Positions 1 to 64,000 of a stretch of 64,000 nucleotides of DNA are shown here, piece after piece (within the stretch, counting starts at the first letter, position 1; every line of letters begins with the position of its first letter). Made by a program: the position numbers and the translations under genes. A model generated the notes under the pieces. It made no database searches and had not been told where the DNA came from. It saw nothing but the letters and a program-made list of their open reading frames with translations. The stretch is from Pseudomonadota bacterium (lineage in GTDB: Bacteria; Pseudomonadota; Alphaproteobacteria; Rickettsiales; UBA1997). Location of the stretch: NCBI GenBank assembly GCA_018970485.1, contig JAGWWH010000002.1, positions 2,465-66,464 on the forward strand, in the 5' to 3' direction.

Positions 1-178
1 GCCATTGAGATTAACGACTTTTGTTCACGCTCCAACTGACTTGATCGATCAGGCAATTCATAAAAATGAAATTCTGCAAAAACTCTTCGGCAACAGTTGG
101 GTGCACATTTTCTGTCTGGACCCAAGAAACGATAAAATTCACTCACTGCAAAACGACCTAACTTGGAAGGAATGTTAA
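1..178 (+). CDS. 3' end of a gene that starts upstream of the window (last 58 codons: PLRLTTFVHAPTDLIDQAIHKNEILQKLFGNSWVHIFCLDPRNDKIHSLQNDLTWKEC*); possibly DUF2309/DabA(YbcC)-family C-terminus
   Basis: Hand translation of frame 2 is open from nt 2 to TAA at 176-178 and overlaps the next ATG at 172. The pattern RL..V.AP...I......L..L..N.W.H.F.LD recalls DUF2309-family C-termini from memory. Not verified. Confidence 0.35.
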   Translation, partial: PLRLTTFVHAPTDLIDQAIHKNEILQKLFGNSWVHIFCLDPRNDKIHSLQNDLTWKEC

Positions 179-1155
179 AAGACAAGGAAGTCAGGATCTT
201 CTCAAAATTACTTGAAGCGAATCAGATAAAAGAAGCCGCAGCCTTATTAAAAAATGGCGACGTAGTAGCAATCCCGACTGAAACGGTTTATGGGCTTGCG
301 GCCGACGCCACAAATGACCAGGCATTACGCAAAATATTTGCCGCCAAAAACAGGCCGCTAGATCATCCCTTAATAGTCCATATTGAATCTTTTTCTAAGG
401 TTGATGATTGGGCGGATTTTGTTCCAAAAAGTGCGAAAAAACTCGCTGAACATTTTTGGCCAGGACCACTGACGATGATTTTTCAAAAAAGAAAAACTGT
501 GAGCGACCTTATCACTGCTGGCTTAAACACAGTTGCTCTAAGAGTTCCAAATCATCCCGTAGCACTTGAAGTAATCAGAGAATTGGGAAGAGGAGTAGCC
601 GCCCCATCAGCCAATGCTCATAAAAAAACAAGCCCTACAAAACCCGAGCATGTGCTTAAAACATTGGAGGGAAAAATTGCCGCAATCCTTGATGGCGGGG
701 CGTGTAGAGTTGGGATTGAATCGACCATTGTCGACATAACGAAAGAAGTGCCAGTAATTTTAAGACCCGGCGCGATTACCGCATCCATGATAGAGAAAGC
801 CTTAAATATGAAGGTTTACCAACCATTTAATTATGACAGAAAAGTATCTGGAAACATGGCGTCACACTATCAGCCCGAAAAACCGCTACTAATTCTTTCA
901 AAAAAAGAGGTGGCGCTCAGCATCAAAAAAGAGAAAAATATTGCCGTTATTCACCATTCAATAATTGCTGGGAGTCAAGGCGTCGAGATGTATCAGATGC
1001 CAAATACAAAAACAAAATACGCGCAAAAACTTTACGAGACCCTTCATCACATTGACGGCACGAATGTAGAAAAAATATTGGTCGAAACTCCGCCAAATTC
1101 AGATGATTGGGCCGATATCAGAGACAGGTTGAAAAAAGCATCTTCAAAATCCTAA
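172..1155 (+). CDS. tsaC: L-threonylcarbamoyladenylate synthase, long Sua5/YwlC form (tRNA t6A)
   Basis: YrdC-like motifs are VAIPTETVYGLAADA, HPLIVHI, FWPGPLT, ALRVPNHP and APSAN, followed by a C-terminal Sua5-type extension. The track start at 163 is TTG; the first ATG is 172. Confidence 0.85.
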   Translation: MLKDKEVRIFSKLLEANQIKEAAALLKNGDVVAIPTETVYGLAADATNDQALRKIFAAKNRPLDHPLIVHIESFSKVDDWADFVPKSAKKLAEHFWPGPLTMIFQKRKTVSDLITAGLNTVALRVPNHPVALEVIRELGRGVAAPSANAHKKTSPTKPEHVLKTLEGKIAAILDGGACRVGIESTIVDITKEVPVILRPGAITASMIEKALNMKVYQPFNYDRKVSGNMASHYQPEKPLLILSKKEVALSIKKEKNIAVIHHSIIAGSQGVEMYQMPNTKTKYAQKLYETLHHIDGTNVEKILVETPPNSDDWADIRDRLKKASSKS

Positions 1156-1330
1156 GCACGATAAAAAAGCTTCACGCCTTTTATTCAGAGTCGATTAGTA
1201 ACAAGGATAAAATCAAATCCGATTGATGGGCCGAATTATTTGATTGAAGGAATGCAACATTATCTTGATTAAGACGAGACTTTCTTAGAAATCGCGCGAT
1301 CAACATAATTCATCAATTTTTCGAGAAAAA

Positions 1331-2272
1331 ATGACTCAAAAAGATAGCTCAATCACCTCTGTTAATGATCTCTCAATTCAGAAGGAAAAAGACCGCGCGG
1401 AGTGGGCGCATAAAGTTGAAATTCTGTGCGAAGCTCTGCCTTACATGCGCAAATTTACGGGAGAAACTTTTGTGGTGAAATTCGGCGGCTCAGCAATGGG
1501 AGGCGACACAAATTTAAAAAACTTCGCGAAGAATATTGTTTTATTGAAGCACGTTGGAATCAATCCAATCGTGGTTCACGGCGGTGGCCCGCAAATTGGT
1601 CAGATGTTAAATAAGCTGAACATCAAATCACATTTCGTTGATGGCTTACGCGTTACTGATGCCGACACTGTTGAAGTTGTTGAAATGGTTCTCGCTGGCT
1701 CAATCAATAAAATGATCGTCAAAGAAATTAACCGCGCTGGCGGCAAAGCGATTGGCCTTTGTGGAAAAGATGGTGACATGATTCGCGCTCGCAAAGTTTC
1801 AAAAACCAAAAAAGATCCTGACTCAAATATTGAGAAAATTTTAAACCTCGGCTTCGTCGGCGAGCCTTACCACATCGACCCAGAAATTCTCGCGATGTTT
1901 GAAGATTCTGATGTTATTCCAGTAATTGCTCCAATTGGCATCGGCGACAATGGAGAAACTTTCAACATTAATGCAGACACAGTTGCCGGCGCAATCGCTG
2001 GTGCGATGCAAGCTGCGAAGCTGATTATCTTGTCTGACGTTGATGGGGTAATGTTACCAAATGGTGAGCTCGTCAGTCATTTAAATGCCGCAACCGCAAG
2101 ACAAATGATTGCTGATGGCGTGATCACTGGCGGAATGATTCCAAAAGTCGAAACTTGCCTTAGTGCTTTAGAAAAAAATGTCGGCCACGCTCACATCTTA
2201 AACGGCGGAGTAGACAATATTCTGCTGATGGAAATCTTCACCGAATCTGGTGCGGGAACGATGATTTTGTAA
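1331..2272 (+). CDS. argB: acetylglutamate kinase
   Basis: 313 aa. Amino-acid-kinase motifs are FVVKFGGSAM, VVHGGGPQIG and NINADTVAGAIA; length and layout are typical of ArgB. Confidence 0.9.
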   Translation: MTQKDSSITSVNDLSIQKEKDRAEWAHKVEILCEALPYMRKFTGETFVVKFGGSAMGGDTNLKNFAKNIVLLKHVGINPIVVHGGGPQIGQMLNKLNIKSHFVDGLRVTDADTVEVVEMVLAGSINKMIVKEINRAGGKAIGLCGKDGDMIRARKVSKTKKDPDSNIEKILNLGFVGEPYHIDPEILAMFEDSDVIPVIAPIGIGDNGETFNINADTVAGAIAGAMQAAKLIILSDVDGVMLPNGELVSHLNAATARQMIADGVITGGMIPKVETCLSALEKNVGHAHILNGGVDNILLMEIFTESGAGTMIL

Positions 2273-2308
2273 GGTTGTGGGCAATTAAATTAGCTTAATA
2301 AGCAATAA

Positions 2309-3187
2309 ATGCTTCATTCAAAGAAAGCTCACAGTTCACGCATAATTCATCACGATGGCAAAGCGGTTCGAGTCAAACGCAGTGGAGTAAAAAAATTTCT
2401 ACGCAGTGATTTTTACGCCACATCTGTCAGCTCTTCTTGGTTAAGGCTTATCGTAACCATCATAATTCTTTACACCCTACTAAACTCAATTTTCGCCGGA
2501 CTTTACTTGCTTGAAGATGGTGCGATTGAAAATGCTAAATCAGGTTCATTTGCCGATGCCTTCTTTTTTAGTGTTCAAACTTTAGCGACGATCGGCTATG
2601 GCAAAATGGCTCCCGCAACAAACTTCGCAAATATTCTAGTAACAGTTGAAGCCTTGACTGGATTAGCTGGATTAGCAGTCGCGACTGGCGTTATTTACTC
2701 AAAAATCTCTTTACCCAGTGCAAGAATTTTATTCGGAAATCGCGCCATTTTTTCTCTTCACAAGAATGTCAACTGCCTAAGTTTTCGCTTAGGAAATTTG
2801 CGCAATAACCCCATCGCAGACCCATTGATAAAGGCAGTTCTAATAATTGACGAAGAGCTTGCAGATGGCTCAATAAGAAGAGCATTTCATGATCTGGTGT
2901 TAATTCGAAACAACGTTCCTCTTTTAATGCCAAGCTGGACTTTGCGTCATCAAATAATCGAAAGCAGTCCGCTCTTTGGAATGACCAAGGAAGAAATGCG
3001 AAAAAAAAATATCGAGGTTATCGTTTCTCTAGTTGGTTTTGATGAAACGATCTCTCAGACCGTTCACGCTCATCATTCCTACATCGCCGACGAAATCGAA
3101 CATGGCAAAAATTTTGTTGATATCATCAGTTTTGATAAGCGGGGGCGTGCCCATGTCGACTACAAGAAATTTCATGATTTTATTTAG
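2309..3187 (+). CDS. inward-rectifier-type potassium channel (KirBac family)
   Basis: 292 aa with two TM helices flanking the pore sequence FFFSVQTLATIGYGKM (TIGYG selectivity filter). The C-terminal beta-rich domain (FHDLVLIRN..., WTLRHQI..., VHAHHSY) aligns by eye with KirBac1.1 as remembered. Confidence 0.85.
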   Translation: MLHSKKAHSSRIIHHDGKAVRVKRSGVKKFLRSDFYATSVSSSWLRLIVTIIILYTLLNSIFAGLYLLEDGAIENAKSGSFADAFFFSVQTLATIGYGKMAPATNFANILVTVEALTGLAGLAVATGVIYSKISLPSARILFGNRAIFSLHKNVNCLSFRLGNLRNNPIADPLIKAVLIIDEELADGSIRRAFHDLVLIRNNVPLLMPSWTLRHQIIESSPLFGMTKEEMRKKNIEVIVSLVGFDETISQTVHAHHSYIADEIEHGKNFVDIISFDKRGRAHVDYKKFHDFI

Positions 3188-3223
3188 AGCCTTCAAGTAG
3201 CGCTTCGACAACTCGGCAGGCGC

Positions 3224-4522
3224 TTACAAAAGCTGATCAAAAATCGTCTCAAAATTTGGGAAGCTGGTTTTAATCATCGAAACATCGTCAATTTCAACTC
3301 CACCCTCCATCGTCAAACCCATAACCAGAAAAGACATTGCGATTCTGTGATCCATCGAGGTGGTAATTTTTGCTGGAAATTTTTGCTGTTTAATGCCGCC
3401 TTGCACTTCCAAATAATCATCACCCATTTTTGCTGTCGCGCCGCACTTCTCTAGGTTTTGTGCGATCATCAATAAGCGATTACTTTCTTTTACCTTCAAC
3501 TCAGCAAGGCCGTGCATTTTCGTAACGCCTTTTGCATTTGCCGCAGCAACAGCAAAAACTGGATATTCGTCGATCATACTGGCAGCCCGCTCTGCCGGCA
3601 CTTCAATTCCTTTTAAATCACTCGCTTCGACAAGAATATCTGCAACTTTTTCACCTCCAACTTCGCGCTCATTTAGAAAAGAAATTTTTCCACCCATCTC
3701 TTGCAAGCTAGTAACCACGCCGATTCGCAACGGATTCACTCCAACGTTTTTTATCACAACTTTTGAATTTTTTACGAGCAAAGCAGCGACAATAAAAAAT
3801 GCGGCAGAGGAGATATCTCCCGGAACGGCAAGATCTTTTGCGTCAAATTCCTGTAAACCTGAGTAAGAAATTTTGACTCCTTTCCCCTGACCTTCGGTAA
3901 AAATTTTTAGACCTAGATAGCGCATCATTATTTCGGTATGATCACGACATTTTTCTGGTTCGATAATTGTTGTCGTGCCACGCGTAACAAGGCTTGCAAG
4001 CAGAATGCAGCTCTTAACTTGCGCTGATGCAACTTTCATCTCATGAATAATTGGCAATGGTTCTTTCGCGCCAATCACAGCGAAAGGCGCCAAGCCGTTT
4101 TGTCTCGAAATTATTTTGGCACCGAATTGTTTGATTGGCTCAAAAACTCGACCCATTGGACGTTTGCGCAAAGAAGCGTCGCCGGTAAAAAAAGAGGTGA
4201 AGTCGTAAGGAGTAACAAGGCCGGCGAGAAGTCTTGTCGAGGTGCCGGAATTGCCCATATCGAGAATATTAGTTGGCTCAGAAAGTCCAGCAACGCCCAC
4301 TCCATTTACTTCCCAAAAATCTTCTTTCCGTTCGATTTCACAGCCCATTAAACGCAGTGCTTGAGCGGTACGAAGTACGTCCTCACCTTCGAGTAAATTA
4401 GTGATTTTAGTTTTGCCGTGAGCAAGTGCCGCAAAAATTAAAGATCGATGAGATATTGATTTATCTGGCGCGACAGAGATTTCTCCTTTTAAGGGAAGGT
4501 CGGTTTTTTGTGATAATTTCAC
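3224..4522 (-). CDS. aroA: 3-phosphoshikimate 1-carboxyvinyltransferase (EPSP synthase)
   Basis: 432 aa. Motifs are VAPDKSISHRSLIFAAL, MGNSGTSTRLLAGL, LRKRPMGR and DHRIAMSF. Confidence 0.9.
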   Translation of the reverse strand: MKLSQKTDLPLKGEISVAPDKSISHRSLIFAALAHGKTKITNLLEGEDVLRTAQALRLMGCEIERKEDFWEVNGVGVAGLSEPTNILDMGNSGTSTRLLAGLVTPYDFTSFFTGDASLRKRPMGRVFEPIKQFGAKIISRQNGLAPFAVIGAKEPLPIIHEMKVASAQVKSCILLASLVTRGTTTIIEPEKCRDHTEIMMRYLGLKIFTEGQGKGVKISYSGLQEFDAKDLAVPGDISSAAFFIVAALLVKNSKVVIKNVGVNPLRIGVVTSLQEMGGKISFLNEREVGGEKVADILVEASDLKGIEVPAERAASMIDEYPVFAVAAANAKGVTKMHGLAELKVKESNRLLMIAQNLEKCGATAKMGDDYLEVQGGIKQQKFPAKITTSMDHRIAMSFLVMGLTMEGGVEIDDVSMIKTSFPNFETIFDQLL

Positions 4523-5958
4523 TACAAGAAGTTCTTAAGTAAGCTCAGTAAAGGATTCACGAAGATCACCAAGCCAATATTAATCAGGGCAGAAAGGAGA
4601 ACGATCAATTTCACATTACCAATATCTTCAATTTGCATAACGCCGTTTGATTCATCGAAATACATGATTTTGACGATGCGCAAATAGTAGTAAGCAGCAG
4701 CCACACTAATCACGATTGCGGCAATCGCGAAAGGTAAAAGACCGTAAGAAATCGAAAAAGTAATGATATAAAATTTTGAGAAAAATCCTGCGAGCGGAGG
4801 AATACCAGCGGTCGAGAACATCAGAACGCTTAAAGAAAATGCCATCGTTGGATTGGTTTTTGCTAATCCTGAAAGCGAAGAAATATCGAAAACTTTTTCT
4901 TCATCATCTCCTTTCATCAAATTCAGAAAGGCAAAAGTACCAATGGAAATAACGGCATAGATCAACATGTATAACATGCAGGCTGCCATTGTTTCTCGAC
5001 CAAAAGAAGCAACACCGAGAAGAAAAAACCCAACATGACCAATCGAGCTATAAGCCAAGAGTCGCTTAAAGTTTTTTTGGAAAATCGCACCAAAAGATCC
5101 GATCAAAATTGAGAGCAAAGCAACAAAGGCGAAAATTTTACCAACACCTTCCCAACCGAGAAGAACTGTAGTTACAAGTCGAAGCAATACCATCGCGGTA
5201 GCAAACTTAATAACGGTAGCAAAAAAAGTAGTAACAGCAGTAGCTGAGCCTTCGTAAACATCTGGAGTCCACATGTGAAAAGGGGCGGCAGAAACTTTGA
5301 AAAACATCGCAATAACCACCAAAATAAAGCCAAACATTACCGCAACTGGAATCGTATTTTTTTCATTAGCGAAACCGTGATAGATAAAGTTCAGACTCTC
5401 AAAATTGATCGTGCCCGAAAAGCCGTAGATCAAAGAGATTCCAAATAACAAAAGCCCCGAAGCTAAACAGCCGAGGATGAAATATTTTATTCCTGCTTCT
5501 GAAGATTTTTTTGAACCGCGATTCATTGAAGCAAGCAGATAAAGTGGTAAAGCTTGAAGCTCTAATCCCAAATAAAATGTCAGAAAGTCATTTGCTGAAA
5601 CCAAAATCATGCTGCCCGCGGTAGAAATCATCATTAAAGCCAGAAGTTCAGCACTGATTTTTTTGACCGAATAAACGAAATCGAGTGAAATCAAAATGGT
5701 AAAAATCAGCAAAAGTAGAGTTATGATTTTGACGAAAGAGGTAAAAAGATTTGAGACTAATCCATTATTAAACCCATTATCGATTATGGAGAAGTTGTTA
5801 ATCGCAAGAAGCAAAGAGGCTGCGGAAAAAAGAAGAGCGAGAAAATGTGAAGAGTAAAAAATGTCTTCAAACTTTTTGCGCAGAAATGCGTCGGAAACTA
5901 GTATTGTCAGGGCGCCACAAAATAATATAATTTCGGGGAGTAGGAGATGTAGCTTCAT
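4522..5958 (-). CDS. nuoN: NADH-quinone oxidoreductase subunit N
   Basis: 478-aa polytopic membrane protein with the ND2/NuoN pattern (FKVSAAPFHMWTPDVYEGS, LLAYSSIGHVGF). It lies immediately downstream of nuoM with a 1-nt overlap with aroA. Confidence 0.85.
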   Translation of the reverse strand: MKLHLLLPEIILFCGALTILVSDAFLRKKFEDIFYSSHFLALLFSAASLLLAINNFSIIDNGFNNGLVSNLFTSFVKIITLLLLIFTILISLDFVYSVKKISAELLALMMISTAGSMILVSANDFLTFYLGLELQALPLYLLASMNRGSKKSSEAGIKYFILGCLASGLLLFGISLIYGFSGTINFESLNFIYHGFANEKNTIPVAVMFGFILVVIAMFFKVSAAPFHMWTPDVYEGSATAVTTFFATVIKFATAMVLLRLVTTVLLGWEGVGKIFAFVALLSILIGSFGAIFQKNFKRLLAYSSIGHVGFFLLGVASFGRETMAACMLYMLIYAVISIGTFAFLNLMKGDDEEKVFDISSLSGLAKTNPTMAFSLSVLMFSTAGIPPLAGFFSKFYIITFSISYGLLPFAIAAIVISVAAAYYYLRIVKIMYFDESNGVMQIEDIGNVKLIVLLSALINIGLVIFVNPLLSLLKNFL

Positions 5959-5959
5959 T

Positions 5960-7441
5960 TTAATGAAAAATTTGAACTATGTTTGAACTCGAAATAGCAA
6001 AAAATTTGAAGATGTAGTTCGGCAATATGCCAAGCAAAATCACCAAAAATGCCATCGAGCCGAGAGAGATTAATTCGATGCAGTTAAGATCAGAAATATG
6101 ATCGATGTGATGGTTTTTAATTTCAGAAAACCAGACGCGCTTGTAGAGCCAGAGCATGTAGCAAGCACCAAGAATTACTCCAGTCGCCGCAAAAATAGCT
6201 GCAATTTTGTTGGCTTGGAAAGTGCCAATAATTGTTAAAAATTCACCGACAAATCCACTGGTTCCTGGAAGGCCAACGGAACCCATGGTAAATATCATTG
6301 CTAGCATCGCAAAGTTTGGCATTTTTTCCGCAATACCTCCTAGATCCTTGATTTGCTTGGTGTGGAGACGATCATAAATAACGCCAACACAGATAAAAAG
6401 TGCAGCAGATATGATGCCGTGACTGATCATCTGCATGATCGCGCCATCAATACCTTGGCGGGTAAAACTAAAAATTCCCATTGTCACAAAACCCATATGA
6501 GCCACAGAAGAGTAAGCGATCATCTTCTTCATGTCCTCTTGCATCAAGGCGATTAGCGAAGCGTAAATGATGGCGATAACACTGAGAATGAAGATAAAAT
6601 CCGCGAAATAACGCGCAGCTTCAGGAAAGAATGGCAAGGAAAAGCGCAAGAATCCGTAGGCACCAAGCTTAATCAAAATCCCAGCAAGAATTACTGAGCC
6701 TGCAGTTGGAGCCTGCACGTGCGCATCAGGCAACCAAGTGTGAAATGGAAACATCGGAACCTTCACCGCAAAAGAGAAAAAGAAGGCAAGGAAAAGCCAT
6801 TTTTGATATTCAAGCGGAAAGAGTTTTGGCAGTAATTTGACCAACTGAACCACATCTGTTGTGCCAGAATAGAGAAAAATCATAATGATCGCGATCAGCA
6901 GTAGCACTGATCCGGCGAGAGTGTAGAGAAAAAATTTGTAAGCGGCATAAATTCTGTTTTCTCCACCCCAAATACCGATAACAAGAAACATCGGAATCAA
7001 CATCGCCTCAAAGAAAATGTAGAAAAAAAGTAGATCAAGAGCACAGAAAGAGGCGATGACCAGACCTTCAATGAGTAGGAAGGCCACCACAAATTCTTTA
7101 ACACGTTTTTGTATCGAATTAACGCTAATCAAAAGACAGATTGGTGATAAAAAGGCAGTTAATACAATCATCAGAAGTGAGAGCCCGTCTATTCCAAGAA
7201 AGTATTTGATATCGTAATCAGCGCTAAATTCCATCTTCTCAACAAACTGAAAAACATTGACGTCGTAGCTAAAAACATAGAGCAAAATACAGCTTAAAAC
7301 CAAATTAACCAAACCGGCCGCAATACCTGCAAAATAATATCCGCGCTGATTCTTGAGGTTGAGCGGCAACAACAAAATCGCCGTTAAAATCGGCAAAAAA
7401 ATCAAAGTTGAGAGAATCGGAAAATTCAGAGAGAGTTGCAT
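5960..7441 (-). CDS. nuoM: NADH-quinone oxidoreductase subunit M
   Basis: 493 aa. ND4/NuoM pattern: GIDGLSLLMIVLT, FFYIFFEAMLIPMFLVIGIWGG, VPMFPFHTWLPDAHVQAPTAGSVILAG, MIAYSSVAHMGF. Confidence 0.9.
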   Translation of the reverse strand: MQLSLNFPILSTLIFLPILTAILLLPLNLKNQRGYYFAGIAAGLVNLVLSCILLYVFSYDVNVFQFVEKMEFSADYDIKYFLGIDGLSLLMIVLTAFLSPICLLISVNSIQKRVKEFVVAFLLIEGLVIASFCALDLLFFYIFFEAMLIPMFLVIGIWGGENRIYAAYKFFLYTLAGSVLLLIAIIMIFLYSGTTDVVQLVKLLPKLFPLEYQKWLFLAFFFSFAVKVPMFPFHTWLPDAHVQAPTAGSVILAGILIKLGAYGFLRFSLPFFPEAARYFADFIFILSVIAIIYASLIALMQEDMKKMIAYSSVAHMGFVTMGIFSFTRQGIDGAIMQMISHGIISAALFICVGVIYDRLHTKQIKDLGGIAEKMPNFAMLAMIFTMGSVGLPGTSGFVGEFLTIIGTFQANKIAAIFAATGVILGACYMLWLYKRVWFSEIKNHHIDHISDLNCIELISLGSMAFLVILLGILPNYIFKFFAISSSNIVQIFH

Positions 7442-7483
7442 GGAATTCAGTAGGGGAATTTTTTAAGAAAAGCGCGGCGTCTT

Positions 7484-8407
7484 TTATTGAGGGAAAAAAT
7501 TAGAATCAAGTTGAGCCAAGTCTCGCCGAATCTGGATCTTTAATTCTTCAAGCGAAGAAAATTTTTTTTCCTCGCGAATAAAACTAAGAAACTCGACGTG
7601 AATTTTTTTACCGTAAATTTCTTCGGAAAAATCAGCAATGTGGGTTTCAAATAGAGGTTCGTTTTGGCTTTGTTGAAGAGTGGGCTTAATTCCGAAATTT
7701 GTGATCGAAGAAAATTTTTTCTTTAGATGAGGAATGAAGGTTTGAGTTTTGTAAACACCAAATTTCGGCTTAATTACATGAGGCTTTGCTATTAAATTTG
7801 CCGTTGGAAAGCCAAGTTGGGAAGCGAGTTTTCTGCCCTCATTTACAACTCCATGAATCGTAAAATTTCTACCCAAAACTTGATTCGCTTCAGCAATTTT
7901 TCCTTCGCAAAGAAATTTTCTAACCAGGCTAGATGAGCAAGTTTGTTCAGAATTTTTTAACGGAGAAATTTCGCTCAAACCAAAATTAAAATTTTCTAAA
8001 AACCTAAAATTTCCTTGGCGATTTTTGCCAAAAGTGAAGTCATAACCAATCACTAAGTGCTTGGCATTCAAGGTCTCACTTAAAATTTTCTGCGCAAAAT
8101 CGTGAGCAGAAATTTCAGAAAAATTTTGGTTAAAGGGTAAAATTATTACGTAATCAATTTCCTGTTGGCGGAAAATTTCTAACTTCTGCGCTAAGCTCGT
8201 GATTCTGAAATCTCTAGGCTTCTCAGGTCTTAAAAAATAAATCGGATGTGGCTCAAAAGTTAAAATTGCTGAAGCGAGGTTTTTTTCTTTGGCAATTTTT
8301 TTGACCTGCGAAATGATCTGAGAATGTCCGAGGTGCACCCCGTCAAAATTGCCGATGGTTAACACAAGCGGCAACATTTGTTGATTTAGGTTTCTAATGA
8401 TTTTCAC
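7484..8407 (-). CDS. ribF: bifunctional riboflavin kinase / FMN adenylyltransferase
   Basis: Motifs are LTIGNFDGVHLGH, the kinase region GFPTAN and a C-terminal E..F..FIR pattern. The track start at 8407 is GTG and overlaps the divergent gene at 8397. An in-frame ATG at 8377 (MLPLVLTIGNFDG) is an equally plausible start. Confidence 0.9.
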   Translation of the reverse strand: MKIIRNLNQQMLPLVLTIGNFDGVHLGHSQIISQVKKIAKEKNLASAILTFEPHPIYFLRPEKPRDFRITSLAQKLEIFRQQEIDYVIILPFNQNFSEISAHDFAQKILSETLNAKHLVIGYDFTFGKNRQGNFRFLENFNFGLSEISPLKNSEQTCSSSLVRKFLCEGKIAEANQVLGRNFTIHGVVNEGRKLASQLGFPTANLIAKPHVIKPKFGVYKTQTFIPHLKKKFSSITNFGIKPTLQQSQNEPLFETHIADFSEEIYGKKIHVEFLSFIREEKKFSSLEELKIQIRRDLAQLDSNFFPQ

Positions 8408-10103
8408 AATTCGTTTTTCCTTGGGAATTTTCTTACTGATTTTGCTGAGCTCAAAGTCATTCGCCGCACACGGAATTTCTACTTTTGGCGATCTAAAATA
8501 TCCAAAAAATTTTCAGCATTTTGACTACGTAAATCCTGATGCGCCGAAAGGTGGAGAAGTAAAATTTGGCAGCGAAGGAGGATTTAATTCTCTCAATAAT
8601 TTTATTCTAAAAGGCCTTCCCGCATCAGGATTGAACTACCTTTACGACAGTTTAACCGAAGGAAGTGAAGATGAAATTTCTGCACGCTACGCACTCATCG
8701 CCGAAGACATCAAAATCGCCTCAAACAAAAGTTGGATCGAGTTTAGATTAAACAAAAATGCCCGCTTTCACGACGGAAAATCGATCACTGCAGATGATGT
8801 GATTTTCACTTTCGACAAACTTATTTCTGACGGACATCCATCCTACAAAATGCTGTTTCGCGACGTAAAAGAAGCGAAGAAAATTAACTCACATCTCGTA
8901 AGGTTTTCTTTTAAACCAAATGGCAATCGTGATCTACCTTTACTCGTCGCGTCGCTTCCGGTTTTACCAAAACATTATTTCAATTCCGTCGATTTTTCCA
9001 AAACAACTCTACAGCCTCCTCTTGGCTCCGGTCCTTACAAAATCAAAGACTTGAAGCCGAACCGCTCAATCACTTTTGAACGCGTGAAAGATTACTGGGC
9101 GAAAGATTTACCGGTAAATCGCGGCCGCTACAACTTCGACAAAATCACCTTCGATTATTACCGCGATAACAATGTTTTGATCGAAGCTTTTAAGTCACAA
9201 AAATACGATTTCCGTCAAGAGAATGTAGCGCGCAACTGGGCTAATGCTTACAATATTGATGCGATCAAAAATGGTGAGATCATCAAGCGAGAAATTGAAC
9301 ATGGCCTGCCCGCGCCGATGCAAACTTTTGTGCTAAATTTACGTCGCGAAAAATTTCAGAATCAGGCCTTGCGCCAAGCGATGACTTACGCCTTCGATTT
9401 TGAATGGCTGCGTGAGCACATATTTTACAAATCTTACAAACGCACCGAGAGCTATTTCGCTAACTCAGAATTTGGTTACCAAAATTTTTCTCTGCCTAAA
9501 GCAAATAGTGACGGCTTCAATCGTGATAACCTTCTGAAGGCTCGTCAAATATTACTTGATGCCAATTACAAATTTTCTGATGGAAAATTAATCGACCCAA
9601 AAACTAACGAAAAAGTCTCCGTTGAATTTCTGATCGATTCACAAGCTTTTGAAATGATTGTCGCTCCTTTCATTAAGAATTTGCGCAAACTTGGCATTGA
9701 AGCCAAAATGCGTTTCGTCGAGGAAAATCAATATCAAACGCGAGTTAATAATTTTGATTTTGATGTGATTACGGGAATGTTTGGCCAAGCAACAATTCCT
9801 GGCGATGAGCTTTTTGCTTACTTCCACTCCTCTCAAAAAGATATCAAGGGAGGCCGCAATTTATCGGGTCTTAACGATAAAATTATTGACGATTTAGTCG
9901 AAAAAATTTCTCGCGCTAAAAATAAAAACGAGCTACAAATCCTAACATCAAAACTCGATCAAAGGCTTCTTGTAAATTATTACACGATTCCACAGTGGCA
10001 TAATAACACCTACAGAATCCTTTATCGCGACATTTTTGAATTTCCCAAAATCCAACCAAAATACTCGCTCGCTCTCGACAGCTGGTACCTAAAAACAAAT
10101 TAA
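8397..10103 (+). CDS. periplasmic ABC-transporter substrate-binding protein, family 5 (YejA/oligopeptide-like), orphan
   Basis: 568 aa. Signal peptide is MIFTIRFSLGIFLLILLSSKSFAAHG. SBP_bac_5-like pattern: PKGGEVKFGSEGGFNSLNNF, ARFHDGKSITADDVIFTF. No permease or ATPase genes are adjacent. Confidence 0.75.
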   Translation: MIFTIRFSLGIFLLILLSSKSFAAHGISTFGDLKYPKNFQHFDYVNPDAPKGGEVKFGSEGGFNSLNNFILKGLPASGLNYLYDSLTEGSEDEISARYALIAEDIKIASNKSWIEFRLNKNARFHDGKSITADDVIFTFDKLISDGHPSYKMLFRDVKEAKKINSHLVRFSFKPNGNRDLPLLVASLPVLPKHYFNSVDFSKTTLQPPLGSGPYKIKDLKPNRSITFERVKDYWAKDLPVNRGRYNFDKITFDYYRDNNVLIEAFKSQKYDFRQENVARNWANAYNIDAIKNGEIIKREIEHGLPAPMQTFVLNLRREKFQNQALRQAMTYAFDFEWLREHIFYKSYKRTESYFANSEFGYQNFSLPKANSDGFNRDNLLKARQILLDANYKFSDGKLIDPKTNEKVSVEFLIDSQAFEMIVAPFIKNLRKLGIEAKMRFVEENQYQTRVNNFDFDVITGMFGQATIPGDELFAYFHSSQKDIKGGRNLSGLNDKIIDDLVEKISRAKNKNELQILTSKLDQRLLVNYYTIPQWHNNTYRILYRDIFEFPKIQPKYSLALDSWYLKTN

Positions 10104-10107
10104 AAAT

Positions 10108-10668
10108 ATGTTTATTCGCTCTGAACAAACTCCCAATCCCACAACTTTAAAATTCATCCCAGACGACAAAATTATTTTAGAAAAAGGCACCGAAGAATTC
10201 AAAAATCAAAAACAGGCTGCAACCAAATCTCCTTTGGCTCTACAGCTTTTCGAAATTGCCGGAATAGAATCGATTTTCTTCGGCCATGACTTCATCACCA
10301 TTACTAAATCTGAAACAGCAGAATGGCCAAAAATCAAAACAGAAGTTCAAGCAACAATCATGGATTTCTTTATGAATGGTAAGCCAGTGATGTTCGAACA
10401 AAAAGATTCTGCGACAAATTCAGAAGAAGATTCCGAGCTCGTTAAACAGATCAAAGAATTAATCGAAATCAAAGTACGCCCCGCTGTGGCAATGGACGGC
10501 GGCGATATTATATTTCATTCATTCGAAGAAGGGGTCGTAAGACTAATTCTAAAAGGCTCCTGCTCTGGCTGCCCAAGTTCATCAATCACTTTGAAAAACG
10601 GCATTGAAAATATGCTTAAGCACTACATTCCAGAGGTTGAGTCAGTAGAACAGGTAGAAAACGAATAA
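10108..10668 (+). CDS. NifU/Nfu-type Fe-S cluster scaffold protein (Nfu_N + NifU C-terminal domain)
   Basis: 186 aa. N-terminus [16 protein letters not shown] is the Nfu_N signature; C-terminal domain has [12 protein letters not shown] and CSGCPSS (CxxC). Confidence 0.8.
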
Positions 10669-10673
10669 TAAAA

Positions 10674-10750
10674 GCACCCGTAGCTCAACTGGATAGAGTG
10701 TTGCTTTCCGAAGGCAAAGGTTGTGGGTTCAAATCCCGCCGGGTGCACCA
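10674..10750 (+). tRNA. tRNA-Arg (anticodon CCG), CCA encoded
   Basis: The cloverleaf was folded by hand. Acceptor GCACCCG/CGGGUGC, D-stem GCUC/GAGU, anticodon stem UUGCU/GGCAA with loop UUCCGAA, T-arm GUGGG-UUCAAAU-CCCGC, discriminator A plus CCA. Confidence 0.95.
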
Positions 10751-10799
10751 GCTAATTTTTTCTGAAGAAGGTGGAAATTCAGAACATTAAATTCATTTC

Positions 10800-11507
10800 A
10801 TGAAAGTCGTAACTGCAGCATTAATAATCATCGGAGACGAGATTCTGTCTGGTCGCACTCAGGATGTGAATTTAAATTTTCTTGCCTGCAATTTAAGTGA
10901 GATCGGAATAAATCTAAGCGAAGTTCGTGTCGTTCCAGATCTTGAAAAAGAGATAATTGATGCGGTTAACGCAGTTAGAAAAAAATTTGATTACGTCTTC
11001 ACATCGGGCGGAATCGGGCCAACTCACGACGACATTACATCCGAATCAATCGCCAAAGCTTTCGGAGAACAAGTCATAAAAAATCAAGAAGCTGCGGAAA
11101 TTTTAATCAAGCATTACGGCGAAAAAAATGTGAATGAAGCTAGAATGAAAATGGCGATGCTACCAAGTCGTGCCAGCCTTCTCGACAATCCCATTTCTTC
11201 CGCTCCCGGATTTCGTATTGAAAATGTTTTCGTGATGGCAGGTATTCCGAAAATTTTTCAGGCGATGTTTGTAGCAGCAAAAAAAGAATTAATCGGTGGC
11301 AAAACCAAGAAGTCGTTAGAGATCAAAATAAGCCTGACTGAAAGTATAATTGCGGAAGATTTTGCCATCTTACAAAAAAAATACCCACAAGTTGCTATGG
11401 GCTCTTATCCCTTTGATGGCGGTACTTCTTTGATATTTCGTAGCACCGACTACGAGGCACTAGAAAAAGCAAAATCTGAAATGGAAGTTATCCTAAAAAA
11501 TGCATAA
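10800..11507 (+). CDS. CinA-like molybdopterin-binding (MoCF_biosynth) domain protein
   Basis: 235 aa. The N-terminus AALIIIGDEILSGRTQDVN...FTSGGIGPTHDDIT is typical of the CinA N-terminal domain. Its stop overlaps the virB8-like start by 8 nt. Confidence 0.75.
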   Translation: MKVVTAALIIIGDEILSGRTQDVNLNFLACNLSEIGINLSEVRVVPDLEKEIIDAVNAVRKKFDYVFTSGGIGPTHDDITSESIAKAFGEQVIKNQEAAEILIKHYGEKNVNEARMKMAMLPSRASLLDNPISSAPGFRIENVFVMAGIPKIFQAMFVAAKKELIGGKTKKSLEIKISLTESIIAEDFAILQKKYPQVAMGSYPFDGGTSLIFRSTDYEALEKAKSEMEVILKNA

Positions 11508-12333
11508 GAGACTATCAGAACTAGCCAAGGAGAATAACGAAGAAGCGAAGGAATATTTTCACTTCATCAAGAGCTCGGTCAAAAATCGTAGCTACTTTAA
11601 TGACGCTCTCGATTGGTATCTCTTCCGCTACATCTCGCCGATTTGTGACCGCACCTTATTAATTTTTGGTTCGATAGTCGCTGCGGTGGTCATGTATTTT
11701 CTGATTCAGATGATTAATAGTGCCTTCCCTTTGGTTGTAAAAGAACCAATATTTATCAGATCAGTAGATCAAACCCAAAGCTTTCCAAGTCTGGTCGGCC
11801 TTAAGCCAAAAAAAGGTCAAGAAGGCTACGATCCAGAGCTAAGAAATGTCGATGAAGCCTACGCAAAATACTTGATCTCGTCTTACGTTAAAGATCGCGA
11901 AGGATATGATTTCAGCAAAGCAGAAATTGAGGATGTTAATAAAAAATTTAATCACATCCGAAACCTCTCTTCAGCCAGTGAATATAGGAACTTTCAGGCT
12001 TTGATGAGCAAAGATAATCCCAATAGTCCGATTCGTAATTTTGGCCTCAACATTGTCAAATCGATCGAAATTGATTCGGTTAGATTTGTTCGTAACGACC
12101 CTAAAGATCTCGCCACCAAAGCTCGCTTATACCTATCAAACAAAATACCAACTGAGGTTGAAGTTCGCTTTACAGCAATAATAAAAACTACGGACGACAA
12201 GGAAGAAACCAGCATCGAAAAAGAGCGCTATTTGGCAAAAATAAATTTTACTTTTGACGGCGTTAACAAAGATATTAAGAGCGGAGTTCTCAACTTCGTC
12301 GTCAACACTTACGCCCTCTACAAGGTAAAATAA
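11500..12333 (+). CDS. virB8: type IV secretion VirB8-like protein
   Basis: 277 aa, bitopic: cytoplasmic N-terminus with YFNDALDWYLFRY (as in Rickettsiales VirB8 N-termini from memory), one TM (LLIFGSIVAAVVMYFLI), and a periplasmic domain of about 200 aa. It overlaps the clear virB9 by 1 nt. Confidence 0.65.
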   Translation: MHKRLSELAKENNEEAKEYFHFIKSSVKNRSYFNDALDWYLFRYISPICDRTLLIFGSIVAAVVMYFLIQMINSAFPLVVKEPIFIRSVDQTQSFPSLVGLKPKKGQEGYDPELRNVDEAYAKYLISSYVKDREGYDFSKAEIEDVNKKFNHIRNLSSASEYRNFQALMSKDNPNSPIRNFGLNIVKSIEIDSVRFVRNDPKDLATKARLYLSNKIPTEVEVRFTAIIKTTDDKEETSIEKERYLAKINFTFDGVNKDIKSGVLNFVVNTYALYKVK

Positions 12334-13214
12334 TGAAGAAGATACTCATCCTCCTACTACTCGGAAACATCGTCATCACAAAAAACGTTATGGCCGCTCA
12401 ATTTCCGCATTATCTAGGAAGTGAAAAAAAATTCAGAAGCTACATCTACAATCCAAACGATGTTTATCGCTACGTTGGACACTACACCTACCAAGGATTT
12501 ATCGAATTTGAAGAAGGAGAAACGATCGGAACAATCTCTATGGGAAATCCCTCTCTCTGGCTATTTGAAACGCTCGGCAATCGTCTTTTTTTAAAACCAG
12601 TCGGCGAAGATAATTCTGAAACCAACATGACTGTAATCAGCAATAAGCGCGTCTACCACTTTGAGCTGATGGCAAAAGAGGCAAAAGGCATCACTGACAA
12701 AGATTTGATTTTCGTCGCCAAATTCGCTTATCCCGACGAGAAAGATAAAAACCTAGTTTCATTCCCAAAAACCCCAATTTCTGACGAGCCAGATCTGCGC
12801 GATTTAAGCATCTACAACTTCAACTACCAATATACGGGAGAGCCTTCGATAGCGCCAATTAAAATCTTTGATAACGGCGATTTTACCTACTTCCAATTTA
12901 CCAAAAAAAATGCCGAAATTCCGGCAATTTTCTCAGTTGACTCGGAAGGTTTTGAATCACTGGTAAATTTTAGAGCAGCGGGATCTTACATCATTGTCGA
13001 ACGCATCTCGCCACAATTTACTCTGCGCAACGGCGATCAAATAGTCTGCGTCTACAACATGGATGTCTACACCAACGGCAAGCAAAAAATGTCCAAACAA
13101 CAAAACGGCGGCATGATTAATAACTTTCCTGGCACAACAACAGAGCTCAACAGTCCGATGCCCGGCGGTATACAATTCCCTGGACAAATCCCTCCTGGGC
13201 AACCCACACCTTAG
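12333..13214 (+). CDS. virB9: type IV secretion VirB9/TrbG/CagX-family protein
   Basis: 293 aa with a signal peptide. N-domain motifs are GNPSLWLFETLGNRLFLKP and NKRVYHFEL. C-domain motifs are YNFNYQYTGE, PIKIFDNGDFTYFQF, LVNFR and TLRNGDQIVCVYN. It carries an extra P/G/Q-rich C-terminal tail. Confidence 0.85.
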   Translation: MKKILILLLLGNIVITKNVMAAQFPHYLGSEKKFRSYIYNPNDVYRYVGHYTYQGFIEFEEGETIGTISMGNPSLWLFETLGNRLFLKPVGEDNSETNMTVISNKRVYHFELMAKEAKGITDKDLIFVAKFAYPDEKDKNLVSFPKTPISDEPDLRDLSIYNFNYQYTGEPSIAPIKIFDNGDFTYFQFTKKNAEIPAIFSVDSEGFESLVNFRAAGSYIIVERISPQFTLRNGDQIVCVYNMDVYTNGKQKMSKQQNGGMINNFPGTTTELNSPMPGGIQFPGQIPPGQPTP

Positions 13215-13231
13215 AAGGACTAGAAGATTAG

Positions 13232-16200
13232 ATGGATTACAAAATCAAACTTAAAAATATTCGCGAGTCCTGCGTTCTCGTAAAAACTCCCTCCGACGCT
13301 CGAGGATTTTTATCAGCTGAAGTTTCTAAAAATTTTTCCGACTCAGACTTTGTTTTTGTTGCAAAAGATGATGCGGAAATGGAGTTGATTCAGAAACAAA
13401 TTCACTTTTTTGCACCCGATTTCGAGATCCTAAATTTCTACGCTTGGGACTCCCTCCCCTTTGATCGCGTCTCACCTAAAGCGCTAATTTCGGCAAATAG
13501 AATAAAGACTCTTCATCGCTTAATGACGCGAGCTGAGGGTAAAAGGTTTTTCATCGTCACCTCTGTTAATTCACTTTTACAAAAAACGATTCCAGCCGGT
13601 CAAATAAAGGATCTGGGCCTTTATTTAAAAATTGGCAGCAAAGCATCGATTCCACAAATTTCTGAATTTTTAGTAAGTAAAGGCTACGAGCGCCGCACCT
13701 GCGCCAACAGTGTTGGCGAGTTCGCTATTCGTGGCGGCATCATTGATGTTGTAATGCAACAAGCGGCGGATTTGATCGGTTATCGCATCGATTTTCTTGG
13801 CGATGAAGTTGAGTCGATCAAAGTTTTTGATCCCATCACTCAAATCACTCAGGAGGCGGTTAAATCGCTAGAAATTCTGCCGAGCAGCGAGGTGATTTTT
13901 AACAAAAAAACTGTCGAGAATTTTCGTCAAAAATATCGCGAAAATTTTGGCGCATCGCTTGACGATCAGCTTTATTCAGCAATTTCCGAAAACCGCTCCT
14001 ACCCAGGAATGGAGCATTGGCTACCATTTTTTTACGAAGAAAATTTGGTTAGTTTTTTTGATTACCTAAAAAATCCGATCACATTTTTTAGCGAAGAAAT
14101 TTTGCAGCTAAGCAAAGAGCGCGAAGCATTGATTAATGATTATTATCAAGCTCGCATCGCTGATTTAAAAATTCGTAGCGGTACAATTTATCATCCCATC
14201 ACTCCCGATCTTCTTTATTTTTCCGCTGCAGATCTTGAGAAAATTTTACAAAAAAATGTCGCGATTCAATTCAATAAATTTGATTGCGAACAAAAAGATC
14301 GACGCATTCTCGACTTAGAGATTAAGCCAGTTCCAGACTTCGCCCTCGCCGGCCGCACCAATCAAAAAGATCCCCTCGAGCTCGTCAAAGAATTTAGTCA
14401 AAATAGCAAAGTTGTAATCGCTTGTTTGAGCGAAAGTTTTCGCGATCGCATCGCAAAAATTCTTCCTGATTACGGCCTAAAATTTCCGACGATTCTACTT
14501 CCTCTCAATCTCGGATTTTATACCTCCGACTCAATGCTAATCGGCGAGCAAGCAATTTTCGGCGAAAAAATTATCCGCAAAAAAAGCAGCAAAGCAGCTT
14601 CTCAAAGATTGATCGAAGAAGGATTAAGTATTGCACAAGGTGAGCTCGTCGTGCATCGCGATCACGGAATTGGCAGGTTTGAAGGCATTCAAACAATCAC
14701 TGCGATCGGCATCAAAACCGACATGATCAAAATCGCTTACGGCGGCAATGAAACGCTTTTCGTTCCTGTTCACGATATTGATTTAATCACGCGTTACGGC
14801 GCCGATAATCCCTTGATTCAACTTGATCGTCTCGGTCTTGCTGCTTGGAAAAATCGTCGCGAAAAAGTTCGCAAGAGAATTAAAGTTGCAGCGGAAGAGC
14901 TCTTGAAAATCGCCGCTGCGCGCCATTTGAAGAAAGCAGAAATTTTCGCTCCCGATCAAAATTTTTACGATGAATTCAAGTCGCGTTTCGGCTTCGTTGA
15001 AACCGAAGATCAAATGCGCGCAATTGAAGAAGTTGAAGAAGATTTAGCCAAAGGATCTCCGATGGATCGCTTGATTTGCGGCGATGTTGGCTTTGGAAAA
15101 ACAGAGGTCGCAATGCGTGCGGCGGCAATTGTGGTTGGAAATTTTTCGTCGGTTGAGCGCAGTCAAAACCAGGAAAATTCTACTTCGCCTCACTTGGTTT
15201 CGACTCCGCTCAACCAGAGCGTGAGTCAGATCGCAATCGTAGCACCGACAACGCTTTTGGTCAGACAACATTACAAAAATTTCAGCAAACGTTTTGATGG
15301 AACTGGCGTAAAAATCGCACAGCTTTCACGACTCATCAGCACCTCAGAAGCAAAAAAGATTAAAGAAGAAATCGAGTCTGGCGCCATACAAATCGTGATT
15401 GGAACTCACGCACTTCTACAAAAAAATATTAAATTCAAAAATCTCTCACTCGTAATTATTGACGAAGAACAACATTTCGGCGTCGCGCAAAAAGAGAGAT
15501 TAAAAGAGCTGCGCAACGAAGTTCACGTACTCACGCTTTCGGCGACACCAATTCCGCGTTCGCTGCAAATGTCGCTCACTGGCGTAAAAGATTTGAGTTT
15601 AATCGCCACGCCGCCACTCGATCGCTTGGCGGTACGCAACTTTGTAATGCCTTACGATTCGGTAATCGTGCGTGAAGCGGTGATGCGAGAATATAATCGC
15701 GGTGGTCGTGTGTTTTTCGTAGTACCGCGCATTCGTGATATTGAGGAGATGGAGCCGCGTTTAAAAATTCTTTTACCGGAAATTAAAATCACCCACGCCC
15801 ACGGCCAAATGACACCGACTGAACTTGATCAAATCATGAATGATTTTGTTGATGGCAAAATCGACATGTTGCTCTCAACAACAATAGTTGAATCCGGAAT
15901 CGATATCTCCGAAGCCAATAGCATGATCATCTACAAAGCCGAAATGTTTGGTCTAGCGCAACTCTATCAACTCCGTGGGCGCGTAGGCCGCGGCAAGGTT
16001 CGCGCTTATTGCTATTTGATGCTCGATCATCGCAAAAAAGTTTCCGACGAATCACAGAAAAAATTAGAAGTGATGCAAAATCTCGATTCACTTGGCGTTG
16101 GTTTCACTGTTGCAACTCACGATATGGATATTCGCGGCAGCGGCAATTTACTTGGTGATGAGCAATCCGGACATGTCAAAGAAACTGGCGTAGAGCTTTA

Positions 16201-16723
16201 TCAACAAATGCTTTTGGAAACGATTGAAGAGCTAAAAAATAACAAAGATCTCGCTCCTTCATCAATCACTCCTAACGACGAAATCAGCATCCAAATCAAA
16301 CTCGGGATCTCTCTTCTCATACCCGAAGAATACATGCCAGACCTGTCTTTACGCATGAGTTTCTACAAAAAAATTGCGATGATAAAAGATGATGAAGATG
16401 CGCAAAATCTTGCCGACGAGATGAATGATCGCTTCGGAAAAACTCCGGAAGAAGTTTTGAATTTGATTGAAATCGCCAAGTTAAAACATCTGTGCAAAAA
16501 ACTTGGCGTCGAAAAGTTAGAAACGATTGCGGATGGCGTGGCCCTTGGCTTTAAGAATAATAAATTCAGAGATCCCGAAAAATTATTAGCGCTGATTTTT
16601 GCCAGTAAGAACAAAATAAAATTACATACTGGCCAAAAAGTTTTGTTCATTTGCGATGTTTCGTCAGTCCAAAATAAAATCTCTTCGGCTTTTGCGGTGA
16701 TGAAGAAATTGGAGAATCTGTGA
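13232..16723 (+). CDS. mfd: transcription-repair coupling factor
   Basis: 1,163 aa. Motifs are the CarD-like GELVVHRDHGIGRF, helicase motifs GDVGFGKTEV, IIDEEQHFGV, LTLSATPIPRS and QLRGRVGRG, plus a C-terminal TRCF domain. It contains an insertion of about 27 codons between motif I and Ia (see findings). Confidence 0.95.
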   Translation: MDYKIKLKNIRESCVLVKTPSDARGFLSAEVSKNFSDSDFVFVAKDDAEMELIQKQIHFFAPDFEILNFYAWDSLPFDRVSPKALISANRIKTLHRLMTRAEGKRFFIVTSVNSLLQKTIPAGQIKDLGLYLKIGSKASIPQISEFLVSKGYERRTCANSVGEFAIRGGIIDVVMQQAADLIGYRIDFLGDEVESIKVFDPITQITQEAVKSLEILPSSEVIFNKKTVENFRQKYRENFGASLDDQLYSAISENRSYPGMEHWLPFFYEENLVSFFDYLKNPITFFSEEILQLSKEREALINDYYQARIADLKIRSGTIYHPITPDLLYFSAADLEKILQKNVAIQFNKFDCEQKDRRILDLEIKPVPDFALAGRTNQKDPLELVKEFSQNSKVVIACLSESFRDRIAKILPDYGLKFPTILLPLNLGFYTSDSMLIGEQAIFGEKIIRKKSSKAASQRLIEEGLSIAQGELVVHRDHGIGRFEGIQTITAIGIKTDMIKIAYGGNETLFVPVHDIDLITRYGADNPLIQLDRLGLAAWKNRREKVRKRIKVAAEELLKIAAARHLKKAEIFAPDQNFYDEFKSRFGFVETEDQMRAIEEVEEDLAKGSPMDRLICGDVGFGKTEVAMRAAAIVVGNFSSVERSQNQENSTSPHLVSTPLNQSVSQIAIVAPTTLLVRQHYKNFSKRFDGTGVKIAQLSRLISTSEAKKIKEEIESGAIQIVIGTHALLQKNIKFKNLSLVIIDEEQHFGVAQKERLKELRNEVHVLTLSATPIPRSLQMSLTGVKDLSLIATPPLDRLAVRNFVMPYDSVIVREAVMREYNRGGRVFFVVPRIRDIEEMEPRLKILLPEIKITHAHGQMTPTELDQIMNDFVDGKIDMLLSTTIVESGIDISEANSMIIYKAEMFGLAQLYQLRGRVGRGKVRAYCYLMLDHRKKVSDESQKKLEVMQNLDSLGVGFTVATHDMDIRGSGNLLGDEQSGHVKETGVELYQQMLLETIEELKNNKDLAPSSITPNDEISIQIKLGISLLIPEEYMPDLSLRMSFYKKIAMIKDDEDAQNLADEMNDRFGKTPEEVLNLIEIAKLKHLCKKLGVEKLETIADGVALGFKNNKFRDPEKLLALIFASKNKIKLHTGQKVLFICDVSSVQNKISSAFAVMKKLENL
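15151..15215. repeat. imperfect palindrome (about 23-bp arms) inside the mfd coding sequence
   Basis: Left arm GGTTGAGCGCAGTCAAAACCAGG (15151-15173) versus the reverse complement of the right arm (15193-15215) GGTTGAGCGGAGTCGAAACCAAG: 20 of 23 positions match by hand. Confidence 0.8.
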
Positions 16724-17289
16724 TGGTATTTTTAGCAGTTTTTAGCGCTGCTCTAATCTTATTTGCGGCATTTTTTTTTCTTAGAAAATCTAAAAAATTT
16801 CAAAAATCAGAACCAGCCCCAACTATTTTAGACATTGATTCGGGATCATTTAAAAATGAAAAACCCCAAGCCTATCGAGCAACAATTTCACTTGAAGATC
16901 GTGATCACTCAATTCGTCCAGAAAACTATCAACAGAGAAATTTAGATCGCGAAGTTGGTGGATTTGAAGATGGGAAAAAGGGATCGGAAAAAGAAAATCA
17001 AAACCAGCAAGAAAAACATATTGAAGATGCTTGGGACAAGCGCTCGGAAGATGTTGATAAAATGGGCTCTTTCAATCCCTTGGCTGGGCATGACAAAGAA
17101 TCGATGATTTGGGGCTTAAAAAAAATAAGACTAAAAATTGCTAAACGTCTCAATCGTGATCGCGGCAAAAATGAGGCGGCGGGGAAAAATTATGATAGCA
17201 GAAGCCAAGAAGGTAGGTTTGCACAAGCGATCAGAGCTAGACAGGATTTTAGCCACGAAAATGGAGATGGTGGAAAAGTCAGTCGCTAA
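16720..17289 (+). CDS. hypothetical membrane-anchored, highly charged protein
   Basis: 189 aa with an N-terminal TM (VFLAVFSAALILFAAFFFL) followed by a K/E/D/R/Q-rich low-complexity region. Start GTG 16720 or ATG 16723 overlaps the mfd stop. No family recognised. Confidence 0.4.
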   Translation: MMVFLAVFSAALILFAAFFFLRKSKKFQKSEPAPTILDIDSGSFKNEKPQAYRATISLEDRDHSIRPENYQQRNLDREVGGFEDGKKGSEKENQNQQEKHIEDAWDKRSEDVDKMGSFNPLAGHDKESMIWGLKKIRLKIAKRLNRDRGKNEAAGKNYDSRSQEGRFAQAIRARQDFSHENGDGGKVSR

Positions 17290-17349
17290 CTAATTAAAAA
17301 ATAAACACACAATCTCGAAGGCGCGATCCCTCAATCTGATCACTTCTAA

Positions 17350-18585
17350 CTAACCAACTAGCTTCTCTAAAAACTTTTGGAACCAGCCATTTTTAACTTC
17401 AAAACCGTCTTTGATTTTTTCGCGCATCTGTAAGTTCTGCAAAAAAGACAACATACCAAGAGAGCATGAGTTTGTTTGGCTTAATAAAGTTTGTGGGATT
17501 TTCTCGAATTTATTTGGATAACCAATTCTAACATTCTTCTGAAAAATCTCCGCAGCCAACTTATCTATTCCAACCACCGCAGAAACTCCTCCCGTAAGCA
17601 CAATATTTCCGATCATAAAGAAGGGTACGCCGGATTTTTCTAAGGTTGATTTTGTTGACTCAAAAAGCTCTTCAAGTCTGGAAGAAATGATGTCGCGAAG
17701 ATCTGCTCTTGTAACGCTTACCATATTTTCACCTTCTTCATCTTGAGAATATTTAAACTTGATCGACTCCCTTTCTTCAATCGGGGAAATCAATAACGAA
17801 CTGTTTAGATTTTTAATTTTTTCTGCGGCTTGCGAGCTAATACCGAGAATAGTTGAGATGTCTCTAGTGATGTGACTTCCGCCGATTTTGGAGCTGCCGA
17901 CATAAAGTAATTTTCCTTCGGAGATTAAGGCGAATGACGTAGAGCTTCCGCCGATATCAACCAATAAAGTTCCGATATTCATTTCATTATCAGAAAGGCA
18001 TGAAAGCCCTGAGGCGTAAGGCTCGGCGATATAGCTATTCACTGATAGCTGGCAACGCTTTAGACAGTTTTCGATATTTTTAATTGTGGTTTGGGAAGTG
18101 GAGGCAACGTGGAATTTTGCATAAAGCTGCTCACCCGTCATGTAGCGCGGATTGACGATAGGCAAAGAGTCATCAAGCCTGTACTGCAAAGGAACTAGAT
18201 GAATTATTTCTCGATTTTTTTTCTTAAATTCAGCGCGAATTTTGTTGGTAAGATTGATGATGTCTGAATTCTTAACGATGTCAGAAGAGACCTTGCAGCT
18301 TACTTCTTGATGGGTTGAAACAATTTGGCATCCAGAAATTCCAACTAAAATTTGGTCGATATTAAGGCCCGCCATTCTCTCCGCTTCTGCAACCGCATTG
18401 GTAATTGATTTTTGCGCCAAACGCATGTCAGAGATCGCGCTAGCCAAAATTCCTCGCGATTCTTTATGGCCATATCCAAGTATTTTAACTTGATCGCCAT
18501 TAATAGCCGAAATTGTACAAACCAGCTTGGATGATCCCATATCAAGGCACGCGACAACTTTTCCTTTTCGTGGCTTTTTGGACAT
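17350..18585 (-). CDS. ftsA: cell division protein FtsA
   Basis: 411 aa with an actin-like fold. Motifs are VACLDMGSSKLV, LVDIGGSSTSFAL and LTGGVSAV. It follows ftsQ with a 1-nt overlap. Confidence 0.9.
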   Translation of the reverse strand: MSKKPRKGKVVACLDMGSSKLVCTISAINGDQVKILGYGHKESRGILASAISDMRLAQKSITNAVAEAERMAGLNIDQILVGISGCQIVSTHQEVSCKVSSDIVKNSDIINLTNKIRAEFKKKNREIIHLVPLQYRLDDSLPIVNPRYMTGEQLYAKFHVASTSQTTIKNIENCLKRCQLSVNSYIAEPYASGLSCLSDNEMNIGTLLVDIGGSSTSFALISEGKLLYVGSSKIGGSHITRDISTILGISSQAAEKIKNLNSSLLISPIEERESIKFKYSQDEEGENMVSVTRADLRDIISSRLEELFESTKSTLEKSGVPFFMIGNIVLTGGVSAVVGIDKLAAEIFQKNVRIGYPNKFEKIPQTLLSQTNSCSLGMLSFLQNLQMREKIKDGFEVKNGWFQKFLEKLVG

Positions 18586-19436
18586 TAGAGATTTTTTAAT
18601 TCTTTGATTACCGAGTCATTATACTCGAGGTAAATCTTATCAGGGACGCGCAAGTCAATAACTTTCAATCCTAGCAGAGATCCGGGCATATTGTTTATTT
18701 TTATCAAACGCTGCCAAGCCTCAGAAATTCCTGATTCTGGCAGTTTAATCAAAAGCCCATTTTCAAAATGAATATCCCATCTGCGATCACCGACCCAAGT
18801 CGCTGAAAAGACATTTTTACTTAAGTTTGGATCAATTGCGAAAATATTAAATATTGACCTGACGTTAGTATTGGCGCCCTTTCCTGATAATATTATCATG
18901 TCACGGAATTCTTCCAGATCTTCGAAGGGAATAATGTTTCCGTCACGATCAATTAAATATTTCTTACCATCATTTTGCCAAATCGCGAATGGCACGAATT
19001 CAGTAACGGTAATATTCAAACCACTAGGAAGGCTGCGGGTAATAGTGATTTGATTAATCCAAGGAAGTTTGGTTTTGATATCTTTAATGAGTTTTTGAAT
19101 CAGAAATTCAGGATTATTCTTTTTACTCTCATTAATTATTGCTTCGATCTCGTTCTTAGAGACTCTAAGGTTTCCCTTGATATTGATTTGTGCTAAATCT
19201 TTTTGCTCAAGGCTGAGCTGAGAGAAAAAATAATTACGGGACTCCGCATAAATTTTATGTAAAAAATCGGGCTTAAATATCTGCAAAGAGAAAAAAACCA
19301 AAATTAGCAATAATGCTAAAGCCAATAAAATCTTGAGCAAAAATGGCTTTAAGAAACGACTAAAGAAAACCCTTGCTCGACGTAAAAATGGATTGGTTAG
19401 AAAAAAATTATGAATTTTTTTTTGAGACGAACTCAT
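18585..19436 (-). CDS. ftsQ: cell division protein FtsQ
   Basis: 283 aa, bitopic (TM LLKILLALALLLILVFFSL), with a POTRA-like INIKGNLRVSKNEIEAII. It sits between ddl and ftsA. Confidence 0.7.
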   Translation of the reverse strand: MSSSQKKIHNFFLTNPFLRRARVFFSRFLKPFLLKILLALALLLILVFFSLQIFKPDFLHKIYAESRNYFFSQLSLEQKDLAQINIKGNLRVSKNEIEAIINESKKNNPEFLIQKLIKDIKTKLPWINQITITRSLPSGLNITVTEFVPFAIWQNDGKKYLIDRDGNIIPFEDLEEFRDMIILSGKGANTNVRSIFNIFAIDPNLSKNVFSATWVGDRRWDIHFENGLLIKLPESGISEAWQRLIKINNMPGSLLGLKVIDLRVPDKIYLEYNDSVIKELKNL

Positions 19437-20356
19437 TCGCAGCGCGCAGTTTTTACCAAAAATTCAACGATCTCTTCAAAGGAAATTCCGACATATTTAG
19501 CGATTTTTGGTACTAAAGAAGTTGCGGTGAATCCGGGGTGAGTATTGGTTTCGAGTAAATAAAATTGGTCATCACCACCATCTTTATTATTCAAAATAAA
19601 ATCGATTCTACTGACACCGCGACAACCAACAATTTTATGGCAGCGCTCTGCCAAATCCAAAACTTCTGCATATTTTTCAGGCCTGATTTCAGCTGGCATT
19701 ACGTAGTCAGTCATGCCAGCAGTATATTTACATTTGTAGTCGTAGAACAAGCCGTGCGGCCTTATTTCAATTGCTCCTAGAGCTTTATTATCCATCACTG
19801 CAACTTGGATTTCTTGTCCGGCCAAATATTTTTCGACAATGATTTCATCGCCATATTTCCACTCATATTTGGCGAAATCGAACTGGTTACTTGGCAAAAT
19901 AACTTCAACACCAACCGAAGATCCTTCGTTGATTGGCTTGATCACAAAAGGCTTTCCGACAGAAAAAATTTTTTCTTTATTTTTAGCATCTTCACCTTTT
20001 TTGAGAATTTCGTAATGTGGAGATTTTACACCAACAGTTGCAGAAATTTTTCTCGTCAAAACCTTATCCATGCAAATTGCCGAAGCGATAATTCCGGAGT
20101 GAGTGTAGGGAATTTGTAAAATATCGAAAACACCCTGAACTCGTCCATCCTCGCCGTATTGGCCGTGAAGAGCGTTAAAAACCAGATCGGGTTTTATTTC
20201 TTGTAACTGCTCAAAAATTTTGCGCGAGAAATCGATTTTAGTCGCCTTGTATCCCAATTTAATTAGAGCCTCAAAAACCGCTTCGCCAGAACGCAAAGAA
20301 ACTTCGCGCTCAGAATTCCAGCCGCCCATGAGCACAGCGACATGTTTATTTTTCAT
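19433..20356 (-). CDS. ddl: D-alanine--D-alanine ligase
   Basis: ATP-grasp Ddl motifs are VAVLMGGWNSEREVSLRSG, ALHGQYGEDGRVQG and LLETNTHPGFT. The track ORF extends to 20419, but MKNKHVAVLMGG at 20356 matches the usual N-terminus. Confidence 0.9.
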   Translation of the reverse strand: MKNKHVAVLMGGWNSEREVSLRSGEAVFEALIKLGYKATKIDFSRKIFEQLQEIKPDLVFNALHGQYGEDGRVQGVFDILQIPYTHSGIIASAICMDKVLTRKISATVGVKSPHYEILKKGEDAKNKEKIFSVGKPFVIKPINEGSSVGVEVILPSNQFDFAKYEWKYGDEIIVEKYLAGQEIQVAVMDNKALGAIEIRPHGLFYDYKCKYTAGMTDYVMPAEIRPEKYAEVLDLAERCHKIVGCRGVSRIDFILNNKDGGDDQFYLLETNTHPGFTATSLVPKIAKYVGISFEEIVEFLVKTARCE

Positions 20357-20669
20357 TATTTTTATTGTCTTTTTTATTGGATATTGCTGTCGCCTTTTTG
20401 GCATCTTCGGCGATCGCACTTGCTGACCTAAGCTCTGCGATCACATATTCACAAAGATCCTCGAAAGGAACGCGATTTCTTTCTGAAATATCCACAAGTT
20501 TAGCGAAAGATTTCATGATCTGTGGCGGGACTAAAACGCGCTTAGTTGTTGAGAGCCATTTAGCTTGAAAAGCCAGCGGATGAGAGCCGATAGCGGGATC
20601 TCCAACATAAAGATCAACCGGAATCTCTTGATCACCAAAATTGCACTTCGCGGTAAATTTTTTTGGCAT
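20346..20669 (-). CDS. small conserved hypothetical protein (possibly DUF2610-like)
   Basis: 107 aa: MPKKFTAKCNFGDQEIPVDLYVGDPAIGSHPLAFQAKWL...VPFEDLCEYV. It recalls a small family conserved in intracellular proteobacteria (from memory). It is packed between the giant ORF (9-nt gap) and ddl (overlap). Confidence 0.5.
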   Translation of the reverse strand: MPKKFTAKCNFGDQEIPVDLYVGDPAIGSHPLAFQAKWLSTTKRVLVPPQIMKSFAKLVDISERNRVPFEDLCEYVIAELRSASAIAEDAKKATAISNKKDNKNNEK

Positions 20670-20678
20670 AATTTTTGT

Positions 20679-23600
20679 TTATTCTGTCGAGTATTTTTTT
20701 GCGAATTTCTCTAAATCCTCAAGACTCCTCGCCTTTGTAAAAGCAGACTTAATATTTTCTGAATTATTTCCAGAAGCTCTTGCCTCAATTTCTTTAGCTC
20801 GATTAATTGTGCCACGCGCCTCATCAATCTTTGCTCCAAGCGCCTCTTGATTGGAAATTTTTGTATCGATCTGATGGACAGCCGCAGTTCTCTCCCTGAA
20901 TTCCTTCAATTCTTGGCTTTTAGCAAGACGACTCTCCTCATATCTCATTTCTGAGAAAGCACGGGAAGCCTCTTCTTCTCTTCTCTTTTTTTGATCTGGA
21001 TCAGCCAAACGTGATGCGTCTACTTTCAGTTTGTTATAGTTATCTCTTAAGCCTTTGATCTTGTTTTGTTGAGTTTTAACCGCCTGACCAGACTGATCTA
21101 AGGCAATCATCGCACTCTCCCTTGCAGCTTTAAGTACGGATAATTCTTTTGTATTTACCTCGCCAACCTTGTTGACTCTTTCTGCTAAAATATCCGCTCC
21201 TGACCTTTGAGCAGCAGCTTGTTGCTTGTATCTTTCTCTACTTTCCGACCAAGGATTCACTTCTTTTAAGAAATTACCTAAGCTTGCACTAGCTTTCTTA
21301 AGTGCCTTATAACCATCTCCAATATCTCGCCTTTCATCAATCTCTTCCAGAGTCTTTAAGTGATCAGACTTCCTCAATAAGCCAGCAGCCTTTTCTAATT
21401 TGGGAGCGGGAGGGATCGCAAATTTTTGTTCTCTTTTATTTTGGGAGGAACGTTGACCAACTAAATCTTTTTCATCTTTAGGTCTGGAGAATTCCATTCC
21501 TCCCAATCTTCCGGAGGCCGTTCCTTCTTTTTCCAACTGCTGTTTAGCATCTCTCTTCTCACTACTATCCAAACCTGATGCACTCTTCACAGAGCCAACA
21601 AAATCCATGTTTGGATCAATCATTTGAAACGGAGTATTAATAACTGACTTAGCTCCTGCTCCAATAGATCTTTTAGAGAGATAGGAAGAGAGAGTTGAAG
21701 TAGGCTCTCTGGTTGAAATTTGTCCATTAGCTAATCCTTCATTAACCTTGGCTCTTTCTTCTGGATTCATCCTCTTCATGGCTGCTCTAAGCTCACCTGT
21801 GGACGCCCTACCGCTGGTTTCTTTAGCCATTTCTCCCAAAGACTTGGTTAGAGTGTTGCTGCCTCTAAATTGTTTGTATAAGGAACCAAACACTGTCTTG
21901 GCTCCTGCGGTTTTTGGACCTTTGTTGCTCATTAGCCTTTCTATTTCTGCAGCACTGGTTACGCCACGTCTTCTCGCTTCTTGCTTCATTGCATCCTCAA
22001 CAGCTTTGACGGCTTGTTTGTCTTTTTCTGGACCATCTTCCATAAATGGATTCGCTTTTCTGAATTCTTTAGCTGCATTTTTACCCGCTTCGAGCATGGC
22101 ATTTTCATGTTCTCGATCTGAGATTCCTTTTTTCTCTTCATCGCTGCGTCTCTTATCAGCACCTCCTCCAGAATCAAAAATTTTATCATCTAAGAAACTC
22201 AAAGCCCTTCCCGCTGTCTCTCCATAAATTCTGTTTGTAACTGGATCAACAACAGCCTTTTTAAACTCTTCAGCAGTTTGCTTTATTCCCGCACTCATCT
22301 CAGTGGTTTTTAGTCCTCCGGAAATAACCGCAGCGACCTTGGTCATAAAATCAATAAATTGCTCCATCAGCGAAGCTATAACCCAAATAAATAGAATGGT
22401 GAAGATTGAAGGAATTCCTTCTGGATTACCGATATTTCCAACTTGTGAATTTGCGTTAGTCCTTGGTGGCAGTGAAGCTATCGTCCAAAAAGACATTAAA
22501 GAAATTCTGGTGATGCCCAGATTCATCACCCAAACCTCATCCCAACAAACTTTGTAACCGAGAGACATCTTGATAACTTCATACATCAGCATGTTGAAAA
22601 AGGCCAAAGTGATCAAAAGCAAAATCTGCTGCAATGAGAAGCCAATCAGTTGTTTAACCCAATTATCAAACATTTCTTTGGTTTGATTGAAGAGCATAAA
22701 AATGAAGAAGATCGGACCAACAACAAACAAGATTGAGATGAAAACCTGCGCGGTGAGATAAAGCAAAACGGCACTTGCAATGGCATACATGTAATGGATG
22801 AAACTCCACCAAATGATCAGCAAGTAGGCCCAGCCAAAAATACTGGCGAAAAGCAATGCTGAGAGTTTTTTCTGTACTGCTGGAGCGAAAAATAAATTCA
22901 GAACGTTATCGACACTCGAAAACAAAACTGATTTGTCGTAAAGATCACCAGAATCTAAGGCCTGCGAGATTTCGGGCGAATCATCAAATGATGAGGCCAT
23001 CATGAATGAAAGGTAGTCGGTTCCTTCTTTGAAAAAGCGAACGAAAAACATTTGGAACCAATCCCATCCAGTCTCTCCGACCATTAAATAAATAAATCCA
23101 ATCTTGATAACGCGATTGAAAATTTCGGCGTGATTCAGTTCGCTTACTCCCAGTAGGTATCCAACCCCATAAAATGTTAGCATTACCACCAAACAAACCG
23201 TCAAAATTGCTTTGTAGCGAGTGTCGGCGATTAGCAGTTTGTAAACTCTTTCTGCCTGACCGATCGTTGATTCATCTTCTTCCGTAGATGGATTGTCTCT
23301 CTTGCCATCCATTACCTCTAAAACTGGGGTTATTACTGAGCTAATGATGCTAGAAACTGCGACGGTGGAATCGCTTTTGACCTTAACATTAACGTAATAT
23401 TCGCCGGAATTATTGCTGTACTTACTCGCGCAGTAATATTGCTTGGCGCAGGTTCCAGGGTGATTCGAACTGTCGTCGCCCGGAGTTTCACTTGATTCAC
23501 AAGTAAGGCCAATATTGCTCGCAACGCTACTATTGTAATAAGGATTGGTGGTTTTGATTCCATCATTTGCTTCAATCAGAGTGCAGTTACCAATTTCTGG

Positions 23601-26600
23601 ATCGAGAATTTTGAAGGTTAGGCGCAGCTTCTTATTTTCGTTGTTTATGCCTTCTTTTTCGTTTTCGTTTTTATTCTTAAGAGAGGCGGCTGAGTAGTAG
23701 TTGTAAGTGTGGCAATAAAAGGTTGATCCCGCGCCAGTCTGCAAACCATTTGCAGCAAGTGTGCAATCTCCAGAAACATTAGCACTATTGACTCTGTATA
23801 GATTTCCACTGCTATCAAAGTTATAGTTACTGTCACCATATAAAGTATCTGGCAATGTACCAACCAAATCAGGGTTTGATGGGGATGAGATATTGATTAT
23901 CTGTGGCTGGTTATTTGTAGATGCGAAGTTGGGTGGTGCAGAAATGCTCTTACACAAAGAGCTATCACTATCACTTTCTTTGCAGAGCCGTACTTGCATC
24001 CACTGACCATTCTTGAAACTCAAGCTACCGGAAAAACCGATCTCAATACCGTTGCTGCCGTTATAAGATCCGGAAGGGTTTGTATTATCTGCGTAGGCAG
24101 TCCAAGCGCCGTTGTTGGTGGAATCTACAAAATTTTCTCCATCGAGAATCAAGGTTTTTATTCTCGAATCACCACTAACCGAATATGTGGTGTTGGCGTT
24201 ATAAACTTTCTTTCCTCCAACTGAAGTTTGGCCGCTATCTGAAAAACCAGAGATATTTCCATATTTGCCATTAAAGCCGCCTAGCTTTGTTGCATTCTTA
24301 GATAATTTTGAGTTCTCGAGAAAGTTCTTCACTTCCTCTATCGAATCTGGAATAGAAGGAATATTAGCAACTTTTCCGGTGTAATTTTCTAAGTCGTAAC
24401 ATTGAGCTATATTGTTGACCGTTTGAAGGGCTGGCGCTTCGCCATGAGCCAACATTAGATCTGAACAACTTCTACACTTATCCTTGGCGTTAGGATCGGT
24501 CACATTAATCAGAGCATCATTACATTCAGCTCTATCGGCTTTAGATGGGCTAGGTCGACTACAATCTCTTGCGTAATTATTGCTTGCATTTTCGGTGCAA
24601 GTGATCGTGTCGATGCACTCATTGTGAGGACAATATTGGGGCGCATTGGGATCGTAACATTCCGAAGCAATCGCCTGACATCCCAAAAGTGAACCGTTAC
24701 TTCCTAATTGCGGCGAACAGTCTGGATTGGAAACCAGCTCTAATACGCTGCCTCGGCAAAGAAGGGCTGGCCTAGGAATTATCTTCATGGCCATTCCTAC
24801 GCCACACTTTCTACTTAAAGAATTTCCAGTACTCCATACTCCTATCCAACTCTCTGGATAGAGACGAATTTTCTGACCTTTACGCACAAAAACTTGATTC
24901 GTAGTAGCCGATTCTCCGGGAGAAAATTCTGGCGAACCATTCAAGCTGGCATTAACGCTTAGTAAAGTTTGGAGAGGATCTTGCGAGGTCGAGCTGTCGC
25001 GGGTTCCATATTCATAAAAATCTGCTTCATAATAAGTTGTAGTGTCGGCATTAAAATTGGTGTGGCTTCCGGTTGGATTAATGATTCTACCCTTGATATT
25101 GCAGCTTCCACTTGCTGATCCGCTATCTCCGCCAAGTATAAAAAATCTGACAAATCCAGACTGATCCATGATCAAATCATGGTGCTTCAAAAACCTAATT
25201 CCGATCATCCTTCCGCAATTTATTCCCGCGACGTTATGAAAATTAGCGTTCTGGTTGATTACCAATTTATGTCCCGCCTCTAGATTAATTTCATCCGTCG
25301 TCCAACTATTTCCAATGCTGACAGCATTAAATTTATCAAGTTGGTTATTACTCGAATCCTTAACCGAAACAACAAGATCGTTTTCAGTTCCGCTATTACA
25401 TGATGCATCTCCAGTTAAAGACCGGAAAGAAACTGCGTAAGCATCATTGTAAGTATTTTGAATACTCACATCACCTGAAGAAATATCTCCGAGAAGAATT
25501 CCATCTTTCACCGCAACGCCGTTTATGTTTGGACATGAACCAGTGGAATCACATGTGACACCAGAAAAAGGATCAAAATCACTATCTCTCAAGCCATCTC
25601 CAGACCATCTAATAATGCCGCCGCTTTTGGTTAAGTTGGGAGATTTTGAATCAGCAGAGATTGGAAAAGCTGCGTTGGTCAAAACGTCATCAACATTGGC
25701 ATATCCAAGACTTACGTAGGAAGAATTTCCGCATGATGCTTGGAGAGGATCGGGTCCATTGTAGCTACATTTCCAAGCTTTTTCGTCAGGCAATAGAGGA
25801 ACTTTTCTGGAACCCTCTCTTTCTGTAAATTTTGTCGTATCAAAGCCGCCGTAGCCCTGTGGGTGTTTAATGGTGTAAATAACTAACTTTTTGGCCAGAT
25901 TGTAAAGATCGCTCTCAGCATTGGTTTCGCCGAGTTTCACAGTTGGCACAGTATTTGCATCACTGGCATATGCCAAACCACTAAAACTCAAAACCAGTGA
26001 TTGACCATCTCGCGCATCAAAAACTCTATTTTGCCATGTCGAATTATATGAATGTGGAATTGGATCATTCGCTTTCAAGAAAAGATCTGGATATTCCACA
26101 GAATTTCCTAACTCGACATTGCCAATAGCTCTCACAATCACTTGCGAGCCAGGCCTGATTGTTACGCCAGAATTTTGTCCACCACCTTTTTCATCAGTTG
26201 ATGTCCAAGAAGGTTCTGCGCCGGAAGAATTTGAGCTTCCTACGGAGGAAAGGCAGGATTGTATGCAGTTGTTAATACAAATATTTTGGAAGGTCGCATT
26301 ATCAAGACCTGAGCACCCTGCTGTCTCGCTGGTCATACTACCACCATTCTCATTGCCAACAGTAACTTCTCCCGTGGTTAGGCAGGATTTTATTCCGCTG
26401 CCTTGGGTAGAATCGGTTATGCTAACAGAGCTGTCGTAAGAGCAATTTTCTTGTTGAGCATTTGCACTGACCGTGACGGTTTGCGACTCATATTCACCAA
26501 AATCATCGGCATCAATACATCCAGAATCTTTACAGGAAAAAATCAAAAAAGAGGCAGCAAGAAGCAGTAAGAAACTACGTAAATTTTTCGTTAGTCTAAA

Positions 26601-26612
26601 ACTGGTTGGCAC
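20679..26612 (-). CDS. giant VirB6/TrbL-like polytopic membrane protein with Cys-rich N-terminal ectodomain and charged C-terminal tail
   Basis: Uninterrupted 1,977-codon ORF with a GTG start. The signal or lipobox-like N-terminus is LLLLAASFLIFSC. Residues about 1133-1435 carry 6-7 hydrophobic spans, including VVGPIFFIFMLFNQTKEMFDNWVKQLIGFSLQQILLL (TrbL/VirB6-like core). The flanking regions were not recognised. Confidence 0.7.
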   Translation of the reverse strand: MPTSFRLTKNLRSFLLLLAASFLIFSCKDSGCIDADDFGEYESQTVTVSANAQQENCSYDSSVSITDSTQGSGIKSCLTTGEVTVGNENGGSMTSETAGCSGLDNATFQNICINNCIQSCLSSVGSSNSSGAEPSWTSTDEKGGGQNSGVTIRPGSQVIVRAIGNVELGNSVEYPDLFLKANDPIPHSYNSTWQNRVFDARDGQSLVLSFSGLAYASDANTVPTVKLGETNAESDLYNLAKKLVIYTIKHPQGYGGFDTTKFTEREGSRKVPLLPDEKAWKCSYNGPDPLQASCGNSSYVSLGYANVDDVLTNAAFPISADSKSPNLTKSGGIIRWSGDGLRDSDFDPFSGVTCDSTGSCPNINGVAVKDGILLGDISSGDVSIQNTYNDAYAVSFRSLTGDASCNSGTENDLVVSVKDSSNNQLDKFNAVSIGNSWTTDEINLEAGHKLVINQNANFHNVAGINCGRMIGIRFLKHHDLIMDQSGFVRFFILGGDSGSASGSCNIKGRIINPTGSHTNFNADTTTYYEADFYEYGTRDSSTSQDPLQTLLSVNASLNGSPEFSPGESATTNQVFVRKGQKIRLYPESWIGVWSTGNSLSRKCGVGMAMKIIPRPALLCRGSVLELVSNPDCSPQLGSNGSLLGCQAIASECYDPNAPQYCPHNECIDTITCTENASNNYARDCSRPSPSKADRAECNDALINVTDPNAKDKCRSCSDLMLAHGEAPALQTVNNIAQCYDLENYTGKVANIPSIPDSIEEVKNFLENSKLSKNATKLGGFNGKYGNISGFSDSGQTSVGGKKVYNANTTYSVSGDSRIKTLILDGENFVDSTNNGAWTAYADNTNPSGSYNGSNGIEIGFSGSLSFKNGQWMQVRLCKESDSDSSLCKSISAPPNFASTNNQPQIINISSPSNPDLVGTLPDTLYGDSNYNFDSSGNLYRVNSANVSGDCTLAANGLQTGAGSTFYCHTYNYYSAASLKNKNENEKEGINNENKKLRLTFKILDPEIGNCTLIEANDGIKTTNPYYNSSVASNIGLTCESSETPGDDSSNHPGTCAKQYYCASKYSNNSGEYYVNVKVKSDSTVAVSSIISSVITPVLEVMDGKRDNPSTEEDESTIGQAERVYKLLIADTRYKAILTVCLVVMLTFYGVGYLLGVSELNHAEIFNRVIKIGFIYLMVGETGWDWFQMFFVRFFKEGTDYLSFMMASSFDDSPEISQALDSGDLYDKSVLFSSVDNVLNLFFAPAVQKKLSALLFASIFGWAYLLIIWWSFIHYMYAIASAVLLYLTAQVFISILFVVGPIFFIFMLFNQTKEMFDNWVKQLIGFSLQQILLLITLAFFNMLMYEVIKMSLGYKVCWDEVWVMNLGITRISLMSFWTIASLPPRTNANSQVGNIGNPEGIPSIFTILFIWVIASLMEQFIDFMTKVAAVISGGLKTTEMSAGIKQTAEEFKKAVVDPVTNRIYGETAGRALSFLDDKIFDSGGGADKRRSDEEKKGISDREHENAMLEAGKNAAKEFRKANPFMEDGPEKDKQAVKAVEDAMKQEARRRGVTSAAEIERLMSNKGPKTAGAKTVFGSLYKQFRGSNTLTKSLGEMAKETSGRASTGELRAAMKRMNPEERAKVNEGLANGQISTREPTSTLSSYLSKRSIGAGAKSVINTPFQMIDPNMDFVGSVKSASGLDSSEKRDAKQQLEKEGTASGRLGGMEFSRPKDEKDLVGQRSSQNKREQKFAIPPAPKLEKAAGLLRKSDHLKTLEEIDERRDIGDGYKALKKASASLGNFLKEVNPWSESRERYKQQAAAQRSGADILAERVNKVGEVNTKELSVLKAARESAMIALDQSGQAVKTQQNKIKGLRDNYNKLKVDASRLADPDQKKRREEEASRAFSEMRYEESRLAKSQELKEFRERTAAVHQIDTKISNQEALGAKIDEARGTINRAKEIEARASGNNSENIKSAFTKARSLEDLEKFAKKYSTE

Positions 26613-26761
26613 TAGGGGATTATTGGTCGGAGAAGTTTAAATAAATTCTGATTCTTTTCTAAAAACGCTTTGAAGTTAATCAACTACATTTCAATCGCCT
26701 AAGCCAATTTTCACATAAAGCGTGAGTGGTTTTTTGTAATCAAAAATGCACAAAATTACTT

Positions 26762-27301
26762 CTACAAAACTAAAGAATAATACTCGATCTCTTCACTCAT
26801 CGATTTCATCTCTCTTGCCACATCCGCCACCATCACCTTATTGCTCTCAAGATCTTTAATTACGATCGCGCCGGCGCCAATTTTTGCACCCTTACCAATA
26901 ACAATTGGGCCGAGAATTTTAGCGCCAGCACCAATCACAACATCGTCGCAAATTGTCGGATGACGCTTTGTCTTTTGTGTTGATCTGCCTCCCAAAGTTA
27001 CTCCTTGATAGATCGTTACATTATTGCCGATCTCGCAAGTCTCGCCAACTACCACTCCAAAGCCGTGATCAATAAAAAGATTTTTACCAATTTTAGCTTT
27101 TGGGTGAATTTCGATTCCGGTAAAAATACGACTTAAATGGGCGATTAAACGAGGTAAAACAGGGATTCCCGCCTTATCTAAAAAATGTGCAAAGCGATGA
27201 AAAAACAACGCATGCACTCCGGGATAACAAAGAATTATTTCGAGATAATTTTTTGCCGCCGGATCTTTTTGTTTTATGTTTTCGAAGAATTCGATTTTCA
27301 T
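26762..27301 (-). CDS. cysE: serine O-acetyltransferase
   Basis: Hexapeptide-repeat SAT motif [41 protein letters not shown]. The track start at 27322 is GTG inside a palindromic repeat; ATG at 27301 (MKIEFFENI) is preferred. Confidence 0.85.
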
Positions 27302-27323
27302 TTTAGCGAAAAATATTCTCACT

Positions 27324-27372
27324 CTTCGACAAGCTCAGAGTGACCAGAGCACTCATGCTGAGACTGTCGAAG
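27324..27372. repeat. intergenic palindromic element (CTTCGACAAGCTCAG ... CTGAGACTGTCGAAG)
   Basis: 15-bp arms at 27324-27338 and 27358-27372 are complementary at 13 of 15 positions by hand. It lies between the cysK stop and the cysE start. A possible degenerate half-copy (GCTTCGACAACTCGG) sits at about 3204-3218 between the Kir gene and aroA. Confidence 0.7.
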
Positions 27373-27385
27373 CATATTTTGAGAA

Positions 27386-28318
27386 TTAAGCATTAATATG
27401 TTCAAACAGTGGCGAAGATAAATATCTCTCGCCGCAGGATGAAACGATGAAGACGATTATTTTGTTGGCATTTTCTGGTCTCTTGGCGATTTCAAGTGCC
27501 GCATAAGCAGCTGCGCCGGAAGAAATTCCACCGAGAATTCCCTCCTTTAAAGCCATAGCCCGCGCAGTCTCAAGAGCATTATCGTTAGAAACTTGAAACA
27601 CTTCATCGATCAATTTCACGTCCAAAATCGCAGGAATAAATCCCGCGCCAATTCCCTGAATTTTATGTGGACCTGGCTGCCCTCCAGATAGAACTGGACT
27701 AGCTTCCGGCTCAACGGCGATTGCTTTAAAATTGGGATTTCTTTGTTTTAAAATCGAAGCAATACCCGTGATCGTTCCGCCAGTGCCAACGCCTGAGACC
27801 AAAATATCAATTTTACCATCTGTATCGCGCCAAATTTCTTCGGCAGTAGTTTTTTGATGAATTTCAACATTCGCTTGATTGGAAAATTGCTGTAAAATCA
27901 CCGAATCTTTAATTTCCGCATTCAGCTCTTCAGCCTTTGCAATCGCACCCTTCATGCCTTTTGCACCTTCAGTTAAAATCAATTCTGCGCCGTAAGCTTT
28001 AAGTAATTTTCTGCGCTCAAGCGACATGGTTTCGGGCATCGTTAAGATCAAACGGTAACCTTTAATCGCCGCAACAAAGGCTAAAGCAATTCCAGTATTT
28101 CCAGAAGTTGGCTCAATTAAAACCGTTTTACCCGGCACAATTAAACCCTGTTTTTCCGCCGACTCGATCATGTTAACACCAATGCGATCTTTTACCGAAT
28201 TTGCGGGATTAAAATATTCCAACTTCGCCACAACTTGTGCCTTGGAAGTATTGAGTTTATTGATTTGAACAAGGGGTGTATTGCCGATTAATTCAGCAAG
28301 ATTTTTTGCGATTTTCAT
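27386..28318 (-). CDS. cysK: cysteine synthase A (O-acetylserine sulfhydrylase)
   Basis: 310 aa. The PLP-enzyme pattern is [11 protein letters not shown] (Lys), [12 protein letters not shown] and [10 protein letters not shown]. Confidence 0.9.
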
Positions 28319-28419
28319 TTTGTGAATTCGTTAATTTAAAGAGAGATGGAGCAGCTACGAAGGAGTCTAACAACATCGCTCAGTAAAAAACGCACCCGAT
28401 TGCAAAGCGAAATTTTTCA

Positions 28420-29628
28420 CTAATCTTTTGGAATAATTTTTTTAATTTCTTCGCTTACAATTTTTTCAACTAACTGAGACAGATTTTCGTTAAGCCACTT
28501 TTCTAACTTTGGCTCAAGCATCTGAATCGCAAGCTCAGAAAGCATTGGGCTTTGCGAGAAATTAGAAATTCCTAAGACAACATTTTTAGCGTCGAGCAAC
28601 TTCTTAACAGAATTTGAGGTCTGTTTGATGGTATCTTCATTTAGCATAATTCCTCTCTGTTCGACAAATAGTTGATTCGATTTTGTTGGCACTTCCGTTG
28701 CGACCTGAGATTGATTTTGTGAAAAGGAAAATTCTGATATTTCTTGTGCAGGAGCTTCTTGAAAAATATCGGGTTCGATAAGTTTTGGCATCGGCTCCAA
28801 ATCAGGATAGCTGGCTCTCTGCGCTTCTGGAGTAAGAGTTGTAAAATCTGGCTTTTGATCTGGTTTTTTAATACCGAGCAGCTCTTCATTTAACTCAAGA
28901 TGAACATCGCTTTTTTCAACTTCGGCTTCAGCAGCTAGATCTTTCTGTCTTTGAATTTCTCGCTCTAACTCATCGATCTCAGCATCGTGAGAATGATTTT
29001 CTGTCGGACGAGTCGCCTCTTTAACTTCCGATTTTCGCTCTTTTACAACCTCTTCCAAATCGAGATCGTGAAAATCTAAATCAAGATCTTCATCCTTTGT
29101 TGACGCGCTATTGCTAGCGGTTTCCGGTTCACTTTTATCTTTTTTTAGTTCGTTAAAGTTTAGAGACCCCTCTCCGACTAAAGATGAATCGGCCTTTTCT
29201 TTCTGAAGCTCTTCTGCAATTTCTTTTTCAATCTGATCCTCGGAATCATCTTCATTTTCATAATCTTCGCCACCGTCCTTATTAAAATCTTCAAGGGAAT
29301 CTTTGTTCTGAGTGGTAGCAGAGAATTCAGGCAATAAAGGTTTAACGGCAACCTCATCATCTAAGTCAGTGTCTTCCGACAAATATTTTTCTTTCTCTAA
29401 AAAAGATTCTTCTTTTGTGACTTGTTCAGCTTGGAGTGAAGGGGTTTGGAAATTTGTTGATTGAGCTGAAATTGAGATTTTTTGAGCTGTGGTTTCATCT
29501 TTTTTGACCGGAGCAACGTAATCAAACTCACTAGCAAAATCCGCGATTTGATTTGTCGGTTTTTGATCGAATTTATTTAGCTTTTTTTTGATCGAATCCA
29601 AAATCGAATGCGTGTTTTTTTCTGACAT
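28420..29628 (-). CDS. PopZ-like (DUF2497) acidic pole-organising-type protein
   Basis: 402 aa. It has an N-terminal helix HSILDSIKKKL and a long E/D/S/K-rich acidic middle. The C-terminus MLSELAIQMLEPKLEKWLNENLSQLVEKIVSEEIKKI resembles the PopZ/DUF2497 C-terminal domain (from memory). Confidence 0.55.
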   Translation of the reverse strand: MSEKNTHSILDSIKKKLNKFDQKPTNQIADFASEFDYVAPVKKDETTAQKISISAQSTNFQTPSLQAEQVTKEESFLEKEKYLSEDTDLDDEVAVKPLLPEFSATTQNKDSLEDFNKDGGEDYENEDDSEDQIEKEIAEELQKEKADSSLVGEGSLNFNELKKDKSEPETASNSASTKDEDLDLDFHDLDLEEVVKERKSEVKEATRPTENHSHDAEIDELEREIQRQKDLAAEAEVEKSDVHLELNEELLGIKKPDQKPDFTTLTPEAQRASYPDLEPMPKLIEPDIFQEAPAQEISEFSFSQNQSQVATEVPTKSNQLFVEQRGIMLNEDTIKQTSNSVKKLLDAKNVVLGISNFSQSPMLSELAIQMLEPKLEKWLNENLSQLVEKIVSEEIKKIIPKD

Positions 29629-29783
29629 GAGAGCCTTTGATTATCAAGGTTGGTAACGGAATTTTTTCTGTCTAAAAACTACAGAAAAAATTTGCACCGA
29701 TTATTTAATTTTTTGCCGGAATTTTCGACTAAAAATCCCTAAATTAAATTCACCTAAAAATATTTTTTTTCGTAGAAAAATTT

Positions 29784-29809
29784 GAATTTTAGACTCGAGG
29801 CGAAAATTT
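29784..29809. repeat. 26-bp near-palindrome GAATTTTAGACTCGAGGCGAAAATTT (copy 1 of a motif repeated at 63781)
   Basis: It differs at 3 of 26 positions from the perfect palindrome at 63781-63806. A half-site GGAATTTTCGACT lies at 29718-29730. It sits in the 500-bp non-coding gap upstream of cstA. Confidence 0.7.
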
Positions 29810-30128
29810 GAACTAAAACCTTGTAAACCCTTCAGAATAAAGCCCGAAGCCCCGATACAAATTATCCTCCAAAATTACAAAAAACTTTCGTCAAAATTCA
29901 GAAAGTAATTGCCCAAAATCAGTCAAACATTTTGCAAAACTTTCGGTTAAAAAATTTTATCTTTCTTGACGCAAAAGACTAGAATACAACAACAGCAAAT
30001 TACCAAACCCAACCAAACCAAATTATTCCCTTCCAAAAAATTGATTCGACTAATCAACAAAATTCACAACTAACCAAAAAACAGCCGGCGCAAAGATTTT
30101 CGCAGGACCTTAAAAGCAAAACCAAAAA

Positions 30129-32018
30129 ATGAAAAACTTTCGCTCCATTTCACCTTGGTCAATAGGTTGGATTTTAATCGGAATTCTCGGCGCTGTCGCA
30201 CTCAGCGGAATCGCATTAATCCGCGAAGAAAAAATTTCCTCACTCTGGTTTTTAACCGCTTGCATCTGCACGCAACTCATCGCCTACCGTTTTTATTCCG
30301 CATTTATTTCGGCGAAAATTTTGTGTCTCGACGCGAACAGAATCACGCCGGCAAATCGCATTAACGACGGCAAAGATTTCGTGCCAACAAATCGCTGGAT
30401 CGTCTTTGGACACCACTTCGCCGCAATCGCCGGACCCGGTCCACTGATCGGCCCTACCCTCGCCGCGCAATTTGGTTACTTGCCTGGAACCTTGTGGATA
30501 TTGATCGGATGCGTGCTCGCCGGCGCGGTACAAGATTTAGTAATTTTATTTTCTTCTCTGCGGCGCGACGGAAAATCTTTGGGACAAATGATCAAAGACG
30601 AGCTCGGCGAAATCGCTGGCTACGCAGCATTAATCGGCACTCTCGCCATTATTATTATTTTAATTGCCGTTCTCGCTCTTGTTGTCGTAAAGGCCTTGAT
30701 GCACAGCCCGTGGGGCTCCTTCACGGTTTTCATGACAATTCCAATCGCGATGTTGATTGGAACTTACCTCTATTTCATCCGACCGCAAGGCGTGCTGGAA
30801 GCGAGTTTGGTGGGAATAATTTTATTTTTACTCGCAGTTTACGGTGGAAAATTTGTTCACGAAAATCCCGCTCTCGCAATATTTTTTGATCGCGACGCCA
30901 AGTTCCTCGCCTTCGCAATAATGATTTACGGATTCGCCGCGGCGACTCTTCCTGTCTGGCTTCTCCTTGCTCCACGTGATTACCTTTCTTCATTTTTAAA
31001 GCTCGGAACAATCACTTTGCTTGCAATCGCTCTGCTCATTTTTCGCCCCGACATTCAGATGCCGGCACTAACAAAATTCACCGACGGAAGTGGCCCAATT
31101 TTCGCCGGAAAAATTTTTCCGTTTCTCTTCATTACAATTGCCTGCGGCGCGATTTCTGGATTTCATTCTCTCGTCGCTTCCGGCACCACGCCAAAAATTA
31201 TTTCTAACGAAAAAGATGTGCGCCTAATCGGCTACGGAAGCATGTTGCTTGAAGGCTGCGTGGCAATGATGGCAATGATCGCGGCTTGCGTTTTGGATCC
31301 GGGAATTTTCTTCGCGATTAACTCACCAACTACAGTTGAGGCATTTCCCGTCGCTCCCGAAATAATGCAAAATCTCGCCACGCAAATGGGTGAAAATACA
31401 CTCTACGCCAGAACCGGCGGCGCCCCGTCTTTGGCGGTCGGAATGGCCAATATTTTCTCCTCCGCTTTCGGCGCGCAGATGCTTTCAATGTGGTACCATT
31501 TCGCAATAATGTTCGAGGCGATTTTTATTTTGACGACGCTGGACGCGGGCACCCGCGTGGCTCGATTCATGTTTGAAGATTTACTCAAGCAAGTGACGAA
31601 GAAAAAAATATCACCGATTTTTTCGAGCCTAATGATCGTCGGAGCTTGGGGATATTTTCTTTACGCGGGAGTGGTCGATCCAAATGGCGGCGTGAATCTG
31701 CTTTGGCCACTTTTTGGAATGTCGAATCAAATGCTCGCGGGAATCGCTCTGACGCTGGCGACGGTGATTATTTTTAAAAGCAAAGGCGCGAAATTTTGTC
31801 TCGTGACTTTAATTCCTCTTCTTTTCGTGCTTACAGTCACAACCTCTGCGGCGATTGAAAAAGTTTTTTCTGCGGATCTTAAAATTGGATTTTTGGTGAA
31901 TGACAAAAAATTAATCAGCGCTCTGGCTTTAGGTTTCTTGGCGGTTTTGTGGATTGTAGTGATTGAGGCATCGCGCAAAACCTTACGCCCTCCTGGATTC
32001 CCGCCTTCGCGGGAATGA
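30129..32018 (+). CDS. cstA: carbon starvation protein A (peptide/pyruvate transporter family)
   Basis: 629-aa polytopic protein with the CstA pattern (VFGHHFAAIAGPGPLIGP, ACGAISGFHSLVASGTTPK). It is followed by a ybdD-like small gene. The last 9 or so codons and the stop lie inside a repeat arm. Confidence 0.9.
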   Translation: MKNFRSISPWSIGWILIGILGAVALSGIALIREEKISSLWFLTACICTQLIAYRFYSAFISAKILCLDANRITPANRINDGKDFVPTNRWIVFGHHFAAIAGPGPLIGPTLAAQFGYLPGTLWILIGCVLAGAVQDLVILFSSLRRDGKSLGQMIKDELGEIAGYAALIGTLAIIIILIAVLALVVVKALMHSPWGSFTVFMTIPIAMLIGTYLYFIRPQGVLEASLVGIILFLLAVYGGKFVHENPALAIFFDRDAKFLAFAIMIYGFAAATLPVWLLLAPRDYLSSFLKLGTITLLAIALLIFRPDIQMPALTKFTDGSGPIFAGKIFPFLFITIACGAISGFHSLVASGTTPKIISNEKDVRLIGYGSMLLEGCVAMMAMIAACVLDPGIFFAINSPTTVEAFPVAPEIMQNLATQMGENTLYARTGGAPSLAVGMANIFSSAFGAQMLSMWYHFAIMFEAIFILTTLDAGTRVARFMFEDLLKQVTKKKISPIFSSLMIVGAWGYFLYAGVVDPNGGVNLLWPLFGMSNQMLAGIALTLATVIIFKSKGAKFCLVTLIPLLFVLTVTTSAAIEKVFSADLKIGFLVNDKKLISALALGFLAVLWIVVIEASRKTLRPPGFPPSRE

Positions 32019-32065
32019 CCAAGACGAGTAAGTACAAAGTCATCCCCGCGCAGGCGGGGATCCAG
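31993..32065. repeat. family-A palindromic repeat, arms in reversed order (CTGGATTCCCGCCTTCGCGGGAATGAC ... GTCATCCCCGCGCAGGCGGGGATCCAG)
   Basis: The two arms are reverse complements of each other, and each arm contains its own hairpin (CCCGC-N4-GCGGG). The element spans the cstA stop (32016-18) and the cstA-ybdD spacer. Confidence 0.85.
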
Positions 32066-32080
32066 AAAAAAAATATAAAA

Positions 32081-32248
32081 ATGAAAAAATTCCGAGAATT
32101 CCTACTCCTAATCCGCGACACAATCAGAGGTGATTTTGCTTACAAAAATTATCTAAAACATTGCGGAAAAAATAATCCCCTTGATCGAAAAACTTTTCTA
32201 CGCAATCGTCAGAAAGCTAGGTGGGACAAGGTTAACCGCTGTTGCTAA
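32081..32248 (+). CDS. YbdD/YjiX-family small protein (CstA partner, DUF466)
   Basis: 55 aa from ATG 32081: ...DFAYKNYLKHC...FLRNRQKARWDKVNRCC*, with the C-terminal CC and Y..Y..H motif typical of YbdD. The track ORF from 32015 begins in repeat-derived sequence (VIPAQAGIQ). Confidence 0.7.
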   Translation: MKKFREFLLLIRDTIRGDFAYKNYLKHCGKNNPLDRKTFLRNRQKARWDKVNRCC

Positions 32249-32276
32249 AAAATTCCAAAATCAAAATTTTTAAAAA

Positions 32277-33557
32277 ATGACTGACCAACTAAAACAAAAT
32301 ATTTTTGCTGCGGTTAACGAATATTGCTCTGCAAATCACAACTTTAATTTCGATCCAAAAAATCCGATTATTCGTTTGCACGAACCAACTTTTAGCGCCG
32401 AGGAAATCAATGCATTTCTTGAGCCAATGCTTACCACTCAAGTCACCATGGGCAGAGAAGTTCGTAAATTTGAAGAACAATATGCGAAGGAATTTGGTCA
32501 CAAATATGGCGTAATGAATAATTCCGGATCTTCGGCAAACCTTCTTGCCGTAGCTGCCATCGCTAATCCACAAACTAAAAATAATTTAAAAACAGGTGAT
32601 GAAGTTATTGTTCCATCTCTCTCTTGGTCTACAACTGTGTGGCCTCTCATTCAGAGTAATTTGATTCCCGTTCTAGTCGATTGCGATCCAAAAACTTTTA
32701 ATCTTGATCTCAATAAAGTTGAAGCCGCGATCACCCCAAAAACAAAAGCAATCATGCTCGTACACGTTTACGGCAACCCTTGCGATATGGATGCTTTGAT
32801 GGCGCTGGCAAAAAAATACAATTTACAGGTGATTGAAGATACCTGCGAATCAATGGGTGCATACTACAAAGGCAAGGCTGTGGGAACTTTCGGTCGCGTG
32901 GCAACTTTCAGTTTTTATTTCTCACATCACATCACAACTCTCGAAGGCGGAATCACTGTGACTGACGATTTTGAGCTCGCTGAAACCATGAGAATCATGC
33001 GCGCGCACGGTTGGACACGTGAAGCGGACGAACATGCAAAATATGTCGCCAAATATCCTGACATCGATCCACGTTTCATTTTCGTAAATCTTGGATACAA
33101 CTTGCGCCCTACAGAATGCCAAGCGCGCATGGGTCAGATTCAACTTCCAAAATTAGCTGGATTCGTCAATCAACGTCGCGCAAATGTCGCAACTTACTTC
33201 AAAAATTTGTCGAAATATTCCGACATTTTTGACTTCCAACACGAGACTCCGGAATCTCGTTCCAGCTGGTTCGGCTTCTCAATTATCCTGAAAGATAAAT
33301 GTCCATTCAAAGTAAAAGAAATTTCTGATTTCTTGAAAGCGCAAAAAATCGAAAATCGTCCGATCATTGCCGGAAATATCGGTTACCATCCAGTGATGAA
33401 AATGTACGAACACCGAATGGCCGGCGATCAAAGCGCTTCCAACAATATCATGAAAAATGGTTTCGCTTTCGGTTGCCATCAGGCGATGAATGAGGAAGCG
33501 GTGAACTATGTCTGCTCTAAGGTTGATGAGTTTGTGGCGAATTACAAAAAAAGCTAA
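32277..33557 (+). CDS. PLP/PMP-dependent sugar 3-dehydratase, ColD-like (DegT/DnrJ/EryC1 family)
   Basis: 426 aa, aligned by eye along most of its length with E. coli ColD as remembered (NSGSSANLL, EVIVPSLSWSTTVWP, IEDTCESMG, FSFYFSHHITTLEGG, RAHGWTRE, SSWFGFSII, ENRPIIAGN). His replaces the Schiff-base Lys. Confidence 0.8.
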   Translation: MTDQLKQNIFAAVNEYCSANHNFNFDPKNPIIRLHEPTFSAEEINAFLEPMLTTQVTMGREVRKFEEQYAKEFGHKYGVMNNSGSSANLLAVAAIANPQTKNNLKTGDEVIVPSLSWSTTVWPLIQSNLIPVLVDCDPKTFNLDLNKVEAAITPKTKAIMLVHVYGNPCDMDALMALAKKYNLQVIEDTCESMGAYYKGKAVGTFGRVATFSFYFSHHITTLEGGITVTDDFELAETMRIMRAHGWTREADEHAKYVAKYPDIDPRFIFVNLGYNLRPTECQARMGQIQLPKLAGFVNQRRANVATYFKNLSKYSDIFDFQHETPESRSSWFGFSIILKDKCPFKVKEISDFLKAQKIENRPIIAGNIGYHPVMKMYEHRMAGDQSASNNIMKNGFAFGCHQAMNEEAVNYVCSKVDEFVANYKKS

Positions 33558-33558
33558 A

Positions 33559-34563
33559 ATGACCAATAGCGCTAAAAAAATTACCGAAATTCTGGATTCA
33601 TTAAAGATTCCATTTTCGGGTAGCGCTATTGGATCCTACCACATTTCTCCCTTTCCTCAAGCTAGCGTTTCTGGAATCGGAGCCGTGCTTTATCGCGACA
33701 AAAAAACCAAAAAAATTTACACTTTGCTGCAACGTCGCTTCAAAGATAATTTTCAATGGTGGGTGGCTGGAGGTTACGTAGAGCTGCCTCCGCGCGATGA
33801 TTTTTTTACGAAAAATTTTCAGAAAATAAAAAACGCAACGATCGGCGAATATCAAAAAAATGCTGTGAAGCAAGGATGGCAGAAGGCTTACAAAGAAATT
33901 AACGATCCAAAAAAATTAGCAGAAACGCTCAAGAAACATAAAATTAATTGGCCGAAAGAAGTTGATTTTAATTGGCAATCAGCCTGGCAGCGCGAGGTCT
34001 TAGAAGAGACGGGAGTTGATTTGGATAAGTTTGCGGATCGATTAATTTTCGACTTAAACAGCAGTAAGACTCTGTCTGTCGGCGTTGAGCCGGATCGTCT
34101 CGTTAATATCGACGGAAAATTTTGTGCCTTTTTAGGTGATTTAGACAAGGCCCCCAAAACCACGCCAGACGAGGAAACTGAAGAGTTGCAATGGATTGCA
34201 CTTGAAGAAATTTCTTTCGATAAAAAAAATTTTGTCGCGCGCGGAAAATCAGTAAATCTTTACACTGTGGCTTTGATTGAAGAGGGATTATTCAGAACCA
34301 TCTGCCACAAAATTCAGGAAATTTCCAAAATCATCAATCCCGTCACCAAGCAAGAAATATCACGCTTTAACACTCCGCAGAATCTACAAAGTTTTTTGAT
34401 TCTTAATCCAAAAATTAAGCGCACTAAAGAGATCAAAGAATTTTTAGCTTGGGAATTTGGCGAGTTGGAAATTGGGAAGAGTCTGTGTGGGAGAGATGGT
34501 GATAAATTATACAAAATAACACTGATTATTTCTAGATACCTCAAATCCACTTCCACTTTTTAA
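33559..34563 (+). CDS. Nudix-like hydrolase with split Nudix box
   Basis: 335 aa from ATG 33559, 1 nt after the upstream stop. The sequence WWVAGGYVE ... (69 aa) ... REVLEETGV matches the two halves of GX5EX7REUXEEXGU separated by an insertion. Confidence 0.5.
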   Translation: MTNSAKKITEILDSLKIPFSGSAIGSYHISPFPQASVSGIGAVLYRDKKTKKIYTLLQRRFKDNFQWWVAGGYVELPPRDDFFTKNFQKIKNATIGEYQKNAVKQGWQKAYKEINDPKKLAETLKKHKINWPKEVDFNWQSAWQREVLEETGVDLDKFADRLIFDLNSSKTLSVGVEPDRLVNIDGKFCAFLGDLDKAPKTTPDEETEELQWIALEEISFDKKNFVARGKSVNLYTVALIEEGLFRTICHKIQEISKIINPVTKQEISRFNTPQNLQSFLILNPKIKRTKEIKEFLAWEFGELEIGKSLCGRDGDKLYKITLIISRYLKSTSTF

Positions 34564-36055
34564 ACAACCTCCTTCTCAACTCTTCATTGATCTCAATCAT
34601 ATTTTTGTAAGGCTTGGGAAACTTAACCAAGTTACGAAACGGACCTCTTCTCGATGAGTTGATGATGTAGTAATAAGAATGATGCCTAAACACCCTTATA
34701 CTCTCCCACTCAAGAATTTTCTGACAAATAATTTGTTTATATCGCCGAAAATCCGAAGTAAGAAACCCGTCTACTAAACCCCTTAGAAAAAAATCGGTTA
34801 TTCTGTATCGCCTTCTGGTTTTAATTTTCTTGTCACATTCATTTGCGATATAACTTAATAAGCTAGAAGCATTCTTTCGCGAGGAATACAGCTTTAGCAC
34901 CGTCTCTTTTGCTTTAAGCCTCATTTCATCTATAGTATTTCTTTGATCAATTATTCCGATCACTACTGAAACTAATTGCTCAGTTAACGCCCCTTCTAAT
35001 GCCAAATAATTCTCAACATCTGACTTTAATAACGACACCTCATCCCGAAACACTGCCTTCTTAACGCCCTTTAAAACAATACCATTATTCAAATGGTCAA
35101 CATATTGATCAGTTCCTACGGTATCAGTAACTATGGGTATCGCCCCACAATACATCGATTTTAATATACTCATTGAATGCAACTGCGCCGACGGCAATAA
35201 GAAAAAGTCCGCCATCTTGTACAGCACATTCATTTCATGATCCGATAAATATTCTTCATACCAAATAATCGATTCACAACTGTAGATAAAATCAACCTGC
35301 GCATCACTTAAACCCATACACAAAAAATCCAGTCTAGTAAGTTTGATACACTTAAAAACGAATTTAACTTTATATCCCGATTCGATCAATTTTTTGGCTA
35401 GATTAATAGTAACTTTGAAGCCCCTGGTAACATAGTTATTGGTGTTTTGATGACCGGATGAGGTAAATAAAAAAATTGTCTCTTCCGGGTTTTTATGAAA
35501 GTTCTTCAAACTATCAGCAGCTTTGGTAAAACTACTCGAAACCGCAATTCTACTGTAATGAAGTTTGGAATTGATTATCGGACTACCGAAGTAATTTCGA
35601 AAACTTTGCAAGGTTTCGGGAATGTGAGAAACAACAGCCAAACAACTCTCTTGCTCAAAAATTTTTTTTAGATCCACATCTTTCTTGAAAACCGTCAATG
35701 TATCTCGATGCAAAAAAATACTCTGAAAATCTTCGAGGTGAAAAACAAATGGATCTCCCCCGTTGGCAAATATCGGAGAAGTGTGGAGCAGTTCTAAATC
35801 ACAAAAAGAAGAGCCGATTTTGTTCAGCAAATACGAGACCGAAGATGACCTATTGTAAGATTTGAAATCCATCATCCGCCTAACGAAAAAAGCGAAAAAT
35901 CTCAAAATCTTTTTACCATAAAACCTTTTTAATTTTAACGCCTTAAATTCAAAAAAATCACCCTCCTCTAGAAGAAAATCATATAAATCATGAAAACCAT
36001 TAGAGGCATAATATTCCGGCAGATTCCACGGCAAAAATATTTTTAATTTTCTCAT
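34541..36055 (-). CDS. glycosyltransferase, GT-B (GT1/GT4-like)
   Basis: 504 aa from ATG 36055 (ATGA overlap with the upstream gene). The C-terminal half has the GT-B pattern FLLPSAQLHSMSILKSMYCGAIPIVTDTVGTDQYVDHLNNGIVL. Confidence 0.55.
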   Translation of the reverse strand: MRKLKIFLPWNLPEYYASNGFHDLYDFLLEEGDFFEFKALKLKRFYGKKILRFFAFFVRRMMDFKSYNRSSSVSYLLNKIGSSFCDLELLHTSPIFANGGDPFVFHLEDFQSIFLHRDTLTVFKKDVDLKKIFEQESCLAVVSHIPETLQSFRNYFGSPIINSKLHYSRIAVSSSFTKAADSLKNFHKNPEETIFLFTSSGHQNTNNYVTRGFKVTINLAKKLIESGYKVKFVFKCIKLTRLDFLCMGLSDAQVDFIYSCESIIWYEEYLSDHEMNVLYKMADFFLLPSAQLHSMSILKSMYCGAIPIVTDTVGTDQYVDHLNNGIVLKGVKKAVFRDEVSLLKSDVENYLALEGALTEQLVSVVIGIIDQRNTIDEMRLKAKETVLKLYSSRKNASSLLSYIANECDKKIKTRRRYRITDFFLRGLVDGFLTSDFRRYKQIICQKILEWESIRVFRHHSYYYIINSSRRGPFRNLVKFPKPYKNMIEINEELRRRLFKKWKWI

Positions 36056-37023
36056 CTTATCACCCCTTCGGCCTCGCCCCAAATCCTAAAATGCTCTTCC
36101 GGAAATCTGGCTCTGGATGCGATCTCATTATAGTTTTGTAGATAGTTCCCATAAAAAATGCCACTTTCTCTTAAATAAGATGAAACTTCATTGAGATTGC
36201 TCAAACCCACTCTGGCATAGAAATTACCACTACTCTCGCCTGGTAATTGATCCTCAATTGAAACCGTCATCTTGCCAAGCGATAGTGCTAATATTATACG
36301 CAAGATCGATGGATATTTCCAATTCTCATCCTGAGGAATATTTAAATTAATCTTTGCCTTGGAGATAAGTTGATTTCTCTGTCTGCGATTTAATATTTTT
36401 TGATAAGCGTTGTCCTTCACGGAGAAGGACATCATCCTAAGCCCTTCTATTATTCTCGATCTGTACTTAGTATCTCTGCCAGAAAAGATTAGATCACATT
36501 CCATATTGTCACCAACATCAACTTTCTTTATTTGCGGATAGGGTATCATTATAGGGGTCTTGCTAATCATTTCACGAAAATTTTTTAATTTCGGATATTC
36601 GCCAAGGGTAAATATGTACTTAATGTATGGAGATAGGGTAAGAAGCGACAAGATCCTTTGTTTCACAGCCGGATTATAGTGAGTCTTATCAATCCTACCT
36701 AGCGGAACAGAATATGCGTGTATTATGTTGTCGATATAATCTATGTGTTCCGTCATAATTACTGCTACCTTCTTACCCCTGCTTTCACAATAATTTATTA
36801 TCCTTTCAACATCGCCAGGCTTCTTTTTTTGAATTCTTTTTGAGCTTTCATCAAAACATTCTATTAAAATATTTAACGCATCATCCCTAAATTCACCGCC
36901 AATTGATAAGTTATATCCACTTTGCTTAAAGGACGCCTTCATGAATTCCAGCTGATCAACAACGTAGCTAATATCAGAAATGTTAAATAGACAAAGATGC
37001 GCTTTCACTGGTGGAGCATCCAA
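36052..37023 (-). CDS. hypothetical protein, possibly CgeB/DUF3880-like glycosyltransferase
   Basis: 323 aa with an uncertain TTG start. The weak pattern ISKAKINLNIPQDENWKYPSILRIILALSLG resembles CgeB-type GT C-termini. It lies between two GT genes. Confidence 0.4.
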   Translation of the reverse strand: MDAPPVKAHLCLFNISDISYVVDQLEFMKASFKQSGYNLSIGGEFRDDALNILIECFDESSKRIQKKKPGDVERIINYCESRGKKVAVIMTEHIDYIDNIIHAYSVPLGRIDKTHYNPAVKQRILSLLTLSPYIKYIFTLGEYPKLKNFREMISKTPIMIPYPQIKKVDVGDNMECDLIFSGRDTKYRSRIIEGLRMMSFSVKDNAYQKILNRRQRNQLISKAKINLNIPQDENWKYPSILRIILALSLGKMTVSIEDQLPGESSGNFYARVGLSNLNEVSSYLRESGIFYGNYLQNYNEIASRARFPEEHFRIWGEAEGVIR

Positions 37024-37042
37024 ATTTTATCACCAATGCAAA

Positions 37043-38338
37043 TTACCGACACGATAGTATTACCGCCTTGTCAAGAACACCCTTAAATTTCTTGTTCCAA
37101 TTTTCTATTGAGAACTCCTCTTTTAGGACATCCAAAGAGGCTAATTGATACCTCAATAGCATATCCCTGTCCTCAACAAGTTGAATTATATGTTGCGCCG
37201 CTTGGGTATAAACATCCTTATTAGGAAAATTGGCCAGTTTATAATCCTCTTGAAACATACCATCACTATCAAAGTAACCACTTTTGCCGCTCCATCCTTT
37301 AGCTACCAACCCATTGACTCCATGTTTAACATATTCGTCTATACCAAAACCATCGGCGGTCACGATGGCGCAAGAATGATTCATCGCCTGTAATAAAGTT
37401 GTCACAGCCAACCTGATAGCTGGAAATAACAATATATCGCTACTACCATATAAATTATCTATCTCCTCAATTGGAAGCTTCTTATCCAAAATATATATCT
37501 CTGGATTATCATAAATCATGTCCAGGTGCCTTCTACTGAGATCATTAGGAATTGGACACCTTAAGCGTAGCGTAACATTATTCGGCTTCTTGCTACTAAC
37601 TATATTAAACGCTTCCAGGGCATCAATTAGTCCGCGTCTAGCTAAAGCACTAGGATCCTGTGACCATCCGGACATAAATAAAATATTCACCTTCTCGTTA
37701 TTATTCTTCCTAGCTCGTGCCGGAAAATTTCCTACTTTTCTTCCGAGTGGTATTGAAGAAATTTTCTCAGCTACGCCCAGAGAATCTTTGAATAATGTCC
37801 TTAGACCTTCCGCCGTGGAATCTAGGTGCGATAGTATACCGACGCACTCTTTTTCCATAAACAAAACTTCCATGATTTTTATTATCTGCCTCGATGACTT
37901 ATCTAAGCTAATTAGAGAGCCATGATTAATATGAGGCAGCATAGGGGTAAACATATCTTCAATCTCAACAATCCAAGAATGATTAGGTATAAAGAACAAA
38001 GCGGATGGATATATTGCAATGGTATCGCGCCCAGGAATAATTCTTTCAATTTCTTGCCACTTTATCTCTCTGGATTTCCAAAAACGTTTTATATACCTAA
38101 ATCTGACTCCATTAAGTAAGAATTTGATACTATATCTGACTATACAAAATAACGCATTCAACCTAACGACTCTATTCTTAAAAAATGCAGCCACACCTCT
38201 ACTTTTAACATTTGGTAGTCTTTCTATGTAATAACCATCCGGGGGATATTTCGTGAACTGAAACACTGGATGGTTACCAAGCTGATACCTCAAGAAAACA
38301 CTCATCCATCCATGATAGAAAATTTTACGTTTTTTCAT
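37043..38338 (-). CDS. glycosyltransferase, GT-B (GT4-like)
   Basis: 431 aa. C-terminal pattern: ILLFPAIRLAVTTLLQAMNHSCAIVTADGFGIDEYVKHGVNGLV. Confidence 0.6.
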   Translation of the reverse strand: MKKRKIFYHGWMSVFLRYQLGNHPVFQFTKYPPDGYYIERLPNVKSRGVAAFFKNRVVRLNALFCIVRYSIKFLLNGVRFRYIKRFWKSREIKWQEIERIIPGRDTIAIYPSALFFIPNHSWIVEIEDMFTPMLPHINHGSLISLDKSSRQIIKIMEVLFMEKECVGILSHLDSTAEGLRTLFKDSLGVAEKISSIPLGRKVGNFPARARKNNNEKVNILFMSGWSQDPSALARRGLIDALEAFNIVSSKKPNNVTLRLRCPIPNDLSRRHLDMIYDNPEIYILDKKLPIEEIDNLYGSSDILLFPAIRLAVTTLLQAMNHSCAIVTADGFGIDEYVKHGVNGLVAKGWSGKSGYFDSDGMFQEDYKLANFPNKDVYTQAAQHIIQLVEDRDMLLRYQLASLDVLKEEFSIENWNKKFKGVLDKAVILSCR

Positions 38339-38363
38339 TATTCAATATTTCGCTATTCATTTA

Positions 38364-39479
38364 TCATTCTTTGATAGACTCGATACAAGACTTTATCTTG
38401 TATCTATCAGTGGTTGTGAGTTCTTTACTAAAAAACTCAAATAAACTCTCTGCCGCCATCTCTAAAGTCAGATTCCAATCATTGGCCGCTCCACCATCAG
38501 CACCATCGGTTATATATTTGATACACAAAAAAGGGATTTCTTCAGCCTTACAAATTTTAGCTAGAGCGTAGGATTCCATATCAACAAGATTGTAAGCTGC
38601 ATCTTTATTTGCTGAAGTATCAAAACTATCGCCAGTGCCACAAATTCCCTGTTTTAGGCCATTAATAGTATCTCCATATCGCAAAATCTGCTCATCGCCT
38701 TCATCAAAGGGAGTAACATATTTTTTAAATCCAAGACCACTCGCATCCATATCCCTCTGAATAAAACCAATACAATTTATCAGTTCACCTTTATTAAAAA
38801 CCGCACTTCCCGCACTGCCTAAATTCAATACTAATTTCGGCTTCTTTTTATTGATCGCTTTCATCAAAGCGTAAGAGGCATTCGTTTTGCCAACGCCGGT
38901 GTAGATAACATTTTCCTTTGCGAAATATCCCTGACATTCGCTCTCTAAGGCCATGACGATCAAGATGTCATTGTCGTAATATTGAATTAGGGATTTTGCC
39001 TTAAGGCCCTGCCAAGAAAAATTATTGAGGAATTTTAGATCGAGCAAAACCGCAATATCCAAAACATCGTAACCAGCTCTTTTACAAAGATTCGCGGCGG
39101 CGGCGAGAGTCCCACCAGTTGCCAAAACATCGTCGATTATGATCACTCCACCGCTACCTGGAGACATCTCAATCTCGGCAGTTCCATATTCCAAAGAATA
39201 TTTTTCGGAGACGGTTGGAGGTGGTAATTTTCCGGCCTTGCGGATCATGATAAATCCTTTGCCCAGATGCTGCGCTAAGGCAGATCCAAAAACAAATCCT
39301 CTCGAATCGATGCCGGCGATGTAATCTGTTTTATCGAGAATTTCTTTATCAAAAAGCGCGGCGAAAGCGCTAATGGTTTCTCTAAGTTTTTCTTTCAGCA
39401 AAGGCGAAACATCTTTGAATGTGACACCTTTTTTCGGAAAGTCTTTGGTATCGACTATGTAACGCTCTAAATCCTGCAT
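38364..39479 (-). CDS. fusion protein: adenine phosphoribosyltransferase (N) + MTA/SAH/5'-deoxyadenosine nucleosidase-like (C)
   Basis: The N-terminal half has Apt motifs (DTKDFPKKGVTFKDVSPLL, GIDSRGFVFG, VIIIDDVLATGGT). The C-terminal half has MtnN/Pfs-like motifs (TGVGKTNA, NLGSAGS, GTGDSF, VDMESYA, YITDGAD). Confidence 0.8.
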   Translation of the reverse strand: MQDLERYIVDTKDFPKKGVTFKDVSPLLKEKLRETISAFAALFDKEILDKTDYIAGIDSRGFVFGSALAQHLGKGFIMIRKAGKLPPPTVSEKYSLEYGTAEIEMSPGSGGVIIIDDVLATGGTLAAAANLCKRAGYDVLDIAVLLDLKFLNNFSWQGLKAKSLIQYYDNDILIVMALESECQGYFAKENVIYTGVGKTNASYALMKAINKKKPKLVLNLGSAGSAVFNKGELINCIGFIQRDMDASGLGFKKYVTPFDEGDEQILRYGDTINGLKQGICGTGDSFDTSANKDAAYNLVDMESYALAKICKAEEIPFLCIKYITDGADGGAANDWNLTLEMAAESLFEFFSKELTTTDRYKIKSCIESIKE

Positions 39480-39481
39480 TA

Positions 39482-41002
39482 TTAATCGCCCAAAATTCTT
39501 CTTTTAACTTTGATTTGTGTTGTGCTTGCAACATTTTCTCTAGCTCTTGGGCCAAATTTAGATTCAAGCATCGAGAGATATTTCGGACTAGTGTGAACAT
39601 CCATCCAAGCCTTGTCTCTAAAGCCCAAAATCTGTGCGTTAGTTAAGTGATCGTTTGATAGATTTAGAGTCTCGTAAGAGTGCTGACTATAACCTTCATA
39701 TTTCTTCGGAAGTTCCCATCCCTTCTTCTTCGCAGTTAAGTGAAGTGGGCTTCCAGGATAGGCCATCGCGGAATAGAAGTTGATCATTTCGGTCGGATTT
39801 TCCAAAGCAAAATCCAAAGTATCCTGCATTGATTCCATTGTATCCATCGGCAAGCCAAAAATGTAATTTCCAGCAACGTTGATCCCGGCATTTTGGATAT
39901 CGCGAATCACGTCGAGAATTTTAACTTCTTGGAATCCGTCTTTGTGAACTTCGCCTCTGAGCTTAGTATTTGGATTTTCGATTCCGAGCGCGAGCCAATT
40001 CACACCTGCTTTCTTGAGAGTTTCTAGATATTTAGGTTTGCAAGTATCGATGCGAGAATATGCCCAAATATTGAAGCCGTAATTTCTTTCGATGAGCATT
40101 TCGCAAATTCTCATGAAGTGCTGTGGACTCAATACGAAAAGCTCGTCAGCGATCTTGATATTTTTCACGCCCATCGCCGCGATTTGATCGAATTGCTTGA
40201 TGATGAATTCAGGATTCCACCATCTGAACTTATTGCTATCCGCACTTGAAATATCTGCGCCCTGCTCGGTTCTGCTGATGATGTTAATCATGCAGAAAGA
40301 ACATTTATTTGGGCAGCCGAGACTGGTGTAAATTGAAGCGAATGGAGCTTTGTCAGAATTATTTGACCAAGAGTGCCAACCAGAAGTTCTGTATTTGTTG
40401 ATGTTTGGCAATAGATCCCAAGCCATTCCAGGCAAATCGGTTTCTAGATTTTCTCTCGCAACGATCGGAGAAATTTTATTCAAAATCACGTTGCCGTTAA
40501 TTTTAAAACCTAAGCCGCCAACTTTTTTCAGCTGAGTTTCATCTTCTAAATCTGTGACCTTAAGCAAATCGCTGATAGTATAAACACCTTCATTTTGACA
40601 GATCATGTCAACCGATGGTTCGGCTAAAGTTTCATAAGGAAGCGCTGAAGCGTGAGGGCCGACGAATAAAATTTTTGAATCTGGAGCGAGCTCTTTAAGC
40701 TTGTCTGCAGTCTCAACAGCGCCAGACATGTTTTGCGATGATGAGCTTGGTTGCTGTCCGTAAACTACGATACAAACGATTCTCGCATTAGCTTCTTTGA
40801 TCTGTTTTGCAGATTCATCGGTATCTAATCTTTCTGCTTCGCAATCCAAAATTGCAGTACCGAAACCTAAACTTCTGCATCTATTTGCCAACATAGCTGC
40901 CCAGATTGGCGGCTCAATTGCAGAGTGATCCGCACTAAGAGATTGATATATTTTTTTAGCGCCATTTGGTTGGACAAAAAGTATGTCTAATTTTTTTTGC
41001 AT
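39482..41002 (-). CDS. B12-binding-domain radical SAM enzyme (class B)
   Basis: 506 aa. It has an N-terminal Rossmann-like cobalamin-binding domain (ILFVQPN..., IVCIVVYGQ) followed by the CX3CX2C motif in SLGCPNKCSFCMI. Confidence 0.85.
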   Translation of the reverse strand: MQKKLDILFVQPNGAKKIYQSLSADHSAIEPPIWAAMLANRCRSLGFGTAILDCEAERLDTDESAKQIKEANARIVCIVVYGQQPSSSSQNMSGAVETADKLKELAPDSKILFVGPHASALPYETLAEPSVDMICQNEGVYTISDLLKVTDLEDETQLKKVGGLGFKINGNVILNKISPIVARENLETDLPGMAWDLLPNINKYRTSGWHSWSNNSDKAPFASIYTSLGCPNKCSFCMINIISRTEQGADISSADSNKFRWWNPEFIIKQFDQIAAMGVKNIKIADELFVLSPQHFMRICEMLIERNYGFNIWAYSRIDTCKPKYLETLKKAGVNWLALGIENPNTKLRGEVHKDGFQEVKILDVIRDIQNAGINVAGNYIFGLPMDTMESMQDTLDFALENPTEMINFYSAMAYPGSPLHLTAKKKGWELPKKYEGYSQHSYETLNLSNDHLTNAQILGFRDKAWMDVHTSPKYLSMLESKFGPRARENVASTTQIKVKRRILGD

Positions 41003-41112
41003 AGTTTTGATTTAGGTCAAATTAATTTGATTTTACTCGAGTATCTCATCAAGTTGAAGCGCACCCGAACTAATCGAGTCGCCTACATTTCAAAAAACTT
41101 TAAAGAACTTTC

Positions 41113-41991
41113 ATGAAAGAAATCTACAACGATCTTCCAGTGGGAAAACAGCAAGAATTTATGAGAAACTTTTTTGAAACAAAAAGTTTTATCCAAGAAA
41201 AATTTGGCGCAGATAGCCTCAATTTAGAAGAAAATTTCTACACCAAACAACTGCGCAACTATTTCGATTCAACGATCAAAAAACGCCTAAATATCGGATT
41301 CGATAAATTAGAAAATATTCACAAAAGCGTAGATGATCAACTTACCTCTTACGACTTCGATTACGGTATCAATGGCATAACCAAAGCCTTATACGACATG
41401 GACGAAGAGTTCGTTTCAATTTATCACGACTTCATCAAAAACTGGATCGGTAAAAACATCGCCGACGGAAGAAAATTTTGGTTTCAAAAAACTCCTACCA
41501 TTCGAGTTCACTGCCCAGGAGCAAATTCAAAAACCGTTTATCCAGCATATCACAACGATACTTTTCTAGGTCATCATCCTTACGAATTAAATATTTGGAT
41601 TCCATTGACCTACCTAGGAAATGAAGGCCACGGCTTTGATTTGATGGACGTAAATGAATCGAAAGAAATTCTAAAGCCGTATGATTTTGATATTTTTAAG
41701 TACTACGCAGAAGTAAGAAATCACAGCAGCCAAGCATTCAAGGTAACCAGCGAAAAAGCTAAGCCAGTAACTACGGAGTTTGGTCAAATTTTATTGTTTG
41801 ATGTCAGATCACTTCACAGCACTATGCCGATGCATCAACAAACCCGCGTCTCGATGGATGTTAGAATTATTTTTGATGAAGATAAAAATAATCATCCCTT
41901 TGCTCACACCGGACTTGGCAGAATGAAAACACCTTTTGAGCCCGGAGCTTATTACCACGAAAAAGCCGTGCAGAACTCTAGCTTCGCATAG
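41113..41991 (+). CDS. putative non-haem Fe(II)/2-oxoglutarate oxygenase (PhyH-like)
   Basis: 292 aa. A candidate H-x-D (AYHNDTF), a distal His and an Arg (LFDVRSLHSTMPMHQQTRVSMDVR) match the facial triad and 2OG-binding Arg spacing. This is a weak call made by eye. Confidence 0.45.
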   Translation: MKEIYNDLPVGKQQEFMRNFFETKSFIQEKFGADSLNLEENFYTKQLRNYFDSTIKKRLNIGFDKLENIHKSVDDQLTSYDFDYGINGITKALYDMDEEFVSIYHDFIKNWIGKNIADGRKFWFQKTPTIRVHCPGANSKTVYPAYHNDTFLGHHPYELNIWIPLTYLGNEGHGFDLMDVNESKEILKPYDFDIFKYYAEVRNHSSQAFKVTSEKAKPVTTEFGQILLFDVRSLHSTMPMHQQTRVSMDVRIIFDEDKNNHPFAHTGLGRMKTPFEPGAYYHEKAVQNSSFA

Positions 41992-42898
41992 ACGCCTTCA
42001 AGAGGTAGAATAGAAATTTAGCGGCACCATTCTCTTTGATACCCAAGCCGAAGTTCCTTTTGGCTTCTGAGAAATTTTTGAATTTGAGGTGCCGCTTCAC
42101 CAATTTCGCACGATATTTCTTCACCCATTTTCTAAACTTTTTTTCCCAGGTTGGGTTTAGCAAATACCTAAATTCATCACTTAAAAACCTTTGAGCGATC
42201 AGAACTTTATCTTCGATGTAGATTGGGTTTTCTTTGTAGCCACTGGAGAAGCTATTCGATTTTTCGCTAAGCAAATAATTGTAGCCCACCTCATCCACGA
42301 CAAGATTGCGGACATTATTTAGAATTAATCTGATCAGTAATTCTGTATCGTTACTAAGAAATGACTGTCCAGCTTTGATGGTCTTTAATGGCAGACCATA
42401 TTTTAGAAATACGTCCTTCTTAAAAAATTTCGCATTAATACCGAGGCAAGCGCAGTCTTTGTTTTTATCAAGCTCAACATCTAGTGTGGTGCTCTCTTCC
42501 ACCGTCGCATATTCATTATTTTTAAGCTCCACAACTCTATATCTAAATGATGCCACATCTAAATTTTGATCTTGCTGGAACAACCTTCCCACCTTCAACA
42601 AAACGCCATCTTCATAAAAATCATCCGCATTTAAATAACCGATAATTTCTCCATTCGATAATCCCACCGCTTTACTATAAACCTCTGAAGCGCCTTGATC
42701 ATTTTCACTTTTCCAGAAGGAAATTTCTTTCTCGTATTTTTTGATAACATCAAGAGTTCCATCGACAGAATTACCATCCAAAATGATATATTCGAGGTGA
42801 GGATAACCTTGTGCAATAACGCTCTGAATCGCTTTTTCTATTGTTCCCGCAGAGTTTTTAACGACCGTGATAATTGTGATTTTTGGTAAATTATTCAT
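41978..42898 (-). CDS. glycosyltransferase family 2
   Basis: 306 aa. N-terminal GT-A pattern: ITIITVVKNSAGTIEKAIQSVIAQGYPHLEYIILDGNSVDGT, then NADDFY. Confidence 0.8.
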   Translation of the reverse strand: MNNLPKITIITVVKNSAGTIEKAIQSVIAQGYPHLEYIILDGNSVDGTLDVIKKYEKEISFWKSENDQGASEVYSKAVGLSNGEIIGYLNADDFYEDGVLLKVGRLFQQDQNLDVASFRYRVVELKNNEYATVEESTTLDVELDKNKDCACLGINAKFFKKDVFLKYGLPLKTIKAGQSFLSNDTELLIRLILNNVRNLVVDEVGYNYLLSEKSNSFSSGYKENPIYIEDKVLIAQRFLSDEFRYLLNPTWEKKFRKWVKKYRAKLVKRHLKFKNFSEAKRNFGLGIKENGAAKFLFYLLKASMRS

Positions 42899-43022
42899 GA
42901 TTATTTCTAGCTACTTATTTTCTTATGTTTTGTACAAATGGCATCAAATTCGACTCACTTCTGCAGCGAGATTTTTTTTATAAATTTCGATTCTACGACC
43001 CTATTTTGTCATAATTTTTGAA

Positions 43023-45083
43023 TTAAAACGGTCCTTTAAACTCTTCGAGCTCTTGGTTTTTCAAATCGATTTTTGACCAGTTAACTTTTTTCCCACCGAG
43101 CATTTCGCAGACTTTATCTGAGATAGTTTTGCTGTTTGGATAGAATAAATCTTCGAGAGATTTTGTTGTCGGGCATGTTGTCGCTGCAAAGCCCATGCGA
43201 GCGATTTGAATTTTTTTATTGGGGAATTCTTCGCAAATTCTGGCGATGATTTCCGCAGAGGTTCCGAACTCAATCCAGCCATTATCAACCACTAAAATCT
43301 TTCCGGTTTTGGCGACAGATTTTTTGATCAATTCAATATCGAGTGGATTAATCCAAATCGGATCAATCACCTCGGCACTAACTCCGATTGACTCAAGATG
43401 ATGTGCTGCGCGAGTGACTTCCAACGCCATGTGCGAGATACCAACAACTGTGATGTCTTTTCCTTCTTTAACGATTCGACCTTTGCCAATTTCCATTTCA
43501 AAAGCCTCTACAGGCACATAGCTCTTAGAGTTACAAAGCAAGCGATGTTCCATAAAAACCACCGGATTATTATCACGAATCGACGCGATCATGCAACCTT
43601 TTGCATCATGCGCGTTTGATGGAGCTACTACGCGCATACCGGGAATATGAGCAAATAATGAATGGAGGGCCTGTGAATGCTGCGCACCTTGTCCCCAAGA
43701 TCTACCAATCATCGTGCGCACAACCAATGGAATCGATAGCGCGCCATTATACATGTAATGCGCTTTCGCCGCCATGTTGATAAGCTGATTCGCTGCCAAA
43801 GTCATAAAATCCATTCTGATATGAACGTGAATTGGACGTAAGCCATACATTGCAGCACCTACGGCAACACCGGTCATAGCATCTTCAGAAAGCGGGGTTC
43901 CGAATAATCTTTCTGGTCCAAATTTTTCAATTCCATCAGTTGAACCTTGAATTTTTTTGTGATCGTCAACGTCTAAACCAAAGACAAAAACTTTTTCATC
44001 GCGCGCCATTTCTTGAATGCAAGCTTCAGCAATTGCATCAACGTAACGAATTAATTTTTGCTCAGATTTTTTTGTGATCGCTTTATCTTTGATCGTTTCA
44101 AGCCTTGGCGCGAGCACGTTCTCGAATAATTCTTTTACACCAGGAAATTTTGATTTTTCAGAAAACTCGATTGAGTCAGCGATTTTTTTCTCAACTTTTT
44201 TAGCGATTTTTTTCAGCGAATCGGAATCGAGCATTTTTGCTAAACGATCAATCTGATCATTGGCAAGCCAGGTTTTATATGTGTCAAGACAACGATATTC
44301 TTCATTCAAATCTTCAGTTGGTCCGACATGTTCTTTGTAGCGATAGGTATGACACTCGATAAAAATTGGCCCGTTTTCTGAATTACTTTTGATCTTTTTT
44401 ACCGCTTTATCGACTGTTTCGCGAATCTTAAAAACATCACCGTTAGTAATGCGATGAGTCTCAATTCCGTAGGTTGCGACACGCTCACAAATTTTGTCAG
44501 TTGGCCATCTACGCTCGATTGGATTGTGAATTGCCAAGCCATTATTTTCGCAAATAAAAATGATCGGAAGTTTGTGCAGCGCAGCAAAATTTATACTTTC
44601 AGAAAAACATCCTTCTTCGGTTGCGCCGTCACCAAACATGGAAACTACAACTCGTTGTTTACCGGTTTTTTTTGCTTCTCGCTTTAATGCCATCGAGTAA
44701 CCCACAGCAACAGGAATGGTTGTACCAACGACTGCAGAAGCTCCCATGATTCCAAAATCCATGTCGATTAAATGCATCGATCCAGCTTTGCCACCAGCAC
44801 ATCCGTCTTTCTTACCATAAAGTTCTGCCATCATTTTATTTAGATCTCCGCCCTTGGCAATGTGAGTAGCGTGACATCTGTAAGTGTTAGAGATGATATC
44901 GTCTTTTGCTAAAACATCACAAACTCCAACTGCTACAGATTCTTGACCGATTGACAGATGAACCGGACTTTTGATGGCGTCAGTGTGATAAATTTCGGCT
45001 ATTTTTTCTTCGAATTTTCTGATTAGAAGCATCGATTCATAGAGACGCAGAGTTAGGTCTTTAACTTGAGAATTTGTAGGCAC
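43023..45083 (-). CDS. fused ThDP-dependent 2-oxoacid dehydrogenase E1 alpha + beta subunits
   Basis: 686 aa with a GTG start. The alpha part has LLIRKFEE and the ThDP motif GDGATEEG...ICENNG. The beta part has FGLDVDD, FGTPLSEDAMTGVAVGAA, QHSQAL and a transketolase-C-like end. No E2 or E3 genes are nearby. Confidence 0.85.
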   Translation of the reverse strand: MPTNSQVKDLTLRLYESMLLIRKFEEKIAEIYHTDAIKSPVHLSIGQESVAVGVCDVLAKDDIISNTYRCHATHIAKGGDLNKMMAELYGKKDGCAGGKAGSMHLIDMDFGIMGASAVVGTTIPVAVGYSMALKREAKKTGKQRVVVSMFGDGATEEGCFSESINFAALHKLPIIFICENNGLAIHNPIERRWPTDKICERVATYGIETHRITNGDVFKIRETVDKAVKKIKSNSENGPIFIECHTYRYKEHVGPTEDLNEEYRCLDTYKTWLANDQIDRLAKMLDSDSLKKIAKKVEKKIADSIEFSEKSKFPGVKELFENVLAPRLETIKDKAITKKSEQKLIRYVDAIAEACIQEMARDEKVFVFGLDVDDHKKIQGSTDGIEKFGPERLFGTPLSEDAMTGVAVGAAMYGLRPIHVHIRMDFMTLAANQLINMAAKAHYMYNGALSIPLVVRTMIGRSWGQGAQHSQALHSLFAHIPGMRVVAPSNAHDAKGCMIASIRDNNPVVFMEHRLLCNSKSYVPVEAFEMEIGKGRIVKEGKDITVVGISHMALEVTRAAHHLESIGVSAEVIDPIWINPLDIELIKKSVAKTGKILVVDNGWIEFGTSAEIIARICEEFPNKKIQIARMGFAATTCPTTKSLEDLFYPNSKTISDKVCEMLGGKKVNWSKIDLKNQELEEFKGPF

Positions 45084-45133
45084 TTTTTTGCAATTTAATT
45101 AATTTTAACTGGACAAAAATCGTTTCGAAAAAA

Positions 45134-46369
45134 TCAAAAGGCAACGAGAGGAATTTTGTTTTTAAGCACCAAAAATTTTCGAGCTATTTTTGCGCTATCC
45201 GCCGCCTGCATGTCGATCTCTTTATCGCCAATCATTAGAGATTTTCTTGGATCGATGTTAAATTCTTCAATTGCCCTCAGAAGCATACCCGGCGCCGGTT
45301 TGCGATCAAATGAGTTTTGACGATATTTTTCAAATTTTCCTTCTGGGTGATATGGGCAGTAAAAAGTTTTGGTGATTTTTATTTCGCGTTTTTGGAACTC
45401 ATTTTCCATCCATTTTGTTAAGTCTAAAAACTCTTCTTCGCTGTAAAAACCTTTAGCAATTCCACCCTGATTTGTGACGACGATTAGCAAATATCCAAGA
45501 TCTTGTGCGCGTTTGCAGAGATCGAAAATTCCGTCGATAAAATCGAATTTTTCTTTCTCAAAAACATGTCCGTGATCGATGTTAATTACACCGTCGCGAT
45601 CGAGAAATAATGCTTTGTTTTTAATGAGATTTGGCAGCTCTTTTTGCGCTCTGGCGTAATCATCAGGAATGCCAATATCGATGAAATATCCATCTGCTAT
45701 AAAAGCTTGCGGCTCAAGCCATGAAAGCTCTTTCGCTAAAAAGTCAGACTCAAAAGAAAATGCCTCTGGAAGTGAAGATCTTTTAAAGATTTTTGGATCT
45801 AAAAGATAAATCCCGCCATTGATGAATCCGGGATTTTTTTCTGACGATTTTTCTTCGAAATTTTTGATCACGAAATTCTCGTCAAAAACTACGCGTCCGT
45901 AACGTGAACAATCTTCTATTTTACGCAAAACCATCATCAGACTGGATCGCCACCCCGAACTTTGTTCGACTCGCGATGACGCGTCTCCGTCATTGCGAGA
46001 AGCGAAGCGACGAAGCAATCCAGAATAATCTACCTCTAAAAATGAATCCCCATTCAGCACTAAAACTGGCCTGTTTTGATCGATAAATTTAAGTGAATTT
46101 ATGATTGCTCCGCCAGTGCCTAAAGGCTTGTCTTCTTTGGCATAAGAGACACTCATTCCTAAATAATTATCGCCAAAATATTCGATGATCTTTTCCTGCA
46201 AATAACCCACCGAGATCACCACTTTTTTTACGCCGTGATTGCGCAAATTCTGCAAAAGATAGGCTAGAAAAGGTTTACCGGAAATATCGGCGAGAGGTTT
46301 TGGCACATCCTTTACAACTGCTTGTAATCTAGTTCCAAAGCCACCCGCTAAAATTATTGCCTGCATCAT
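45134..46369 (-). CDS. fusion protein: sugar-1-phosphate nucleotidyltransferase (HddC-like) + D,D-heptose 1,7-bisphosphate phosphatase (GmhB-like)
   Basis: The N-terminus has AIILAGGFGTRL and VLNGDSF. The C-terminal half has the HAD motif ALFLDRDGVIN, VVTNQGGIAKG and CPYHPEG. It contains a repeat-derived in-frame segment of about 27 aa (residues about 116-143). Confidence 0.8.
   Translation of the reverse strand: MMQAIILAGGFGTRLQAVVKDVPKPLADISGKPFLAYLLQNLRNHGVKKVVISVGYLQEKIIEYFGDNYLGMSVSYAKEDKPLGTGGAIINSLKFIDQNRPVLVLNGDSFLEVDYSGLLRRFASRNDGDASSRVEQSSGWRSSLMMVLRKIEDCSRYGRVVFDENFVIKNFEEKSSEKNPGFINGGIYLLDPKIFKRSSLPEAFSFESDFLAKELSWLEPQAFIADGYFIDIGIPDDYARAQKELPNLIKNKALFLDRDGVINIDHGHVFEKEKFDFIDGIFDLCKRAQDLGYLLIVVTNQGGIAKGFYSEEEFLDLTKWMENEFQKREIKITKTFYCPYHPEGKFEKYRQNSFDRKPAPGMLLRAIEEFNIDPRKSLMIGDKEIDMQAADSAKIARKFLVLKNKIPLVAF
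45942..46023. repeat. family-B palindromic element inside the hddC-gmhB coding sequence
   Basis: CTGGATCGC...CGCGATGACG-CGTCTC-CGTCATTGCGAGAAGCGAAGCGACGAAGCAATCCAG. The outer arms (CTGGATCGC / GCAATCCAG) and inner arms (CGCGATGACG / CGTCATTGCG) are each complementary with one mismatch by hand. Confidence 0.8.
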
Positions 46370-46440
46370 TTATGAGTAATTATTCATCCCTGTACAAATT
46401 CACAAATTCGGTTCCAAAATTTTTCTCCAATCTTCCAACC

Positions 46441-46527
46441 GTCATCCCCGCGAAGGCGGGGATCCAAGAGGGTTTGACACTCGCTCCAAGCTTGATAGTT
46501 CTGGATCCCCGCCTTCGCGGGGATGAC
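46441..46527. repeat. family-A palindromic repeat, full copy (87 bp)
   Basis: GTCATCCCCGCGAAGGCGGGGATCCAAG - spacer - CTGGATCCCCGCCTTCGCGGGGATGAC. It is intergenic between the hddC-gmhB start and the gmhA stop. Confidence 0.9.
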
Positions 46528-46576
46528 GCGGTACTTTCTGAAGCGATATTTTGGAACCGAATTTGCTGACTTGCAT

Positions 46577-46599
46577 AATCCCCGCCTTCGCGGGGATGA
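46577..46599. repeat. family-A repeat, solitary arm
   Basis: AATCCCCGCCTTCGCGGGGATGA, one hairpin arm only, about 50 bp from the full copy. Confidence 0.75.
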
Positions 46600-46613
46600 A
46601 GTGTAGAGATCTA

Positions 46614-47216
46614 TTATTTTTTATTTTTTGGATTGTGAGTTGCGCCAAAAAATTCTTCCTCAATCAAAGCGCAAATTATGTGACCAGCGGCGATGTGACC
46701 TTCTTGAATTTTAGGAGTTTCGTCGGAAGGAATATTGATTTGGTAATCAGAAATCGCGCCAATATCGCGACCATTTTCACCTAAAAATCCGACGGTAATA
46801 ATCTTTTTTGCCGCTGATGATTTAAAGGCTTCGAACACATTTTTGCTGCGGCCAGAAGTTGAAATTCCAATCAAAACATCACCCTCCTGCCCTACGGCCT
46901 CAACTTGTCGCGAGAAAGAATGTAAAAACCCGTAATCATTACCAATCGCTGTCAAAGCAGATGTATCAACGCTTAGCGCCATCGCATTTAAAGGTGGGCG
47001 ATCGTAAGAAAGTTTACTCACCAGCTCCGCCGCTAAATGTTGCGAATCCGCGGCACTGCCACCATTGCCGCAAAACATGATTTTTTTACCTTGCTTCAGA
47101 GATTCGATGCAAACTTTCGCAACAGTTTCGATGTCGCGATGCAATTTTTCGTCAGCTAAAATTTTTTCAAAAACGTCGCGCGTTTTGGTGAATTCGGAAA
47201 TTATGTAATTTTTCAT
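46614..47216 (-). CDS. gmhA: phosphoheptose isomerase (SIS domain)
   Basis: Motifs are CGNGGSAADSQHLAAELV, TAIGNDYGF and ISTSGRSKNV. ATG 47216 forms an ATGA overlap with the hddA stop; the track start at 47231 is TTG. Confidence 0.85.
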   Translation of the reverse strand: MKNYIISEFTKTRDVFEKILADEKLHRDIETVAKVCIESLKQGKKIMFCGNGGSAADSQHLAAELVSKLSYDRPPLNAMALSVDTSALTAIGNDYGFLHSFSRQVEAVGQEGDVLIGISTSGRSKNVFEAFKSSAAKKIITVGFLGENGRDIGAISDYQINIPSDETPKIQEGHIAAGHIICALIEEEFFGATHNPKNKK

Positions 47217-48262
47217 TTGTTGATTCTCCAACTTTGCGAACCCTCGTCAACAAAGTGACAAGGCATAGTTCGACCAGATTTTTCTTGTTCGAGTAAGCGC
47301 AAGATTTTCATTCTTTTTGATGGCGGAACTAAGAACATAATAAAACCACCGCCGCCAGCGCCAGAAATTTTTCCAGCCATTGCGCCGGCATTCATCACCA
47401 TGTTGTAAATACGATCGATATTGCTGTTAGAAATTTTTGCTGAGGCAGATTTTTTTGCCTCCCAGCCGCGCTGCATTGATTCGGCAATCGCTTTGATATC
47501 GCCTCTTAGTAATGCATCCTTCATCTCAAAAGCCTCTTGCTTGATCGCCAACATCGATTTGATCGTCTCTTCTGATTTATTTTCGATGTTTTGATTCTGC
47601 TCTTCAATAATTGCCCCAGAGTCACGTGAGACACCGGTGTAGAATAAAATTAGAGATTGCTCTAGCTCCGATAAAATCCATCTACGAACCTTTAATGGGT
47701 TAATAATTGTTTTATCATCCTTGTGAAATTCCATAAAGTTCACGCCACCAAAAGTAGCAGCATATTGATCCTGCTTTCCCCCTTTCATTTGCAGGTCTTT
47801 GCGCTCAATTTCATAAGCTAAATTAGCAATATCGTAATCACCAAAAGGAATAGAGAGAAGTTCAGCATAAGTCTTGATCATTGAAACCACTAAGGTCGAA
47901 GAAGAGCCAAGACCAGACCCAGGAGGTGAATCGCAATAAGTTGTCATCTTAAAAGCGCCGATCGGCTGACCTTTATTAAAGTCTTTAACGATTCGATTGT
48001 AGATCGCTTTATGCAGCTTAAGAGCTCCAGTTGGCTCAATGTAATCAGTAACCGCAGTTTCAAATTCTTCACCAATATCAGAAGCAACAAATCTAATCTT
48101 CCCGTCGCTTCTTGGTTTAAGGGTGCAGCAGGCATAAAGATCAATCGTAGCATTTAAAACACATCCACCGTGAAGCGAATAAAAAGACTCCATATCAGTT
48201 CCCCCACCCGCTAAACCGAGACGAAGAGGCGATCTTGAGCGGACTAAAAATAATTCTGACAT
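47213..48262 (-). CDS. hddA: GHMP-family D-glycero-D-manno-heptose 7-phosphate kinase (HddA-like)
   Basis: 349 aa. It has the N-terminus RSPLRLGLAGGGTD and the GHMP motif PPGSGLGSSST. Its context is gmhA, gmhB and hddC. Confidence 0.8.
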   Translation of the reverse strand: MSELFLVRSRSPLRLGLAGGGTDMESFYSLHGGCVLNATIDLYACCTLKPRSDGKIRFVASDIGEEFETAVTDYIEPTGALKLHKAIYNRIVKDFNKGQPIGAFKMTTYCDSPPGSGLGSSSTLVVSMIKTYAELLSIPFGDYDIANLAYEIERKDLQMKGGKQDQYAATFGGVNFMEFHKDDKTIINPLKVRRWILSELEQSLILFYTGVSRDSGAIIEEQNQNIENKSEETIKSMLAIKQEAFEMKDALLRGDIKAIAESMQRGWEAKKSASAKISNSNIDRIYNMVMNAGAMAGKISGAGGGGFIMFLVPPSKRMKILRLLEQEKSGRTMPCHFVDEGSQSWRINK

Positions 48263-48265
48263 CGA

Positions 48266-49282
48266 TTATCTCGTTAAAAACTTCTCACCTTTCGCAACTC
48301 TGTCACGCCAGTAATCGAGCAGATCTTGCATGATTTGCTCAAACTTAATTTCCGGTTTCCAGCCGGTATGTTGTTCAAATTTTTTAGTATTTGGAACCTG
48401 TAAATCGGCATCGATCGGACGCAATCTTTCTGGATCGGTTTCGATTTTAATTTTGTCTTTCGCAGTCGAAATCGAGATTAAGTGATTCAACATTTCGCGA
48501 ATTGTGCAGCTGAAAGTTCCGCCGATATTGTAATATTCTCCAGCCTTTGGATTCACGGTTACCAACATGTAATAAGCCTTCACCGCATCGCGCACATCAG
48601 CAAAAGTTCGCAGTGAATCGAGATTGCCAACCTTGATTACTGGCGGAATCACACCCGCTTCAATCAAGGCGATTTGTTTGGCAAAAGAACTTTCCGCAAA
48701 AACATCACCACGACGTGGACCCGTGTGAGTAAACATGCGTGTTGTCATCACCGTTAAGCCGTAGGCCTCGGCGTAATAACGACCAACTAAATCTGTTCCA
48801 ACTTTTGAAATCGCGTAAGGCGAAGCGGGATGAAATGTGCATTCTTCGTCGATCGGAAGCTTCTCTTTTGGCACACGACCAAACACTTCTGACGAAGCAC
48901 AAACGTGAATTACTGGTTTTAATTCCGGCATTTTACGCACCGCTTCAAGAACGCGCGCAGTGCCTTGAATATTGGTTTCAAAAGTATCGAGCGGAGATTC
49001 AAAACTAGTTTGCGGATAGCTCTGCGCCGCAAGATGAAAAATGTAATCTGGCTTAGATTTTTTCATCACATCGTGAACAGAAATGTAATCGCGCAGATCG
49101 CCGTAGAGCAAATGAACGCGATCTTTTTTGTTAATGCGTTCGAGTAAGTGAGAAATGTTGTCGAGCGGACTGCGCCAGCGACACATTCCGTAAATTTCCC
49201 AATCGGTATTTTCTAATAAAAAGTCAGTCAGGTGAGACCCGACCATACCGGTGATTCCGGTGATTAATGCGCGTTTAGTCAT
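48266..49282 (-). CDS. GDP-sugar 4,6-dehydratase (Gmd/DmhA-like SDR)
   Basis: 338 aa. Motifs are ITGITGMVGSHL, ASSEVFG, YAISK and the Gmd-type HTGPRRGDVF. Confidence 0.8.
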   Translation of the reverse strand: MTKRALITGITGMVGSHLTDFLLENTDWEIYGMCRWRSPLDNISHLLERINKKDRVHLLYGDLRDYISVHDVMKKSKPDYIFHLAAQSYPQTSFESPLDTFETNIQGTARVLEAVRKMPELKPVIHVCASSEVFGRVPKEKLPIDEECTFHPASPYAISKVGTDLVGRYYAEAYGLTVMTTRMFTHTGPRRGDVFAESSFAKQIALIEAGVIPPVIKVGNLDSLRTFADVRDAVKAYYMLVTVNPKAGEYYNIGGTFSCTIREMLNHLISISTAKDKIKIETDPERLRPIDADLQVPNTKKFEQHTGWKPEIKFEQIMQDLLDYWRDRVAKGEKFLTR

Positions 49283-49306
49283 TAGATTAATTCCTCATAA
49301 ATTTTC

Positions 49307-50353
49307 TTACTGATTCAGTATTTTTTTGATATTGGCCTCAAACTCAACCACATCTACGATCTGGTCGGTATGAAATTCATTCAAATAGGTGTTGGCTTTA
49401 TCGACTTCGCAATATTGGTAAAAATGCTCTAGGTTAAATGCTTGCGACTTCTCGCGGATAATAATCGCCCCAGGAAGATCATCATATTCTCTTCTTGGAT
49501 AAAGTTCGAGAATTTTAGTGCCCGCCTGACAAAACATAATGTTGGTCAGATTCGATCCGCACTGACCAACAACAACCTTCGCATTGTAAGCAATCGACAC
49601 ACTGTCAGCAAAACTAAAATCCTCCATGTGAACTGTGGTAAATCCGTATTTAGACAAAACTTTATCCACCTCTGTCTGATTCAAAATAATGCGTTTTTTC
49701 TGCTTGCTGCGCGAGATAAAAATTCTTTCGCCAAGACTAAAATTTAAACGGTTATTCTTTCTACAGTAGTCAAGAATAGTGTTGGCAACCTCAACGGTCA
49801 CCGAGTCGTAAGTTGTAGTCGGCCCCCCTCCTCCGAGAATAAAAGTGGGGAAGATCACATGATTCGATGTCACTGCTTCGCGCTTATCAAACTTGATGAC
49901 TCGTTCTTTAGAAATTCCGATCATTTCCAAAGTTTCTAGGCAAAAATTGTTCTCATAAAAAATCTTAGGAAGTGCGACCTTAAAATCATTTTTGTAATGC
50001 TTCTTTACCAGATAAGCTCTGACCAAATTATCACACATCCAGTGGCTAAAATAAGGCGAATATCCATCTGCAATAACAAGCACTGGCACATCTTTCGTGT
50101 CGATGATTTTGCTCTTAAAATAGAGATGAACTAGCAGCTTCTGTATGCGGTAAAAACTTCTTGGAAAGTCAGGGCGCGACTCTCTCATGAAGCGCAATCC
50201 ACGAAAAATAAGGTTATTAAGATTTACGTAAGCCTTACCAAAATCGATCAATTTTACTTCCGCAGTTTTTTTCAAAACTGTCTTCGGCGCAGAATAATTT
50301 GATGGCAGAGTGCGACTGATTTCTATTTGTGGCAAAATGATTTCTGACTTCAT
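49307..50353 (-). CDS. putative glycosyltransferase (GT61/DUF563-like)
   Basis: 348 aa. The C-terminal pattern FSFADSVSIAYNAKVVVGQCGSNLTNIMFCQAGTKILEL resembles the DUF563 motif (..HGAGLTN..F....T.V.EL). Confidence 0.5.
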   Translation of the reverse strand: MKSEIILPQIEISRTLPSNYSAPKTVLKKTAEVKLIDFGKAYVNLNNLIFRGLRFMRESRPDFPRSFYRIQKLLVHLYFKSKIIDTKDVPVLVIADGYSPYFSHWMCDNLVRAYLVKKHYKNDFKVALPKIFYENNFCLETLEMIGISKERVIKFDKREAVTSNHVIFPTFILGGGGPTTTYDSVTVEVANTILDYCRKNNRLNFSLGERIFISRSKQKKRIILNQTEVDKVLSKYGFTTVHMEDFSFADSVSIAYNAKVVVGQCGSNLTNIMFCQAGTKILELYPRREYDDLPGAIIIREKSQAFNLEHFYQYCEVDKANTYLNEFHTDQIVDVVEFEANIKKILNQ

Positions 50354-52098
50354 GGAGCCCTGCGATAATTATTAAATTTATTTAGTGAGTGAATCTCTGC
50401 CTCGGGAAGATAAGGATATTGATCGTGAATCGCCCTGCCCATTTCAAGCTTGGGCTCAATCAAAGTGTTGGGATGTAAAATAATATCAATCACAGCTGGG
50501 CCTTGGTAGTCAAAAATTTCCTGAGTGACGTCATCAATTTCGTTAATTCGGAAATATTTTACACCGTAGGCTTCAGCAATTTTTCCGAAATCTGGAGCGC
50601 TGTAAGAATGGCCAGTAGCCTCATATCTGCCTTCAAAATAAAGGTCCTGAAACTGTTTTATGATTCCGTAACCGTCATTATTAAGAATGAAAATCTTAAT
50701 ATTTAGCTTGTTGAAGTAAGCGGTTTGCAATTCTTGGATATTCATCTGGAAAGATCCGTCACCTGTAAATGCAATCACTTGAGCTTGCGGCTTGTGCAAG
50801 GCGGCTCCAATGGCGGCCGGAAATGAATAGGCCATCGGAGAATTACCGCCCGCTGTATAAATTATCTGATTGGTGCGGTGAAATATCTGAAAAACCCAAC
50901 ATAGATTAGCGCCAGTATCAGCGATAACTATGGCATCATCTTCGATCATTTTATTGATTTTCTGAATCACTCCGTAAGGCGACAGGCTCTTATTTTTTTT
51001 AGAAAATTCACCAGCATCTTTGCCGAAAAATTCTTTTTTGATACTTGCTACATAATCAATCCACTCCTGGCTTGGAGTAGGCACTACCGTCAAAACTTCT
51101 TTGATATCTTTTAAGTTAAGGTGAATGGTTTTGTAACCTTCATTTTTGTATTTTTTTAGCTCCTCAACATCGACATCAATCACACAAACTTTTGCAACTG
51201 GAGCAAAGGATTTTGGATTTCCCGATCTCTGCCTGTTGTCCAATCGACTACCAAGAACCAGTAACGCATCACAGTTCTGAACTAAAAAATTCGCACCGCG
51301 ATTTCCATAAACTCCAATCTGACCATGATAATTTTTCATGTCGTGATTGAAGTAAGTAAGGCCATTCCAACTTGCAACGAAAGGGACTGATGAGTTTTTG
51401 TTTAGCCATTCAACGACATCTTTTTCCGTACCAGAAAGCCCTACTCCCGCACCAAATAACACTGCTGGTCTTTTTGCATCTTTGAAAAATTCGGCAATTT
51501 CTTGTGAGATTTTTTGTGATTCTTGAGTTGATATTTTTTCTTCTTTCGGCGCGTTGTAAATAATCACATCACCGACTTCCTCCTTCTGAACATTCATCGG
51601 AACGTCGATCAGGACTGGGCCTTTGCGATCAGATATGGCGATATTGTAAGCCTTTTCTAATTCAATCTTGAGCTCCTCACCATTCTTAACCTGAACCGCA
51701 TATTTTGTGATTGGCTTAACCATATCGACGATGTTGGTTTCTTGAAAACCCGCTTGTCTAACTTTCGTGCCAATAAAATTCGCACTTTCGCTTTGGTTAA
51801 CTTGCCCAGTGATATGAACAGTTGGAATTGAATCGAAATAAGAACAGGCAATTCCGGTAATCAAATTCGTCGCGCCAGGACCAGAAGTTGCAACAGTGAC
51901 ACCAACTGTGCGATCAACTCTCCACAAAGAATCCGCTGCCATTGCCGCCGCTTGTTCGTGCTGAAAACACACGTAATCAGTTTTTGGATTTCTGCCAATC
52001 GCATCAACGATAAATGCACAAGCGCCACCAGTTACGAGAAAAAATTTATCCGATCCCCTCTGGCGAAAAAACTCCGCGATATATTCCGCTCCAATCAT
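50350..52098 (-). CDS. ThDP-dependent acetolactate-synthase-like enzyme (YerE-like candidate)
   Basis: 582 aa with three-domain AHAS-like architecture. It has N-terminal GVTVATSGPGATN and the ThDP motif GDGSFQMNIQEL...NNDGYG. No ilvN or ilvC is adjacent; it is embedded among CDP-sugar genes. Confidence 0.8.
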   Translation of the reverse strand: MIGAEYIAEFFRQRGSDKFFLVTGGACAFIVDAIGRNPKTDYVCFQHEQAAAMAADSLWRVDRTVGVTVATSGPGATNLITGIACSYFDSIPTVHITGQVNQSESANFIGTKVRQAGFQETNIVDMVKPITKYAVQVKNGEELKIELEKAYNIAISDRKGPVLIDVPMNVQKEEVGDVIIYNAPKEEKISTQESQKISQEIAEFFKDAKRPAVLFGAGVGLSGTEKDVVEWLNKNSSVPFVASWNGLTYFNHDMKNYHGQIGVYGNRGANFLVQNCDALLVLGSRLDNRQRSGNPKSFAPVAKVCVIDVDVEELKKYKNEGYKTIHLNLKDIKEVLTVVPTPSQEWIDYVASIKKEFFGKDAGEFSKKNKSLSPYGVIQKINKMIEDDAIVIADTGANLCWVFQIFHRTNQIIYTAGGNSPMAYSFPAAIGAALHKPQAQVIAFTGDGSFQMNIQELQTAYFNKLNIKIFILNNDGYGIIKQFQDLYFEGRYEATGHSYSAPDFGKIAEAYGVKYFRINEIDDVTQEIFDYQGPAVIDIILHPNTLIEPKLEMGRAIHDQYPYLPEAEIHSLNKFNNYRRAP

Positions 52099-52116
52099 TT
52101 TATTTTCGTTTGAATT

Positions 52117-52893
52117 TTACCAAATTTTCCAAGGAGCTTTTTTCGAATCCCACAATCCTTCGAGATGAATTTTGTCGCGTTGAGTATCCATCGCATACCA
52201 AAAATTCTCATGTTTGAAAGACATGAGTTGGCGATCGGAGGCCAGGTTTTTCAAGGGTTCTTGCTCAAGAATTACTGAATCTCCTTCAGGGATATAATCA
52301 AAAACCTTCGGCGAAAAAACAAAAAATCCGCCATTGACGTAGTTGCCATCGCCAGATGGTTTTTCATGAAAATTATGAATGGTTTTATCGTCATCGGCAA
52401 TTCCCAAAACGCCGAATCGCCCTGCTGGCTTGACTGCGGTCAGGGTTGCGATTTTTCCATGCGACTTATGAAATTTTATTGTTTCAGCAATATTCACGTC
52501 GCAAACGCCGTCGCCGTAAGTCAGGCAGAAATCTTCGTCACCGACATATTTTTGGATTTTCTTGATACGCGCGCCAGTCATCGCGTGCTCACCAGTTTCA
52601 ACAAGAGTAACTTTCCAATCTTCTGAAGAGTTGTTGTGAATAACTTGAGTATTGTTCGCCAAATCGAAAGTGATGTCCGACATGTGACGGTAGTAGTTAG
52701 CAAAATACTCTTTCACGACGTAGCCCTTATACCCCAAACAAACCACGAATTCATTGATGCCGTGGGCTGCGTAAATTTTCATGATGTGCCACAAAATCGG
52801 CTTACCACCAATTTCAACCATCGGCTTTGGCTTAAGGCCGGTTTCTTCGCTAAGTCTTGTGCCAAGGCCACCGGCGAGGATTACTGCTTTCAT
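52117..52893 (-). CDS. rfbF: glucose-1-phosphate cytidylyltransferase
   Basis: 258 aa. MKAVILAGGLGTRLSEETGLKPKPMVEIGGKPILWHIMKIY is the near-canonical RfbF/DdhA N-terminus. Confidence 0.9.
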   Translation of the reverse strand: MKAVILAGGLGTRLSEETGLKPKPMVEIGGKPILWHIMKIYAAHGINEFVVCLGYKGYVVKEYFANYYRHMSDITFDLANNTQVIHNNSSEDWKVTLVETGEHAMTGARIKKIQKYVGDEDFCLTYGDGVCDVNIAETIKFHKSHGKIATLTAVKPAGRFGVLGIADDDKTIHNFHEKPSGDGNYVNGGFFVFSPKVFDYIPEGDSVILEQEPLKNLASDRQLMSFKHENFWYAMDTQRDKIHLEGLWDSKKAPWKIW

Positions 52894-53939
52894 AAATTTT
52901 TATTATTTTGATGCCAAATGAAGGTGTTTTTTATCGCTTTTTCTAAGGAGGTATATTCCTCCAAACCCAACTCCCGCCTAGCTTTTTCGTTAGATGGAAT
53001 GTAGCGCGAACTTGAAGAAGTATTGAATCCCGCATTATCGGAAAAAACAATTTTTGATTCTGAGGAAAGGGTTTTAACGACCAAATCAGCGAGGTCGGCG
53101 ATTAAAATTTCTTTTTCTGAACCCAAGTTAAAGACCGAATTATTCGGCGCTGAAATTAAAATTCGCATCAGCCAAATCACCAAATCAATCGAATAGAGAT
53201 AGGAGCGGTAAGTCTTCGTCTTGGAGTTAAGAGCTACGTTTTTTTGCGCAGCAACGTCACGAATGAAATTTCCAATCGCATAATGGCCATCAAAATTCAT
53301 GTAAGGCCCGACGAAACTAAAACAGCGCGCGACAGATGTATGAACGCCGTGAGTGGAAGAATAAATTGAGCACAAAGTCTCACCTAATCTTTTTGCTTCG
53401 CCGTAAACTGAAGAAATTTTTTGCAAATCAGGTGCGGATAAATCGCTTTCTTGTCGCAACTCAACATCAAGATTTTGTGCGCCGTAAATTGCGCCAGAGC
53501 TTAAATATAAAAATCTGCAACCCTCATTCCGCCTAGCAATTTCAAGCATATTGAGCGTGCCTTGATAATTTTCTTCGAGGAATTTTTGCGGAGAATTTTT
53601 CAATCTTTCAGCGGAAGTGTCACAAGCGGCGTGAATTACGTAATCAACTTTGTGAACAAAATTTTTTAGCTCAGAAATGTCTGATTGAATCGGAAAAATT
53701 CTGGGTGAACTAAGAAGCGAAAATTTTTTTTGAAAATTTATTACATCTCTCGAGACCGCGTAAATTGTGAGTCCAAGATTATTCTTCTTATCAAGATAGA
53801 GCAGAGATTCCAGCAAACATCTGCCAAAAAAACCGCTCCCTCCCGAAACAAAAATCGACTTGTTTTTCAACGAACCAAGCAGGTCGGAGAGCTTGGATTG
53901 CACAAGCTCAAGATCTGATTGGTCGATTGAAAAATTCAT
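52890..53939 (-). CDS. NAD(P)-dependent sugar epimerase/reductase (extended SDR)
   Basis: 349 aa. It has GGSGFFG (GxxGxxG) and YGEAK (YxxxK). ATGA and 1-nt overlaps tie it to rfbF and the E1-like gene. Confidence 0.7.
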   Translation of the reverse strand: MNFSIDQSDLELVQSKLSDLLGSLKNKSIFVSGGSGFFGRCLLESLLYLDKKNNLGLTIYAVSRDVINFQKKFSLLSSPRIFPIQSDISELKNFVHKVDYVIHAACDTSAERLKNSPQKFLEENYQGTLNMLEIARRNEGCRFLYLSSGAIYGAQNLDVELRQESDLSAPDLQKISSVYGEAKRLGETLCSIYSSTHGVHTSVARCFSFVGPYMNFDGHYAIGNFIRDVAAQKNVALNSKTKTYRSYLYSIDLVIWLMRILISAPNNSVFNLGSEKEILIADLADLVVKTLSSESKIVFSDNAGFNTSSSSRYIPSNEKARRELGLEEYTSLEKAIKNTFIWHQNNKNL

Positions 53940-55132
53940 TAGATTTTAGTTTTGATGAATTCTTCGATTGTTGAATGCATGTGAGCAATCATTTCGTCGT
54001 TCAATCCGTGGTGACAAGCTAACAAAACCCCACCGCGCATTATGTTATCTGAGTTTGCAAGACTTGCGGCTTTGCGCATTTCGATATTTTTAAAGCCGGG
54101 TTGACGCGTGATATTTCCGGTAAAAACGACGCGGGTCTGGATGTTTCTTTTTTCCAAGAAAATTTGGAAATCACGACGCTCGAATGGCGCAGAATTTTTA
54201 ATAATGATCGGGAAAGCCAGCCATCCTGCGTAACAATTCTTGGTCTCTTCCGGCAGCGTAAAAAACTCTTCATATTTTTTGAAAAAACTGATTTGAGTTT
54301 GGTAGTTTTTGCGGCGTATCGAGATATTGCTTTGTAAATCGTGAAGTTGCTCGAGACCAAATGCCGCGCCGATTTCAGAGCCTTCTAAATTGTAGCCGAT
54401 AGCTTCAAAAACGAACTTTGCGTCGTAATTAATTCCATCGATATCGACGTTAAAACGATTTTCGATTGCTTCAGATTTTTCGTCAAAAATTGAAGAGCTG
54501 CGACCCCAAGAACGCAGAAGTTTTGATTGTTTTACATGCTCTTCGTCATTGATGCAAAGCGCGCCGCCGTTGCCTGCGCAGTTGATAATGTGCGATCCGT
54601 AAAAACTAGTGATCGACATGTCAGACCAAGCCCCACTTGATTTGCCGTGAAGGGTTCCACCTAAAACATCGGCAGAATCTTCGATTATTTTTAAATTATA
54701 CTTCTTGGCAATTTCGGCGATTTTATCCCACTCGCAAATATTTCCGATCAAGTTCGGCGCAAGAATTGCCACGGTTTTTGGCGAAATCATTTCTTCGATT
54801 TTTGCTGGATCGATGCAGTAGCTGGCAACGCCGGCATCGACAAAAACTGGAATCAAACCTGCCTTAACAATAGAGCCGACAGTTGTTGAAAATGTGAGTG
54901 CAGGAGTGATTACTTCTGAACCTTTTTTAAAACCGAAAGCTTCAACGCCGATGTAGAGCGCGGAAGATCCAGAGTTAACGTAAAGACAATGTTTTTTGGC
55001 AAAAAGTGCTGCGATTTTTGCTTCAAATTCGCGCGCATATTTTCCCATTTGCGTGCCTTCTTTTAGGCATTTTACGACGGCATCAATTTCTTTCTGGCCG
55101 TAGACAGTTTTGGCGTAAGAGACCGAGATCAT
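53939..55132 (-). CDS. RfbH/E1-like PMP-dependent sugar 3-dehydratase homologue lacking the Fe-S cysteine motif
   Basis: 397 aa from ATG 55132; the track ORF to 55204 begins in repeat-derived LDPRLRGDD. RfbH-like features are NSGSSALY, IEDSAD, SFYGSHIIN (His for Lys), RSWGR, GYNL and TRVVFTGNITRQPGF. Confidence 0.75.
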   Translation of the reverse strand: MISVSYAKTVYGQKEIDAVVKCLKEGTQMGKYAREFEAKIAALFAKKHCLYVNSGSSALYIGVEAFGFKKGSEVITPALTFSTTVGSIVKAGLIPVFVDAGVASYCIDPAKIEEMISPKTVAILAPNLIGNICEWDKIAEIAKKYNLKIIEDSADVLGGTLHGKSSGAWSDMSITSFYGSHIINCAGNGGALCINDEEHVKQSKLLRSWGRSSSIFDEKSEAIENRFNVDIDGINYDAKFVFEAIGYNLEGSEIGAAFGLEQLHDLQSNISIRRKNYQTQISFFKKYEEFFTLPEETKNCYAGWLAFPIIIKNSAPFERRDFQIFLEKRNIQTRVVFTGNITRQPGFKNIEMRKAASLANSDNIMRGGVLLACHHGLNDEMIAHMHSTIEEFIKTKI

Positions 55133-55165
55133 TAGTTTAAATTTAAAGTTGGTTGGTATGAAAGC

Positions 55166-55246
55166 GTCATCCCCGCGCAGGCGCGGATCCAGGAGAGCCC
55201 ACAACGCGCTGAAACTTTCCTGGATCCCCGCCTGCGCGGGGATGAC
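55166..55246. repeat. family-A palindromic repeat, full copy (81 bp)
   Basis: GTCATCCCCGCGCAGGCGCGGATCCAG - spacer - CTGGATCCCCGCCTGCGCGGGGATGAC. It is intergenic between the GT10-like gene and the E1-like gene. Confidence 0.9.
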
Positions 55247-55307
55247 GGGAGAGAAGATCGGAAATAAATTATAGAACTGAGCTGGTGAAATTTTACAGTA
55301 TGGCGTG

Positions 55308-56426
55308 TTACTTAAGTTTCAGGAACAGAAAATAGTCGGTTAAAGCCAACTGTAATTTGACGAATTTTTTACGCAGAGAATTTTTAATTCTTTGGAAAAA
55401 ATTCTTTTTCTTCACGATTAAAAAATCTGGATTTAGCGCTAAAAAGTGATCCCAGTTTTTTAAAGAGATCATCTCTTTCTTGCTGTATTTACCTGCATCT
55501 GCAGCGACAATCTCAGAAATTAAATTGTAAATATTATACTTATCCATCACCAAATCTTTCGCCTGCAAAATTTTCTCTTTTGATTTTTCGTAAGTGTTTT
55601 CAGCGATCACTTTTTCGATTATCGCAAAAGCAGTTTTTGGATATCTGATATCAATTTGCGTGAGCATTTCGCGATCGAAATATTCATGAATGTTCGGCGC
55701 GCCGTAGTAGATGGGATAGGCTCCCGCCATGAAAGCATCGGCAAGTTTTTCCGTCCAATAATCGTTGGAACTACTGTTTTCTAGTGAGAGGTGATATTTG
55801 TAAGGCGCGATGCCGTCCCATTTATTTGGCATGTCGCGAACTCCAGCGCCAAACCAATCTAGTTTATCTTTGAAGTGATTCTTGGCCTGAGTGCAAAATT
55901 CTAGGCGAGCTTTGTGTCCAAGAATGCAAACTTTATTTGAACAAAAAACCGAAAGTAGTTTTGGCTTTTCATAGTCACGCATCTTTTTGAAGTCATCGTA
56001 ACCAAAACCTTCGCCTTTCCACTTATTGAAATCTTCACCACTTTTAATCGGATGTCCGGCATCAACCCACCAATTCATCGGTGAATGAGCCTTGTAAACT
56101 CTAGGATGCTTGGCCTTAGCGTGCGAAACGTAAAGGCGATAAAATTGATTGATGAAAGGCGTGAGAGAATCGTAGCGAATTATTTCTGGCGGCTCGCAAG
56201 CCATGAAAATCACGTTTTCTTTCGGGCAAAGACAAGTTTCGTGAGCAAAACTTTCGCCAATAATTATCCAATAATCTGCTTCGGTGATTGAGGCATCGTT
56301 GTAAAAAAATTCGCAGTTTTTCCAAATATTTCCGCGGCCCGGCAGGAATTTATTTATTAACGGATTGGAGTGATCCGGCGCTGCAATTGTCGTGTTTCCG
56401 CAACTAATTTTTACTCTGACTGTCAT
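55308..56426 (-). CDS. glycosyltransferase family 10-like (fucosyltransferase-type)
   Basis: 372 aa. The sequence FCSNKV...YKYHLSLENSSSNDYWTEKLADAFMAGAYPIYYG matches the GT10 motifs (YKF.L.FEN...Y.TEK... P.Y.G) as in Helicobacter FutA (from memory). Confidence 0.65.
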   Translation of the reverse strand: MTVRVKISCGNTTIAAPDHSNPLINKFLPGRGNIWKNCEFFYNDASITEADYWIIIGESFAHETCLCPKENVIFMACEPPEIIRYDSLTPFINQFYRLYVSHAKAKHPRVYKAHSPMNWWVDAGHPIKSGEDFNKWKGEGFGYDDFKKMRDYEKPKLLSVFCSNKVCILGHKARLEFCTQAKNHFKDKLDWFGAGVRDMPNKWDGIAPYKYHLSLENSSSNDYWTEKLADAFMAGAYPIYYGAPNIHEYFDREMLTQIDIRYPKTAFAIIEKVIAENTYEKSKEKILQAKDLVMDKYNIYNLISEIVAADAGKYSKKEMISLKNWDHFLALNPDFLIVKKKNFFQRIKNSLRKKFVKLQLALTDYFLFLKLK

Positions 56427-57265
56427 TATTTACCGAATCTTTTTTGTAATTTTTTCTTGGCTTTTTGTACTAAAAAAAATTTACCAAATAAGCCATAGCC
56501 CCTAGAGCTACATTGCTTCAAAATATCAAGCTGATCTTGCTGCATCTCCTTTCTTGAGGATGAAATTTTATTCTCAGAATTTCCTAAAGACTTTTGCCAA
56601 GCTTTAACTTGCTCTTCTTCAGACAATTCTATTTTTGTCTGACGCCAGTTGTAAATCGAGCGCGGCGAATAAATTAATTTTCCCTCACGCGCCATGTTGC
56701 AGATGAAAACGTGATCATTGCCAATCATCGCTTTCATCGGATATTTTTGCGCAACTTTAGTACAAAAAATTCCAAAAAGTGCCGAGACTTCATGAAGGTG
56801 CGCGATCAAGCAATATACGCGCTCTGCCGCATAATCAGAAGTTAGGCGATTAGCGTACCAAAAATCATAAGTTCCGATTTCAACATCATCATTATCAATC
56901 GCGCGTGAAGCGGGATAACAACCAACGGCATCACTATTTTCAAGGATGTGTAGCATGTGTTTGGTGTAACCTTCGTCCAAATAATCGTGACCACCCATCC
57001 ACATAAAATATTTGGTTTTCGCTTCCTTGAGTAGGAAATTAAAATTCACCGTTCCGCCCACATTTTCAGCATGTCGGATGTAAACTAAGTTTGAATATTT
57101 CTGCGCCAATTCTTCACAAATTTTCTGCGTATCGTCAGTTGAAGCATTGTCAGAAACGATCACGCATCCTGCTTGATCGATGCAAGATTCTATCGTTTTA
57201 CGAATATACTTGGACTCGTTATAAGCAGGAATACCAATGGTTAGTAGGTTTTTGTAATATTTCAT
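56426..57265 (-). CDS. glycosyltransferase family 2
   Basis: 279 aa. Pattern: LTIGIPAYNESKYIRKTIESCIDQ...VIVSDNASTDDT. Confidence 0.75.
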   Translation of the reverse strand: MKYYKNLLTIGIPAYNESKYIRKTIESCIDQAGCVIVSDNASTDDTQKICEELAQKYSNLVYIRHAENVGGTVNFNFLLKEAKTKYFMWMGGHDYLDEGYTKHMLHILENSDAVGCYPASRAIDNDDVEIGTYDFWYANRLTSDYAAERVYCLIAHLHEVSALFGIFCTKVAQKYPMKAMIGNDHVFICNMAREGKLIYSPRSIYNWRQTKIELSEEEQVKAWQKSLGNSENKISSSRKEMQQDQLDILKQCSSRGYGLFGKFFLVQKAKKKLQKRFGK

Positions 57266-57266
57266 T

Positions 57267-58313
57267 TCACGCTATGAATTTTCTGATTTGTTCGACGGTA
57301 AAATTCTTCACATTAGTTTTGTTTTTGAGGTAATTTCCGTACCAACGAGCCGTCCATTCAAGTGTTTCTTCGAAAGATAATTTTGGCTGCCAGTTAAGTT
57401 CTTTTGTGGCGAGAGAGTGGTTTAGTTTTAGGATTCCCGCTTCGTGTAGAGTGGCATCAGCTGCAATTTCGTAAGCTCCGATGCCGATTTTTTCGATTAA
57501 AGTTTTCGTCAGAATTTCAACATTTTGCTCCGCATCTTTATTGGGACCGAAGTTGTAAGCCTTCGCAAAATCCTCACCTTTTTCGTAAAGATTTTTTGTC
57601 AGTAATAAATATCCGTAAAGCGGCTCAAGCACGTGCTGCCAAGGTCTGATTGCATTTGGTGAGCGCAATCTAACTTTCTCACCCGCACGAATTGCGCGAA
57701 AAATATCGGGAATAATTCGATCCACAGAAAAATCTCCGCCGCCAATCACGTTGCCGGCGCGGGCTGAAGCGAGGTGGATTCCTTCTTTTTGAAAAAATGA
57801 ACGACGGTAAGAAGAGGTTAGAATTTCTGCGCAAGCCTTGCTCGATGAATAAGGATCGTAGCCTCCGAGCGCGTCGTCTTCTTGGTAGGCGTAATCAATC
57901 TCGCGATTTTCGTAACATTTGTCGGTGGTAATATTTGTGATCACCTTCACCGAGCCCGCTTGGCGCGCCGCTTCAAAGACATTGAGCGTGCCAATTACGT
58001 TAGTTTCGTAAGTTTTTCTCGGATCAAAATAAGAGTCGCGAACCAATGGCTGCGCCGCTAAATGCAAAATGATTTCTGGCTGAAAATTTTTTACCGCTGA
58101 TGCGATTTCGTCAGAATTTCTAATGTCGCCGATTATTGATTTTTCCAATCCCGACGCAACTTCGGCCGAGTTAAATAAACTTTCTTCATCTGCCTTTAGC
58201 GAAAATCCCACCACGCTTGCACCCATCATTGTCAACCACATCGCAAGCCAAGAGCCTTTGAATCCAGTGTGTCCGGTAAGGAATATTTTTTTGCCAGAGT
58301 AAAAGTTTTTCAT
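57267..58313 (-). CDS. rfbG: CDP-glucose 4,6-dehydratase
   Basis: 348 aa. The N-terminus KKIFLTGHTGFKGSWLAMWLTMMGASVVGFSL is the RfbG/DdhB signature, and YSSSK provides YxxxK. Confidence 0.9.
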   Translation of the reverse strand: MKNFYSGKKIFLTGHTGFKGSWLAMWLTMMGASVVGFSLKADEESLFNSAEVASGLEKSIIGDIRNSDEIASAVKNFQPEIILHLAAQPLVRDSYFDPRKTYETNVIGTLNVFEAARQAGSVKVITNITTDKCYENREIDYAYQEDDALGGYDPYSSSKACAEILTSSYRRSFFQKEGIHLASARAGNVIGGGDFSVDRIIPDIFRAIRAGEKVRLRSPNAIRPWQHVLEPLYGYLLLTKNLYEKGEDFAKAYNFGPNKDAEQNVEILTKTLIEKIGIGAYEIAADATLHEAGILKLNHSLATKELNWQPKLSFEETLEWTARWYGNYLKNKTNVKNFTVEQIRKFIA

Positions 58314-59119
58314 TTAAAAACTTTTCTTAAGTAACTGATTGTTGGCCTCTCAACAAAAAGATGATTCGCTACCGAGATCGCAATGATCGCAGCGATTAAA
58401 ACAAGATACCAAAAGGCATTAATCACCCAAAGATCACTGTCGGTAAATCCATGCAAAAATCTTCCTAACTTGGTTAGAAGTGGCTGATGCAGTAAATACA
58501 GAGAGTAAGAGGCTTCACCAAGCAAAATCATTGAGGGTGGGATTTTTAATTTTAAATCCAGCTCGGCAATTCCGTTGCGAAAAAATAAGCAGAGAAAGGC
58601 GCCAAAACAAAATTCGTAGTTGTAAGCGGAAAGAAAAACGCTGTCGCTCTGACGAAAGAATGTAGCAAGACAAAATAGAAAAATTCCGAAGTAAAATTTC
58701 CGTCCAAAGATCAACATTGAGAGCGCGAAAATTAGGTAAAACCAAATCTCATAACTTAATGTCCAGGCGACATCTAGAATCATTTCCCTTCTATGCTCCG
58801 GCTCTGGTGACAAAAAAAGAAGATCGCCAGCAATATCAAAATTTGCGAGGCCATGCACAAGTATTCCAACAATTAAGCACTCGATGTAAATCGGATAAAT
58901 CCTAATAAATCTCTTGATAAAAAACCGCCTGACCGGCTCCACTTTATCGTGATGCAGATGAGCCATGATGAAGCCACTAATCACGAAAAATATATCGACC
59001 CCATACACACCAGTCTTGGTTTCTATCGGAATAAAATAATCGCCGATGTGAACAACGAGAACCATGAGCGCGGCAACAGCACGGAAAAATTGGATCAAAT
59101 TTATCTTTTTAACTTCCAT
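58310..59119 (-). CDS. acyltransferase family 3 (O-acetyltransferase)
   Basis: 269 aa, polytopic. Motifs are FRAVAALMVLVVH, GVDIFFVISGF, RIYPIY, WTLSYEIWFY and EASYSLYLLH. Confidence 0.8.
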   Translation of the reverse strand: MEVKKINLIQFFRAVAALMVLVVHIGDYFIPIETKTGVYGVDIFFVISGFIMAHLHHDKVEPVRRFFIKRFIRIYPIYIECLIVGILVHGLANFDIAGDLLFLSPEPEHRREMILDVAWTLSYEIWFYLIFALSMLIFGRKFYFGIFLFCLATFFRQSDSVFLSAYNYEFCFGAFLCLFFRNGIAELDLKLKIPPSMILLGEASYSLYLLHQPLLTKLGRFLHGFTDSDLWVINAFWYLVLIAAIIAISVANHLFVERPTISYLRKVFK

Positions 59120-59833
59120 CTAATTTACTCCGATTTCTCGCAAGAACGCCTTGTCCAAACTATCTTCATTGTGCTTTTTCTTGAAGCCTTGCGGACTGCC
59201 GCAGTAAGAGATTTGGGTATTGTTTAAAATTGCGATTGAGTCGCAAATCTCGTCCATGTCGGACAAAATGTGAGAGCTGAAAAAGACGGTTTTTCCGGAA
59301 TTTTTGTAGGCGATTAATTCGCGCTTCAAGGCAATTCGGGCTTTGGGATCAAGGCCGGACATGGGCTCGTCCAAAATTACCAAATCAGCTTCTGACAAAA
59401 ACACGGCGAGAAGCCCTAATTTCTGCGTCATTCCTTTTGAGTAGCCGCTGATTTTTTGCTTCAAAACCTCAAACCTTAAATCGAGATTTTCGCAGAGTTG
59501 ACGAGCTTTCGCGGCGTCATATTTTTTGCCGTAAAAATCCAAAACGAATTTCAAAAACTCTTCGCCTTTTTGATGAACCGACGGGTGAAATTTTTCCGGC
59601 AAATAGCAAACACGCTTACGCGCTTCCGGTAAAACTCGCGACACGCCGAAAATCTCAACTTCGCCATTATCTTGATCGAGCAGATCTAAAATAATTTTGA
59701 TTAGCGTAGTTTTGCCCTGCCCGTTCAAGCCAATAAAACCAAAAATTTCATTCGGATTTACGTCGAAGCTAACCTTGTTGAGCACAGGCTGCGCAAAGGT
59801 TTTAGAGATTTCGGAAATTTTTAGAGGAATCAT
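59120..59833 (-). CDS. ABC transporter ATP-binding protein (ABC-2 type), no cognate permease adjacent
   Basis: 237 aa. It has Walker A GLNGQGKTT, signature-like SGYSKGMTQK and Walker B LVILDEP. Confidence 0.8.
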   Translation of the reverse strand: MIPLKISEISKTFAQPVLNKVSFDVNPNEIFGFIGLNGQGKTTLIKIILDLLDQDNGEVEIFGVSRVLPEARKRVCYLPEKFHPSVHQKGEEFLKFVLDFYGKKYDAAKARQLCENLDLRFEVLKQKISGYSKGMTQKLGLLAVFLSEADLVILDEPMSGLDPKARIALKRELIAYKNSGKTVFFSSHILSDMDEICDSIAILNNTQISYCGSPQGFKKKHNEDSLDKAFLREIGVN

Positions 59834-59865
59834 TTGGTTGGAAAATTTAATAATTACTTTGGTTT

Positions 59866-59951
59866 GTCATCCCCGCGAAGGCGGGGATCCAGAATAACGC
59901 GCTCTGAGTAAGTGAATGATCCTCCTGGATTCCCGCCTACGCGGGAATGAC
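59866..59951. repeat. family-A palindromic repeat, full copy (86 bp)
   Basis: GTCATCCCCGCGAAGGCGGGGATCCAG - spacer - CTGGATTCCCGCCTACGCGGGAATGAC. It lies between aroQ and the ABC ATPase gene at the right edge of the glycan locus. Confidence 0.9.
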
Positions 59952-59972
59952 ACTGAAAGATCGAGACAAAAC

Positions 59973-60404
59973 TTAAATCATGTTATTAATCGCCAGCAGA
60001 GAAATCGAATATCCCTGCACGCCAAGCCCTGAAATCACGGCGTCAACCACTTCACTTAGGAAAGAGTGCTGACGGAATTCTTCTCGCTTAAAAATGTTAG
60101 AAATATGCAATTCGATTTTTGGTTTAGGAAACATTTCCAAAGCGTCACGAATTGCTACAGAAGTGTGAGTGTAAGCGGCGGCGTTAATGATTATTCCGTC
60201 GCAACTATCGATCGCATTTTGAATCGCCTCGACCAAATCGCCTTCGTTATTTGATTGCTGAAAATCGATTTCCACGCCGAGCTCATTTGCCAATTTTTTA
60301 CAATCAGCAGAAATTTGATCGAGGGAAGAAACCCCGTAAATCACCTGATCACGCTTGTGTAGAAGGTTTAGATTTGGGCCATTTAGGATTAGAATTTTTT
60401 TCAT
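59973..60404 (-). CDS. aroQ: type II 3-dehydroquinate dehydratase
   Basis: 143 aa. Motifs are ILNGPNLNLL, QSNNEGDLVEAIQ, INAAAYTHTSVAIRDAL and ELHISNIFKREEFR. Confidence 0.9.
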   Translation of the reverse strand: MKKILILNGPNLNLLHKRDQVIYGVSSLDQISADCKKLANELGVEIDFQQSNNEGDLVEAIQNAIDSCDGIIINAAAYTHTSVAIRDALEMFPKPKIELHISNIFKREEFRQHSFLSEVVDAVISGLGVQGYSISLLAINNMI

Positions 60405-60408
60405 TTGA

Positions 60409-60678
60409 TTATTTTTTGTAATGAAAACGACATTGATGAATAATTATTTGATCCTCAATTAACTCGTAAACCAAGCGATGTTCAGAGGTAATGCGCCTAG
60501 ACCATTTACCGTTTAAGCTGTAACGCAACATTTCTGGCTTCCCCATTCCAGTAAATGGGTTGCCCAAAATATCTTCTAAGAGCAGTTTAATTCTGCGATA
60601 AATCACCTGATCTCTTTCTTTAAAAAAAGAAATGTCTTCGGCAGCATTTTTGGTATATTTGATCTGATATTTATTCAT
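60409..60678 (-). CDS. yoeB: YoeB/Txe-family toxin (mRNA interferase)
   Basis: 89 aa. NPFTGMGKPEMLRYSLNGKWSRRITSEHRLVYEL...CRFHY is nearly canonical YoeB. Confidence 0.9.
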   Translation of the reverse strand: MNKYQIKYTKNAAEDISFFKERDQVIYRRIKLLLEDILGNPFTGMGKPEMLRYSLNGKWSRRITSEHRLVYELIEDQIIIHQCRFHYKK

Positions 60679-60922
60679 CCCACTTCACTTCAACAAACTC
60701 TCCAGCCTTAGCCTGTTTAAATGAATCATCGAGTCGGCTCACATTTTCCTGATTAGAAAGTAGATGTAGAGTGGTTTGAATCGCTTCAAAATCCGCTTCG
60801 GAAATAATTACCACCGACTCGTGTCCACCACGAGTAACGTGTAAAATCTCACGGTCTCTTACAACCTGATCAATTACCTTGTTAAGATTTTGACGAAGTA
60901 GCTCGTCGCTAATGATTTGCAT
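60671..60922 (-). CDS. yefM: Phd/YefM-family antitoxin
   Basis: 83 aa from ATG 60922. ...VIDQVVRDREILHVTRGGHESVVIISEADFEAIQTTLHLLS is the YefM fold pattern. It overlaps yoeB by 8 nt and the pssA 3' end by 14 nt. Confidence 0.8.
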   Translation of the reverse strand: MQIISDELLRQNLNKVIDQVVRDREILHVTRGGHESVVIISEADFEAIQTTLHLLSNQENVSRLDDSFKQAKAGEFVEVKWDE

Positions 60923-61709
60923 TTCGCCCCTTGTTTTTTGCTGAAAGCTCAATTTTTACGTAAAGGAAAATAGTCACTGGAATTGAGAGTCCGTAAATAA
61001 CTCCAAGTGCCGCAAGTGCGATCCACGGCTTAACGATCAGGCCAATAATGAATGAACCTAAAATGAGTAAAGTTAGGTAGGCGTATTCATTTCTGATTGG
61101 AATTTTTTTGATTGAAATTGTTGGGATGCGGCTTGCCATCAGAACTGCTAAGGCCCCGACGTAATTAATTACTAAAATCGGATTGGAATAAAAACCTACG
61201 CCAAACTCGTAAAATAAAACCATTGGCAACATTGCCATTGCTGCGCCGACTGGGGCTGGAATGCCTTTGAAGAAATATTTTTCTAAAGTTGGATTCGGCG
61301 CTTCACGAGTTAAATCAACGTTAAAACGCGCCAAACGAATCGCGCCGCAAACCGCGAAAAATAAGACCAAGGCCCAGCTCAAACCGCGAAAATCTTCGTA
61401 AGAATTAACCCAAGCGTAAATCACAAAACCCGGCGCAACGCCAAAATTTACGAAATCAACAAGCGAATCTAGTTGCGCACCAAAATCTGAAGAGGAGTTA
61501 AAAAAACGCGCCAAACGCCCATCCACGCCGTCCATAAAACCAGCAAGAAGTAAAAAAGCTGAGGCCTGAACAAAATTGCCGCGCGTTGAAGCAAGAATTG
61601 CGGTTAGAGCAATACAAAGACTGGTAAGAGTTACGAGATTTGGCAGTAAACGAAATAGCGGGAAACATCCACCCTCGTCTTGTCGGATACGTTGAATAAT
61701 TTTAGGCAT
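60909..61709 (-). CDS. pssA: CDP-diacylglycerol--serine O-phosphatidyltransferase
   Basis: 266 aa, polytopic, with the CDP-alcohol phosphatidyltransferase motif DGVDGRLARFFNSSSDFGAQLDSLVD. Confidence 0.85.
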   Translation of the reverse strand: MPKIIQRIRQDEGGCFPLFRLLPNLVTLTSLCIALTAILASTRGNFVQASAFLLLAGFMDGVDGRLARFFNSSSDFGAQLDSLVDFVNFGVAPGFVIYAWVNSYEDFRGLSWALVLFFAVCGAIRLARFNVDLTREAPNPTLEKYFFKGIPAPVGAAMAMLPMVLFYEFGVGFYSNPILVINYVGALAVLMASRIPTISIKKIPIRNEYAYLTLLILGSFIIGLIVKPWIALAALGVIYGLSIPVTIFLYVKIELSAKNKGRNANH

Positions 61710-61790
61710 TTTTGATTTTTGATTTTTGATTTTCGATCTGGAGTATTCGCCAACCTAAATCCCAAATCTCAAATCAAAAATCAAAAAATA

Positions 61791-63653
61791 ATGTCTAAAA
61801 AGGACCTCGCAAATTGCCTGCGCTTTTTGTCAATTGATGCTGTCGAACGCGCTAACTCTGGGCATCCCGGAATGCCAATGGGAATGGCCGACGTCGCCAC
61901 TGTTCTCTTCACCGAGTTTCTGAAATTCGATCCGAAGAATCCAAAATGGCCGAATCGCGACCGTTTCGTTCTCTCCGCCGGACACGGTTCAATGCTGATT
62001 TATTCACTACTTCACTTGACTGGTTACGAAGACGTAACTCTCGAAGATTTAAAAAATTTCCGCCAACTCAACGCCAAATGCGCCGGACATCCCGAGCACG
62101 GACATCTCGCTGGAATTGAAACCACCACCGGCCCACTCGGACAAGGAATCGCTACCGCGGTTGGTTTTGCAATCGCTGAAAGAATGGCGAATTTGGACCA
62201 CAAAACTTACGCACTCGTAGGCGACGGCTGCTTAATGGAAGGCATTTCGCAAGAAGCAATTTCTCTCGCTGGGCACTTGAATTTGAGCAAGCTGGTCGTG
62301 CTTTGGGACAATAATTCAATTTCAATCGACGGCCAAACTTCTCTCGCCACTTCTGAAAATATGAAAATGCGTTTTGAAGCTTGTGGCTTTGACGTGATTC
62401 AAATTGACGGACACAATTTCGACGAAATCAGCACTGCTTTGAAAAAAGCCCAAAGCGCCACCCGCCCTACTCTCATCGATTGCAAAACTACAATCGGCTT
62501 TGGCTCTCCCGCAAAAGCCGGCACTGAAAAATGCCACGGCTCACCGCTCGGCGCTGAAGAAGTTAAAAAGACGAGAGAGGCTTTAGGCTGGAATCACGAA
62601 GCTTTTGTAATCCCTGCAGATCTTAGAGCTGAATGGTTAAAAGCTGGATCTCGCACTAAATCCACCCCCCAAGAAACAGCGAATAACCAACAACTAACAA
62701 CGAAATTCGACTTCCCAAAATCCAAACAAGCGACCCGCAAATCTTCCCAACAAGTGTTGGAATTTCTAACTGGCCAACTTCCAAATCTCGTTGGCGGATC
62801 TGCCGATTTAACCGGATCAGTCCTCACCAAAACCTCACACACTAAATCAATTTCCAAAGACGATTTTTCCGGCCGCTACATTCACTACGGCGTACGCGAA
62901 CACGCAATGGGAGCAATAATGAACGGCATTGCGCTGCACAGTAATTTTATTCCCTACGGCGGAACATTCTTAGTTTTTGCCGATTACATGAAACCCGCAA
63001 TCCGCCTCGCCGCATTAATGCAGCAGCAAGTGCTTTACATCTTCACTCACGATTCAATCGGGCTTGGTGAAGACGGCCCAACGCACCAGCCAATCGAGCA
63101 TTTGGCAATGTTGCGCGGAATCCCAAACCTCAACGTTTTGCGTCCAGCGGATTCCGAAGAAACTTGGCAATGTTTTGAAATGGCTCTCGCCGCCAAAAAA
63201 ACTCCGTCAGCACTAGTTTTAAGCAGACAAGATTTACCATTTTTAGCGAAGGAAAAAAGTTTAGCGAACCGCGGCGGATACGTGCTCGCAGACGTTGCTA
63301 ATCCTGACGTCGTAATTATTGCCACTGGCTCAGAAGTCTCGATTGCCGTGGCAGCGCAAGAAAAGTTACAAGCACAGCAAATCAAGGCTCGCGTGGTTTC
63401 AATGCCGTGCTTCGAAATTTTCGAACAACAAGACGAAGCTTACAAAAATGAAGTTTTAGGCGCGAAAAATATTTTACGCGTCGGCGTTGAGGCCGCAATT
63501 TCTCAAGGTTGGGAAAAATATTTAGGCCTCGACGGAATTTTTGTCGGAATGAAATCTTTCGGCGCCTCGGCAAAAGCTGAAGATTTGTACAAATATTTCG
63601 GAATCACTGCTGACGAAATTTGTGAGCAAGTAGTGAAAAAATTACGTAACTAG
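61791..63653 (+). CDS. tkt: transketolase
   Basis: 620 aa from ATG 61791; the track start at 61719 is TTG in a low-complexity leader. Motifs are SGHPGMPMG, GPLGQGIATAVG, GDGCLMEGIS, THDSIGLGEDGPTHQP and LRPADS. Confidence 0.95.
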   Translation: MSKKDLANCLRFLSIDAVERANSGHPGMPMGMADVATVLFTEFLKFDPKNPKWPNRDRFVLSAGHGSMLIYSLLHLTGYEDVTLEDLKNFRQLNAKCAGHPEHGHLAGIETTTGPLGQGIATAVGFAIAERMANLDHKTYALVGDGCLMEGISQEAISLAGHLNLSKLVVLWDNNSISIDGQTSLATSENMKMRFEACGFDVIQIDGHNFDEISTALKKAQSATRPTLIDCKTTIGFGSPAKAGTEKCHGSPLGAEEVKKTREALGWNHEAFVIPADLRAEWLKAGSRTKSTPQETANNQQLTTKFDFPKSKQATRKSSQQVLEFLTGQLPNLVGGSADLTGSVLTKTSHTKSISKDDFSGRYIHYGVREHAMGAIMNGIALHSNFIPYGGTFLVFADYMKPAIRLAALMQQQVLYIFTHDSIGLGEDGPTHQPIEHLAMLRGIPNLNVLRPADSEETWQCFEMALAAKKTPSALVLSRQDLPFLAKEKSLANRGGYVLADVANPDVVIIATGSEVSIAVAAQEKLQAQQIKARVVSMPCFEIFEQQDEAYKNEVLGAKNILRVGVEAAISQGWEKYLGLDGIFVGMKSFGASAKAEDLYKYFGITADEICEQVVKKLRN

Positions 63654-63657
63654 AGTT

Positions 63658-63740
63658 GTCGTCTCCGCGAAGGCGGAGATCCAAGAAAGTTTCAACACAC
63701 TCGGCAAGATTTCCTCGATTCCCGCCTTTGCGGGAATGAC
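63658..63740. repeat. family-A palindromic repeat, diverged full copy (83 bp)
   Basis: GTCGTCTCCGCGAAGGCGGAGATCCAAG - spacer - CTCGATTCCCGCCTTTGCGGGAATGAC. It starts 5 nt after the tkt stop. Confidence 0.85.
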
Positions 63741-63780
63741 GATTGAGAAATTTTTCTCAAAGAAAACAGCGCAAAAAACT

Positions 63781-63806
63781 GAATTTTCGACTCGAGTCGA
63801 AAATTC
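63781..63806. repeat. perfect 26-bp palindrome GAATTTTCGACTCGAGTCGAAAATTC
   Basis: The reverse complement is identical by hand check. It lies 66 nt upstream of the ATG at 63872, with a related copy at 29784-29809. Confidence 0.9.
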
Positions 63807-63871
63807 AAAAAAAACCACGTTCTAACCAATAAAATTAAGCCTTCAGACCCTATTCAAAAAAGAGCAAAAAA

Positions 63872-64000
63872 ATGAAAAAAACTTGGCTAGGAATTTTCTG
63901 CTTTTTACTCACTTCTTGCCACTACGGCGCTTACTATTCCGGTCAAAAATCAAATCACTTCGACGGCAAAAAATTCATTTCCGAAGACAAAACTAAGTTG
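63872..64000 (+). CDS. 5' end of a lipoprotein gene (possibly MBL-fold hydrolase), runs off the window
   Basis: MKKTWLGIFCFLLTSCHYGAYYSGQKSNHFDGKKF... has a lipobox (LLTSC). The motif NHFDGKKF resembles N-termini of MBL-fold hydrolases (from memory). Only 43 codons are visible. Confidence 0.5.
   Translation, partial: MKKTWLGIFCFLLTSCHYGAYYSGQKSNHFDGKKFISEDKTKL

Follow-up and report, generated by a model that had tools for sequence, protein, structure and literature searches.

The window, by which is meant the whole stretch of 64,000 nucleotides that was analysed, carries one VirB6 copy, encoded by a single ORF with a GTG start and a product of 1,977 aa (Table 1). NCBI has the same protein as MBU6140077.1, under the name 'type IV secretion system protein'. 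An ORF of 5.9 kb in DNA of ~41 % GC cannot be of chance origin, and its translation divides, almost exactly as the residue counts of the original prediction had it, into a signal peptide, a Cys-rich ectodomain of ~1,100 aa, a VirB6 core and a charged tail. All the motifs quoted in that prediction (GSQVIVRAIGN, GQSLVLSFSG, GHKLVINQNA and GQKIRLYPES, together with the core string LFVVGPIFFIFMLFNQTKEMFDNWVKQLIGFSLQQILLL) are present in the translation. The gene lies between cysK-cysE upstream and DUF2610-ddl-ftsQ-ftsA downstream. The T4SS genes virB8 and virB9 are scattered among housekeeping genes in the same window, forming a pair between a MoCF gene and mfd that lies ~7 kb from the VirB6 gene, non-adjacent to it. 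The virB9 product also matches the P-type VirB9 profile NCBIfam TIGR02781 (E 2.3e-62), with 210.8 bits against a cut-off of 217.7, and thus below it. No virB10 follows the pair in the window, and the pair resembles in this the orphan virB9a-virB8a pair of Rickettsia (PMC2653234), a likeness that is only suggestive.

Table 1. Coordinates of the extended VirB6 gene, its regions and the other T4SS genes of the window
Feature	Position	Strand	Basis
Whole gene, extended VirB6 (RvhB6-type)	20679..26612, stop codon included	-	ORF listing and translation
Lipoprotein-type signal peptide, residues 1-27, ending in lipobox L-I-F-S-C27	26532..26612	-	Sequence and Cys27 conservation
Ectodomain, residues 28-1130, Cys-rich, mostly beta strands, without known family or fold	23223..26531	-	Conservation and AF2 model
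Densest Cys cluster, residues 603-738, 13 Cys	24399..24806	-	Cys positions and conservation
VirB6/TrbL core, residues 1131-1435, hydrophobic helices, with W1318 and C1356	22308..23222	-	Pfam, TrwI sequence and fold
Tail, residues 1436-1977, Cys-free, A/K/E/R-rich	20682..22307	-	Composition and AF2
virB8-like gene, 277 aa	11500..12333	+	Pfam VirB8 PF04335, E 1.1e-11
virB9 gene, 293 aa, adjoining virB8 and followed by mfd	12333..13214	+	Pfam CagX, E 1.1e-55

The identity of the core, which had been proposed as TrbL/VirB6, is supported by sequence and by predicted fold. Pfam TrbL (PF04610) matches residues 1142-1347 at E 3e-18 with 66.8 bits (gathering cut-off 25.9), and the same family is precomputed in 91 of 91 homologues. 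The sole significant match among PDB sequences is TrwI, the solved VirB6 of R388 (phmmer E 4.6e-4). TrwI chains (7o3v_G/F/J and 8rtd_L) are also the top Foldseek matches of the AF2 core, with a probability of 1.00 and a target-normalised TM-score of 0.56-0.64, at E values of only 0.05-0.17. The modelled core is all-helical and has the five or more hydrophobic helices of the VirB6 fold, the hydrophobic spans lying at residues ~1133-1159, 1249-1312 (two to three helices), 1321-1349 and 1397-1424. It is the most conserved part of the protein, with 58-84 % identity across the family. An essential Trp in the TM-cytoplasmic region has been described as conserved among VirB6 proteins (Gillespie 2009, PMC2653234). 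A candidate here is W1318 of the motif MFDNW, which does not vary among 24 cores aligned within the family only, one of them from a paralogue that is just 22 % identical. C1356 precedes a predicted beta-hairpin (AF2 model residues 284-298).

At the other end of the protein, the N-terminus reads ...LLLLAASFLIFSC and agrees, read by eye, with the PROSITE PS51257-type lipobox rule, as had been expected from its lipobox-like LIFSC: a positively charged n-region, a hydrophobic h-region and [LIVMF..]-x-[AGS]-C are found within the first ~35 residues (R6 ... LLLLAASFLIFS-C27). Cys27 is kept in 99 % of the 90 homologues, 83 of the 98 homologues whose N-termini are complete show a PS51257-like lipobox together with a K/R n-region, and the motif that follows, C-[TS]-D-x-G-C-I-[DE]-A-D-D-F-G-E-Y, is nearly invariant. 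Cys27 is therefore a likely site of lipidation, judged from sequence.

The ectodomain is rich in S (13.0 %), N (9.4 %), G (9.1 %) and T (6.6 %), and the original estimate of about 36 N-terminal Cys agrees with the count: the protein contains 38 Cys, 36 of them within residues 27-1061 and exactly 13 within residues 603-738. Among the 90 homologues, whose ectodomains are 30-55 % identical, the 35 Cys of this region are 87-100 % conserved and C1356 of the core about 100 %, and the 13 of the dense cluster reach 97-100 % in the 90 closest. Where Cys are lost, they go in pairs (354/360, 950/967, 877/887, 1010/1061 and 77/116), as expected for disulfides; together, retention and paired loss are the signature of an oxidised, extracytoplasmic N-domain. 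AF2 models the ectodomain with a pLDDT of 81.5 and a pTM of 0.74, placing short strands and helices at residues 603-738 (pLDDT ~80-90) and a low-confidence linker at residues ~1082-1094, immediately ahead of the core.

Despite this good model, a Foldseek search of PDB and BFVD returned nothing at E <= 0.001, Pfam and NCBIfam profiles gave no match at E <= 1 beyond noise, and phmmer found no match among PDB sequences. The N-terminal region is thus not a member of a known adhesin family by any of these searches, in line with the original description of an unfamiliar architecture. The Foldseek similarities that do occur are weak and local and suggest beta-sandwiches of carbohydrate-binding, CUB or GOLD type, such as CBM4-2 with a probability of 0.90 over 99 columns. 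The suggestion that recurrent strand motifs mark several beta-sandwich or lectin-like modules is borne out in small part: modules at residues ~150-270 and ~515-650 align to each other (hhalign probability 83 %, E 8e-6, 44 columns), but profile search found no SUEL or other lectin domain in the query protein. SUEL lectin domains (galactoside/rhamnose-binding) are inserted in the ectodomain of 3,300-aa relatives only.

The tail is made up largely of A (11.6 %), K (11.3 %), E (10.5 %) and R (7.9 %), and because the last Cys of the protein is residue 1356, it is Cys-free, as had been stated. It was also predicted to be disordered or coiled-coil; however, it is not simply disordered, since AlphaFold gives long confident helices at residues ~1685-1975, joined to the core by low-confidence linkers. 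A profile search of PDB with the tail brought up coiled-coil proteins alone (SMC4 and TolA, E >= 0.0014), and its identity across the family is just 12-29 %. The topology of the tail is uncertain: in R388 VirB6 only two helices traverse the membrane (PMC12857230), and in Anaplasma trypsin reaches the C-terminal extensions of VirB6-3 and VirB6-4 at the cell surface (PMC7648143).

The order of N-domain, core and tail recurs in more than 100 full-length homologues. It was followed in 90 further full-length proteins (91 in all) from independent assemblies in NCBI, ENA, JGI and Logan, and from end to end in 69 loci from different species. When the N-domain was run exhaustively by phmmer against 1.84 billion representative proteins, 119 clusters were returned, every complete one of which consists of the N-domain and then the core; among these representatives, the N-domain was found only fused ahead of this VirB6 core, and no protein of classical RvhB6 size was recovered. 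The carriers are environmental Rickettsiales, including the MAGs UBA2645 and RIFCSPLOWO2_01_FULL_40_26, and most of the others are labelled Rickettsiales. Both MAGs were placed in Ca. Gamibacteraceae by Schoen et al., and the lineage has been proposed to be ectosymbiotic (10.1101/2021.08.31.458344). The host of the present gene is probably an uncultured aquatic Rickettsiales-like alphaproteobacterium, Gamibacteraceae-like, given protein identities of 36-64 % and shared synteny.

Enlarged VirB6 proteins are known from Rickettsiales, as had been pointed out earlier. RvhB6a-e of Rickettsia (674-1,154 aa), VirB6-1 to -4 of Anaplasma and Ehrlichia (up to 9,935 aa) and the present protein share a TrbL/VirB6 core with large, fast-evolving hydrophilic flanks; rvh VirB6 and this family are also alike in their several paralogues per genome (a trait that is only probable here, to judge from related contigs), in their scattered layout and in belonging to Rickettsiales without a reported VirB5. 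Multicopy VirB6 and the lack of VirB5 are regarded as hallmarks of rvh systems (PMC11077975; Deianiraea preprint). These systems also have VirB4, VirB8 and VirB9 in duplicate, and VirB7 was not found in Deianiraea. The rvh systems, which the original prediction had cited for comparison, are where the protein belongs, in view of the homologues in Gamibacteraceae and the virB8-virB9 pair in the window. However, whereas classical rvh arrays have virB6 after virB3-virB4, no virB3-virB4-virB6 array is present at this locus; no virB4 was called within 10 kb in related loci, and a lone virB3 lies near one homologue in the related contigs. The extension itself also differs: it is N-terminal, ~1,100 aa long, lipobox-anchored and held by ~18 conserved disulfides, and it is well conserved (by the identities given above), unlike the divergent flanks described for Rickettsia. 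The hydrophilic domains of extended VirB6 proteins have been described as 'central or C-proximal' (2025 review, PMC12857230). The N-terminal placement of the extension is what is new here, since those of described extended VirB6 proteins are central or C-terminal.

Outside Rickettsiales, TrwI of R388 and VirB6 of Agrobacterium (~300-340 aa) have a core homologous to the present one by Pfam, PDB sequence and predicted fold, but these minimal proteins have neither an ectodomain of 1,100 aa nor a tail of 540 aa, and the upper stalk is made by a separate VirB5 pentamer, carried in R388 by the VirB6 pentamer (PMC12857230; PMC9259494). A periplasmic N-terminus agrees with the topology that has been mapped for VirB6 of Agrobacterium (as cited in PMC7648143). 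DotA of the Legionella Dot/Icm system (type IVB) likewise joins a VirB6-like helical core to a large, disulfide-stabilised periplasmic extended domain and has a signal peptide; it is a VirB6-like pentamer with five disulfides per subunit, in which the extended domain crowns the pentamer and forms a central protochannel with IcmX (10.1101/2025.06.23.660953). By analogy, this periplasmic domain would be the best functional counterpart of the present ectodomain. The resemblance is architectural only: Foldseek (E <= 0.001), phmmer and profile search of a PDB copy that possibly lacks the DotA coordinates matched the ectodomain neither to the extended domain of DotA nor to VirB5. The present ectodomain is about twice as large, with about three and a half times the disulfides, the systems are of different types (P-type/rvh here, type IVB for DotA), and the present protein is not known to have an IcmX or VirB5 partner. 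TraG of the F plasmid, too, combines a VirB6-like membrane domain with a large hydrophilic extracytoplasmic domain, which has a part in cell-cell contact (mating-pair stabilisation and entry exclusion). Likened here by description, its hydrophilic domain is C-terminal and without a lipobox anchor, unlike that of the present protein, and it is not known to be Cys-rich.

Altogether, the protein is probably an extended VirB6 that serves as a subunit in a P-type, rvh-like T4SS, with the ectodomain as a periplasmic cap or stalk. A channel cap or adhesin fused to VirB6 had been suggested from the outset, and it is the preferred reading here as well. By analogy with R388 and DotA, this cap or stalk may stand in for VirB5, which rvh systems lack. 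The protein would be exported by Sec and then lipidated at Cys27, and the N-domain would fold in the periplasm with ~17-18 disulfides. As R388 TrwI/VirB6 and Legionella DotA do, the core may form a pentamer in the middle of the inner-membrane complex, and the five ectodomains would then form a large periplasmic cap or cylinder atop the VirB6 dome. Such a cap would join the dome to the VirB9/VirB10 outer-membrane complex, a contact that, like the pentamer, is proposed by analogy with those systems, and would gate or extend the translocation path, doing the job of the VirB5 pentamer in R388 or of the DotA extended domain with IcmX in Dot/Icm. The poorly conserved, positively charged helical tail would most likely be cytoplasmic, on the ATPase or substrate-docking side. 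Since the ectodomain of larger relatives contains SUEL lectins, part of it may bind glycans of the target cell or envelope. The missing array and the ectodomain's lack of detectable similarity to DotA or VirB5 are points against a cap role.

The same lectin insertions in the largest relatives also favour a surface adhesin or tip, in which the ectodomain would reach through or sit in the outer-membrane complex and bind the target cell, whether protist host or prey bacterium, as a covalent VirB5-like tip, perhaps once proteolysis has freed it from the membrane core. The weak carbohydrate-binding, CUB and GOLD fold matches, the surface exposure of extended VirB6 in Anaplasma, the proposed ectosymbiotic lifestyle of the lineage and the linker ahead of the core all point in this direction. 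However, the ectodomain would be tethered twice, by an N-terminal lipid and by the C-terminal membrane core, its high pTM speaks for a compact body of ~120 kDa rather than a drawn-out fibre, and the query protein has no lectin domain and no known cleavage site; a role as adhesin or tip is thus possible but doubtful.

Much less credible is a stand-alone device derived from a T4SS, as had also been raised in the original prediction; it could be an envelope-spanning tether or channel linked to cell division. The VirB6 gene lies away from virB3/virB4 and immediately precedes DUF2610-ddl-ftsQ-ftsA, from which no terminator-like site separates it, a position that would fit such a role in division. 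The closest relatives have this synteny too, but it is limited to them, most family members being found in a trmE ... Elm1-like context. Moreover, T4SS genes of Rickettsiales are as a rule scattered (PMC2653234), the core, which is the best conserved part, has retained the VirB6 fold, and one homologue has virB3 close by; homologues in Ca. Gamibacteraceae MAGs and virB8-virB9 in the same window make this reading very improbable. An artefact, with two or three genes fused in assembly, could be suspected on the sole ground that the contig comes from a metagenome-assembled genome, and its probability is close to nil: the same architecture is present in 91 proteins from independent assemblies, in 69 loci and in all complete matches of the exhaustive search, and base composition is even along the gene. 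An assembly chimera, which would have undone the original prediction, is refuted by the shared order of N-domain, core and tail in independent full-length homologues.

A bolder version of the cap or stalk reading, in itself unlikely, would have the lipidated 18-disulfide N-domain as a new, covalently attached module that builds the whole central stalk or cap and touches the target cell, in aquatic Rickettsiales that lack VirB5. Its acyl anchor would be in or near the outer membrane, and its C-terminal end would be the VirB6 pentamer of the inner membrane. If true, it would represent a previously unseen construction of a T4SS translocation channel and might hold the key to the docking of extracellular Rickettsiales on protist hosts. 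Related contigs also carry extra giant VirB6 paralogues, of 1,475 aa (L001) and 1,622 aa (L004) and in tandem pairs (L068 and L070).

As first proposed, the giant VirB6 gene is one uninterrupted ORF of 1,977 aa with a GTG start, and its product is recorded at NCBI as MBU6140077.1, from a 118.7-kb MAG contig, under the name 'type IV secretion system protein'. A recount of the translation gave 38 Cys in total, 36 of them within residues 27-1061, exactly 13 in residues 603-738 and none beyond residue 1356. The hydrophobic spans (about 1133-1159, 1249-1312, 1321-1349 and 1397-1424), the composition (S/N/G/T-rich ectodomain, A/K/E/R-rich tail) and every peptide motif quoted in the original prediction were also recovered. 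An assembly chimera of two genes is excluded, because the same architecture is conserved across independent homologues from NCBI, ENA, JGI and Logan assemblies. A scan for promoters and terminators gave nothing informative.

The region suspected of being a TrbL/VirB6 core is one, with a Pfam match over residues 1142-1347 (E 3e-18, 66.8 bits vs a threshold of 25.9). The only significant match among PDB sequences was TrwI, the VirB6 of plasmid R388 (E 4.6e-4; query 1136-1344 vs TrwI 35-222), and a whole-family profile run against the same sequences returned coiled-coil noise on the tail only. In the AlphaFold2 model of residues 1076-1977 (pLDDT 73) the core is all-helical, and the best PDB folds for this model were the TrwI chains of the R388 stalk (Foldseek probability 1.00, target-normalised TM-score 0.56-0.64, but Foldseek E only about 0.05). 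The Cys-free tail carries a net charge of +18 and has a K/R-rich start past the last hydrophobic helix, so that by the positive-inside rule it is placed in the cytoplasm, although both the topology of the R388 protein and the results on Anaplasma would allow another placement. It had been expected to be disordered or coiled-coil; AlphaFold2 predicts low-confidence linkers followed by long helices, so the tail is not simply disordered.

Database searches yielded 91 proteins including the query (1,758-3,399 aa, identity 33-64 %, the query itself 100 %), mostly covering most or all of the query length, with three covering only 51-63 %; identities by region are tabulated below. The N-terminus bears an export signal with the near-invariant motif L-x-S-C-[TS]-D-x-G-C-I-[DE]-A-D-D-F-G-E-Y, in which the lipobox Cys27 is kept in 99 % of 90 homologues, and a PROSITE-type lipobox was found in 83 of the 98 homologues having complete N-termini. 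The 35 other ectodomain Cys are 87-100 % conserved among the 90 homologues. Across an alignment of 154 full-length members, Cys are lost in pairs (354/360, 950/967, 877/887, 1010/1061 and 77/116), as disulfide partners would be; combined with the export signal, this pattern places the ectodomain outside the cytoplasm. Once Cys27, the presumed site of lipid modification, is set aside, the number of ectodomain Cys is odd, and C1356, which is kept in 100 % of the 90 homologues and precedes a predicted beta-hairpin of the core, could be a 36th, pairing with one of them.

The ectodomain (N-domain) had no match in Pfam or NCBIfam, nor among PDB sequences with either a single sequence or the family profile. 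Its AlphaFold2 model, built with 36 homologues as input, is good (pLDDT 81.5, pTM 0.74); beta strands predominate in it, and one stretch is helical and Cys-rich. Foldseek searches of the whole model against PDB and BFVD returned nothing at E <= 0.001, only pieces of about 100 residues corresponding to generic beta-sandwiches that resemble CBM4, CUB or GOLD. Recurrent strand modules had been suggested from the sequence, and this is weakly borne out: internal repetition is slight, limited to a resemblance of residues about 150-270 to 515-650. An exhaustive phmmer search over 1.84 billion representative proteins returned 119 clusters, and with purpose-built HMMs for N-domain, core and tail, the N-domain was followed directly by the VirB6 core in every complete match, incomplete matches being fragments from cut contigs. 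The N-domain defines an uncharacterised domain family without a Pfam model; the domain is about 1,100 residues long, and at 50 % identity the family forms about 120 clusters. Proteins of the classical Rickettsia RvhB6a-e size (674-1,154 aa) were absent among the phmmer matches. The comparison of N-terminal flanks with classical RvhB6 rests on this negative result, because a profile of 24 VirB6 cores aimed at Rickettsia, Anaplasma and Wolbachia RvhB6 returned only short fragments. In the largest relatives, galactoside/rhamnose-binding lectin domains of the SUEL type are inserted in the ectodomain, which fits an extracytoplasmic and possibly ligand-binding role.

Positions of the giant VirB6 gene, its regions and the neighbouring or related features (window coordinates unless a relative's locus is named)
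Feature	Position	Strand	Size	Remarks
Giant VirB6 gene	20679-26612	-	1,977 aa	order cysK-cysE-[VirB6]-DUF2610-ddl-ftsQ-ftsA
N-domain	residues 28-1130			identity to query 29-56 %
Core	residues 1131-1435			identity to query 58-84 %
Tail	residues 1436-1977			identity to query 12-29 %
DUF2610 gene	20346-20669	-	107 aa	start 10 bp after VirB6 stop
virB8-like and virB9	11500-13214	+	277 and 293 aa	isolated pair between a MoCF-biosynthesis (molybdopterin-related) gene and mfd
ORF at position matching the L001 paralogue	16720-17289		189 aa	no family match
KirBac-type channel	2309-3187	+	292 aa	IRK_C (E 5e-28), Ion_trans_2
DUF2497 protein	28420-29628	-	402 aa	weak PopZ-family match (E 9e-5)
Surface-polysaccharide cluster	32277-59833	both		
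Second giant VirB6 paralogue, unrelated	L001 (closest relative) 19777-24204	-	1,475 aa	right after ftsA
P0086, P0089, P0090 (homologues)	L004 (a relative) 10001-20113		about 3,300-3,400 aa	two or three SUEL and a Gly-rich domain as ectodomain insertions

The window is chromosomal, with many housekeeping and polysaccharide-synthesis genes, and the neighbourhood of the giant VirB6 gene includes T4SS genes. A virB8-virB9 pair lies about 7 kb away and is not followed in the window by virB10, virB11 or virD4. The rvh system of Rickettsia likewise has scattered genes, including an orphan virB9a-virB8a pair (PMC2653234), which the pair in the window resembles, and the scattering seen here is the arrangement typical of an rvh system. 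The isolated pair suggests that the genome has another cluster, virB8-virB9-virB10-virB11-virD4, outside the window. A lone virB3 was found on a related contig.

When one genome was scanned per GTDB species, the family turned up at 69 loci, nearly all of them in MAGs from freshwater, groundwater or another aquatic source that carry the label Rickettsiales or Alphaproteobacteria. Many record titles among L005-L073 read 'Rickettsia typhi', 'Rhizobium sp. Q54', 'uncultured Rhizobium sp.' or 'Lentimonas sp.'; because these are freshwater MAGs with such gene content, the titles look like automatic mislabels. The carriers include UBA2645 and RIFCSPLOWO2_01_FULL_40_26, two MAGs on which Ca. Gamibacteraceae was founded; this bacterial family is sister to Deianiraea, an extracellular symbiont of Paramecium (10.1101/2021.08.31.458344). 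All lineages that carry the VirB6 family are presumed to be extracellular. Deianiraea itself has three VirB6 copies and no VirB5, with VirB7 undetected (10.1101/479196). Paralogues also occur within the family, as tandem pairs of giant VirB6 at L068 and L070 and as a 1,622-aa member beside a 3,370-aa one at L004. The unrelated paralogue of L001 has its own Sec signal and 28 Cys up to residue 532; its VirB6 core spans about 557-814, and an S/A/K/E-rich tail follows. Because the plan of Cys-rich ectodomain, VirB6 core and charged tail recurs in it, this three-part layout is a theme of the lineage.

Extended VirB6 proteins are already known, and databases call this one a T4SS component. It belongs both to VirB6/TrbL and to the extended VirB6 proteins of RvhB6 type; in extended VirB6 proteins, extra hydrophilic domains are described as 'central or C-proximal', with role unknown (2025 review, PMC12857230). 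The flanks of Rickettsia RvhB6 are highly divergent (PMC2653234), and the Anaplasma extensions are C-terminal repeats (PMC7648143). The new part is the ectodomain: in the literature searched, a set outside which the dedicated RvhB6 review Gillespie 2016 falls, no N-terminal ectodomain was found described that is conserved, anchored by a lipobox, rich in disulfides and about 1,100 aa long. Variable VirB6 extensions are to be expected, but the ectodomain would still be useful and somewhat surprising to T4SS specialists. The role of the duplicated, enlarged Rickettsiales VirB6 has been called unknown (Gillespie 2009, PMC2653234; 2025 review, PMC12857230; a Wolbachia cryo-ET preprint), and the family offers a clean case for this question, its extension being long, well conserved, confidently modelled and clearly extracytoplasmic.

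The R388 VirB6 is a pentamer in which only two N-proximal helices per subunit span the inner membrane, the rest forming a periplasmic dome topped by the VirB5 pentamer; VirB6 and VirB5 jointly make up the stalk and serve as the platform on which the pilus grows (PMC9259494; PMC12857230). Legionella DotA is a VirB6-like pentamer with a signal peptide, whose periplasmic extended domain has five disulfides per subunit and locks onto the VirB5-like IcmX, giving a central protochannel (10.1101/2025.06.23.660953). This extended domain is functionally closest to the giant VirB6 ectodomain, although the latter is not in the DotA family. The rvh systems have no VirB5 (PMC11077975; 10.1101/479196; the Wolbachia cryo-ET preprint). 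The best-supported reading is that the giant VirB6 would form a pentamer, its ectodomains together making up an enlarged cap or cylinder in the periplasm that would take over the role of VirB5 and may link the VirB6 dome to VirB9/VirB10. This reading builds on what the analysis shows, namely a VirB6 core, an export signal, Cys lost as disulfide partners would be, an N-domain fused to this core alone, and T4SS genes nearby; the pentamer, the placing of the cap and the takeover from VirB5 are inferred. The main rival explanation is a surface-exposed ectodomain working as an adhesin, which is favoured by the lectin insertions of the relatives and by the finding that VirB6-3 and VirB6-4 of Anaplasma are exposed at the cell surface (PMC7648143); as to a known adhesin family, the Pfam, NCBIfam, PDB and Foldseek results show that the ectodomain is not one. 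If the periplasmic cap is correct and the ectodomain is the central periplasmic part, it would explain how rvh systems function without VirB5 and give a concrete target for cryo-ET and multimer modelling.

Two other associations were considered and rejected. DUF2610 follows the VirB6 gene in the closest relatives only (L001, L005, L048) and is not a conserved partner; the DUF2610 and ddl ORFs as called share 74 bp, but the true ddl start probably lies further downstream, at MKNKHVAVL. The cysE/ddl synteny is equally limited to the closest relatives, which argues against a stand-alone device tied to the division cluster. Most family members instead sit behind a block that, in L002, L004, L068 and L070, comprises trmE (mnmE), a small ORF, a SPOUT methyltransferase, a CTP-transferase-like gene and a Mito_fiss_Elm1-like gene, the last being an unusual and constant neighbour directly upstream of family members, sometimes of tandem pairs. 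The DUF2497 gene adjoins cysK, has conserved counterparts upstream in L001 and L005, and may encode a polar organising protein. Elsewhere in the window are the KirBac-type channel gene and the long surface-polysaccharide cluster, which contains DegT aminotransferases, several glycosyltransferases (GT1, GT2, GT10 fucosyltransferase-like, GT61), a B12-binding radical SAM enzyme, sugar-nucleotide enzymes, TPP-dependent enzymes, an acyltransferase and an ABC ATPase.

Follow-up and report, generated by a model that had tools for sequence, protein, structure and literature searches.

Why should a gene that joins adenine phosphoribosyltransferase (Apt) to an MTAN-type nucleosidase lie directly behind the gene of a radical SAM (rSAM) enzyme, inside a glycan island of an alphaproteobacterium? 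The earlier note on this DNA had read the pair as a dedicated module for removal and salvage of by-products. We followed this reading through the whole stretch of 64,000 nucleotides (the window; Table 1), the genome from which it comes, the genus and the wider protein families. What had been observed in the sequence was confirmed, and the interpretation was partly supported: that the fusion protein, P0001, is a bifunctional enzyme disposing of a SAM by-product has, in our judgement, an even chance of being right.

Table 1. Features of the cassette and its island edge, in positions of the window.
Feature	Position	Strand	Length	Basis
DegT-family aminotransferase/dehydratase-like and Nudix genes	32277..34563	+		PF01041 317 bits, PF00293 32 bits
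GT1-like glycosyltransferase P0005, conserved cassette member	34541..36082	-	513 aa	PF00534 27.5 bits
GT-B-like glycosyltransferase P0004	36052..37023	-	323 aa	57% identical to P0245 residues 360-677
GT1-family glycosyltransferase P0003	37043..38338	-	431 aa	PF13692 31 bits
Apt-MTAN fusion ORF P0001	38364..39479	-	371 aa	
C-terminal tail of P0001	38364..38417	-	17 residues + stop codon	sequence read directly; P0245 alignment
Predicted short-form MTA/SAH/5'-deoxyadenosine nucleosidase domain, P0001 residues 168-354	38418..38978	-		PF01048, PDB matches, fold
Predicted adenine phosphoribosyltransferase domain, P0001 residues 1-167	38979..39479	-		NF002636, PRPP motif
B12-binding-domain rSAM enzyme P0002, first gene of the pair	39482..41002	-	506 aa	PF02310, PF04055, CPNKCSFC
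Conserved hypothetical protein, divergent from the rSAM gene, cassette member	41113..41991	+	292 aa	
GT2 glycosyltransferase, cassette member	41978..42898	-		PF00535 72.8 bits

P0001 is indeed a single reading frame, and profile scores recognise both of its domains, Apt followed without any linker by a short-form MTAN-type nucleosidase. The Apt half scored 54 bits against PF00156 and 123 bits against solved APRTs, and it passed the NCBIfam Apt equivalog NF002636 (176.8 bits, cut-off 125) while staying under the stricter cut-off of TIGR01090 (145.2 against 185.85 bits). Its PRPP motif (VIIIDDVLATGGT), DSRGF and the SLEYG loop (KYSLEYG) align with human APRT, and it is 45-55% identical to stand-alone Apts. 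Judged by equivalog score and motifs, this half is a bona fide Apt domain with predicted catalysis.

The nucleosidase half scored 60 bits against PF01048 (cut-off 25.1). Among its 38 PDB sequence matches there are only MTA/SAH or aminofutalosine nucleosidases, led by Brucella 4PR3 (70 bits), and an AlphaFold model of this half only, built from the nucleosidase alignment A2 (pLDDT 84), had MTANs for all of its top 50 PDB fold matches (TM 0.72-0.82). When the domain is aligned with E. coli Mtn, the counterparts of Ala8, Glu12, Ala77-Gly78, Phe151, Met173, Glu174 and Asp197 are invariant, and the position of Ser76 holds Ser in P0001 and Thr in one relative; we take the catalytic and substrate-binding roles of these residues to be those of E. 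coli Mtn. Both motif sets are therefore intact, as had been claimed, and the MTAN fold and catalytic residues agree with the description of this half as a full MtnN/Pfs-type enzyme, but with one qualification. The domain belongs to a short MTAN subfamily of about 190-205 aa in which the beta-hairpin after Glu12 is missing, and it stays under every NCBIfam MtnN equivalog cut-off (PRK05634 77.9/129, TIGR01705 72/152, NF004079 59/169, TIGR01704 32/73.8). By these scores it is a short-form relative rather than a canonical MtnN equivalog. Compared with E. coli MtnN/Pfs and Apt, P0001 shares the folds, the conserved catalytic residues (Glu12, Met173, Glu174 and Asp197 equivalents; PRPP loop) and the same two predicted consecutive reactions, nucleoside to adenine to AMP. 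In E. coli these are separate housekeeping enzymes, whereas P0001 is one polypeptide, its nucleosidase is about 40 residues shorter than E. coli Mtn and 24% identical to it, and its gene is accessory, situated in a glycan island and coupled to an rSAM gene. Closer in type is Brucella melitensis 4PR3, the top Foldseek match by E-value (29% identity, TM 0.72), which is of the same short alphaproteobacterial type but, unlike P0001, stands alone; as no substrate profile of this enzyme has, to our knowledge, been published, its specificity is not transferable to P0001.

Strong purifying selection acts on both halves: against sister alleles dN/dS was 0.03-0.07 for Apt and 0.09-0.10 for the nucleosidase. 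A pseudogene or decaying gene is ruled out by these values (0.03-0.10 over both halves).

The upstream partner, P0002, matched PF02310 (50.1 bits) and PF04055 (65.7 bits), both above the cut-offs, and carries CPNKCSFC as its CxxxCxxC core, so that, at the level of domains and motif, its assignment to class B was borne out. The fusion starts 2 nt after its stop codon, as had been noted (minus strand: ...GGC GAT TAA ta ATG CAG...), and neither terminator nor promoter signals were seen at this junction. The profile search gave no NCBIfam equivalog match for P0002; HpnJ, the best NCBIfam match, reached 132 bits where the cut-off is 577. The nearest solved relative is AprD4 (PDB 6FD2, 53 bits), which is non-methylating. 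A class-wide search for orthologues returned just 40-46% identical homologues, in large genomes.

The glycan setting was likewise upheld, the surroundings of P0001 being an island with glycosyltransferases, DegT, ThDP enzymes and heptose genes. Within it the cassette runs GT2, hypothetical gene, rSAM, Apt-MTAN(-GT-B), GT1, Nudix, DegT. In sister cassettes the GT2 gene is 73-83% and the hypothetical gene 73-89% identical, and P0005 is 58-64% identical across all of them; the hypothetical protein has no significant Pfam match, with a faint 2OG-FeII_Oxy_3 at E 0.059. The DegT and Nudix genes form a conserved island edge common to congeners without the cassette (orthologues at 88-98% in seven congeners; loci L159-L163). 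A binning artefact is ruled out, since the left flank of the island, CstA-DegT-Nudix, is found in synteny, at 91-98%, in the congener G020.

P0001 is the sole Apt and the sole PNP_UDP_1 protein in the 97.6%-complete genome (G000), so that the check for a separate apt or mtnN, proposed in the earlier note, turned up none; P0002 is the sole B12-binding-domain protein found there. PNP_UDP_1, true Apt and the P0002 rSAM were each found in none of the 43 congeners, i.e. the other species of the genus. The case against the module that had been foreseen, namely that the fusion is simply the organism's housekeeping apt/mtnN, is countered by the finding that these species have neither. The cassette is truly absent and not just unassembled, because the assembled islands of four congeners keep the DegT/Nudix edge without it. 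The Apt-MTAN gene is thus accessory and not lineage housekeeping.

At least seven further metagenomic variants of the cassette, with rSAM at least 90% identical, were found, and in all of them Apt-MTAN lies directly 3' of the rSAM gene (cassette lineage: G000, L021/22, L029, L114, L164, L165/166, L167). This order is kept although the upstream genes vary between variants, and although recombination has replaced the segment from the nucleosidase to the glycosyltransferase (the nucleosidase is 74-81% identical, as against up to 97% for Apt). Within the cassette lineage the linkage is invariant, and we infer that it is functional rather than historical. We note separately that the whole cassette co-varies, and co-occurrence does not single out the rSAM enzyme as the partner, an observation that speaks against the clean-up reading.

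The commonest form of the gene is a triple fusion of roughly 680 aa, Apt-MTAN-GT-B glycosyltransferase, while in this genome a GT1 gene has been inserted in the linker; both the triple fusion as the common form and the insertion are new here. The alignment of P0001 with the 681-aa P0245 stops at residue 354, and the remaining tail corresponds to the start of the linker into the GT-B domain of the sister proteins. The inserted gene, P0003, was found in this genome's version only, between nucleosidase and GT-B module, and it has no orthologue in sister cassettes, just 21-28% matches to the other GT1. Beyond it P0004, homologous to the third domain of the sister proteins, has no Pfam match, and its ESM Atlas look-alikes are Glyco_trans_1_2 / T4 glucosyltransferase-like (score 0.97, TM 0.74-0.77). 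As a side observation, fusion of a GT-B domain to a pure clean-up enzyme is not what the clean-up reading predicts.

Outside this lineage the picture is different. About 43 loci with rSAM orthologues of 59-72% identity contained no apt, short nucleosidase or E. coli-type MtnN in flanks of up to 8 kb, and none of 80 short-nucleosidase loci had a B12-rSAM within 10 kb. Fusions of Apt and PNP_UDP_1 arose independently at least five or six times, in both domain orders; besides P0001, PNP_UDP_1 + Pribosyltran fusions are P0007, P0008, P0011, P0273, P0288, P0298, P0316, P0346 and P0357. They follow the same metabolic logic, an adenine-releasing enzyme joined to Apt, but differ from P0001 in their independent origins, often opposite domain order and long-form PNP_UDP_1. 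Informative flanks were those of P0007 and P0011, in which no rSAM was found; the contigs of P0288 and P0273 are under 2 kb. The search for architectures and neighbours that had been proposed therefore showed the fusion to be rare, though not unique, without extending its rSAM link to these contexts, and the linkage does not extend to the rSAM family, the nucleosidase family or other Apt/nucleosidase fusions. Since only one narrow lineage shows it, the linkage amounts to about a single evolutionary event. The statement that the architecture was not known as a described one holds for the literature searched, which left most subscription journals outside, and in which neither the Apt-MTAN fusion, the P0002 rSAM family nor the roughly 680-aa Apt-MTAN-glycosyltransferase architecture was found, but it must be read beside these other fusions. 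The idea of a dedicated by-product module fares similarly: sole copy, absence from 43 congeners and invariance in the cassette lineage are in accordance with it, while the missing pairing in the about 43 rSAM and 80 nucleosidase loci is not.

What the fusion would act on can be approached through the metabolic context. AhcY is present in the genome. The searches turned up no LuxS and no spermidine synthase (SpeE), nor, at 97.6% completeness, the MtnA/DrdI isomerase (PF01008) and class II aldolase (PF00596) of the DHAP shunt or 5-deoxyribose salvage. This combination points to 5'-deoxyadenosine as the relevant substrate, the by-product without another known disposal route in the genome, which has eight rSAM genes, seven besides P0002. 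In the proposed mechanism the short-form MTAN domain would cleave the N-glycosidic bond of 5'-substituted adenosines by hydrolysis, its main substrate being 5'-deoxyadenosine, the predicted stoichiometric product of the rSAM enzyme whose gene ends 2 nt before that of the fusion; if P0002 is a cobalamin-dependent methylase, the domain would act on SAH as well. The Apt domain would then convert released adenine and PRPP to AMP, and since no 5-deoxyribose route was found, adenine alone would be recovered. The cassette would deal with its by-products itself, the host genus being without MTAN, MTAP and Apt. We infer this choice of substrate and the benefit to the rSAM enzyme from the genomic setting. 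It is known, according to a passage of PMC6079011 citing Choi-Rhee and Cronan 2005, that rSAM enzymes are inhibited by 5'-deoxyadenosine and that MTAN lifts the inhibition. MTAN and APRT have also served in an in vitro system that regenerates SAM for a class B rSAM methylase (bioRxiv 10.1101/2022.09.26.509380). In that engineered cascade the same two activities clear 5'-deoxyadenosine and SAH and return adenine to the AMP/ATP/SAM pool for a cobalamin rSAM, but as separate enzymes with kinases and SAM synthetase and not as a natural gene arrangement. The congeners presumably run a similar housekeeping rSAM set without MTAN, and therefore the nucleosidase is not strictly required.

P0001 could also be a generic salvage unit for adenine, MTA, 5'-deoxyadenosine or adenosine from any source, fixed beside the rSAM gene by linkage and not by function; we regard this as possible but rather unlikely. 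In relatives of the same order (G033, G029) and in the Rickettsiales MAG L104, apt and nucleosidase are an ordinary adjacent pair, the same genes in the same order, 46-54% identical and 3-11 nt apart or overlapping, which is likely the kind of precursor from which the fusion arose. These pairs are unfused and lie in non-glycan contexts (speD/speE, efflux genes, Tol genes) with no rSAM near; one pair in the same-order relatives sits beside speD/speE, genes whose pathway yields MTA. A generic role is further in accordance with the nucleosidase half, which shows no special divergence, hundreds of stand-alone homologues matching it at about 50% identity, with the repeated origin elsewhere of two-activity fusions lacking rSAM neighbours, and with the 59-72% rSAM orthologues that do without Apt-MTAN. 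It is harder to reconcile with the retention of Apt-MTAN right after the rSAM gene in all variants, even though recombination has taken place within and around it, with 43 congeners that live without any such salvage, and with its fusion to the cassette glycosyltransferase in most variants. That last feature, as the dominant natural form, would instead suit an enzyme of the glycan pathway, whose nucleosidase strips adenine from an adenosylated sugar (cf. HpnG, MqnB) or supplies a 5-deoxyribose-type unit for GT-B while Apt recycles the adenine, a role we consider improbable. The hopanoid side-chain pathway joins a nucleosidase (HpnG), a glycosyltransferase (HpnI) and a B12-rSAM (HpnJ), the same three enzyme classes as this locus, and HpnJ is the best NCBIfam match of P0002. 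That a nucleoside by-product of SAM can enter a surface glycan has a precedent in the methylthioxylose cap made from MTA (PMC11127046). Still, a hopanoid-type system was rejected: HpnG (29.8/187 bits), HpnJ and HpnH (18.9/225 bits) are far under their cut-offs, and neither HpnH nor squalene-hopene cyclase (SQHop_cyclase_C) was found in the genome. The nucleosidase moreover falls among short MTANs of housekeeping type and retains the equivalent of Glu12, which activates the water, the rSAM orthologues of about 43 other clusters lack a dedicated nucleosidase, and neither a kinase nor a nucleotidyltransferase to activate 5-deoxypentose was found in the cassette core.

That the adenosyl moiety itself is a building block seems to us very unlikely. 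Here MTAN would de-adenylate either 5'-deoxyadenosine from the rSAM enzyme or an adenosylated sugar intermediate, so that a 5-deoxyribosyl or ribosyl-extended unit is passed to the GT-B fused to it in most variants and into a surface glycan while Apt recycles adenine; the sole analogue of such sugar supply known to us is found in mycobacterial lipoarabinomannan, whose methylthioxylose cap derives from MTA. We give next to no credence to the PRT domain being, instead of an adenine salvage enzyme, a PRPP-dependent glycan phosphoribosyltransferase that installs ribofuranose in polysaccharides. Such enzymes do occur in polysaccharide loci (PMC11127046), and here a PRT domain lies in a glycan cassette and is glycosyltransferase-fused in sister variants. 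The domain nevertheless passes the Apt equivalog cut-off, has its close identity to stand-alone Apts and is fused to an adenine-releasing enzyme, and the HAD phosphoribose phosphatase domain, a marker of such systems, was not found in the cassette core.

If P0001 does dispose of a SAM by-product, this would be a natural biosynthetic cassette with its own handling of cofactor by-products, and the radical SAM step could work in a reduced genome without MTAN, MTAP or Apt. It would then be advisable to co-express the fusion when reconstituting glycan-tailoring B12-type rSAM enzymes, a large uncharacterised family, or producing them in a foreign host. A known 5'-deoxyadenosine nucleosidase or phosphorylase was found in none of the 43 congeners, which raises the question of how they dispose of 5'-deoxyadenosine. 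For biochemistry, the roughly 680-aa Apt-MTAN-glycosyltransferase protein offers a simple target.

The stop codon of the B12-binding radical SAM (rSAM) gene and the start codon of the Apt-MTAN fusion gene are separated by only two nucleotides on the minus strand (GAT TAA ta ATG). A pattern scan placed no terminator-like site at this junction, and promoter-like matches over the whole region were below the count in shuffled sequence. The rSAM protein possesses a B12-binding domain, a radical SAM core and the motif CPNKCSFC, and it is the sole B12-binding-domain protein of the genome (G000).

Genes of the rSAM/Apt-MTAN region and their positions in the window
Feature	Coordinates	Strand	Source
B12-binding rSAM (P0002), 506 aa	39482-41002	-	ORF listing
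Apt-MTAN fusion (P0001), 371 aa	38364-39479	-	ORF listing
GT1 glycosyltransferase (P0003)	37043-38338	-	
GT-B-like glycosyltransferase (P0004)	36052-37023	-	

The Apt domain of the fusion (residues 1-167) matches PF00156 with 54 bits, the NCBIfam Apt equivalog NF002636 with 176.8 bits (cut-off 125) and solved APRTs with 123 bits, and its PRPP loop, DSRGF and SLEYG loop are all in place. It is followed, essentially without a linker, by the nucleosidase domain (residues ~168-354; PF01048, 60 bits), for which all 38 matches in a PDB sequence search were MTA/SAH or aminofutalosine nucleosidases, with Brucella 4PR3 ranking first. The positions that correspond to Ala8, Glu12, Ala77-Gly78, Phe151, Met173, Glu174 and Asp197 of E. 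coli Mtn are invariant in the alignment with that enzyme, and the Ser76 position is Ser or Thr. The AlphaFold model of this half (pLDDT 84, pTM 0.84) has only MTANs among its top 50 PDB matches (TM 0.72-0.82). The nucleosidase is a short form in which the hairpin after Glu12 is missing, and it scored under every cut-off of the NCBIfam MtnN families. Domain scores, aligned residues and junction sequence thus confirm the observation of the earlier note that an Apt and an MtnN-type nucleosidase with intact motifs are fused and start 2 nt past the rSAM stop.

Of the clusters similar in length, only four among 5.8 billion clustered proteins combine both domains, and a HMMER search run exhaustively over 1.84 billion representatives gave one full-length cluster match, whose representative is 680 aa long. 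Independent fusions were scattered through the same HMMER search, both in the Apt-then-nucleosidase order (P0008, P0011 and P0357) and in the opposite one, the latter with a short-form nucleosidase domain in P0007 and long-form domains in P0273, P0288, P0298, P0316 and P0346. Apt domains were also seen fused with HEAT repeats, a PRPP-synthetase-like N-domain and a zinc-ribbon domain (P0358, P0368, P0360, P0383). Stand-alone short nucleosidases of about 50% identity are present in more than 500 species, mostly Bacteroidota; at the best 80 of these loci no B12-rSAM homologue was found within 10 kb, and apt adjoins the nucleosidase in one, a Rickettsiales MAG. The two other Apt/nucleosidase fusions with informative flanks likewise had no rSAM gene nearby. 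The fusion is rare, and the association with rSAM genes extends neither to these fusions nor to the 80 nucleosidase loci. Relatives from the same order carry apt and the nucleosidase gene side by side but unfused, in ordinary contexts. In one of them (G029, locus L019, C81, 1816-4592) the pair has speD (SAM decarboxylase) and speE (spermidine synthase) as divergently oriented neighbors, so that genes producing MTA adjoin genes disposing of it. In the tree the island nucleosidase is placed beside a Lentimonas sequence, a position that does not point to a particular donor. The closest stand-alone nucleosidase is encoded on a Lentimonas-labelled contig, and directly upstream of its gene lies a 2.4-kb AT-rich stretch (L034:7524-9989) that is almost devoid of ORFs and contains a transposase-like remnant and a cold-shock gene.

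The rSAM protein belongs to a very large, well-conserved and unnamed family with thousands of members of 59-72% identity in aquatic metagenomes. At this identity no apt, short nucleosidase or E. coli-type MtnN was found in the flanks of 38 metagenome and five further loci (the survey included L115-L152); DegT and E1-like (E1/transketolase-like) ThDP genes were neighbors in 28 and 23, respectively, of the 47 loci scanned. At rSAM identity of at least 90%, Apt-MTAN is directly downstream in every locus (L021/22, L029, L114, L164, L165/166 and L167). The gap is 2-17 nt except at L164, where the two genes are 175 nt apart and a 36-aa ORF is called in the spacer (L164:6522-6695).

In all these sister cassettes the gene encodes a protein of 676-681 aa, in which an Apt-MTAN portion 76% identical to that of the window (354 residues) continues into a domain that shares 57% identity with P0004, so the dominant form is a triple fusion. 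P0004 is without a Pfam match; its ESM Atlas look-alikes and structural neighbors belong to the GT-B glycosyltransferases (Glyco_trans_1_2 / T4 glucosyltransferase type). The GT1 gene is situated in the window between the nucleosidase and the GT-B module, where sister fusions have a linker, and the arrangement gives the impression of a former fusion that was broken up when this gene was inserted. Only with a TTG start at 37023 does P0004 keep its first beta-strand; in the ESM Atlas record the start is an ATG 27 residues further on. The N-terminal residues of P0004 correspond to the linker found in the sister fusions. The conserved cassette core consists of GT2, a divergent hypothetical gene, rSAM, Apt-MTAN-GT-B, a GT1 of about 500 aa, Nudix and DegT, with variable genes upstream. 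These are known enzymes in a rare, mostly triple, fusion that is fixed in a mobile rSAM glycan cassette.

The glycan island extends from about 32 to 60 kb of the window, with G+C slightly under that of the flanks, and contains two DegT genes, a Nudix gene, GT1, GT2, GT10 and GT61 glycosyltransferases, two ThDP enzymes, a GDP-heptose gene set and epimerases. A binning error as its origin was rejected: the CstA-DegT-Nudix flank recurs at 91-98% in the congener G020, so the island belongs to this genome. The DegT gene of the island edge is present in seven congeners (88-98% identity). Four of these, G020 not among them, have well-assembled islands which keep DegT and Nudix, whereas the rSAM gene, the E1 fusion, Apt-MTAN and all three glycosyltransferases are missing, so the absence of the cassette is not just an assembly gap. 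Among the 43 other species of the genus, neither a PNP_UDP_1 protein, whether MTAN or MTAP, nor an orthologue of the rSAM protein was found, and nothing resembled Apt past a PRPP-motif-level match of 20-31 bits. Its own genome (1.58 Mb, 97.6% complete) encodes no Apt and no PNP_UDP_1 member other than the fusion. The objection raised in the earlier note, that the fusion could be the organism's sole housekeeping apt/mtnN, is thus correct as to copy number, but the fusion is not a housekeeping gene of the lineage.

SAH already has a route in this genome, since the hydrolase AhcY is present (448 bits). LuxS, spermidine synthase, MtnA/DrdI isomerase and class II aldolase were not found there, nor was any polyamine source of MTA. 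Eight radical SAM genes are present, seven of them housekeeping ones besides that of the island, and congeners presumably have a similar set. Judging from gene presence and absence, 5'-deoxyadenosine appears to be the SAM by-product without another recognizable disposal route, and only its adenine would be recoverable.

The best supported explanation is that the fusion hydrolyses 5'-deoxyadenosine, possibly SAH too, that the released adenine would be converted to AMP by the same protein, and that the fusion accompanies the rSAM cassette since these activities are missing from the host lineage. Radical SAM enzymes are inhibited by 5'-deoxyadenosine, and a nucleosidase relieves the inhibition (PMC6079011). 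A cascade of MTAN and APRT was engineered that sustains a class B rSAM methylase in vitro (bioRxiv 10.1101/2022.09.26.509380). The nearest solved relative of the island rSAM protein is the non-methylating AprD4; SAH would be among its products only if it is nevertheless a methylase. The proposal of a dedicated rSAM by-product module is partly supported: the invariant pairing with close rSAM relatives and the non-housekeeping nature of the fusion speak for it, while at the more distant rSAM loci the pairing does not hold. We give this clean-up role about an even chance, because the linkage amounts to roughly one evolutionary event, the cassette co-varies as a unit and congeners manage without the nucleosidase. 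The main rival, a generic salvage unit kept beside the rSAM gene by linkage, we regard as possible but rather unlikely. A role in the pathway itself, in which the nucleosidase would strip adenine off an adenosylated intermediate or furnish a 5-deoxyribose unit, would explain the glycosyltransferase fusion, and the MTA-derived methylthioxylose cap (PMC11127046) is a distant precedent for it; such a role is nevertheless improbable, as the nucleosidase is of housekeeping-type appearance, hopanoid-type enzymes are absent and other clusters of the rSAM family have no nucleosidase.

Between alleles dN/dS is 0.03-0.10 in both halves of the fusion, which indicates that both are functional. At the two sister loci with the fusion alleles L114:9524-11563 and L029:7578-9623, identity to the window is 97% for the rSAM and for the Apt half (Apt dS 0.37-0.39), 79-81% for the nucleosidase half (dS 1.3-1.4) and 58-66% for the glycosyltransferases. 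The jump in divergence points to a recombination breakpoint near the domain junction, inside the fused gene. Recombination notwithstanding, a nucleosidase allele is retained in every version of the cassette.

Follow-up and report, generated by a model that had tools for sequence, protein, structure and literature searches.

Does a gene resembling acetolactate synthase (AHAS) that lies among CDP-hexose genes belong to a pathway for a branched-chain sugar? The question is raised by a 64,000-nucleotide stretch of DNA (here called the window) from an uncultured, Rickettsiales-like alphaproteobacterium from soil, in which a first-pass annotation had noted a five-gene module of the kind that makes yersiniose A. 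In Yersinia pseudotuberculosis O:VI, that sugar is produced by the pathway DdhA-DdhB-DdhC/E1-DdhD/E3-YerE-YerF. Judging from sequence, we consider it probable that the product of the locus is a yersiniose-type sugar, a 4-C-branched 3,6-dideoxyhexose built while linked to CDP; like Yersinia, the host would then carry a rare surface sugar that bears an additional carbon side chain. At this level the core idea of the first-pass annotation holds: a predicted CDP-hexose module with a YerE-type carboligase and an accompanying reductase. The pathway appears to depart from that of Yersinia in using a ThDP enzyme from a sister group and a 3-dehydratase that lacks both an iron-sulfur cluster and a partner reductase.

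The region from 49.3 to 59.1 kb, with all its genes on the minus strand, is best read as one section of an operon, co-directional and translationally coupled, within a surface-glycan island of ~27 kb. The island's first gene (58310..59119) encodes an acyltransferase-3 family membrane protein (Pfam PF01757, 72.5 bits) that may O-acylate the glycan, and it overlaps by 4 nt the start of rfbG/ddhB (57267..58313). A feature missing from the first-pass annotation is that rfbG is split from the rest of the module by genes for a GT2 glycosyltransferase (56426..57265; PF00535) and a GT10-like glycosyltransferase (55308..56426; PF00852, 35 bits). Both are kept with the module, the GT2 position being filled and the GT10-like gene syntenic in the relatives' loci L003, L086, L087 and L090. 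There follow genes for an RfbH/E1-like DegT-family protein (53939..55132), an extended SDR (52890..53939), RfbF/DdhA (52117..52893), the 582-aa ThDP enzyme (50350..52098) and a GT61-family glycosyltransferase (49307..50353; PF04577, 78.9 bits) with counterparts in the syntenic islands L086 and L087. The RfbH-like and SDR genes have 1 nt in common, the SDR gene overlaps rfbF by 4 nt, a gap of 18 nt separates rfbF from the ThDP gene, and the ThDP gene's stop overlaps the GT61 gene by 4 nt. As the start of the RfbH-like gene, ATG at 55132 seems better than the TTG of a longer ORF (55204), since the latter falls inside a palindromic repeat and the former gives a protein of 397 aa, the length found in most relatives. 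The five module genes are open reading frames at exactly the coordinates first proposed, and the identities given to rfbF (glucose-1-phosphate cytidylyltransferase) and rfbG (CDP-glucose 4,6-dehydratase) are borne out by scores above the NCBIfam equivalog cut-offs (TIGR02623, 413 bits against 300; TIGR02622, 468 against 278).

We propose the following route. RfbF would form CDP-glucose and RfbG would convert it to CDP-4-keto-6-deoxy-D-glucose, as these family assignments predict, after which the E1-like enzyme would strip the 3-hydroxyl group while the 4-ketone stays. Phylogeny and gene context suggest that the YerE-like enzyme next takes an acyl anion from a 2-oxo acid by decarboxylation and attaches it at C-4, which leaves that carbon as a tertiary alcohol bearing an acyl branch. 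The donor is most likely pyruvate, since no PanB-like or aldolase gene lies alongside the ThDP gene. The SDR, judged by its homologues in the YerF position, would reduce the keto group of the branch, leaving a 1-hydroxyalkyl substituent, and the adjoining GT2, GT10-like and GT61 transferases would attach the sugar. The logic is that of Yersinia, where a CDP-glucose module leading to a 4-keto-deoxyhexose is combined with a three-domain ThDP enzyme and an adjoining NAD(P)H reductase gene; that gene set is present in Yersinia, Pseudomonas simiae and other loci (L006-L042), with DdhA 57-67% and DdhB 46-52% identical to the window's proteins. Other YerE-like enzymes, ErwE/ErwF of erwiniose synthesis in Pectobacterium and MMAR_2332 of caryophyllose synthesis, likewise act on CDP-4-keto-3,6-dideoxyglucose, followed by a reductase (PMC9306805). 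Compared by description, these systems differ in that their donors are long and hydroxylated and come from an aldolase and a dehydrogenase encoded in the same cluster; the window has no such genes.

The ThDP enzyme has the three ThDP domains of the AHAS-like decarboxylase superfamily and keeps the canonical GDG...NN motif, and it is most likely a YerE-type sugar-branching carboligase and not an acetolactate synthase. It scores below the cut-off of every NCBIfam AHAS model (TIGR00118, 386 bits against 538), and its nearest solved structure is PpYerE (5AHK, 315 bits), with IlvB behind at 277 bits. A profile HMM of canonical YerE gives it 454 bits, compared with 354-363 for AHASs and 890-980 for members of the YerE orthogroup, while a profile of the window clade gives YerE 414-442 bits and AHASs 308-353. 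In a neighbour-joining tree rooted on E. coli Gcl, PoxB and Oxc, with few AHAS references and with AlsS, YpYerE, ErwE and MMAR_2332 left out, the window clade, YerE and JanthE are split from IlvB, IlvI, Ilv2 and the rest in 98% of 200 bootstraps, and JanthE is sister to the window clade in 67%. These three also have in common a 6-8-residue insertion between GQVN and FQE that is absent from AHAS, Gcl and PoxB. YerE, PpYerE and JanthE are experimentally proven ketone acceptors (PMC12247030, PMC12188165). JanthE (Janthinobacterium sp. HH01, PDB 8RPH), the nearest characterised branch in the tree, is a YerE-like, ketone-accepting carboligase (PMC12188165); it is ~30% identical to the window enzyme and has a CDG motif in place of GDG. 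Identity to YerE is 33-37%, about equal to that with E. coli IlvB (35%). Together with the gap between 454 and 890-980 bits on the YerE profile, this identity level places the enzyme in a separate sister clade outside the canonical YerE orthogroup. The first-pass annotation was thus right about the type of enzyme, on the evidence of the tree and of the relatives' gene context, but not in equating it with YerE. It was also right that partner genes are lacking: the window's sole match to an IlvH/IlvN-like small subunit is at chance level (29% over 58 aa, E 0.017), and none of its annotated ORFs is IlvC-like.

The SDR, our proposed branch ketoreductase, aligns over its whole length (341 aa) at 35% identity with the SDR encoded directly after yerE in the O-antigen locus of Aliivibrio fischeri ES114 (L044), whereas its match to Yersinia YerF is limited to 133 aa at 25% identity. 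Among 80 yerE loci, 57 have a Yersinia-type YerF, 19 a window-type SDR and none both; the two are mutually exclusive types adjoining yerE. The window's ThDP clade itself occurs with either type, never with both. A reductase does accompany the ThDP gene, as first suggested, but this proposed YerF analogue is of the type seen in A. fischeri and belongs to an SDR lineage other than that of Yersinia YerF. The A. fischeri O-antigen includes yersiniose (PMC7940393), and its locus resembles the window in DdhA (62% identical) and DdhB (50%), but differs in having a canonical YerE, a cluster-containing DdhC and DdhD.

Gene context ties the ThDP clade to CDP sugars. CDP-glucose genes lie nearby in 7/7 distinct relatives' contigs, and L086 (84% identity) has a gene order identical to the window's. 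Of the 23 loci that reach 55% identity and come with 6 kb or more of flanking sequence, 20 contain CDP-module genes, the exceptions being L117, L119 and L127. In L090, the same RfbH-like (92%)-SDR (89%)-RfbF block leads into a split transketolase where the AHAS-like gene would otherwise stand, a replacement by another ThDP enzyme that transfers acyl anions.

It is unlikely that the module makes an unbranched CDP-3,6-dideoxyhexose of the ordinary kind, or a derivative substituted at position 4, though some relatives would fit this reading. On it, the SDR would be a C-4 ketoreductase, and the ThDP enzyme, joined by PanB in many relatives, would not act on the sugar ketone but would make some other small acyl or hydroxy-ketone group, as a substituent or a precursor. 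In L003, the closest relative (88%), the SDR slot holds an aminotransferase-GNAT (DegT-GNAT) fusion, which could tailor the C-4 ketone, by amination and acetylation, in place of the branch; such a swap at one position (L003 against L086 and L087) is the classic pattern of sugar 4-ketone tailoring. The ThDP-PanB pair is conserved, L117 combines it with a class I/II aminotransferase and an SDR without CDP genes, and L127 has the ThDP gene alone amid housekeeping genes. However, the SDR homologues fill the YerF slot by canonical yerE in all 19 loci noted above, including that of A. fischeri, where a C-4 reductase would destroy the substrate of YerE. The kinship of the ThDP clade with ketone-accepting enzymes also argues against this reading, the replacement in L090 is most easily explained if the slot serves to add a carbon unit to a keto-sugar, and kibdelomycin offers a precedent for an acetyl branch being transaminated (PMC12247030).

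The yersiniose-type reading depends further on C-3 deoxygenation: were the RfbH-like protein no 3-dehydratase, the ThDP enzyme would have a different acceptor. The protein scores below the cut-off of NF011936 (321 bits against 423), and its best solved structure is Yersinia E1 (3BCX, 219 bits; ColD, 138 bits), also the top match of its predicted model by fold (TM 0.85). The histidine at E1 position 220 is kept, and all four [2Fe-2S] ligands (Cys193, 251, 253 and 261) are replaced by Ser, Ala or Ile, a pattern shared by 120/120 relatives; the catalytic His and the Ser-His motif typical of 3-dehydratases are invariant in the family. With these cysteines missing and no DdhD-like (E3) gene found in the window, deoxygenation could not proceed in the Yersinia manner. 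The histidine in place of the catalytic lysine indicates that the protein should use PMP. ColD (GDP-4-keto-6-deoxy-D-mannose 3-dehydratase) has the same substitution, no iron-sulfur cluster and no dedicated reductase, a precedent for cluster-free 3-deoxygenation (PMC8987622). Given the absent ligands and E3 partner, a ColD-like route is most likely, in which the enamine would be hydrolysed and PMP regenerated from glutamate, although the window protein is closer to E1 and stands in a CDP context, compared with the GDP context of ColD. A relocated metal site is also possible, because six other cysteines are conserved in the family and the model is unreliable near the active-site loop. A separate, truly ColD-like gene lies elsewhere in the window, at 32277-33557.

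A branched sugar other than yersiniose is similarly doubtful. It could arise if CDP-4-keto-6-deoxyglucose itself were the acceptor, giving a 6-deoxy-4-C-branched hexose, and the failure of the dehydratase in two defining features of E1 and at the RfbH cut-off favours this; against it stand the invariant 3-dehydratase residues and ColD's independence of a cluster (PMC8987622). Alternatively, a longer or hydroxylated 2-oxo acid, as used by ErwE, would give a branch of C3 or longer. A PanB-like gene adjoins the ThDP gene in 28/80 relatives' loci, and the clade may therefore normally use a donor other than pyruvate; the ThDP enzymes so paired in L003 and L087 are 80-88% identical to the window's, PanB-like enzymes could supply 4-hydroxy-2-oxo acids, which ErwE prefers as donors (PMC12247030), and JanthE takes many donors (PMC12188165). 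Yet neither the window nor L086, with its identical gene order, contains a PanB-like, aldolase or other donor-supplying gene.

That the ThDP enzyme is a genuine AHAS large subunit for branched-chain amino acids, placed in a sugar cluster by chance, is highly improbable: AHAS models are its top NCBIfam matches (TIGR00118, E 3e-115), it is about as close to IlvB (35% identity) as to YerE and its relatives carry the source annotation 'acetolactate synthase', but the sub-threshold scores, missing partner genes, bootstrap split, YerE-type insertion, translational coupling to sugar genes and context kept in relatives all speak against it.

The suggestion that such a module would be unusual in an alphaproteobacterium of this type fails, since these modules are common in related metagenomic genomes: the ThDP clade is represented by more than 120 protein clusters (at least 58% identity) and by more than 500 metagenomic stretches, and its carriers include alphaproteobacterial MAGs and Candidatus Deianiraea.

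The CDP-hexose module of this window is predicted to work like the yersiniose route in its logic, but it departs from the yersiniose system at three points: its ThDP enzyme falls outside the YerE orthogroup, its 3-dehydratase lacks the E1 cluster together with the E3 partner, and its reductase is not a Yersinia-type YerF. The CDP-hexose region is a row of minus-strand open reading frames almost without spacing, and the ORFs and family assignments confirm the module genes described in the first-pass annotation, as the ORF coordinates do its overlapping stops and starts. RfbF (52117-52893) and RfbG (57267-58313) pass the NCBIfam equivalog cut-offs for glucose-1-phosphate cytidylyltransferase (TIGR02623, 413 bits against 300) and CDP-glucose 4,6-dehydratase (TIGR02622, 468 bits against 278), and their DdhA and DdhB activities are predicted at the level of family assignment. 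The protein encoded at 53939-55132 belongs to the DegT family, with RfbH as its best family (321 bits, below the NCBIfam cut-off of 423) and Yersinia E1 as its best solved relative, and 52890-53939 encodes an extended SDR. GT2 and GT10-like genes sit between rfbG and the RfbH-like gene, and the start of a GT61 gene overlaps the stop of the ThDP gene (50350-52098). The ThDP gene has no ilvN partner, as had been noted earlier: the window's one match to IlvH (E 0.017) does not exceed chance, and no annotated ORF resembles IlvC. The window likewise yielded no DdhD-like gene, and no PanB-like gene or aldolase that could supply a donor; a scan for promoters and terminators gave nothing above chance.

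The 582-aa ThDP enzyme carries all three Pfam ThDP domains (N, M and C), and alignments reveal the catalytic glutamate (HEQ) and the GDGSFQ...NN ThDP motif. It scores below every AHAS cut-off in NCBIfam (386 bits against 538 for TIGR00118). Its best solved relative is the Pseudomonas protegens YerE homologue PpYerE (5AHK, 315 bits), followed by E. coli IlvB (277 bits) and 8RPH (271 bits). The last of these is JanthE (PMC12188165), and for YerE, PpYerE and JanthE experiments show that a decarboxylated 2-oxo acid is added to ketones (PMC12247030, PMC12188165). Scanning the 5AHK sequence against species-representative genomes returned 80 canonical yerE loci, including those of Yersinia species, Pseudomonas simiae and Aliivibrio fischeri ES114, whose enzymes are 48-71% identical to PpYerE and reach 890-980 bits on their own profile. 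On that profile the window enzyme scores 454 bits (window clade 433-454), versus 354-363 for AHASs; on the reciprocal window-clade profile the ranges are 414-442 bits for YerEs and 308-353 for AHASs, with JanthE at 392. A neighbor-joining tree with few references, which included E. coli IlvI, Gcl, PoxB and Oxc from the K-12 record and was built without YpYerE, ErwE, MMAR_2332 and AlsS sequences, separates the window clade, YerE and JanthE from AHAS and the outgroups in 98% of 200 bootstraps, so that the phylogenetic check suggested in the first-pass annotation places the enzyme on the YerE side within this sampling. In 67% of bootstraps the window clade has JanthE as its sister; an insertion of 6-8 residues between GQVN and FQE, absent from AHAS, Gcl and PoxB, is common to the window clade, YerE and JanthE. 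A true AHAS is effectively excluded by the cut-offs, the tree, this loop insertion and the gene context taken together. A canonical YerE orthologue is also ruled out, because identity to canonical YerEs is no more than 33-37% (35% to IlvB) and the window enzyme forms a separate clade in the tree. We conclude that it groups with the ketone-accepting carboligases YerE/PpYerE and JanthE, and predict from this grouping and from gene context that it would add the unit left by decarboxylation of a 2-oxo acid to the C-4 ketone of CDP-4-keto-3,6-dideoxyglucose. Alphaproteobacterial YerE-like candidates have been proposed before, and YerE-like enzymes are already regarded as widespread; a recent review cites an in silico survey that covered over 200 of them (PMC12247030). 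What is new here is a large uncharacterised sister clade of YerE: at least 120 protein clusters belong to it, along with hundreds of loci from metagenomes.

Gene context across this clade ties the enzyme to CDP-sugars. In the window itself, the ThDP gene lies beside genes for an NDP-4-keto-deoxyhexose and a candidate branch-tailoring reductase. All seven distinct contigs encoding window-clade enzymes (60-88% identity) carry RfbF, RfbG and an RfbH/DdhC homologue nearby; the gene order of the window (RfbH-like, SDR, RfbF, ThDP) recurs in the 84% relative L086, and a canonical order of ddhA, ddhB, ddhC, ThDP and SDR is found in L088 (60%). When 80 further loci from a metagenome scan were pooled with these contigs and filtered for identity of 55% or more and a flank of 6 kb or more, CDP-module genes were present in 20 of the 23 loci kept. 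The expectation that such a module would be unusual in an organism of this type does not hold, since it is also common among the organism's relatives. One relative, L090, encodes RfbG, GT2, GT10, an RfbH-like protein (92%), an SDR (89%) and RfbF, followed by a split transketolase (12980-14720; 277 and 304 aa) in place of the AHAS-like gene. The two remaining ThDP superfamilies with a proposed role in keto-sugar branching are split transketolases and E1-type (alpha-KADH2) enzymes, and the putative ketone-accepting split transketolases reported so far are all from Streptomyces, none of them characterised in vitro (PMC12247030, a 2025 review). Because a split transketolase takes the same slot in L090, we propose that this slot holds a branching enzyme; in our reading the swap is the strongest contextual argument for that assignment.

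Apart from the general SDR fold, the SDR (52890-53939) is unrelated to YerF of the Yersinia/Pseudomonas type, the only match being 25% identity over 133 aa (E 1.5e-6). With the product of the gene immediately after yerE in A. fischeri ES114 (locus L044, 11607-12644), also an SDR, it shares 35% identity across 341 aa (E 1.6e-66); the O-antigen of this species contains yersiniose (there named V. fischeri; PMC7940393). Among the 80 canonical yerE loci, 57 carry the Yersinia-type reductase beside yerE and 19 the A. fischeri/window type, none carries both, and the remaining four, two of them truncated, have neither; among the 23 window-clade loci kept, 12 have one YerF-type reductase and none has both. 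We regard this mutual exclusivity beside yerE as good evidence for the SDR lineages being alternative analogues of YerF. The earlier assignment of the reductase as a YerF fails for the Yersinia type and stands, as homology over 341 aa, for the type that occupies the YerF position in A. fischeri, a chemically verified yersiniose producer. A stereochemical difference between their products, along the lines of yersiniose A and B, is speculative.

A further departure from the yersiniose route concerns the RfbH-like protein (53939-55132). It has a histidine aligned with His220 of E1, and with the lysine of the E1 H220K mutant 3BB8; histidine in place of the catalytic lysine is the hallmark that distinguishes PMP-dependent 3-dehydratases from aminotransferases (PMC8987622). 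The residue is invariant in all 120 database relatives at 73% identity or above, which rules out an aminotransferase, and the predicted fold matches the DegT fold of 3BCX with a TM score of 0.85. E1, the CDP-6-deoxy-L-threo-D-glycero-4-hexulose 3-dehydrase, binds its [2Fe-2S] cluster through the motif Cys193-X57-Cys251-X-Cys253-X7-Cys261. At the positions of Cys193, 251, 253 and 261 the window protein has Ala, Ser, Ile and Ile, and none of the four cysteines occurs in any of the 120 relatives. All four are kept in canonical DdhCs and in the DdhC homologues of the more distant window-clade loci L001, L005, L088 and L089. E3/DdhD (Fer2, FAD_binding_6 and NAD_binding_1 domains) gave no tblastn match in the window or in any window-clade locus, pooled metagenomic loci included; the same search, with a reference DdhD verified by Pfam, found it in 38 of the 80 canonical yerE loci. 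With cluster cysteines and ddhD both absent, the canonical E1/E3 mechanism is ruled out, and of the proposed DdhC identity what survives is the histidine and the fold, without the cluster ligands or the E3 partner. With the same His-present, Cys-absent pattern in 120 of 120 relatives, the family is coherent and strongly conserved, and the gene is not a decayed one.

3-Deoxygenation that needs neither cluster nor reductase has its precedent in ColD (PMC8987622), an enzyme type that regenerates PMP from glutamate; the RfbH-like protein may do the same. Both ColD and the RfbH-like protein have histidine for lysine and no E1-type Fe-S ligands, whereas the RfbH-like protein is closer to E1 by sequence and predicted fold. 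The RfbH-like family has six near-invariant cysteines of its own (residues 22, 106, 133, 185, 193 and 373), one of which, Cys185, occupies a one-residue insertion, four positions C-terminal to the catalytic histidine. From this sequence pattern a relocated metal site is possible; the structure model is of low confidence exactly in the active-site and former cluster loops. If active, a cluster-free E1-type family would change the textbook split between radical reduction by E1/E3 for CDP-sugars and ColD for GDP-sugars. Cluster-free members 74-76% identical to the window protein also occur on two contigs (L091 and L092) with no CDP-glucose genes within 10 kb, one beside a 298-aa SDR only and the other alone among unrelated genes.

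We propose that, after synthesis of the CDP-linked 4-keto-6-deoxyhexose, the RfbH-like enzyme would carry out C-3 dehydration by a cluster-free route, the ThDP enzyme would add an acetyl unit to the C-4 ketone of the CDP-sugar, the SDR would reduce the branch ketone, and the adjacent glycosyltransferases would transfer the finished sugar. Pyruvate is the likely donor, since no donor-supplying gene was found in the window. The product could instead be a branched sugar other than yersiniose, with the 3-hydroxyl retained or with a longer branch. A homologue of PanB (ketopantoate hydroxymethyltransferase) directly follows the ThDP gene in five relatives (L001, L003, L005, L087 and L089) and in 28 of the 80 metagenomic loci; that of L087 (11755-12591) scores 340 bits to PF02548, and the window has no such neighbour. 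Such a protein might provide a hydroxymethylated 2-oxo acid as donor, or else lengthen the branch. The frequency of this neighbour also counts towards a further alternative, in which the SDR tailors the sugar's own C-4 ketone and the ThDP enzyme makes something else. This could be so given that an aminotransferase-GNAT fusion replaces the SDR in two relatives (L003 and L004), that one contig (L117) carries a cassette of ThDP, PanB, class I/II aminotransferase and SDR genes with no CDP genes nearby, and that another (L127) has the ThDP gene alone. However, both the YerF slot occupied by the SDR and the transketolase replacement in the ThDP slot speak against it.

The module genes make up the upstream third of a glycan island of about 27 kb (32.3-59.1 kb), whose other genes specify a GDP-heptose module and further tailoring enzymes. 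The GDP-D-glycero-D-manno-heptose module (45134-49282, minus strand) consists of an HddC-GmhB fusion, GmhA, HddA and a GMD-like 4,6-dehydratase, and a ColD-like 3-dehydratase (276 bits to ColD, SHHIT motif) is encoded at the far end of the island (32277-33557, plus strand); together they point to a sugar of the 3,6-dideoxyheptose type. Directly after the GDP-heptose genes comes a gene (43023-45083, minus strand) for a second ThDP enzyme of 686 aa, in which E1 alpha and beta subunits of the pyruvate-dehydrogenase kind are fused (alpha-KADH2 type). This fusion has widespread relatives (47-93% identity); three of them (P0357, P0358 and P0360) have an added nucleotidyltransferase domain, and in Thalassotalea (L097) the E1 alpha-beta gene is followed by genes for a B12-radical SAM enzyme, a nucleotidyltransferase and a GHMP kinase, adjoining flagellar genes. 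The fusion is possibly a second sugar-branching system. Three more genes lie inside the island: one for a B12-binding radical SAM enzyme (39482-41002), one with a weak match to a 'sporadic carbohydrate cluster' 2OG-Fe(II) oxygenase (41113-41991, plus strand), and one (38364-39479) in which an adenine phosphoribosyltransferase is joined to an MTA/SAH-nucleosidase-like domain and whose product might remove by-products of radical-SAM chemistry.

Among antigenic determinants, C-branched deoxysugars are rare; the ThDP enzymes behind them are in demand as catalysts for chiral tertiary alcohols. A bolder reading, which we regard as unlikely, is that the island combines a cluster-free 3-dehydratase of the E1 lineage with two ThDP sugar-branching systems in a single glycan locus. 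The first element may be a CDP-sugar 3-dehydratase that dispenses with both [2Fe-2S] and E3, using ColD-like chemistry or a relocated cysteine site, and would, if true, represent a fourth mechanistic type beside E1, ColD and SpnQ. As to the second, the YerE-like enzyme may act on a CDP-dideoxyhexose, and the alpha-KADH2-type fusion may act with the B12-radical SAM enzyme and the ColD-like dehydratase on a sugar derived from GDP-heptose. Transketolase- and alpha-KADH2-type sugar branching would then reach beyond actinomycete antibiotics to the cell-surface glycans of Gram-negative bacteria. The split transketolase of L090 and the window's own E1 alpha-beta enzyme offer natural comparators. The main interest of the locus lies in the cluster-free E1-like family and in the three ThDP superfamilies found around one module.

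For the organism, the island indicates a complex, variable surface glycan in a Rickettsiales-like soil bacterium. Smaller versions of it in the sister genomes L086, L087 and L090 are bracketed by the same flanking genes as in the window (transketolase, CDP-alcohol phosphatidyltransferase, aroQ and an ABC ATPase). The ThDP enzyme has its closest homologues in alphaproteobacterial MAGs (88%) and in Candidatus Deianiraea vastatrix (69%), G+C content is about 40% throughout the window, and the window DNA is present in soil-metagenome runs. Together with the vir genes named next, this points to a Rickettsiales-like alphaproteobacterium. Elsewhere in the window lie VirB8-like and VirB9-like genes and a 1977-aa ORF with a TrbL/VirB6 domain (11500-13214 and 20679-26612), a set typical of Rickettsiales-type type IV secretion systems, and a gene for a KirBac-like inward-rectifier potassium channel homologue (2309-3187, plus strand; Pfam IRK_C and Ion_trans_2). 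A G+C-rich palindromic element with arms GTCATCCCCGCG.AGGCGGGGATCCAG occupies four intergenic sites in or near the island (32008-32050, 46441-46600, 55165-55247 and 59866-59951), its 12-mer seed matching nine times against 0.08 expected. The copy at 55165-55247, with arms of 33 nt that are 94% complementary and a hairpin z-score of -9.6, separates the GT10-like gene from the RfbH-like gene; a longer TTG start for the latter (55204) falls inside this repeat and is ruled out. The element resembles a REP or MITE element.
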